Source: a bacterium (GTDB lineage Bacteria > Hydrothermota > Tepidihabitantia > Tepidihabitantales > Tepidihabitantaceae). Taken from it: 28,245 nt of DNA. The notes under the pieces were generated by a model. It was not told where the DNA came from. It made no database searches and saw nothing but the letters and a program-made list of their open reading frames with translations. A program made the position numbers and the translations under genes. Where the stretch lies: the NCBI GenBank assembly GCA_046485285.1, contig JAWOHE010000049.1, forward strand, positions 1-28,245. Reading direction: 5' to 3'. Below are positions 1 through 28,245 of the stretch, one piece after another; the first letter of the stretch is position 1, and each line of letters opens with the position of its first letter.

Positions 1-190
1 GAAGGTAGAGCTTGTCTACCGGCGGCGGTTTCGGACGCGGGCCGAGGCGCAGGCAGCGATTGCCAAGTACATCGAAGTGTTCTACAATCGGCAGCGTCTA
101 CACTCGAGCCTGGGCTACCAGAGCCCGGCCGAGTACGAGGAGCGGCTACAAGCCGCTTAGAAAAGTGTCTAGCAGACCGGGGCCAGTCCA
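1..190 (+). mobile_element. Right end of an IS3-family insertion sequence (partial, extends left of window)
   Basis: Transposase C-terminus at 2-160 is followed by AAAAGTGTCTAGCAGACCGGGGCCAGTCCA ending in CA at 189-190. Read from outside, this is TGGACTGGCCCCGG..., typical of IS3-family 5'-TG...CA-3' termini. Confidence 0.9.
2..160 (+). CDS. IS3-family transposase OrfB, C-terminal fragment (integrase core end); not in ORF track
   Basis: Frame 2 reads KVELVYRRRFRTRAEAQAAIAKYIEVFYNRQRLHSSLGYQSPAEYEERLQAA*, with the YIxxFYNxxRxHSSLGYxSP signature of IS3 transposases. Confidence 0.93.
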   Translation, partial: KVELVYRRRFRTRAEAQAAIAKYIEVFYNRQRLHSSLGYQSPAEYEERLQAA

Positions 191-1755
191 ACACTCACAA
201 TTGAGAACAGGGTGTTCGTCACGTAGGCAATCGCACCCTGGAGGTCCATCCTGCCCGAGGCTCCCGGCAGCGCACAACTCCCCACCACCTCCGGCTCCCG
301 GGGCCGGGCAATGTTGATAACACGAAACCACTGGTTGGCAGCGAAATAGACCAGCGTGTCGCGCAGGACCATGTCCATCGCCCTCGACTCCACGGTGCTG
401 GTACCTGCCAGTACCGGACGCGAGGGGTCCGAGACATCGAAGACCCGAAAGTAGGGTCTCGGCCGCCAGCCGATATAGGCGAAGCTGTCTTTGGCGACGA
501 CAGCTTCGCTCGTTGCGCCAGCCGAATCCACCCCGCCAAGTTCGACCGGCCTCGCAGGGTCTGAGATATCGAGTATCTTGAGGGATAACCGGTAGTTAGC
601 CACATAGGCACGACTGCCGTCTACGTATACGTCTTCCGCCATGTCCGCCCGCAGCAACACGGTATCTAGCACCGGCGCAACCGGATTGGAGATGTCGATT
701 ACCCGGAAACCGCCCCAGTCACACGCGACCCAGGCACGGTCGAGCGCAGTGTTGCTCCAGATGCCATTGCCCGGCAGTACCAGCTCGCCCAGTACCGCAG
801 GCCGCGTGGAATCCGCAATGTCCAGAATCTGCATCGGTTCATACCCACCCCTTCCCGTCACAAAAGCGTACGGCCCTTCAAGGTGGACATCCATCCCACA
901 GGTGTTGTTAAGCCGGGCAAGTCTCCGCGCATTCGCAGGGTCCGAGATGTCTACGGCATCAAACCAGGACTCCTCGGGCCGGCTGGGGTTTGAGAACGTG
1001 GCACAGAGCAGGCTGCCACGGGCCACTGCCGCCAGGGGCCAGCCGCCATACGTCCCGACCCGACGCGGAGCGGACGGGTCACTGACGTCCATGAACGTAA
1101 GGAAGTCGCGCGTCAGGAGCACGGCGGTGTTGCGCGTGGCGGTAACGACGTAACCGCTGTCACGGCAGAACCCGAGCCGCACCGGGTCGTCGGGCCGGGC
1201 AATGTTGTACACGTTGAAGGTATCGGTTCTGACGAAGTAGAGAAAGGTATCAACCACATCGAAGTCGCTGACAAAGCACGGTATGTGGCTAAGATGGCGC
1301 GGCCGGGCCGGGTCCGCGATGCTCCAGAGGTCGATGCCGTTGCGGCCCGTGACCAGCAGCGAATCCCGCACCCGGGCCTGGAGCGCCAGGTAATCGAGCT
1401 GCAGTTCGGTAATCAGCTCCGGGCTTGCCGGGTCCGCGAAGTTGAGGATGGCTACCTGGCTGCCGAGCGAGAGGAAGACGAGGCTGTCCTGACCGGTTAC
1501 GTCCCAGGCGCGACCCCGACCCCATTTCCCCACCAGCCGCAGACCAGTGGTCTCCGGCTTGCGGTATTCGGTCAGACCCGGGAGTTCGAAGCCGCGTTCT
1601 TTCAGCCATTGGCTGTGCATCTTCGGCGGCACTACCAGCAAACTCTCCCGCACTGCCGCATAGTCGAGACCTCGGCCTTGCTGACCGCTGACGACGCCCA
1701 CGGCCAGCAGGGTGAGCAGCAGGACAACAGTCTTCACGATGCTCCTTGGGTACAT
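169..1755 (-). pseudogene. Secreted LVIVD-repeat beta-propeller protein, 3'-truncated by the IS3 element
   Basis: Signal peptide (KTVVLLLTLLAVGVVSG) and many repeats of the type LKILDISDPARPVELG / FRVIDISNPVAP. The last repeat breaks at FSIVSV and runs into IS-derived GLAPVC*. Start is ATG 1755 or GTG 1737 (AAGGAG RBS just upstream of the latter). Confidence 0.85.
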
Positions 1756-1862
1756 TGTCAATCCTGTTTAGATGAAGTCAAGCGCGGTCCTCCCGTTGCA
1801 TTTCCCGCCGTCCGACCCGGGAAGGGGACCGCCCTACTCCACCAGCACCAGCCGGGCCGGGC

Positions 1863-1890
1863 TTTACAGCCGTCAGTGCAGGGGTAGAAT
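1863..1890 (+). promoter_or_regulatory. sigma70-like promoter for the M14 peptidase gene
   Basis: TTTACA (1863-1868), 16 bp, TAGAAT (1885-1890); AGGAGG RBS at 1905-1910. Confidence 0.65.
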
Positions 1891-1914
1891 GGCTGGTATT
1901 TCCCAGGAGGAAAC

Positions 1915-4900
1915 GTGATGCGTTGTGGCCTGCTGTTCCTGCTTGCCGTCCTTGCCGTGGTCGCCGGCCCGGTGCGCGCGGGCGCGCGGGGCGAGGCCGT
2001 GGAGATGAAGCTCCGGGTGTGGCTGAGCCCGGGCCGGATCGGCGAGGTCGCCGACCGGGTGCTCGAGTTCTACGAGGTCGGGCCGGAGAGTTTCGTCGCC
2101 GCGTTCACCAGCGAGGACTATGACTGGCTGGTCGGTAGCGGCTACCCGGTCGACGTGCTGGTCCGGGACGTGCGCGAGGCGGCGTCGCAGTTCGACGCGT
2201 TCTTCCACACCTACCAGCAGATTCGCGATACCTGGGCGATAATCGCCCAGGACCACCCGAGCATCTGCGTGCTCGACACGCTCGGGACGTCGGCAAACGG
2301 CAACCTGCTCCTGGCGATGAAGGTGTCGGACAACCCGACGCAGATGGAGGGCGAGCCGCGCATCTGTTTCGACTTCACGATTCACGGCAACGAGAACAAC
2401 GGAACCGAGATTGCCCACCACGTCCTGCTCGAGCTGGTGAACGGCTACGGCTCGAACCCGGACATCACCCGCTGGGTGAACAGCCGGGAGATCTGGCTGA
2501 TACCGATGGTGAACCCGGACGGGCTGATTTCGCGCTCGCGCACCAACGGCCACGGGGTGGACTGCAACCGCAATTACGGCTACGCCTGGAGCGGCGGCGG
2601 GTCGGGCGTGTTCTCGGAGCCGGAGACCAAGGCGCTCTATCACCTCGGGGTCGCCAACCCGATGGCGATGTGGACCCAGTATCACTCGGGGACAGAGATG
2701 GCGATGTGGCCGTGGGGCTACACCCAGCTCGCGACGATGGATTCGGTGGTGCACCGCTACGAGATGGTGCGCTACAGCCAGCTTTCCGGCTACCCGTACT
2801 GCCAGATTTCCCGCGGGCTCTATCCGGTGAACGGCGGCTCGACCGACTGGTACTACGGCGCGACCGGGGCCCAGGGCTACGGCATCGAGGTCTGCAACGG
2901 CCAGCCGAGCCAGCCGGGCCAGATCGACGAGATCAACGCCGAGAACTGGCTGGCGATGAAGGAGATGATCGAGCGGGTGGGCTGGGGCATCGGCGGACGG
3001 GTGCGGGACTCGGTGTCGGGCGCGCCGCTCGAAGTGCGCGTCGAGGTGACGCCGCCGGACTGGTTCACCCACTCCGACTCGATGGGTTACTTCCACAAGA
3101 ACCTGCACGCCGGGACCTACTCGGTGACGGTGCGGGCCAACGGCTACGCGGCCCGGACGATAGCCGGCGTCGTCGTGCCGGCGGAGTCGTCGGCGTGGCT
3201 GGAGGTGGCGCTGGTGCCGGACTCGACCGCGGTGTCGAGCGCGTTCCTGGTCATCACCAACAAGCTCGGCAATTCCAACCCGGCCAACGCGTGGTGGGCG
3301 CTCGGGCCGCGCGACGGCCGGCGGTTCTCGCTCGACAAGGGCGCGTGGGCGAGTTTCGACATGGGCCGGACGACCCCAATCATCAACGGCGCGGGCAACG
3401 ATTTCTTCGTGGTCGAGGACGACGGCGACCCGGAGGCGTGCAGCGTGTTCGTGTCCAACGACTGGAACGGGCCGTGGCACTACGTCGGGTTCGGCACCGG
3501 GACGCAGGGCTATGACCTGCAGGCGGCCGGGCAGGGCGTCGCCCGGTTTGTCCGGATCGCCGACGACAACGTCGGCACGGGCGGCTTCGACATCGACGCG
3601 ATCGAGGCGGTGGTCGTCAACGCGCCGGCGCTGGTGTTGACCGGCCGGACGGTCATCGACTCGCCGCCGGGCGGGAATGCCGACGGCAAGCTCGACCCGG
3701 CCGAGACCGCCGACCTCGTGCTCGAGCTCAGGAACATGGGCCGGGTCGGCGTCGACGGGCTGACCGGCGTGCTCAGGACCGGCGACGCGATGGTCGCGGT
3801 GCTTGACTCGACCGGGACGTTCGGCGACCTCGCGCCGGATTCGACGCGGCGGAACGACGCGGACCGGTTCCGCGTCGCGGCCGACGCCGAGACGCCGCGC
3901 GAGCACTCGGCGCGGATGGTCCTGCACCTGGCCGGCACCGACTACGCGGACAGCATCGTCTTCGCGCTCGTGGTCGGCGAGCTGCGGGCCATCGACCCGA
4001 TACCGGACGGGCCGCGCGAGCCGGCGCTCTACTGGGCCTACGACGACGGCGACCTGGGCTACGCGCAGGCGCCGGAGTTCGAGTGGGTGGACATCGCCGG
4101 GGTCGGCACGCGGCTCGCCATTACCTCGGACGACCAGACGGTCCAGTTCAACCTCCCGACCGCGTTCGGGCCGTTCTATTTCTACGGCCGCAGGTTCAGC
4201 CAGCTTTCGGTCTGCGGCAACGGCTGGGTCGGGCCGGGCCACACGACGAGGACCGCGTATAACAACCTCGTCCTGCCGGCGACGAACACGGCGACGATGC
4301 TGGCGCTGGTCTGGGACGATCTCTACCCGCCGACGTCGGGCGGGGTCTGGTGGCACCACGACGCGGCGAACCACCGGCTGATTGTCCAGTACGATTCGAT
4401 GCCGACGTATGCGAACCGGAACGTCTATGACTGGTTCCAGGTCGTGATCCACGACACGACGCTGGCGGCGCCGGACGGCAACAGCGTGTTCACCTACCAG
4501 TACCTGACCGCGAACAGCTACTCCGGCTGTACCATCGGTTCGAATGACTCGACGACCGGGACCGGCATCCAGGTGCTCTACAACGGCAGCCTGCACCGGG
4601 CGGCCCTGCCGGTCCAGGCGGGCCGGGCAATCCGGTTCACGACCGAGGCGCCGGTGGTCGGCGTCGCCGAGCGGCCGGGAACGGCGCGGCCGGGCGTGGA
4701 AGCGCGGCTGGCGGTCGAGGGCAACCCGTTCGCCGGCTCGACGGTCATCCGCTACTCGCTCGCGAAGCCGGGCAGGGTGACGCTGGCGCTGTTCGACAAC
4801 TCGGGCCGGCGGGTCCGGACCCTGCTCGCGGCGGAGCAGGCCGCCGGCCGGTGCCGGCTGAGCTGGCCGGGCGACGACGACGGCGGGCGGGCGGTCGCGG

Positions 4901-4971
4901 CCGGGGTCTACTGGCTGAGGCTCGAGGGCCCGGACGGCGTTGTCACCGGCAAGGTCGTCAAGCTCGACTAG
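1915..4971 (+). CDS. Secreted multidomain M14 zinc carboxypeptidase with carboxypeptidase regulatory-like domain and C-terminal FlgD-Ig/T9SS type A-like domain
   Basis: Signal peptide; HGNE, NPDG, NRNY, SEPET, YHS and catalytic-Glu (GIEV) motifs of M14; GRVRDSVSGAPL..GTYSVTVRANGY regulatory-like domain; C-terminal NPF...FDNSGRRVRTL...W.G.DD.GRAVAAGVYWLRL...KVVKLD. Confidence 0.9.
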   Translation: MMRCGLLFLLAVLAVVAGPVRAGARGEAVEMKLRVWLSPGRIGEVADRVLEFYEVGPESFVAAFTSEDYDWLVGSGYPVDVLVRDVREAASQFDAFFHTYQQIRDTWAIIAQDHPSICVLDTLGTSANGNLLLAMKVSDNPTQMEGEPRICFDFTIHGNENNGTEIAHHVLLELVNGYGSNPDITRWVNSREIWLIPMVNPDGLISRSRTNGHGVDCNRNYGYAWSGGGSGVFSEPETKALYHLGVANPMAMWTQYHSGTEMAMWPWGYTQLATMDSVVHRYEMVRYSQLSGYPYCQISRGLYPVNGGSTDWYYGATGAQGYGIEVCNGQPSQPGQIDEINAENWLAMKEMIERVGWGIGGRVRDSVSGAPLEVRVEVTPPDWFTHSDSMGYFHKNLHAGTYSVTVRANGYAARTIAGVVVPAESSAWLEVALVPDSTAVSSAFLVITNKLGNSNPANAWWALGPRDGRRFSLDKGAWASFDMGRTTPIINGAGNDFFVVEDDGDPEACSVFVSNDWNGPWHYVGFGTGTQGYDLQAAGQGVARFVRIADDNVGTGGFDIDAIEAVVVNAPALVLTGRTVIDSPPGGNADGKLDPAETADLVLELRNMGRVGVDGLTGVLRTGDAMVAVLDSTGTFGDLAPDSTRRNDADRFRVAADAETPREHSARMVLHLAGTDYADSIVFALVVGELRAIDPIPDGPREPALYWAYDDGDLGYAQAPEFEWVDIAGVGTRLAITSDDQTVQFNLPTAFGPFYFYGRRFSQLSVCGNGWVGPGHTTRTAYNNLVLPATNTATMLALVWDDLYPPTSGGVWWHHDAANHRLIVQYDSMPTYANRNVYDWFQVVIHDTTLAAPDGNSVFTYQYLTANSYSGCTIGSNDSTTGTGIQVLYNGSLHRAALPVQAGRAIRFTTEAPVVGVAERPGTARPGVEARLAVEGNPFAGSTVIRYSLAKPGRVTLALFDNSGRRVRTLLAAEQAAGRCRLSWPGDDDGGRAVAAGVYWLRLEGPDGVVTGKVVKLD

Positions 4972-4983
4972 CCGGGAGCGCGC

Positions 4984-5436
4984 TTGGGCCGAAAGTCCTG
5001 GGACCGCTACTTCATGGACATCGCCCGGCTGGTCAGCGAGCGGTCGACCTGCCGGCGCCGGTCGGTCGGCGCGGTGCTGGTGCGGGAGAAGCGGATACTC
5101 TGCACCGGCTACAACGGCGCGCCGGCCGGGATGCCGCACTGCGACGAAGCCGGCTGTCTCCGCGAGAGTCTCGGGATTCCCTCGGGCGAGCGCATCGAGA
5201 TCTGCCGGGGCATTCACGCCGAGCAGAACGCGTTGGTCCAGGCCGCGGCCTTCGGCATCAGTGTGGGCGGCGCGACGCTCTACTGCACCCACGAGCCCTG
5301 CATCACCTGCGGCAAGATGCTGGTGAACGCCGGCATCCGCGAGTTCGTCGTCGCCGAGCCGTACCCGGACGAGTTCGGCCGCGAGTTGCTGAGGTCGGCC
5401 GGTGTCCGCGTGCGCGGGGTCGAGGAGACCGCTTGA
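4984..5436 (+). CDS. Deoxycytidylate (dCMP) deaminase, ComEB-like
   Basis: SWDRYFM..A..VS.RSTC.RR.VGAV, TGYNGAP, IHAEQNA and PCITC zinc-deaminase motifs; TTG start with GGAG upstream. Confidence 0.92.
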
Positions 5437-5460
5437 CATCACGCCCGCGCTTCCTAGCAT
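5433..5460 (+). promoter_or_regulatory. sigma70-like promoter for lgt, probably leaderless
   Basis: TTGACA (5433-5438), 16 bp, TAGCAT (5455-5460); ATG only 6 nt downstream; no SD. Confidence 0.75.
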
Positions 5461-5466
5461 AGCCGG

Positions 5467-6252
5467 ATGTTCCCAACCATCCTGAGACTCGGCGGCATCC
5501 AGATCTACTCGTACGGGCTGATGCTGTTCATTTCGTTCCTGCTCGGCATCTTCATCGTCGAGCGCCGCGCCCGGCGGTTCGGCGTCGAGTCGAAGGACGT
5601 CACCGACCTCGCGCTCTGGATCCTGGTCGCGGTCGTGGTCGGCTCGCGGCTGTTCTACGTCGCGTTCCACTGGAACGAGTTCAAGGACGACCTGATCGGC
5701 ATCATCGCGTTCTGGCGGGGCGGGCTGGCCGGGCTGATGTTCTACGGCGGGTTCCTCGGCGCGCTCATCGCCGGGCTGATCTTCGTCCGGGTCCGCCGCC
5801 TGCCGGTACTGAAACTGCTCGACGCGGCCGCGCCGGCGATAGTGCTGGGAGAGGGATTCACCCGGATCGGCTGTTTCCTGAACGGCTGCTGCTACGGGGT
5901 GCCGACGACCGGCTGTACCGGGATTCACTTCCCGCTCCACTCCCCGGCCGGGGCCAGCTATCCGGGGCAGGCGATTCACCCGACCCAGCTCTACTCCTCG
6001 CTGGCCGGGTTCCTGCTGTTCGGTATCGCACTCCTGCTCGAACGGCGCCGGCTGAAGGAGGGCGTGCTGTTCGCGGTGATGCTGATTCTCTACTCGCTGT
6101 TCCGGTTCGGGATTGACTTCGTCCGCCACTACGAGAACGCCGCCAACTACTGGGGCAACCAGGTCGTCGCGCTCGGGCTGACCGCGGTCGGCATCGTGCT
6201 GCTGGTGGTCTTCCTGCGGCGGCGGTCCGGCGGTGCGCGGGCCCGCGGCTAG
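5467..6252 (+). CDS. lgt: Prolipoprotein diacylglyceryl transferase
   Basis: MFP.L...G.I.IYSYG, GSRLFYV, FYGG, RIGCFLNGCCYG, HPTQLY and RF.IDFVR motifs; multiple TM helices. Confidence 0.95.
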   Translation: MFPTILRLGGIQIYSYGLMLFISFLLGIFIVERRARRFGVESKDVTDLALWILVAVVVGSRLFYVAFHWNEFKDDLIGIIAFWRGGLAGLMFYGGFLGALIAGLIFVRVRRLPVLKLLDAAAPAIVLGEGFTRIGCFLNGCCYGVPTTGCTGIHFPLHSPAGASYPGQAIHPTQLYSSLAGFLLFGIALLLERRRLKEGVLFAVMLILYSLFRFGIDFVRHYENAANYWGNQVVALGLTAVGIVLLVVFLRRRSGGARARG

Positions 6253-6952
6253 CCTCCGGCGGCTCCTCGGCGGGTTCGCCGACTTCCTGTTCCCACCGGT
6301 CTGCCTCGGCTGTGACGCCGACATCGAGCGAGGCCTGGTCTGCGCTCCCTGCCGCGAGCGGCTGTTCGGGGGCGGGCCCGGCGTCTGCCCGAGGTGCGGC
6401 CGGCCGGTTCGACGCGGGGCCGGGGATTGCGGCCGGTGCGGGGTCACTACGAGCGTCGAGCGGGTGCGGGCGCTCGGCCCCTACGCGCCGCCGTTCATCG
6501 GGCTGGTCCAGGCGCTGAAGTACCAGAACAAGACCGCGCTGACAAGCCTGCTCGGCGCGGCGCTGTGCGGGCTGGTCGAGTCCGACCCTGAGCTCGCCCG
6601 GTGCGACGTCGTCTGCCCGGTGCCGCTCCACCGCGCGCGGCGCCGGGAGCGGGGCTACAACCAGGCGGAACTGCTGGCGCGAGAGGTCGCGGCCGGGACC
6701 GGCATTCGCTGCGCCGACCTGCTGGTCCGGCGGCGGAACACGCGGACCCAGACGCACCTCGCCGACGACCGGGCGCGGCAGGTCAACGTCAGCCGGGCGT
6801 TCGCGCCGGCGGCCGGGCTGCGGCTTGAGTCGGAGCGGGTACTGCTGGTTGACGACGTGACGACCAGCGGCGCGACGCTGGACGCGGCCGGGCGGCAGTT
6901 GCTGGCGGCCGGGGCCGGGAGCGTGGCCGGGCTGGTTATCGCCGCGGCCTGA
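6233..6952 (+). CDS. comF: ComF family protein (double zinc ribbon + phosphoribosyltransferase)
   Basis: FPPVCLGC...CAPC...CPRC...CGRC; LKY; PVPLH..R.RERGYNQAELLA; VLLVDDVTTSGATL. Confidence 0.9.
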   Translation: MRGPAASLRRLLGGFADFLFPPVCLGCDADIERGLVCAPCRERLFGGGPGVCPRCGRPVRRGAGDCGRCGVTTSVERVRALGPYAPPFIGLVQALKYQNKTALTSLLGAALCGLVESDPELARCDVVCPVPLHRARRRERGYNQAELLAREVAAGTGIRCADLLVRRRNTRTQTHLADDRARQVNVSRAFAPAAGLRLESERVLLVDDVTTSGATLDAAGRQLLAAGAGSVAGLVIAAA

Positions 6953-8231
6953 GCGCCGGGGCGAGGGCGCAGATGCTGTCGCGCACGGCCTCGAAGCCGG
7001 CGAGGAACTCCGGCTTGACCGGCTCGACCCGGGGCGGGTCGAGCCTCAGGGGGTTGACCGGAGTGCCGAACTTGTGGATTTCGAAATGCAGGTGCGGGCC
7101 GGTCGAGAGACCGGTCGAGCCGACGTAGCCGACGACCTGGCCCTGGCTGACGCTGGCGCCGACCCGGACGCCGCGGCCGAAGCCGCTCAGGTGGCCGTAG
7201 CGGGACAGGTAGCCGCCCGGGTGGCTGACCTCGACGCAACGGCCGTAGCCGCCCTTCCAGCCCGCGAAGACGACCCGGCCCTCGGCGACCGACGAGGCCG
7301 GGGTGCCGGTCGGCGCGGCATAGTCGACGCCGTGGTGCTGGCGCCAGGTCCGGATGATGGGGTGGAAGCGCCGGCCGAAGAAGGACGTGACGCGGGCGAA
7401 GCTGAGCGGCGACTTGAGGAAGGTCTTGCGCATGCACTCGCCGGCCGGGTTGTAGTAGTCGGTCCGGCCCTCGGGGTCGGTGAAGCGGAAACCGGCGAAG
7501 TCGCCGACCGCGCCGGAGTAGCGGACGCCGACGACCGGTTCGTAGCCGACGAGCGTCGAGTCGCACAGCCGCCGGGTGACGTAGATGTAGAACGAGTCGC
7601 CGACCTGGCTCTCGGTGAAGAAGTCGACCTCCCAGCCGAGGACCTCGGCGTAGTCGAGGACGAGCGCCGGTTCCTCGCCGAGCCTGACGAGGGCGTCCCA
7701 GAGCGACGAGTTTATCGCGCCCGAGACGACTCCGGGCACGCGCTCGACCTGGCGCAGGAGCGTGCCGACCCGGTCAGGTGGGCCGATGTCAACACGCCAG
7801 ACCCGCTCGAAGTCCTGGCGGTAGAGCAGGCGGGCGCGGGGTCCGGCGGAGAGGAAGCTGAGCGAGTCGCCGGGTCGCATCCGCCGGAAGTCGAACCCGG
7901 CGGCACCGAGCGCGGCGACGACCCGGGCGGCAAGCGTGTCCGGGACGCCGGCACGGGCGAGCACGCGCGGCATCACCTCGCCGGGTCGGACCGTCGTCGC
8001 GGTCGTCGTCCACTCCGGGGCGGGCGGCGGGGCGGGCTCGGGCGGCGCCGGGCGGGGGCGGCGCGCGATGAGCACGGCGATGACGAGGACCAGCGCGACC
8101 AGGGCGGCCGCGCCGAGCGCGGCGAGCAGGAAGCGGAGGAGCACGGGGCGGTCGGGCGGCAGGCCGGGCCGCCAGGCCTTGAATGGCGGGAGCGGGCCGG
8201 GGCCGGGCGGGCCGGGGTCCTGCGGCGTCAT
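6936..8231 (-). CDS. M23 family peptidoglycan DD-metalloendopeptidase (MepM/OapA-like) with N-terminal membrane anchor
   Basis: HHGVDY (HxxxD), YGHL and STGPHLHFE (HxH) motifs; FLKSPL..ARVTS.FG.RFHPI; N-terminal TM. ATG 8231 preferred over 8258 because a promoter occupies 8239-8266. Confidence 0.92.
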   Translation of the reverse strand: MTPQDPGPPGPGPLPPFKAWRPGLPPDRPVLLRFLLAALGAAALVALVLVIAVLIARRPRPAPPEPAPPPAPEWTTTATTVRPGEVMPRVLARAGVPDTLAARVVAALGAAGFDFRRMRPGDSLSFLSAGPRARLLYRQDFERVWRVDIGPPDRVGTLLRQVERVPGVVSGAINSSLWDALVRLGEEPALVLDYAEVLGWEVDFFTESQVGDSFYIYVTRRLCDSTLVGYEPVVGVRYSGAVGDFAGFRFTDPEGRTDYYNPAGECMRKTFLKSPLSFARVTSFFGRRFHPIIRTWRQHHGVDYAAPTGTPASSVAEGRVVFAGWKGGYGRCVEVSHPGGYLSRYGHLSGFGRGVRVGASVSQGQVVGYVGSTGLSTGPHLHFEIHKFGTPVNPLRLDPPRVEPVKPEFLAGFEAVRDSICALAPALRPRR

Positions 8232-8238
8232 CGACACA

Positions 8239-8266
8239 ATCTTAGCGACAGCAGACAAGAGCGCAA
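8239..8266 (-). promoter_or_regulatory. sigma70-like promoter for the M23 gene, probably leaderless
   Basis: Minus strand TTGCGC (8266-8261), 16 bp, TAAGAT (8244-8239); ATG 7 nt downstream. Confidence 0.55.
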
Positions 8267-8275
8267 CCCGGGAGC

Positions 8276-8304
8276 TTGACGCGGCGGGGGTGGGAGCCTA
8301 GCAT
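8276..8304 (+). promoter_or_regulatory. sigma70-like promoter for amrS
   Basis: TTGACG (8276-8281), 17 bp, TAGCAT (8299-8304); GGAGG RBS at 8322-8326. Confidence 0.65.
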
Positions 8305-8333
8305 TTCGGCGTGACTCGCGCGGAGGCCGCCCA

Positions 8334-9320
8334 ATGAACGTGCCGGCCCGCTACTGGCGGCCGGAGGGCGACAGGGCGCGGTGCGAGTTGTGCCCGAACC
8401 TCTGTCTCATCGCGCCCGGCCGCCGGGGTCGCTGTCTCGGGCGGGTCAACGTCAACGGACGGCTTGAGGCGGTGAGTTACGGTGAGGTCGTCTCGATCGC
8501 GGTTGACCCGGTTGAGAAGAAACCGCTCTACCACTTCCACCCGGGCGAGAGGATACTCTCGGTCGCAACCTACGGCTGCAACCTTGCCTGCCCGTTCTGC
8601 CAGAACTGCGAGATATCACAGCAAGAGGCGCCCGGACGCTCGACCGCGCCCGCCGAGCTGGTCGAGCTGGCGCGGCGTTCCGGGACCTTCGGGGTCGCGT
8701 TTACCTACACCGAGCCACTGGTCTGGTTCGAGTACCTGATGGACAGCTGCCCGGTGCTGCGCGCGGCCGGGCTCCGGACCGTGCTGGTGACCAACGGGAT
8801 GGTCAACCCGGCGCCGCTCGAGGAGCTCCTGCCGTACGTCGACGCGATGAACATCGACCTGAAGTCGATCCGACCCGAATTCTACCGCGACTACGTCCGG
8901 GGGAGCCTCGACGCGGTGCTGGGCTCAATCCGGGCCGCGCGCCGCCGCTGTCACGTCGAGCTGACGAACCTCCTGATTCCCGGTCGGAACGACTCCGATG
9001 ACGACGTCACCGCGCTGGTCGAGTTCGTTGCCGGGCTCGGGCGCGACACGGTGCTGCACTTCTCGCGCTACTTCCCGCGCAACCGTGCGGGCGAGCCGCC
9101 GACGCCGGTCGCGGCGCTCGTCCGGGCCGGCGAGCTTGCCCGGCGCCGGCTTGACTACGTCTACCTGGGCAACCTCGAGGCCGGGGGCGAGTGGCGGGAC
9201 ACGCGGTGCCCGCAGTGCGGAAGCCTGCTGGTCGAGAGGAGCAACTACAAGGGCCGGGTTGTCGGGATCAGCGCGGGAGCCTGCACGGCCTGCGGCCGCA
9301 GGGCCGACGTGGTGCTGTGA
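8334..9320 (+). CDS. amrS: AmmeMemoRadiSam system radical SAM enzyme
   Basis: N-terminal CELCP..C......GRC; DPVEKKPLYHFHPG; CNLACPFCQN (CxxxCxxC); FTYTEP; NIDLK; HFSRYFP; YVYLGN; C-terminal CPQC...CTAC. Confidence 0.93.
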   Translation: MNVPARYWRPEGDRARCELCPNLCLIAPGRRGRCLGRVNVNGRLEAVSYGEVVSIAVDPVEKKPLYHFHPGERILSVATYGCNLACPFCQNCEISQQEAPGRSTAPAELVELARRSGTFGVAFTYTEPLVWFEYLMDSCPVLRAAGLRTVLVTNGMVNPAPLEELLPYVDAMNIDLKSIRPEFYRDYVRGSLDAVLGSIRAARRRCHVELTNLLIPGRNDSDDDVTALVEFVAGLGRDTVLHFSRYFPRNRAGEPPTPVAALVRAGELARRRLDYVYLGNLEAGGEWRDTRCPQCGSLLVERSNYKGRVVGISAGACTACGRRADVVL

Positions 9321-9330
9321 CGACCGGGAC

Positions 9331-9359
9331 TTGCAGTCCGGCTGTCGACCGGCTATAGT
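9331..9359 (+). promoter_or_regulatory. sigma70-like promoter for the small membrane protein
   Basis: TTGCAG (9331-9336), 17 bp, TATAGT (9354-9359); ATG 9 nt downstream. Confidence 0.55.
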
Positions 9360-9368
9360 TGACCCGCA

Positions 9369-9650
9369 ATGCGACCACGCGGAACCCGGACCGGCGGCCG
9401 TTCGGTGACGCTGCTGGTGCTGGCGGTGCTGATCGCCGGCGTGCTCGGCAGCGTCGTATCGCACTTCATGGCCGGAGTTTTCCCCACCGGCCCGGTCCGG
9501 GATTTCTTTTTCTCGGGGTTGAGCATCGGCGTGCCGGCGTTCAGCGTGAACCTCGGGTTCCTGGTTCTCACCTTCGGACTTACCTTCTCGATCACGACCT
9601 TCGTCGTCATTCTCGTCGGGCTGGCGGTCTACCTCTGGTACAAGCTCTAG
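9369..9650 (+). CDS. Small membrane protein, DUF4321-like
   Basis: 93 aa; hydrophobic N-terminal helix (LLVLAVLIAGVLGSVV), then P.GPVRDFF...SIG...FSVNLGFLVLTFGLTFSIT and a C-terminal TM; pattern recalled as DUF4321. Confidence 0.75.
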   Translation: MRPRGTRTGGRSVTLLVLAVLIAGVLGSVVSHFMAGVFPTGPVRDFFFSGLSIGVPAFSVNLGFLVLTFGLTFSITTFVVILVGLAVYLWYKL

Positions 9651-9668
9651 CCCGACGGTCCGGGAACC

Positions 9669-9698
9669 GAGAGGGGCGGCCGCCAGGCCGCCCCTCTC
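9669..9698. terminator. Perfect 13-bp hairpin between convergent genes, probable bidirectional terminator
   Basis: GAGAGGGGCGGCC-GCCA-GGCCGCCCCTCTC; lies between stops at 9650 and 9714; no U-tract on either side. Confidence 0.7.
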
Positions 9699-9713
9699 CA
9701 AGTCCTGCCGCGG

Positions 9714-12700
9714 TCAGCGCTGAAGGACCAGCTTGCGGGTCAGCAGCGCCGGGCCGTTCTCGAGCCGGAGCAGGTAGACCCCGCGCGGAACCGCCCGACG
9801 CGAATCGTCCAGGCCGTCCCAGCTGAATGAGTGGCGTCCGGTCGGGAGCGTGGCGTCGACCAGCCGCCGGACCAGCCGGCCGCCGGCATCGTAGATCTTG
9901 ACGCTTGTTCGGTCGCGGTGGACGACGTTGCAGCGGACTACCGTGTGGCCGACCATCGGGTTGGGCGCGGCCGCGAGCTGCGGGCCAAGCGGTCCGGCCT
10001 GCCCGGCCATGACGCCCGACCGCCCGGGCCGGGCCGCCATCAGCGCGCCGGTGGCGGTGTCGGCGGAGGGTTTGTACTCCCAGAACTCGAAGCCGCCCGA
10101 CCCCTTGAGGCAGTAAATCGTCGATTCGGCCGCTGCCAGCGCTGAACCTCGCCTGACCCTGAGGCGCTTGCCGGTCAGCGAGATCGGTATGTCGGTGATC
10201 TGGAGCCACGAGTCCTGGTCCATGCGGTATTTCCAGAACTCCTGTTGGTTGCCGCCCTTGAGCATGTAGAGAGCGCCGTCCAAGTAGGTCATCGAGGCGC
10301 CTTCCTTGACCCTGCGGCGTCGACCCCGGCGGTCAATGTACAGGTGGGCGGAGTCGAGCGGACGAACCACCCGGCTGAAGGGGTTGAGGCTGTAACTCTC
10401 CAGCGTGTTCGAGCCCTTGAGGGTGAATAGCGTGGTGTCGGCGAACACCATATCCGAGCCGAACTTGCATCGCCTGCCGCGCGGACCGAAGGGCACCTCA
10501 AAGCGCCGGCCGCCGACATCGAGCAGGACACCCCATCCCCCGCTGGCGACGTCGAAGCGAAGCACCAGGTTGGTGTTGTTGCCAACGAGGCAGAACACCG
10601 CGCCCTCGCTGCCGAGGCCCGGGACGTAGGCCAGCGCGGCACCCTTCTTGGGTGGGCGGGCACCCCAAGTGCTGCTGGTTACGCTCGAGCACGGAATCCA
10701 GATCTTGGTCTCGATGTCGTAACGGTAGAAGTCCGTGACGCCGCCAGCCTTGATCGCCCAGAGCGAGCCGAGGTTGCCGTGGTCCGGGTCGAAGGCGAGG
10801 TCGCAGCCGTACTTCGCCCGGCGGCCGGAAGGCTCGATCGGCATCGAACACACCAGCGCCCATTCGCCGGTTGCGATGTCAAAGGCCCAGACCTCGTTGT
10901 CGTTCGAGCCCTTGAGCGCGTAGAGCTTGTTCTCGGTCGGCACGTGAGTCAGCGCTGCGAACTTGACCCGGCGCCGGCGCGGGCCGACTGGGATGTCTTC
11001 GCGCTGAATCCAAGGCGAGACGACAACAACCGTGCTGACGATGTCGTTGGTCGAGTCGATGTCGCCGGACATCCACGTCGAGCAGATGGCAGTGTAAGTA
11101 CCGACCTGCGCATCCCACGGCGCGAACATCACCGTCGTGCTGTCGCCGGGGAGAAGACCGGAGACCACGGTAGAGTCGACATAGCCGGGCTTGATTTTCA
11201 TCCAGACGTGGATGTCGTCGACGACGGTGCCGTAGTTCTGGATCTTGGCCTGCGGGACGTACTGCTGCGGGAAGACGTAGCCGGTCGGGGTCAGTATCTC
11301 GAGCGCAGCCGCATCCCGGAGCACCGGGTTGAGACGAATGACGCTGCCAGATCGAACTCGGTTTTCAAGATCGTTCGTCGCGGCTGACATCGGCGGGCGG
11401 GCGTAGAGGTAGGTGAGGCCGTCGCTGCCCAGGCGGTTCTCGAGCCCGATACCGGCGCCGCGGGCGTCGTTGAATGCCAAGTCACCGGTCGTGACGTCGC
11501 GGTACTGGAAGATGACGTGGCCGTTCTCCTGGAGGATGACCTGGAAGGAGAGGAGGTCGGAGGTGTCGGTGCCGACGCGGTTGACGTTTTCCCAGATAAT
11601 CGCGAGACGACGGTTGGGGGCCGTGCCCACGGTCCGAGACCAGATTCTGCCGCCGCCGAAGCCGGGGCCGCAGGCGAGGTTGTCCCACCACGCGTAGAGC
11701 GCGTTGTTGGGAGTCGCCGGATCGGGCAGGACTGCCGGCAACGACTCGTTGGTGAGCGGGTCGGGTCCGAACGAGAGCCAACCGTTGGTGGTGACGTAGA
11801 TGTTGGTGTAGGTCGTGTCGAAGTAGCGGAACTCGAAGCCGATTGGCACGTAGATCCGTTGTTCGTCTCCGGAGGCGATGATCAGCGATGCGCTGTCGGA
11901 ACTCACCCAGTCATAGGTCGGGCCGGTCGCGGTGTCGCCGTCGATCCAGGCGTAGTAGCCGCTCGGGCTGACGCCAGTGTGGATTCCCTTCCGGACGGCG
12001 AAGCCGAAGCTCTTGGTGTCGTTGAGAGGTTGGTCGTCGATCAGAGGAGCGACGAGCGAGCGGACCGTTACCCAGACCGAGCAGGCCTCAGACGCCAACG
12101 GCACCCAGGGCAGGAACTCGATAATGGCATCTTCGCCCGAGGTTAACGCAAGCGGCTGCTGGTCGAAGAAACGCAGGTCGCCGGACTCGGTGGCTATCGA
12201 ACAGACCACCGCGAAGTCGGCAAGGTCATCCGTGCCGTTGTTGTGGACTCGCGCGCGAACCGCGAGCGGCCGGTCGTAGGGCCGCTGGACAAACTCGTAC
12301 CACGGGAACTCGATGTGCGTTGTCCGCATGTCTCGCGTAAGCGGTGGCAATGCCTCGTGGTTGATGACCACCCGGACCATGAAGTCCCGGTCGGTGGAAT
12401 CGGGGACGAAGGTGCCGGCGCGATACTGCCACCAGGTTGCCCCGGGATTACGGCCCGCATCGTAGCCGAGCGATGGGCATTCCGGGGGTTCGCCGACCTG
12501 AAGGCAGAAGACGTAGAACGCACCGGAGTTGATGACGATGGCATCGCCATTGTCCCCGACCGGTACCGAGTTCCAGCCGTCGGCCCCTGGCAGTACACGC
12601 GAACGGTGGAGCAGGTCGCCCGGTTCGGAGCCAGCCTCGGCCATCACCGCGAACTGGAAGCGGTTGTCGGCAGGGTTGGCAGGCAGCTGCAGGAAGGCCT

Positions 12701-13712
12701 TGAGCGACTCGAGGTAGACCGGGTAGCTCGTCGGCTCGAAGCGCGCTCCCCAGCCGTAGTGGCCGACCGGCCAGGACTCGTAGCCTGCAACTGCGCCGTC
12801 GTCGTGGCGGAGTTCATCTGAGTAGCTGACGGTGAAGGCGCGGTTGAGCGTGTCGTTGAGGGGATTGTCGTCGAGCGCTGCCTCACACCAGAACTCGATG
12901 AGATACTGGCCAGCCGTCAACCCCGCCGTGTGGTCGTCGAAGTCAACCGGCACGGTCTCGAATGACGCGAGCACGGGAATCAACTCGGACCAACTGTCGA
13001 TCAGGTTGAGGGCGTCGTCATAGAGCCGGCACTCAACAGGGATGTCGGTCTGGTCGTTGAGGCCGTTGTTGCGGAAGCGGGCGCGTGGAGTGAGGTCGCC
13101 TGGCATCAGCCTGGCCGGCGGGTTGACGATCTGCTCGCACTCGATGTCCCAGTCCGGGATCGACTCGCCGGTGACGACGACGTCGTCAATCGCCCAGTGG
13201 CTAATGTACGCCTTGTTGCCGACGTGTATCCAAGCGATGCAGACCTGTGACGCGTTGCTGGCCTGAGTCAGCGTGAAGGTCTCCAAGGCAGGACCGACGT
13301 TGAGCTCCCGGTAGTCACGCAGCAGGTACGGATAGCTGATCCCGCCGTCGATCGAGTAGCGGAGCTGGGCGGTGTAGGGCTGGTTTACGTTACGGACGAA
13401 GACAGTGCTGCAGTTGAGCGTGACGTTGGTGTATCCCGAGCAGTCGATGACCGGGGTGATGAGCGAGTCCTCGAGTTCGTCGCCGGCCAGGTCGTAGAAG
13501 ATGGCCGCGTACGGGGTGGGGTGACCGGTCCAGGGCGGCAGCAACTCGGGCCGGCGGTGCCAGTCGTCATTCCCCGCCGCGCCGGTGTAGTGTATACGCC
13601 AGCCAGCGGGCGGCGCACTGGTGCTCCACGCACTGTCGAAATCCTCGGTCAGGAGGTCGTACCCTGCTCCCAGGGACGTGACCAGAGTCAGAGCCAGGAC
13701 CAAGCTGCGCAT
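9714..13712 (-). CDS. Large secreted surface protein (1332 aa): MAM/adhesin-like domain, CARDB-like Ig domains, NIDO-like domain, six Kelch-like repeats, FlgD-Ig/T9SS-like C-terminal domain
   Basis: AGGAGG RBS before ATG 13712; signal peptide MRSLVLALTLVTSLGA; EDFD...P.GW...LITP.ID...WAIDDV; repeated ..V.N.G...D....ND motifs; six LKGxN..EFW.Y-type repeats; PNP...IYDAGGRLVRRL...WDGLDD.RRAVPRGVYLLRL...RKLVLQR. Confidence 0.85.
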   Translation of the reverse strand: MRSLVLALTLVTSLGAGYDLLTEDFDSAWSTSAPPAGWRIHYTGAAGNDDWHRRPELLPPWTGHPTPYAAIFYDLAGDELEDSLITPVIDCSGYTNVTLNCSTVFVRNVNQPYTAQLRYSIDGGISYPYLLRDYRELNVGPALETFTLTQASNASQVCIAWIHVGNKAYISHWAIDDVVVTGESIPDWDIECEQIVNPPARLMPGDLTPRARFRNNGLNDQTDIPVECRLYDDALNLIDSWSELIPVLASFETVPVDFDDHTAGLTAGQYLIEFWCEAALDDNPLNDTLNRAFTVSYSDELRHDDGAVAGYESWPVGHYGWGARFEPTSYPVYLESLKAFLQLPANPADNRFQFAVMAEAGSEPGDLLHRSRVLPGADGWNSVPVGDNGDAIVINSGAFYVFCLQVGEPPECPSLGYDAGRNPGATWWQYRAGTFVPDSTDRDFMVRVVINHEALPPLTRDMRTTHIEFPWYEFVQRPYDRPLAVRARVHNNGTDDLADFAVVCSIATESGDLRFFDQQPLALTSGEDAIIEFLPWVPLASEACSVWVTVRSLVAPLIDDQPLNDTKSFGFAVRKGIHTGVSPSGYYAWIDGDTATGPTYDWVSSDSASLIIASGDEQRIYVPIGFEFRYFDTTYTNIYVTTNGWLSFGPDPLTNESLPAVLPDPATPNNALYAWWDNLACGPGFGGGRIWSRTVGTAPNRRLAIIWENVNRVGTDTSDLLSFQVILQENGHVIFQYRDVTTGDLAFNDARGAGIGLENRLGSDGLTYLYARPPMSAATNDLENRVRSGSVIRLNPVLRDAAALEILTPTGYVFPQQYVPQAKIQNYGTVVDDIHVWMKIKPGYVDSTVVSGLLPGDSTTVMFAPWDAQVGTYTAICSTWMSGDIDSTNDIVSTVVVVSPWIQREDIPVGPRRRRVKFAALTHVPTENKLYALKGSNDNEVWAFDIATGEWALVCSMPIEPSGRRAKYGCDLAFDPDHGNLGSLWAIKAGGVTDFYRYDIETKIWIPCSSVTSSTWGARPPKKGAALAYVPGLGSEGAVFCLVGNNTNLVLRFDVASGGWGVLLDVGGRRFEVPFGPRGRRCKFGSDMVFADTTLFTLKGSNTLESYSLNPFSRVVRPLDSAHLYIDRRGRRRRVKEGASMTYLDGALYMLKGGNQQEFWKYRMDQDSWLQITDIPISLTGKRLRVRRGSALAAAESTIYCLKGSGGFEFWEYKPSADTATGALMAARPGRSGVMAGQAGPLGPQLAAAPNPMVGHTVVRCNVVHRDRTSVKIYDAGGRLVRRLVDATLPTGRHSFSWDGLDDSRRAVPRGVYLLRLENGPALLTRKLVLQR

Positions 13713-13832
13713 TTTAGCCTCCTCGCTGTTCTTTCGCCCGGCCGGACCCGTCCGTAGGTAGCCCGGTCGGACCGGCCGAGCCTGACGCGATGCCGACACG
13801 TTTCGCTGTCCAACTGCAAGATTACCATAGAA

Positions 13833-13860
13833 ATTATAGACCCCGACCGAACGGTGTCAA
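13833..13860 (-). promoter_or_regulatory. Consensus sigma70 promoter for the large secreted protein
   Basis: Minus strand TTGACA (13860-13855), 16 bp, TATAAT (13838-13833); both hexamers are perfect. Confidence 0.8.
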
Positions 13861-13971
13861 TGAACTACCCGGGGCGGCGCCGGCGGGTAAGCGAAAGAGG
13901 GGAAACGGGCAGGCGGGAGACGAATCTGCTTCCCTCTATCTCTCGATCCCCTCCCTTTGACAATCCGGCTG

Positions 13972-13999
13972 TTGACAACCGGCGTACCGCGAATAACCT
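13972..13999 (+). promoter_or_regulatory. sigma70-like promoter for the pseudokinase operon
   Basis: TTGACA (13972-13977), 16 bp, TAACCT (13994-13999); a second TTGACA at 13957-13962. Confidence 0.65.
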
Positions 14000-14014
14000 A
14001 AGGTGGATATTTCG

Positions 14015-15412
14015 ATGCTTGAGAAAGAAGCCAGGACGCTCCGCCACCTGATGACCGAGCGCGGCTACTTAGCCGAGCCGGAGGTCGTCGAGGTGTTCCT
14101 GGACATCGTGCGCGCCCTCGGCGCCTCCCACGCGCAGGGAATCCTGCACGGAGACATAAAGCCGGAGAAGATCGTCCGGTCCCGCGACGGCAGGTACACG
14201 CTGGTCGACTACGGCGTCTCGAGGCTCGGCACCGCCCGCTACATGTCGCCGGAGCGCGCCCGGCGCGAGCCGACCGACGCCCGCTCCGACATCTACTCCC
14301 TCGGGGTCGTCCTGTACGAGGCGGCAACGGGCCACCCGCCGTTCGAGGGGATGAACTACCAGGTCATCCAGAGGCACATCAGCGCGACGCCGCGACTGCC
14401 GAGATCGCTGCGACCCGGGATATCGGCCGAACTCCAGTGGGTGATCAGGACGGCGATGGCCAAGGACCCGGCCGACCGCTACCAGACCGCGAAGTCGATG
14501 GAGGAAGTCCTGCGTGAGATCGTCGCGCCGCCGGCCGTTGCGACGACTGCCGCATCGTCGGCACCGGTGACCGCGCGGGCGGCGGGAGGGCAGGTGGCGT
14601 CGGCGGTCCGCGTCCCGTCCGGGACGATGAGCGGCCGCCGTCCGCCGGCGGGCGCGGCCGCCCGCTCCCCATCGGCGCGCACGGGCGCGGCAGGGATGGT
14701 TCGACGCCCGGCCCCGGCGAATGTCGGGATGCCGGCGGCCGAAGGACGGGAGACGCGATACGTGAGACGGGAGGCAGTCCCCGGTCCTCGGTCCCCGGTC
14801 GCCCCGGACGTCGTTGTGGCTCAGCAGGCGAGACCGGTCGGACGCACCACGCCGCGAAGGTTGCCGCTAGCGCTGTTCGCCGGAGTAGTCGGACTCCTTG
14901 CCGTCGCGACGCTTCTGCTGGCGACCGGCCGGTCACACAAGGTTCCCGATGTCCTGGGGTTGACCGAAGAGCGGGCGGTCGAGCTGGCCGGTCGTGCCGG
15001 TCTGGTGGTGGTGTCCTACGGCGAGGCCCGCGACGATACCCTCCCGGCGGGTCGTGTCGTCGAGCAGTCGCCGGCCGTGGGGGTGCGGGCACACAAGTCG
15101 GACACGGTGAGGGTTGTACTCAGCACCGGCAGGATCAGGATACCTGACGTCGTCAACCTGAGCGCAACCGAGGCCGTCGAGATGCTCACCCGCCTCTCGT
15201 TGCCGATTCTCGCGGTGGAGTCGGTCTACTCCGACCTGCAGGAAGTTGGCAGCGTCGCCGAGGTCCAGCCCGAGTCCGGCAGCCGGGTCGAGCTCGGCAC
15301 CTCGGTCCGCCTCAAGATCGCCTCCGGCCGGGCAACGTGCCCGAGGTGTCGGGCTTCGCGCGACCGGGGTGCGCGTTTCTGTACCTCCTGCGGCTACCGC
15401 TACGAGTTCTGA
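14015..15412 (+). CDS. Hanks-type Ser/Thr kinase-like protein (C-lobe only, predicted inactive) with TM helix, two PASTA domains and C-terminal zinc ribbon
   Basis: HGDIKPEK, DYG, GTARYMSPE, SDIYSLGVVLYE..TG.PPF and AKDPADRY are present; no GxGxxG or VAIK; TM LALFAGVVGLLAVATLLLA; VPDVLG...VVEQSP and IPDVVN...AEVQP PASTA repeats; CPRC...FCTSCG. Start ATG 14015 (GTG 14003 alternative); in-frame stop at 13994-13996. Confidence 0.85.
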   Translation: MLEKEARTLRHLMTERGYLAEPEVVEVFLDIVRALGASHAQGILHGDIKPEKIVRSRDGRYTLVDYGVSRLGTARYMSPERARREPTDARSDIYSLGVVLYEAATGHPPFEGMNYQVIQRHISATPRLPRSLRPGISAELQWVIRTAMAKDPADRYQTAKSMEEVLREIVAPPAVATTAASSAPVTARAAGGQVASAVRVPSGTMSGRRPPAGAAARSPSARTGAAGMVRRPAPANVGMPAAEGRETRYVRREAVPGPRSPVAPDVVVAQQARPVGRTTPRRLPLALFAGVVGLLAVATLLLATGRSHKVPDVLGLTEERAVELAGRAGLVVVSYGEARDDTLPAGRVVEQSPAVGVRAHKSDTVRVVLSTGRIRIPDVVNLSATEAVEMLTRLSLPILAVESVYSDLQEVGSVAEVQPESGSRVELGTSVRLKIASGRATCPRCRASRDRGARFCTSCGYRYEF

Positions 15413-15431
15413 TGAAAGCAGGGGAGGTCGC

Positions 15432-16466
15432 GTGAGACTTCGGTCCCCGGGTCGGCTGCTCATCGTGTTGCTCTGTTTGGCCGTAGGCCTGACACTTGCG
15501 GCGAAGACCTGCCCGCAGTGCGGCACGTCGAACCCCGACAACGCGAGGTTCTGTAAGAGCTGTGGGTATTCATTCCCCGCCCGGTCCCGGCCGCAGGCCC
15601 AGCCGGCATTGCGGGTTGAGGTCAGTGTTGGGGCCCTGGGCGAGGTCAGCGTCAACTCGACGCCCGAGGGCGCGGCAGTGAGAGTCGGCGGCACTAGGCG
15701 CGGCACGACGCCACTTGTCCTCACCGACCTCGCTCCCGGTCGTCACGAACTCGAGCTGACCCGCGCAGGATACCGGGACTACCGCGGCAGCCTCGAGGTT
15801 CCCGAGCCGGCCGGCGTCATTAAGGTGACGACGATTCCGTCCGGCGCCCAACTTGTTGTTGACGGGCGCAGTGTCGGTTCGGTCCCGGACACGGGGATGG
15901 TCGTGACCGGACTGGGCCCGGGCAGCCACACGGTCGTTGCCCGACTACCCGGCCGGCCTGACCAGGAACGCGAGGTAGTCATCAGCGAGGTTCTGCGGAC
16001 TGTCGCCCTGCGGATCGATTTGCCGATGGCGGAAGGCTTCCTTCTCGTCGAGAGCGACCCGCGCGGGGCGAACGTCATCGTTGACGGGCAGGGAGTCGGC
16101 CGGACCAGCTATTTCGGGGCGCTCGCGCCGGCTGACTACCGGCTCGAGCTTGCGCTCGGGGGGTTCAGGCCCTGGATCAGTGACGTGAACATCCGGCTGG
16201 GCGACACGACCGCGGTTTCCGCGGTCCTCGCGCCGATGCGCGTGCGCCGCTGGGGCCTGCTCGCCACCGGTGTCGCGGGGATCGCGGGCGGCGTGATCGG
16301 CGCGGTGCTCGGCGAGTCCAGCTACCGGGAGTACGTCGCCGCGGACACGTCCTACCGCCCGGACGAGGTGGCCGGCCTTCGTCAGAGGACGATCGCGTTC
16401 GACTGGGTTCGCAACCTGGCCGGCGGGCTCGGGATACTGAGCCTCGGCGCCTTCGTGCTGTTCTAG
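15432..16466 (+). CDS. PEGA-domain membrane protein with N-terminal signal peptide and zinc ribbon
   Basis: GGAGG RBS then GTG 15432; hydrophobic N-terminus LLIVLLCLAVGLTLAA; CPQC...FCKSCG; three repeats V.S.P.GA.V.VDG...G.TP/S; two glycine-rich hydrophobic C-terminal helices. Confidence 0.85.
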   Translation: MRLRSPGRLLIVLLCLAVGLTLAAKTCPQCGTSNPDNARFCKSCGYSFPARSRPQAQPALRVEVSVGALGEVSVNSTPEGAAVRVGGTRRGTTPLVLTDLAPGRHELELTRAGYRDYRGSLEVPEPAGVIKVTTIPSGAQLVVDGRSVGSVPDTGMVVTGLGPGSHTVVARLPGRPDQEREVVISEVLRTVALRIDLPMAEGFLLVESDPRGANVIVDGQGVGRTSYFGALAPADYRLELALGGFRPWISDVNIRLGDTTAVSAVLAPMRVRRWGLLATGVAGIAGGVIGAVLGESSYREYVAADTSYRPDEVAGLRQRTIAFDWVRNLAGGLGILSLGAFVLF

Positions 16467-16468
16467 CA

Positions 16469-19396
16469 GTGCGCGTGAGGAGGCTGCTGCCACTGCTGTT
16501 GCTCGGGGCTCTCGTCACCTGTCGGCGGTTCGACAACCCGCTTGACCCGGCCAACAACCAGCCGCCGGGGGTACCCGACAACCCGGTGCCGGCGGTCGGC
16601 GCGGAGAAGCAGGACACGGTTGGGCTGATGCTGAGCTGGACCTGTGCCGACCCGGACTCCGCCATCGGCGACTCCCTTACTTACGATGTCTACTTCGGAT
16701 CCGTGATTCCCCCGCCCAGAGTTGTGTCCGCGATCAGCGCCACGGAATGGGCGACCGGGCCGCTGGCTCTGGGTTTGACTTTCCGCTGGCGGGTCGTTGC
16801 CCGCGACGCGCGGGGCGACACCACGCCCGGGCCGGTCTGGCACTTCACCACCAACGCCAATCAGCGGCCGTCGGTCCCCGCGAATCCGGTTCCCGGGAAT
16901 GGCGCCGACGGGCTGCCGACCGGGGTTGCCCTGTCGTGGCAGGGCGGGGACCCGAATTCGGGCGACACGTTGGCCTACGACCTCTACCTGGGTCGTACCG
17001 ACCCGCCGCCGCTCATCCTTGCGGGGCTGGACGAGCCGGGGTGGACCGTAGCCGGGCTCGATCACTCGCGCACCTACCACTGGCGGGTCGTGGCGCGAGA
17101 CCAGGACTCGGCTGAGACTTCTGGACCGGTGTGGCAGTTCTCGACGATGAGCCAAGTCGAGTTCATCTCGCCCGCGGGGGGTGAGAAGTGGCGAATCGGC
17201 ACCCAGAATGCGGTGCGATGGAGCGGCGGCACGGACCGAGCGGATGGCATCAGGCCGAAGGTAATCGGCAAAGGGGTCAAGGTGCCAGGCTGGCCGGCAA
17301 AGGACGATGCCGATTCGACGGTCCTTTACCACTCACCTGATTCTGGTGCTGTCTGGCTTCGGATTGCGCGGGTGAGTCTGTCTGGTCAGTACAACTGGTT
17401 CGTGACCGGCCCGGAGGGACCGAGCGCAATGGTCCAGGTACGCATTCACGTCGGGCCGCATCTCGAGCGGGCGTCGAGCAACCCGTTCATGGTCTATGAC
17501 GCGCCCAGTCCGATTACTGTCACCTCGCCGTCGGCAGGTGCGCGCTGGCGCGTTGGTGAGCACCGGACAATTGCCTGGTCTGGCGGCACCGACGGGAGTG
17601 ACTCCGCGGTTACCTTCTACTCGACGGACAATGGCCGGAACTGGATCAGACTCGGGCGCGCGGTCCAGGCGGGAAGTTACGATTGGCTCGTACCCGCACC
17701 GACGACCGACTCGGCGCAGGTGCGCGTGCGCTCGTACGTCGCTGACCTGCGGGAGGACGGTGTCAGTGGCCGGTTCAGCGTGGCGGGACCACAGCCGGTG
17801 TTCGTGACCGCTCCGGACAGCAACTCCCGCTGGCGGGCGTTCACTCTCCAGACAGTGGGTTGGTACAGCGAGGCCAGCCCCATTGACTCGGCTGTCGTAT
17901 CCCACCGACCGGATACGATTGGATCCTGGCAGCGGCAGGGCAAAACGACGGGCAGCAGCTACGCATGGATGGTGCCGTTGCCGGCGACCGACCGGGCCCA
18001 AGTCCTGGTCGAACTGTGGCAGGGCCAGTCCAATGACGCCGGTACGAGCTCGCCGTTCGTGATCTACGACACGCTGCCTCCCGCCCCGATAGTCGTACTC
18101 TCGCCGGCGGGTGGGGAGGCTTGGCTGGCCGGTTCTACTCACGACATACTCTGGTCAGGCGGCACCGATGGCGTGGACTCTGCGGTCGTCTCTTACTCTC
18201 CCGATGACGGTGGGACTTGGTCGCGTCAGGGCCTTGCGCGCGAGCCAGGTCGGTTCCGCTGGACACTCCCGAGTCAGACCTCGGACTTGGCGCGGGTTGT
18301 CGTGAGGGCTTGGTGTCTGGGCCGGTCCACCCAGGGTGTCTCCAACCGGTTCCGCATTGCCCGCGAAGGCTATCCTGATTCGGTCGTTGCGACAGTCGCA
18401 GTGGGAAGCCGGCCGGTCGCAGGATGCTGGAACTCCCGTGAGAGCAAGTTGTATGTGGCCAACTACACCTCGGGGACTGTGACGGTGATCAGCGGCACCA
18501 ACGACAGCGTGATCGCCACCGTTACCGTAGGGAGTTACCCGACGGCTCTGGTCTATGATTCGCTGCGTAACAAGGTCTATTGTGCGAACGAGGGCAATCG
18601 AAGCGTCACGGTCATCGACGGGGCGAACAATGCCGTGCTGGGTACGGTTATGGTAGGGACTGCCCCGCGTGCACTTGCATACAACTCGACAAGCGGTCGC
18701 GTCTACGTTGCGAATTACGGAACTGGCGCCAACTCGGTCTCGGTGATTGACGGCGCTACCGATTCGGTCATAGCGACGGTGCCCTGCGGTGAGAGGCCAC
18801 GAGCGCTGGCCTGGAATCCAGTACACAACAGGGTCTACGTCGCCTGCTATGCCGGGAACGTGGTGACCGTGTTCGACGGCGAGACCAATGCGGTCATTGA
18901 CTCGGTTCAGGTCGGCTATGCGCCCTGTGCAGTTGCCGTCGTAGGCGACCGACACCATATCTACGTTGCCAACTCGGGTCCCGGTTCGAACTCCGTGTCG
19001 GTGATCGATGCGGTCAATAACTCGATTGTCGCGCACGTGCCGGTTGGGGCCAGGCCCTGCGCGCTGGCCTGGAACCCGACCGCGAACATGGTTTATGCTG
19101 TGAGCGAGGCAGTCGGCAGCGTCGCCGTCATCCGGACCGCGGACCAGCAGGTCGTGTCAGTTGTTGGCGTCGGGTCGCTACCAGGAGCAGTTGTGTGGGC
19201 CTCGAGTGTCAACATGGCTTACATTGCCTGCCGGGGAAGCGATCAGGTGGCAATCATCAACGGCAGCACGAATGCGCTCGCGAAGCTGCTTGGCGTTGGA
19301 AGCGAGCCGAGGGCTCTGGTTTGGAATCCATTAGGCGGCCGGGTCTATGCGGTCAACGACGTGTCCGGGACGGTCTCGGTCATAGGGTACCGCTAG
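16469..19396 (+). CDS. Large lipoprotein: 2 FN3-like repeats, 4 Ig-like (SPxGGExW) repeats, YVTN/YncE-type beta-propeller with 8 repeats
   Basis: Lipobox LVTC after RRLLPLLLLGA; two NQ.P..P.NP.P...LSW...DP...YD.Y.G...WRVVARD...GPVW.F.T repeats; four ITVTSP..G..W...I.WSGGTD-like repeats; eight V.VG..P.A...N....YVAN...VSVID repeats. Confidence 0.85.
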   Translation: MRVRRLLPLLLLGALVTCRRFDNPLDPANNQPPGVPDNPVPAVGAEKQDTVGLMLSWTCADPDSAIGDSLTYDVYFGSVIPPPRVVSAISATEWATGPLALGLTFRWRVVARDARGDTTPGPVWHFTTNANQRPSVPANPVPGNGADGLPTGVALSWQGGDPNSGDTLAYDLYLGRTDPPPLILAGLDEPGWTVAGLDHSRTYHWRVVARDQDSAETSGPVWQFSTMSQVEFISPAGGEKWRIGTQNAVRWSGGTDRADGIRPKVIGKGVKVPGWPAKDDADSTVLYHSPDSGAVWLRIARVSLSGQYNWFVTGPEGPSAMVQVRIHVGPHLERASSNPFMVYDAPSPITVTSPSAGARWRVGEHRTIAWSGGTDGSDSAVTFYSTDNGRNWIRLGRAVQAGSYDWLVPAPTTDSAQVRVRSYVADLREDGVSGRFSVAGPQPVFVTAPDSNSRWRAFTLQTVGWYSEASPIDSAVVSHRPDTIGSWQRQGKTTGSSYAWMVPLPATDRAQVLVELWQGQSNDAGTSSPFVIYDTLPPAPIVVLSPAGGEAWLAGSTHDILWSGGTDGVDSAVVSYSPDDGGTWSRQGLAREPGRFRWTLPSQTSDLARVVVRAWCLGRSTQGVSNRFRIAREGYPDSVVATVAVGSRPVAGCWNSRESKLYVANYTSGTVTVISGTNDSVIATVTVGSYPTALVYDSLRNKVYCANEGNRSVTVIDGANNAVLGTVMVGTAPRALAYNSTSGRVYVANYGTGANSVSVIDGATDSVIATVPCGERPRALAWNPVHNRVYVACYAGNVVTVFDGETNAVIDSVQVGYAPCAVAVVGDRHHIYVANSGPGSNSVSVIDAVNNSIVAHVPVGARPCALAWNPTANMVYAVSEAVGSVAVIRTADQQVVSVVGVGSLPGAVVWASSVNMAYIACRGSDQVAIINGSTNALAKLLGVGSEPRALVWNPLGGRVYAVNDVSGTVSVIGYR

Positions 19397-19473
19397 CTCG
19401 GTCGCCTTCCAGTACGCCGCGTTCTCCGACACGCAGTTCTCGTTCGGTGGCGGCTTGGCCTTGGCGATCTCGT

Positions 19474-19501
19474 TTGACCTGCAAGGGGCGAAGTCTATAA
19501 T
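19474..19501 (+). promoter_or_regulatory. sigma70-like promoter for the hypD operon, probably leaderless
   Basis: TTGACC (19474-19479), 16 bp, TATAAT (19496-19501); GTG start 6 nt downstream; no SD. Confidence 0.75.
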
Positions 19502-19507
19502 CGGCTC

Positions 19508-20614
19508 GTGACGGGCCGTGCACCGGACGCGAAGCTGGTTCGTTCGCTCCTTGACAGGGTCAACGGGAAGGTCGGCCAGCTCTGTTCGGGACAGGGCCGC
19601 GATTCGATCAGCCTGATGGAGGTGTGCGGAACGCACACGATGGCGATTTCCGGGCACGGCATCCGCCGGGCGGTCGATTCCAGGTTAAGGTTGTTATCCG
19701 GGCCGGGGTGCCCGGTTTGCGTGACGACTCAGCCGGAGGTGGACGCCGCCATCGGGCTGGCGAGGAGGCCGGGGACGGTGGTGGCGACGTTCGGGGATAT
19801 GCTGAGGGTGCCGGGCGCACGGGGGTCGCTGGAGGAGGCGCGGGCCGCAGGGGCGGACGTTCGGGTCGTCTACTCGGCACTGGATGCCCTGCGGCTGGCC
19901 CAATCCGCGCCGGAGCGCGAGGTCGTATTCCTCGGCGTCGGGTTCGAGACGACCGCGCCGACAGTGGCGGCGGCAGTGCTGGCGGCCCGGTCCCGGCGCG
20001 TAGGCAACTTCACGGTTCTGCCGCTGTTCAAGCTGGTGCCTCCCGCATTGCGGCTGATAGCCGGGTCGGAGCGGGTGAGCGTCGACGGGTTCCTGTTGCC
20101 CGGTCACGTGTCGGTGATTATCGGGACTGCGCCGTACGCCTTCCTGGCCAATGACTACGCGCTACCAGCGGTGGTTGCAGGGTTCGAGGCGGCCGACATC
20201 GTCCAGTCGCTATGGATGCTCCTGGTCCAGCTCGAGACCGGTCCGAGGCTGGAGATTCAGTACCGCCGGAGCGTGCGGCCGGAGGGCAACCCGGCGGCGC
20301 AGAAGGTGATGGCCGAGGTCTTTGAGCCGTGTGACGCCGACTGGCGGGAAATCGGCATCATCCCGGGGTCCGGGCTGGCCTTCCGGCCGGCGTTTCGCGA
20401 GTTCGACGCGGTTCTGCGGTTCGGCGTGAAGCCAGGTCGGTCGCGCCGGAGCGCCTGTCGATGCGGCGAGGTGATGCTGGGTGTTATCGCGCCACCGGAC
20501 TGCAAGCTGTTCGCGCGCAAGTGCCGGCCGGAGTCGCCGGTCGGGCCGTGCATGGTGTCGTCCGAGGGCGCCTGCGCGGCCTGGTTCAAGTACGAACGGG
20601 AGCATGATGACTGA
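19508..20614 (+). CDS. hypD: Hydrogenase maturation protein HypD
   Basis: MEVCGTHT, GPGCPVC, TFGDMLRVPG, GFETTAP, PGHVS and C-terminal CRCGEV...C...C...GPCMVSSEGAC. Confidence 0.97.
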   Translation: MTGRAPDAKLVRSLLDRVNGKVGQLCSGQGRDSISLMEVCGTHTMAISGHGIRRAVDSRLRLLSGPGCPVCVTTQPEVDAAIGLARRPGTVVATFGDMLRVPGARGSLEEARAAGADVRVVYSALDALRLAQSAPEREVVFLGVGFETTAPTVAAAVLAARSRRVGNFTVLPLFKLVPPALRLIAGSERVSVDGFLLPGHVSVIIGTAPYAFLANDYALPAVVAGFEAADIVQSLWMLLVQLETGPRLEIQYRRSVRPEGNPAAQKVMAEVFEPCDADWREIGIIPGSGLAFRPAFREFDAVLRFGVKPGRSRRSACRCGEVMLGVIAPPDCKLFARKCRPESPVGPCMVSSEGACAAWFKYEREHDD

Positions 20615-21707
20615 GCGCGGCGGAGCCGGAAGTACAAGGACACAAAGGCCCGGCGGAGTAGCGAGCCGGGACTTCGGATCACGGGCCATAAACCCTGTAC
20701 CAACCGGGGACCGGATAGTGATGGGGCACGGTGCGGGCGGCCGGAAGATGCACCGGCTCATCCGAGAAGTGTTCCTACGCCGGTTCGGCAACCCGGTGCT
20801 GGCGAGGCTGGGCGACGCGGCCGAACTCGGCGCGCAGCGCGGCCGGCTCGCGGTTTCGACCGACTCCTACGTCGTGCGGCCGTTGTTCTTCCCGGGCGGC
20901 GACATCGGCCGGCTCTGTGTCTGCGGGACGGTGAACGACCTGGCGGTCGCCGGCGCGGAGCCGCGCTGGCTGACGGTCGGATTCGTCCTGCGCGAGGGGC
21001 TGGCGCTCGGCACGCTCGACCGGGTGTGCCGGTCCCTGGCCGCCACCGCGCGAGCTGCCGGAGTCGCGGTCGTCACCGGCGACACCAAGGTCATCGAGCG
21101 CGGGGGGGAGGCGGAGGAGCTTTACGTCAATACCACCGGAATCGGCGTCGTCCCGCCCGGGGTCCGGCTCGGGCCGGAGCGGGTGAGGCCGGGCGACGTG
21201 CTGGTCATCAACGGACGCATCGGCGAGCACGAAGCGGCAATCGGGGTCGCCCGCGGCGGGTTCCGGTTTCGTTCGAGGGTCCGAAGCGACTGCGCGCCGC
21301 TTCACCGGCTCTGCGGGAGGCTGGTTGGCGCCGGCGGTGTCAGGCTGATGCGCGACCCGACGCGGGGCGGACTCGCGACGACGCTGGCCGAGTTTGCCGG
21401 GTCAACCGGCCTCGGGTTCGTCATCAACGAGGAACTGGTCCCGGTGTCGAGCGCGGTGCGTGGCGTCGCCGGGCTCCTCGGCCTCGACCCGCTCTACATG
21501 GCCAACGAGGGCAAGGTGCTGGCCGTCTGCGACGCGCGCCGGGCCGGGCGGCTGGTCGCGACCGCGCGCCGGGACGCCCGGGGCCGGCACGCCGTGCGGA
21601 TCGGCGAGGTCGTCCGGGCGCCGGCAGGCGTCTGGCTTCGTACCCGGCTCGGCTCGCTGCGCCGGCTGATAATGCTCGAGGGCGAGCAACTCCCGAGAAT
21701 ATGCTAG
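20604..21707 (+). CDS. hypE: Hydrogenase maturation protein HypE (carbamoyl dehydratase)
   Basis: HGAGG, STDSYVVRPLFFPGGDIG.L.V.GTVNDLA, TGDTKV, SDCAPL, MRDPTRGG, ANEG, terminal GEQLPRIC. Start uncertain (ATG 20604/20607 overlapping the hypD end). Confidence 0.95.
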   Translation: MMTERGGAGSTRTQRPGGVASRDFGSRAINPVPTGDRIVMGHGAGGRKMHRLIREVFLRRFGNPVLARLGDAAELGAQRGRLAVSTDSYVVRPLFFPGGDIGRLCVCGTVNDLAVAGAEPRWLTVGFVLREGLALGTLDRVCRSLAATARAAGVAVVTGDTKVIERGGEAEELYVNTTGIGVVPPGVRLGPERVRPGDVLVINGRIGEHEAAIGVARGGFRFRSRVRSDCAPLHRLCGRLVGAGGVRLMRDPTRGGLATTLAEFAGSTGLGFVINEELVPVSSAVRGVAGLLGLDPLYMANEGKVLAVCDARRAGRLVATARRDARGRHAVRIGEVVRAPAGVWLRTRLGSLRRLIMLEGEQLPRIC

Positions 21708-22774
21708 AGCACGGGACGCCCGGGAACTCCGGGGCAGACGGACTGCCGGCGGGTCTGGAGCGGCATTTCGGGCTGGCCGGGATCCATGGCAACACGCTGC
21801 TGGGTCGGATACGGGAGCCGCTTCGGGAGAATGTCGCGGCCCTGCGTCGCCTGTTCGCGGCGCGCGGCCAGCTTGCCTGGTTCAGCCCCGAGGAGGAGGG
21901 CCACAGCATCGTCTGCGGACCGGCGCCGGAGCTGAGGCCGGCCCGCCGCTGGGTGAATCTCCTGCTCTTCGGCCTGACCGTGCTTTCCACCCTCTTCGTC
22001 GGAGCGCTGCAGATGGGCCGCAACCCGGTGACGAACCCGCTCGAGCTGGTCCATGGCGTGCCGTTCTCACTCGCGATCATCCTGATCCTCGGCAGCCACG
22101 AACTCGGCCACTACTTCATCGCCCGGCGGCTGGGCGTCGACGCGACCCTGCCGTACTTCCTGCCGGTGCCGCACCCGATGACCGGGACGATGGGCGCGTT
22201 CATCCGGATGCGATCACCGGTGCCGGACCGCGCCGCGCTCGTCCGGGTCGGTGTCGCCGGGCCGCTGGTCGGGTTCCTTGTTGCGATACCGGTGACGGTC
22301 ATCGGGCTCGCGTTGAGCCAGGTCGTCGAGACCGGGCCGGACATTCCGGGCATCAGCCTCGGCAGTTCGCTCGTCTTCCGGCTCCTGTCCTGGCTCAGGT
22401 TCGGGAACCTGCCCGAGGGGAAGGACGTTATGCTCCACCCGGTCGCGTTCGCGGGCTGGCTCGGGTTCTTCGTCACCGCGCTCAACCTGCTGCCCGCCGG
22501 CCAGCTCGACGGCGGGCACATCGCCTACGCGGTCGCCGGCCGGTTCCGCCGGGCGGTCGGCTGGGCAGTCATCGCGGTGCTCCTCGGGCTGGGTTTCCTC
22601 TGGCTGGGCTGGCCTTTCTGGGCAGTGATGATCGCGCTCTTCGGCCTGCGCCACCCGCGGCCGCTGGACGAGGTCACGCCGCTCGAGCGGGCGGACTGGC
22701 TGCTGGCCGGCGCGGCGCTGGTCCTGCTGGTCCTGACATTCATACCGGCACCGTTCGGGCCGGTCCGGGTCTGA
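21701..22774 (+). CDS. Site-2 protease (M50) intramembrane metalloprotease, EGY-like
   Basis: HELGH, LPYFLP, GTMGAFI, AGPLVG, LHPVAFAGW.G..VTALNLLPAGQLDGGHI; ATG 21701 overlaps the hypE end. Confidence 0.93.
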   Translation: MLEHGTPGNSGADGLPAGLERHFGLAGIHGNTLLGRIREPLRENVAALRRLFAARGQLAWFSPEEEGHSIVCGPAPELRPARRWVNLLLFGLTVLSTLFVGALQMGRNPVTNPLELVHGVPFSLAIILILGSHELGHYFIARRLGVDATLPYFLPVPHPMTGTMGAFIRMRSPVPDRAALVRVGVAGPLVGFLVAIPVTVIGLALSQVVETGPDIPGISLGSSLVFRLLSWLRFGNLPEGKDVMLHPVAFAGWLGFFVTALNLLPAGQLDGGHIAYAVAGRFRRAVGWAVIAVLLGLGFLWLGWPFWAVMIALFGLRHPRPLDEVTPLERADWLLAGAALVLLVLTFIPAPFGPVRV

Positions 22775-22776
22775 CC

Positions 22777-23445
22777 GTGGCGGTGACGGACTACGCCCGG
22801 CTCCGGCAGGGGATGATCGAGACCCAGCTCCGGCCGCGCGGCATAAGGGACGCGCGGGTACTGGCGGCGCTGGCGAAGGTCCCGCGCGAGGAGTTCGTCC
22901 CGGAGAGCTTCCGGCACCATGCCTACGAGGACCGGCCGCTGCCGATCGGGCGCGGCCAGACGATTTCCCAGCCCTATATCGTCGCGGCGATGACCGAGGC
23001 GCTGAAGCCGGGCCCGGCCGACAGCGTGCTCGAGGTCGGTACTGGCTCCGGCTACCAGGCGGCGGTGCTTGCCGAGCTGGCGGGTTGGGTGTACTCGATT
23101 GAATTGCTGGCCGAGCTTTCCGCGCTGGCGCGGCGGACGCTGGCCCGGCAGGGGTACCGGAACGTCCGGCTCCGTGTCGGCAACGGTCAGGCGGGCTGGC
23201 CCGAGGTCGCCCCGTTCGACCGCATCATCGTCACCGCCGGCGCCGAGACGATGCCGTTCGCGCTGGTCGGGCAGTTGCGGGACGGTGGCCGCATCATCGT
23301 GCCGGTCGGCCGGGGCGAAGTCCAGACGTTGATCCTTGGTGTCAAGCGGGATGGCCGGCTCGTCCAGCGGGCGTTGTTCGATTGCGTGTTCGTGCCGTTC
23401 GTGCGCGGCCAGCCGGCGGGACGGTCAGCCGATGACCGCGGTTGA
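22777..23445 (+). CDS. pcm: Protein-L-isoaspartate(D-aspartate) O-methyltransferase
   Basis: VPREEFVP, AYEDRPLPIG.GQTISQPYIVA.M, VLEVGTGSGYQAA, APFDRIIVTAG, FVPF. Confidence 0.96.
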   Translation: MAVTDYARLRQGMIETQLRPRGIRDARVLAALAKVPREEFVPESFRHHAYEDRPLPIGRGQTISQPYIVAAMTEALKPGPADSVLEVGTGSGYQAAVLAELAGWVYSIELLAELSALARRTLARQGYRNVRLRVGNGQAGWPEVAPFDRIIVTAGAETMPFALVGQLRDGGRIIVPVGRGEVQTLILGVKRDGRLVQRALFDCVFVPFVRGQPAGRSADDRG

Positions 23446-23469
23446 CTGCCGTCGTTTTGCGCCTATCAT
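23442..23469 (+). promoter_or_regulatory. sigma70-like promoter for tRNA-Pro and the downstream operon
   Basis: TTGACT (23442-23447), 16 bp, TATCAT (23464-23469). Confidence 0.7.
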
Positions 23470-23504
23470 CTTGGGCGCTCAGGCGAGCGCAAGTGCAGAA
23501 AAGA

Positions 23505-23578
23505 CGGGGCGTAGCGCAGTTGGTTAGCGCGCTTGGTTCGGGACCAAGAGGTCGCTGGTTCAAATCCAGTCGCCCCGA
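23505..23578 (+). tRNA. tRNA-Pro (anticodon CGG), CCA not encoded
   Basis: Acceptor stem CGGGGCG/CGCCCCG plus discriminator A; D arm GCGC..TGG..GCGC; anticodon arm CTTGG-TTCGGGA-CCAAG; T arm GCTGG-TTCAAAT-CCAGT. Confidence 0.97.
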
Positions 23579-23632
23579 TCCCTTCGAAGGGACGCAGGGT
23601 CCGTCCCGTCGGACGGGGTAGCAGGACAGCGT

Positions 23633-24202
23633 ATGGACATTCCTTCACGCGAAGCGGTGCGCGAGCTCATCAGCGAGGCGGCGATCAGCCGCCGGGTCGC
23701 GGAGCTGGCCTGGCAGATCTCGGCCGACTGCGAAGGTCGGGAGCTTCTGCTCATCGGTGTTCTCAAGGGCTCGTGGGTCTTCGTCGCCGACCTGGCGCGC
23801 CGGCTGACCGTGCCGGTGGAGATCGACTTCATCACCGTTTCCAGCTACCGCAAGGGCACCCGGACATCCGGCGTCGTCGAGGTCGTCACCGACCTCAGGT
23901 GCCCGCTCGCGGACCGGGACGTGCTCCTGGTTGAGGACATCCTCGACAGCGGGCTGACAATGAGCCGCCTGCTCGACATCCTCCGCCGGCGCGGGCCGCG
24001 GAGTCTCAGGGTCTGCGTGCTGATGGACAAGCGCGCGCGACGCAAGGTCGAGGTCAAGGCCGACTACATCGGATTCGAGGTGCCGGACAGGTTCGTTGTC
24101 GGGTACGGTGCCGACTTCGCGGAGCGGTTCCGCAACCTGCCGTTCATCGGGTTCGTCGAGGAGGGCGAGATGGGAGGACAAGATGGCGCACGCGGGCGCT
24201 GA
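23633..24202 (+). CDS. hpt: Hypoxanthine phosphoribosyltransferase
   Basis: LISE..I..RV.ELA.QI, IGVLKGS.VF.ADL, VSSY, VLLVEDILDSGLT, FVVGYG.DFAE.FRNLP.IG. Confidence 0.96.
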   Translation: MDIPSREAVRELISEAAISRRVAELAWQISADCEGRELLLIGVLKGSWVFVADLARRLTVPVEIDFITVSSYRKGTRTSGVVEVVTDLRCPLADRDVLLVEDILDSGLTMSRLLDILRRRGPRSLRVCVLMDKRARRKVEVKADYIGFEVPDRFVVGYGADFAERFRNLPFIGFVEEGEMGGQDGARGR

Positions 24203-25934
24203 CCGACTGCCGGCGCTGCTGGCGGCCGCAAGGGGCGACGAGCCGGCCGACCTGCTGCTGCGCGGGGGGCAGGTCATCAACGTGTTCACCGGCGAGATCC
24301 GCCGGGCCGACGTCGCGGTCAAGGACGGGCGCATTGCCGGGGTCGGCTTCGGCTACGAGCGGGCGGGCGAGACGGTCGACGTCAGCGGCCAGTACGTCGC
24401 GCCCGGCTTCATCGACGGCCACATCCACATCGAGAGCTCAATGCTGCCGGTCCACGAGTTCGCCCGGCTCTGCCTTGCGCACGGCACTACCGCGGTCGTC
24501 GCCGACCCGCACGAGATCGCCAACGTGCTGGGAGTCCGCGGCATCGAGTACATCCTCCGGGCGAGCGAAGGCCTGCCGCTCGACGTCTTCGTGATGGCGC
24601 CGTCCTGCGTGCCGGCAACCGCGATGGAGAGTTCGGGCGCCAGCGTCACTGCCCGCGACATCGCGAAGCTGCTCCGGCACGAGCGCGTGCTCGGGCTGGG
24701 CGAGATGATGAACTACCCGGGCGTGGTGTTCGGCGACCGCGACGCGCTGGCCAAGCTGGCCGCGGCCCGGGCCGCGGCCAAGCTCACTGACGGCCACGCA
24801 CCCGGTCTGGGCGACCGGCTGCTGGCCGCCTATGCCGCGGCCGGGGTCGGCTCGGACCACGAGTGCGTCGGTCGGGGCGAGGCGCTCGAGAAGCTACGCG
24901 CCGGGTTCAGGCTGATGGTGCGCGAGGGCTCGGCCGCCCGCAACCTGACCGGGCTCCTGCCGGTCATCAACGACTTCAACCTCCGGCGCTGCATGTTCGT
25001 CACCGACGACCGGCACCCGGAGGAGCTCCTGCGGGACGGACACCTCGACTCGATACTGCGGCACGCGGTGCGCCAGGGAATGCACCCGGCGGCGGCGGTG
25101 CAGATGGTGACGCTCAACCCGGCCGAGTACTTCGGGCTGGCGCGCCGGGGCGCGGTCGCGCCCGGCTGGCGGGCGGACCTGGTCGTGCTCGGCGACCTCG
25201 ACCGGTTCCGGGTGCGCTGGGTGCTCCGGGACGGGAAGCCGGTCGCCCGGGACGGCCGCCTGCTGGCGAAGCTCAAGCCGCACCGCGACAAGTCGGTCAC
25301 CGGCACGGTCAAGCCCGGGTCGCTGACGAAGGCGCGCTTCGTCATCAAGGCGTCGGGAGACCTGTGCCGGGTCATCCGGGTCGTGCCGGACCAGATCGTC
25401 ACCGAACAGCACGTGCTCCCGCCGACGGTCAGGGCGGGCCGGGTCGTCGCCGACCCGGAGCGCGACCTCCTGAAGCTGGCGGTCATCGAGCGGCACCGGG
25501 CGACCGGCCGCACCGGTCTCGGCCTCGTTGCCGGTTTCGGGCTCAAGCAGGGCGCGCTCGGCACGACCGTCGCGCACGACTCCCACAACATCATCATTGT
25601 CGGGGCGACCGACGAAGACATGCTGGCGGCGGCGAAGGAGCTCAGGCGACTCGGCGGCGGGATGGTCGCGGTCGCGCGGGGCAAGGTCGCGGCAAGCCTG
25701 AGGCTTCCGATTGCCGGGCTCCTGGCGGACGAGCCGGCCGAGGACGTCGCGGCGGCACTGCGCCGACTGCTCGAGAAGGCGCACGTCTGGGGCTCGCGAC
25801 TGCCCAACCCGTTCGCGACCCTGTCGTTCCTCGCCCTGCCGGTGATACCGGAACTCAAGCTCACCGACCGGGGGCTGGTCGATGTCAGCCGGTTCCGGCT
25901 CGTCGACCTCTTCGTGGCGGACAGCCGCGCTTGA
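24183..25934 (+). CDS. ade: Adenine deaminase
   Basis: GGAGG RBS; PGFIDGHIHIESS, DPHEIANV, APSCVPAT, GEMMNYPGV, DGHAP, SDHEC, REGSAA.NL, VTDD, AHDSHN, LSFLALPVIPELKLTDRGL. Confidence 0.96.
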   Translation: MAHAGADRLPALLAAARGDEPADLLLRGGQVINVFTGEIRRADVAVKDGRIAGVGFGYERAGETVDVSGQYVAPGFIDGHIHIESSMLPVHEFARLCLAHGTTAVVADPHEIANVLGVRGIEYILRASEGLPLDVFVMAPSCVPATAMESSGASVTARDIAKLLRHERVLGLGEMMNYPGVVFGDRDALAKLAAARAAAKLTDGHAPGLGDRLLAAYAAAGVGSDHECVGRGEALEKLRAGFRLMVREGSAARNLTGLLPVINDFNLRRCMFVTDDRHPEELLRDGHLDSILRHAVRQGMHPAAAVQMVTLNPAEYFGLARRGAVAPGWRADLVVLGDLDRFRVRWVLRDGKPVARDGRLLAKLKPHRDKSVTGTVKPGSLTKARFVIKASGDLCRVIRVVPDQIVTEQHVLPPTVRAGRVVADPERDLLKLAVIERHRATGRTGLGLVAGFGLKQGALGTTVAHDSHNIIIVGATDEDMLAAAKELRRLGGGMVAVARGKVAASLRLPIAGLLADEPAEDVAAALRRLLEKAHVWGSRLPNPFATLSFLALPVIPELKLTDRGLVDVSRFRLVDLFVADSRA

Positions 25935-26398
25935 CCCGGAGCAGCGCCCGGCCGCACGTCGGCGTGATCGGCGCGTCGGCCTGCGACGGGGCGACCGCGG
26001 CGCGGGCCGAGGAGGTCGGACGGCTCATCGCCCGGCGTGGGGCAGTGCTGGTCTGCGGCGGGATGGGCGGCGTGATGGAGGCCGCCTGTCGGGGCGCGCT
26101 GGGGGCGGGCGGGCTGATGGTCGGCATCCTGCCCGGCGCTGAGCGCGGGGCGGCCAACGAGTTCGTCGACATCGCGATCGCGACCGGGCTGGGCGAGGCG
26201 CGCAATCTCGCCATCATCCGGACCTCGGACGTCCTCGTCGCCGTGGCCGGCTCGCACGGCACGCTGTCGGAGATCGGGTTCGCGCTCCGGATGGGCAAGA
26301 CGGTCGTCGGTCTCGGGACCTGGGACGTCGCCGGCGTGACGCCGGCCGACTCGCCCGCGGCCGCGGTCGAGCTGGCCTTCCGGGTTCTGCCGCGATGA
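25931..26398 (+). CDS. TIGR00725 family / LOG-like Rossmann-fold protein
   Basis: VGVIG...AEEVGRLIA.RG.VLVCGG.GGVMEAACRGA...GG..VGILPG...N...I.TGLGEARN...SD.LVAV.G.HGTLSEI; TTG start overlapping the ade stop (TTGA). Confidence 0.9.
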   Translation: MTRSSARPHVGVIGASACDGATAARAEEVGRLIARRGAVLVCGGMGGVMEAACRGALGAGGLMVGILPGAERGAANEFVDIAIATGLGEARNLAIIRTSDVLVAVAGSHGTLSEIGFALRMGKTVVGLGTWDVAGVTPADSPAAAVELAFRVLPR

Positions 26399-27657
26399 TT
26401 GGCCGCGGGCGCGTTGTGCTGGCGGGCGTGCTGTTGCTGGCCGTGATTCTGCGCGGAGGTTTCGCACTGCTGAGCCGAGACCATGACAGCAACATCTCTG
26501 GTTGGGAACCGCCTGCCTCCGAGGTCGAGTTCCTGCTCACCGGGCTGCACTCCAGCGACACCCAGGAATATCTCGCGCTGGCGCGGGGCATTGGCCAGGG
26601 CGCGTTCGGCTGGGGCGGCGCGCACTCGGCCTGGCGGGTGCCGGGCTATCCGTTGTTCCTGTTCTTGCTTGGTCGACAGGTCTGGCTCATCCTGCTGGTG
26701 CAGGTGCTGCTGGGAGTTGCGACGGTGGCGCTGGTCTGGGCGACGGTGCGAAGGCTGGCAGGGCCGCTGCATGCTCCGGTTGCCGCGTTGATCGTGGCGG
26801 TCGACGCGGGCAGCGTTCTGATGGCCGGCGTGCTGCTGGCCGAGACGTTGTTCACGTTCCTGCTCGCGTCGAGCCTGTGGTTGTTCCTCGGCGGCCGCAG
26901 GGCTTGGGCGGCAGTGGTGCTGGGTTCTGCGGTCCTGGTCCGGCCGGTGGCGGTCGCGGCCGTGGTGCCGCTGTTCGCATTCCTGCTGGTCCGGGTCGGC
27001 CGTCGGCAGGCGCTCGCCTTCGGACTCATCTTCCTGCTCCTCCCGGTCGGCTGGGCGGCACGGAACCTGACCCGGTTCGGCCGGCCCACGCTCTCGACGG
27101 ACACCGCTTTCAACCTCTACTATACCCATGCGGGGATACTGCTGCGCGAGCAGACCGGGTGCGATGAGGCATCGGTGCGGAATGAGCTTGTCGCCGATCT
27201 CGCGTCCGACCGGGACATCCGGAACCCGGTTCTGCTCGCCGACCGCCTGGCCGGCCGGGCGCTGGCTCGCATCCTCGGCGACCCGGTGCGCTATGCCTGG
27301 ATCCACGCCCGCGGAACGGCCCGGATTCTGGCGAGCGTCCAGAGCGACGATATCATCCAGCGGGTCCGGGGCGCGCGCGCGCGGCCCGAACTTCCGGGTT
27401 GGGCCGGGCTCCGGAGCGACCCGGCGAAGCTGCTTGCGGCCGCCTTCGAGTTGCTGTTGCTGACCGTGGTCTACTGCGCCGGACTGGCAGCGGTGTTGAG
27501 ACGAGGCGCGGTCCCGGTCACGGGACTGGCGCTGGCCGTCGGCCTGCTCCTGGTGCTGGCCGCCTCGCCGCTGACGGCGGGACGGCTCAGGGTTCCGGCC
27601 ATGCCGTTCCTTGCCGTGGCGGCTGCAGGGTTAGTCCGGCGCGACCCTGCCGGTTGA
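26395..27657 (+). CDS. Polytopic membrane protein, GT-C (ArnT/PMT family 39-like) glycosyltransferase
   Basis: TM1 followed by a loop with [34 protein letters not shown]...FG; C-terminal R.R.P.MPFL. Confidence 0.75.
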
Positions 27658-27681
27658 TTTCGCGCCCGCCGGCGCTAGCAT
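27654..27681 (+). promoter_or_regulatory. sigma70-like promoter for the aldehyde dehydrogenase
   Basis: TTGATT (27654-27659), 16 bp, TAGCAT (27676-27681); AGGAGG RBS at 27697-27702. Confidence 0.65.
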
Positions 27682-27706
27682 CTCAATCCAAATTCCAGGA
27701 GGAACC

Positions 27707-28245
27707 ATGGCTCAACACTACCACAACTTCATCAACGGCAGGTACGTGCCGGCCCGGACGGGCAAGACCTACGAGAACCGCAACCCGGCGGACCAGTCCG
27801 ACCTGATCGGGCTGTTCCCGCTGTCCGGGGCGGAGGACGTCGCCGACGCGGTCACGGCGGCAAAGGCGGCCTACCCGGCCTGGCGCGCGCTGCCGGCCCA
27901 GGCCCGGGGCGACATCATGCGCAAGGCGACCGAGTTGATGGTCAGCCGCAAGGAAGAGTTCGCCCGGCTCGAGACCCGGGAGATGGGCAAGGTGCTCAAG
28001 GAGACCAGGGGCGACGTCCAGGAGGCGATTGACACCGGCTACTACGCCGCGGGCGAGAGCCGGCGGCTGTGGGGCACGGTCGCGCCGAGCGAGATGCCGA
28101 ACAAGATGTGCTACGTCACCCGCCAGCCGATGGGCGTGTGGGGGATGATCTGCCCGTGGAACTTCCCGATGGCGATTCCGTCCTGGAAGCTGTTCCCGGC
28201 GCTGACCTGCGGCAACACCGCGGTCATCAAGCCGGCGACGCTCAC
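27707..28245 (+). CDS. Aldehyde dehydrogenase family protein, 5' part (runs off the window; not in ORF track)
   Basis: [14 protein letters not shown]...ENRNPA...[13 protein letters not shown]...REMGK...RGDVQEAID...[38 protein letters not shown]. Confidence 0.95.

Follow-up and report, generated by a model that had tools for sequence, protein, structure and literature searches.

The predicted cytoplasmic end of the bacterial PASTA receptor described here is probably a non-catalytic docking domain, comparable to the eukaryotic KIND domain, that consists of the C-lobe of a protein kinase. The gene for this half-kinase lies in the window, which is the whole 28,245-nucleotide stretch of DNA that was analysed. 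Because its odd form is conserved and selected across the bacterial family, we regard the half-kinase as a working non-enzymatic module and not as a broken gene. The gene and the parts of its product are these:

14015..15412, plus strand: half-kinase PASTA receptor gene, 465 aa plus stop
14015..14539, plus strand: stand-alone kinase C-lobe, alphaD to alphaI, residues 1-175 (Pfam, PknB alignment, structure model and Foldseek)
14540..14863, plus strand: disordered Pro/Ala/Arg-rich juxtamembrane linker, residues 176-283 (pLDDT <50 over most of 180-284)
14627-14644, plus strand: MSGRRP linker motif, residues 205-210 ([GT].MSG[RK]RP in 15/36 family sequences)
14870..14926, plus strand: transmembrane helix, residues 286-304 (helix in the structure model)
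14939..15325, plus strand: two PASTA domains, residues 309-437, the limits of the second being approximate (Pfam PASTA, pLDDT 96-98)
15329..15400, plus strand: C-terminal zinc ribbon CPRC-N12-CTSC, residues 439-462, predicted to lie outside the membrane

Pfam Pkinase (PF00069) matched residues 7-162 of the protein to profile positions 83-258 of 263 (E 5.5e-23), and a Pkinase profile search of the whole genome returned positions 82-258 for the same protein. Profile positions 1-82, which hold the Gly-rich loop, the beta3 Lys and the alphaC Glu, had no match in it. Residues 6-177 were paired by phmmer with residues 100-288 of the M. tuberculosis PknB chain (E 1.4e-32), the alignment running from the hinge on. 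The preliminary description had the protein beginning at the kinase hinge with the N-lobe absent, and the profile match and the PknB alignment both place the boundary there. The NCBIfam model NF033483 (PknB_PASTA_kin, the Stk1/PknB equivalog) gave 240.7 bits over positions 92-500 of 563, below its cut-off of 450; a full-length PASTA/Zn-ribbon paralog from the same genome was likewise under the cut-off with 334.1 bits. In the predicted structure pLDDT was 88-98 for 10-residue blocks over residues 11-170, and among the top 20 Foldseek matches the C-lobe superposed on PknB with an rmsd of 1.0-2.6 Å over 163-176 columns. The C-lobe fold of PF00069, alphaD to alphaI, is present in the model.

Opposite the HRDVKPAN motif of PknB the half-kinase has HGDIKPEK (residues 45-52), with G for R and K for the Mg-binding N. 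DYG (residues 65-67) stands opposite DFG, and SPE occupies residues 78-80. A 15-residue gap in the alignment between DYGVSR and LGTARYMSPE leaves a connector of four residues. HGDIKPEK, DYG and the shortened activation loop had all been pointed out before, and the alignment with PknB confirms them. Thirty-six non-identical half-kinase family sequences were then compared with four full-length relatives. The HxD His and the APE Glu are each kept in 36/36, the catalytic Asp in 34/36, the catalytic-loop Lys in 25/36 and the HRD Arg in 6/36. The Mg-binding Asn survives in a single sequence (1/36), its place being taken by K in 18 and by R in 14, and the DFG Asp is kept in 21/36 and lost in 15/36. 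The activation segment has 16 residues in 34/36 half-kinases versus 26-30 in the full-length paralogs. In a set of 23 sequences there is no variation at E80 (the APE Glu), D92 (the alphaF Asp) or R155 (the subdomain XI Arg).

The half-kinase had been called catalytically dead. With the N-lobe gone, the Mg-binding Asn replaced, the DFG Asp often lost and the activation segment short, non-catalysis is strongly implied by the sequences. The protein would be unable to bind ATP or transfer phosphate because it is without the Gly-loop, the beta3 Lys, alphaC and the hinge and because Lys or Arg replaces the Mg-binding Asn. The DFG Asp would be dispensable, and the activation loop would be reduced to the four-residue connector. 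The catalytic Asp and Lys are retained in most sequences, and a pure scaffold has no obvious need of either. Their role may be a structural one, in the hydrogen-bond network of the P+1 loop. Database names for family members are 'serine/threonine-protein kinase', 'PASTA domain-containing protein' or 'hypothetical protein'.

By the positive-inside rule, the basic TTPRR on the N-terminal side of the transmembrane helix suggests an N-in/C-out topology. The half-kinase would be a single-pass receptor with the two PASTA domains and the zinc ribbon outside and the kinase C-lobe inside, the C-lobe being joined to the membrane by the predicted disordered linker of ~110 residues. Pfam PASTA (PF03793) scored 82.7 bits against a cut-off of 23.2 in two stretches, the best at 309-371; their family name alone is the ground for assuming that these domains would bind peptidoglycan. 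The domains first listed as intact, namely the C-lobe, the transmembrane segment and two PASTA domains, agree with the Pfam matches and the structure model, but that list had overlooked the C-terminal CxxC-N12-CxxC zinc ribbon (residues 439-462). Zn_Ribbon_1 matched the protein at E 2.9e-4 with 21 bits, under the cut-off of 25. CxxC-N(8-12)-CxxC is present in 35/36 family sequences, the exception being a 362-aa sequence that ends before the zinc-ribbon region.

The region before the start codon contains two candidate expression signals:

13972..13999, plus strand: promoter-like element with TTGACA (13972-13977), a 16-nt spacer and TAACCT (13994-13999)
14000..14007, plus strand: putative Shine-Dalgarno-like AAGGTGGA, 7 nt before the ATG at 14015

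A 302-bp gap (13713-14014) separates the half-kinase from a divergent upstream gene with its ATG at 13712 on the minus strand, and 3 congeners have this upstream neighbour too. The preliminary description had noted an in-frame stop upstream and no N-lobe relic in the intergenic region. The stop is a TAA (13994-13996) six codons before the half-kinase start, within the second hexamer of the promoter-like element, and a 91-aa N-lobe query had no match in the contig at E <= 1. An alternative GTG start at 14003 falls within the Shine-Dalgarno-like run. The further claim that the gene has its own promoter fared less evenly. The TTGAC and ATAA.CT of the element are invariant and in the same place in the 4 genus members that were aligned, but a promoter consensus scan did not call it. 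Because the scan made no call, we can only infer that the element is a promoter.

Orthologs with the same N-terminal boundary were found by protein search in 17/19 family genomes, the matches starting at query residue 1-8, and these 17 genomes come from 15 genera. A full-length kinase at this locus in relatives, which had been named as the finding that would speak against a retained module, was not encountered. An in-frame stop lies 6-52 codons upstream of the gene in 16/17 orthologs; the 17th has 152 open codons upstream, in which no kinase motifs were seen by eye. The Pkinase profile search recovered the half-kinase from 35/44 family genomes, with the match starting at position 61-87 in frames of 396-616 aa. 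It was not found by this profile in the other 9/44, six of which are 90-97% complete (G044, G045, G021, G052, G053 and G057), so the half-kinase is not a universal feature of the family. From a library of 1.84 billion proteins came ~22 more clusters (50% identity, 362-600 aa) whose match begins at residue 1-28. The pattern used in a motif search built from the alignment is a general kinase motif, and the 79 loci that it returned, ordinary kinases from other phyla, were set aside.

In the tree all half-kinases (17/17) formed a single clade with support of 100/99, sister to the full-length PASTA/Zn-ribbon kinases, with which it grouped at 96/94. The N-lobe was probably lost once, from a full-length PASTA/Zn-ribbon Hanks kinase at the base of the bacterial family, and the new start codon would coincide with the Met of the kinase hinge motif. 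This family may correspond to candidate division WOR-3. On 159 ungapped C-lobe codons of the 17 orthologs omega was ~0.09, a rough figure because synonymous sites are saturated at a tree length of 24 substitutions per codon. The lnL was -6818.1 versus -7477.7 with omega fixed at 1, so that omega = 1 costs 660 log-likelihood units. The dN/dS comparison proposed in the preliminary description thus contradicts neutral evolution of the C-lobe. Together with the shared boundary and the single clade it bears out the view that the N-lobe-less form has been retained: it is old and under purifying selection. What has been kept in this way is the P+1 loop and the folded core of the C-lobe, with the HxD His and Asp, the APE Glu, the alphaF Asp and the subdomain XI Arg. 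Mean pairwise identity is 0.53 in the C-lobe, 0.36-0.39 in the PASTA domains, 0.29 in the linker and 0.67 in the zinc ribbon; the C-lobe, with 53%, is the best-conserved large domain.

The half-kinase gene is the first of three in a conserved envelope cluster, whose other members are:

15432..16466, plus strand: PEGA/Zn-ribbon membrane protein gene, 344 aa, starting 19 nt after the half-kinase stop
16469..19396, plus strand: third gene, 975 aa, beta-propeller protein, starting 2 nt after the PEGA gene stop

The 344-aa protein has a signal or anchor segment, a zinc ribbon (Zn_Ribbon_1, 31.8 bits), 3 PEGA domains (108.6 bits) and two C-terminal transmembrane segments that flank a conserved loop of ~35 residues. 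Its gene is directly downstream of the half-kinase in 15/16 relatives' loci, and in the 16th the contig ends there. The 975-aa protein has an N-terminal signal-like segment, repeats and a C-terminal beta-propeller (Pfam Lactonase and YNCE beta-propeller). Of the 16 relatives' loci, 14 have its gene downstream, almost complete in 13 and partial in one, and the remaining 2 are cut by contig ends. A complex prediction with the C-lobe (1-175), TM-PASTA-ZnR (283-465) and the PEGA/Zn-ribbon protein scored 0.01 (mark 0.32) and is uninformative either way.

We propose that the C-lobe serves as a protein-docking module, as KIND does in eukaryotes, which would couple an envelope ligand of the ectodomain to cytoplasmic partners. 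The half-kinase would act together with the PEGA/Zn-ribbon and 975-aa beta-propeller proteins, which are presumably co-transcribed with it. If this is true, PASTA envelope sensing can be wired without kinase activity, through a three-protein module of half-kinase, PEGA and beta-propeller proteins.

The genome, a draft of 102 contigs that is 88% complete, has 4 Pkinase matches, namely 3 full-length kinases and the half-kinase. The full-length PASTA/Zn-ribbon paralog (contig C15, locus L001/L122, 478 aa) adjoins a double-FHA gene and a PP2C-like gene, the latter named by eye from motifs. In many genomes of the family the half-kinase is the only PASTA-linked kinase-like protein.

An active Hanks kinase might be the partner of the half-kinase, paired with it front to front through the two C-lobes or as an ectodomain heterodimer. 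The half-kinase would then damp or localise the kinase, present substrates to it, or have its own linker phosphorylated. Such a regulator or decoy would fit the sister position of the half-kinases to full-length kinases that share the PASTA plus Zn-ribbon tail, and the presence in the same genome of such a paralog beside PP2C-like and double-FHA genes. PknB dimers joined C-lobe to C-lobe are described in the available part of PMC13434768, and the linker motif conserved in 15/36 sequences contains Ser/Thr. However, the motif is missing from 21/36, and a search at E <= 1e-30 failed to find the full-length PASTA/Zn-ribbon paralog in 10/18 other family genomes, including all 4 congeners (83-96% complete). 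In 14/35 half-kinase genomes the only other Pkinase match is a soluble kinase of ~1750 aa. The regulator reading is unlikely on this evidence, and the version in which the partner is an active PASTA kinase is weakened by the patchy paralog and by the 14 genomes with only the ~1750-aa kinase.

A residual or new enzyme, in which the HxD Asp, the Lys and the new Lys/Arg, despite the missing N-lobe, bind or process a ligand that is phosphorylated or anionic, is very improbable. Retention of the Asp (34/36) and Lys (25/36) and the K or R at the former Asn position in 32/36 speak for it, but 15/36 sequences no longer have the DFG Asp and 9/36 no longer have the Lys, and structural roles may account for the Asp and Lys that remain. 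We know of no kinase-fold activity that works without an N-lobe. Scarcely credible is a split kinase with its N-lobe supplied in trans, a pseudogene or recent truncation, or an assembly mis-join. A small N-lobe gene could be unassembled, since the draft genome is 88% complete, but an N-lobe query of this genome (E <= 1) matched only the 3 full-length kinases and no N-lobe-only gene, and on these searches of an 88% complete genome a trans-complementing N-lobe was rejected. Recent deletion and misassembly were rejected because the boundary is shared (17/19 and 35/44 genomes), the locus is conserved and the half-kinases form a single clade. One boundary in 17 genomes of 15 genera, an upstream neighbour shared by 3 congeners, the age of the clade, an omega of 0.09 and the decay of the catalytic residues all argue against a broken or artefactual gene. 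The docking module remains the probable explanation.

The closest relatives of the half-kinase in sequence and fold are the PASTA Hanks kinases (M. tuberculosis PknB, S. aureus Stk1/PknB, StkP and PrkC). They have in common with it the order of a kinase-derived domain, a linker, one transmembrane helix and extracellular PASTA repeats. Unlike them, the half-kinase has no N-lobe at all, and it has lost its phospho-acceptor activation loop together with the HRD Arg and the Mg-binding Asn. Its PASTA domains number only 2 and are followed by a terminal zinc ribbon. The C15 paralog resembles it in being sister on the tree and in having the same PASTA plus CxxC..CxxC tail. It differs in its complete Pkinase domain (profile positions 1-254), its HRD, N and DFG, its 30-residue activation segment and its one PASTA domain, and this full-length type is patchily distributed in the family.

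Pseudokinases are usually defined by point changes, with both lobes kept. In the available part of PMC12599244, a pseudokinase is a protein without the beta3 Lys, the HRD Asp and/or the DFG Asp, and the half-kinase falls within this definition, its beta3 Lys having gone along with the entire N-lobe. The bacterial pseudokinases treated there (the MviN/MurJ domain ActPs3, EssB/YukC and the seven annotated families) are membrane-associated, non-catalytic envelope scaffolds. Compared by description only, they are bilobal with degraded motifs, and that part of the source does not describe N-lobe loss; in ActPs1 it is the G-helix that is often missing, not the N-lobe (PMC12599244). The seven annotated families are ActPs1-3, GLW, CP1, DYD and DLHK.

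If our reading is true, non-enzymes are being mislabelled by automated annotation, and phosphotransfer is not needed for PASTA-type envelope sensing. The half-kinase would also be a natural minimal construct with which to learn what surfaces of PknB-type kinases, such as alphaG and the P+1 groove, have scaffold functions. Because the hosts are uncultured, experiments are confined to heterologous systems. In open-access full text and bioRxiv, no bacterial kinase domain made up of the C-lobe alone was found described. Apart from the animal KIND domain, we know of no C-lobe-only kinase domain under selection.

The chances are about even that the half-kinase is an independently arisen bacterial counterpart of KIND, in which a single 5' truncation made the hinge-motif Met the start codon and the whole cytoplasmic output of a PASTA receptor became a C-lobe that signals by binding. 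The C-lobe would then be an autonomous, evolvable interaction module in prokaryotes as well. The KIND family was absent among the 11 Pfam families listed for the half-kinase protein at E <= 1. Like the half-kinase, the KIND domain is a kinase C-lobe kept alone, and it is presented as a protein-interaction module in the available parts of four papers (PMC2064798, PMC5338823, PMC5928657 and PMC6615252). KIND, which arose separately, is a cytosolic domain of eukaryotes, whereas the half-kinase module forms the inner end of a PASTA receptor in bacteria. To judge from the sequences, the likeness between the two is one of design and not of descent.

The half-kinase, the 465-aa product of an ORF at 14015..15412, carries a folded kinase C-lobe that lacks an N-lobe and is kept by selection. 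This C-lobe forms the inner end of a receptor that carries PASTA domains and a zinc ribbon and is encoded in a conserved three-gene envelope cluster.

Features of the locus and of the full-length paralog
9714..13712, minus strand: 1332-aa Kelch/FlgD-Ig gene, divergent, upstream
13972-13977 and 13994-13999: promoter-like element 5' of the half-kinase (TTGACA, 16-nt spacer, TAACCT)
14015..15412, plus strand: half-kinase ORF, 465 aa, read from the sequence
14627-14644: motif MSG[RK]RP, half-kinase residues 205-210, in a disordered and elsewhere unconserved linker
15329-15400: C-terminal zinc ribbon of the half-kinase, CxxC-N12-CxxC, residues 439-462
15432..16466: PEGA gene, 344 aa, 19 nt after the half-kinase stop; zinc ribbon at residues 25-48
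16469..19396: 975-aa beta-propeller gene, 2 nt after the PEGA gene; propeller C-terminal
L001:865-2298, minus strand: full-length paralog, a bilobal PASTA/Zn-ribbon kinase of the same genome (contig C15); zinc ribbon at residues 451-476

Half-kinase residues 7-162 match positions 83-258 of the 263 in the Pfam Pkinase profile (E 5.5e-23), PASTA is matched in two stretches (82.7 bits), and a zinc ribbon is matched weakly at residues 439-462. The ribbon is absent from the preliminary description. Among solved structures, kinase domains of PknB from M. tuberculosis matched best (E 1.4e-32). Residues 6-177 align with PknB chain residues 100-288, pairing HGDIKPEK with HRDVKPAN and DYG with DFG, and a 15-residue gap relative to PknB leaves only VSRL between DYG and GTARYMSPE. 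Extended backwards without gaps, the alignment would place the start Met on the Met of the PknB hinge motif. An in-frame TAA (13994-13996) lies six codons 5' of the start. The preliminary description had correctly reported the C-lobe-only match, HGDIKPEK, DYG, the four-residue connector and this stop. In the AlphaFold model pLDDT is 88-98 in blocks over residues 11-170, 96-98 in the PASTA domains and mostly <50 at residues 180-284, and a helix occupies residues 286-304. Foldseek superimposed the model on PknB with an rmsd of 1.0-2.6 Å over 163-176 columns. The linker motif MSG[RK]RP, mostly with G and T/V/I ahead of it, occurs in 15/36 family sequences and may be a phospho-acceptor or docking site.

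The gene had also been credited with its own promoter. A promoter-like element is present, with TTGAC and ATAA.CT invariant at the same position in four aligned genomes of the genus, but a consensus promoter scan made no call there. At 13860 to 13833 of the minus strand the scan did call a perfect sigma-70 TTGACA-16-TATAAT (12/12), consistent with the divergent Kelch/FlgD-Ig gene, itself common to genus members only.

The genome (2.34 Mb, 102 contigs, 88% complete) holds four Pkinase matches: three full-length (profile 1-254/255) and the half-kinase (82-258). A 91-aa N-lobe query drawn from the full-length paralog retrieved only the three full-length genes at E <= 1, so no N-lobe-only gene was found in this genome. 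The preliminary description had proposed a search for orthologs with the same N-terminal boundary, and relatives carry them. When 31 genomes were searched with the protein, the best match began at query residue 1-8 in 17/19 same-family genomes (15 genera); no such ortholog was found in G007 (63% complete) or G011 (88%). The open in-frame stretch ahead of the match is 6-52 codons in 16/17 loci and 152 codons in L007, where inspection by eye found no kinase motifs. In 13/13 genomes from the order's four other families, the best matches examined either possess an ordinary N-lobe or are truncated where a contig ends. With the Pkinase profile as query, 35/44 family genomes have, within a frame of 396-616 aa, a match whose start falls at profile position 61-87, and nine have none (G044, G045, G007, G011, G021, G052, G053, G056 and G057; 63-97% complete). 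This shared boundary rules out an artefact or a recent N-lobe loss. HMMER against 1.84 billion representative proteins added ~22 clusters at 50% identity (362-600 aa) matching from residue 1-28. P0069 and P0120 have short-start matches but are typical kinases that retain HRD, N and DFG; they and the fragment P0097 were excluded from the alignment. The ESM Atlas contains the half-kinase protein, and the cluster nearest to it (434 aa, 87 members) occurs most often in candidate division WOR-3, which we take as no more than a hint at the phylum.

A maximum likelihood tree of the C-lobe region (45 rows: 17 halves, 26 full-length, 2 cut or broken; root not inferred) places 17/17 halves in a single clade (support 100/99), which joins full-length kinases of the L122/L142 type (96/94). 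The L122 protein, from the half-kinase's own genome, matches Pkinase profile positions 1-254 and has one PASTA domain and a matching terminal zinc ribbon. The simplest reading of these sequences would be a single N-lobe loss within the PASTA/Zn-ribbon kinase lineage; because all other kinases are bilobal, the change is read as a loss although the tree is unrooted. Under codon model GY+F3X4+G4 with 17 orthologs, omega was 0.09 both for 159 ungapped C-lobe codons and for 170 codons from the TM helix, PASTA domains and zinc ribbon, rough values given the saturation at synonymous sites (tree length 24 per codon). On the identical tree, holding omega to 1 lowered lnL from -6818.1 to -7477.7. Neutral evolution, which the preliminary description had named as counting against its reading, is excluded. 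Mean identity over 136 pairs is 0.53 in the C-lobe, 0.39 and 0.36 in the PASTA domains, 0.29 in the linker, 0.27 in the TM helix and 0.67 in the zinc ribbon.

Kinase residues in 36 sequences from the family (no two identical, though near-duplicates occur)
HxD His: 36/36
HRD Arg: 6/36 (G 15, L 14, K 1)
Catalytic Asp: 34/36
Lys at +2 from the catalytic Asp: 25/36
Mg-binding Asn: 1/36 (K 18, R 14, H 2, L 1)
DFG Asp: 21/36
Tyr at the DFG Phe position: 30/36
APE Glu: 36/36
16-residue activation segment: 34/36 (26-30 residues in four full-length relatives)

Invariant or near-invariant positions in a 23-row alignment make up the C-lobe structural core and the P+1 loop.

Sixteen flanked loci were fetched from relatives. 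The PEGA gene directly follows the half-kinase in 15/16 (one partial, at a contig end), the sixteenth contig stopping there, and the 975-aa gene is next in 14/16 (nearly full-length in 13, partial in 1); contig ends cut off the remaining two. In the PEGA protein, a signal-like segment, a zinc ribbon and three PEGA domains are accompanied by two TM segments at the C-terminus. The loop between the latter (residues ~295-330) has the pattern GE..Y..Y..A...R..T..WD..RN, with Y298, Y301, A304, D324, R327 and N328 invariant in 15 rows, and may be a cytoplasmic ligand for the C-lobe. The half-kinase, PEGA protein and full-length paralog share a CxxC..CxxC zinc ribbon predicted on the outer side of the membrane, an unusual place for one; there it may bind zinc, form disulfides or act as a common handle. 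HypD (hydrogenase maturation; Pfam E 5.3e-138) directly follows the cluster at 19508-20614, as it does in one congener (L109).

Other kinases were also recorded. Contig C15 of this genome (~4000-11800; loci L001, L002, L120-L122, L142) has a signalling cluster in which the full-length PASTA/Zn-ribbon kinase is followed just past its gene by a two-FHA-domain frame. The cluster also holds a gene that we take from its motifs to be PP2C-like and another kinase, 663 aa long, with a C-terminal region that presumably resembles a formylglycine-enzyme-type domain. A ~1750-1830-aa kinase (G000:C18:6935-7672) occurs in most family genomes and several other families of the order. A second group of family full-length kinases (L126, L127, L131, L132; genomes G008, G013, G015, G018) has a degenerate Gly-rich loop, e.g. 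LETVQKGLLATSYKA, and may be bilobal pseudokinases.

Because the Gly-loop, beta3 Lys, alphaC Glu and hinge are N-lobe elements of the kinase fold, the half-kinase should be unable to bind ATP. From what is known of the fold it would also be beyond control by activation-loop phosphorylation, and would therefore act by binding. The P+1 loop and alphaG region are kinase surfaces for substrates and C-lobe-C-lobe dimers, according to excerpts of PMC13434768. Both are retained and are the likely docking sites, and the mechanism we favor is that of a KIND-like docking module. The interpretation in the preliminary description was supported in part, as regards retention (17-genome clade, omega 0.09) and catalytic death (N-lobe gone, Mg-binding Asn in 1/36).

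Under the main rival, the half-kinase would regulate an active kinase or serve as its decoy. This reading is consistent with the sister relationship of halves and full-length kinases and with the kinase/PP2C-like/FHA cluster on contig C15, yet the full-length paralog is patchy, being present in 8/18 other family genomes and 0/4 congeners (E <= 1e-30), and in 14/35 half-kinase genomes the ~1750-aa kinase is the sole other, and only full-length, Pkinase match. Taken as a whole, we hold it to be quite probable that the half-kinase is a non-catalytic receptor.

Family members have been named 'PASTA domain-containing protein', 'hypothetical protein' or 'serine/threonine-protein kinase'. The half-kinase scores 240.7 bits with NCBIfam PknB_PASTA_kin, against a cut-off of 450, and matches only from profile position 92. 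Excerpts of a review (PMC12599244) list seven bacterial pseudokinase families and describe N-lobe absence for none of them, unlike the half-kinase. Two pertinent passages of the bSTK atlas preprint make no mention of truncated kinase forms, no bacterial N-lobe-less or C-lobe-only kinase domain appeared among 30 of the 145 matching papers, and the searches returned nothing relevant on a PEGA/PASTA/kinase combination. A C-lobe-only bacterial kinase domain has no precedent in the literature searched. The eukaryotic KIND domain, judging from abstracts, is by design the nearest known analogue; the KIND family is absent from the half-kinase's Pfam matches at E <= 1.
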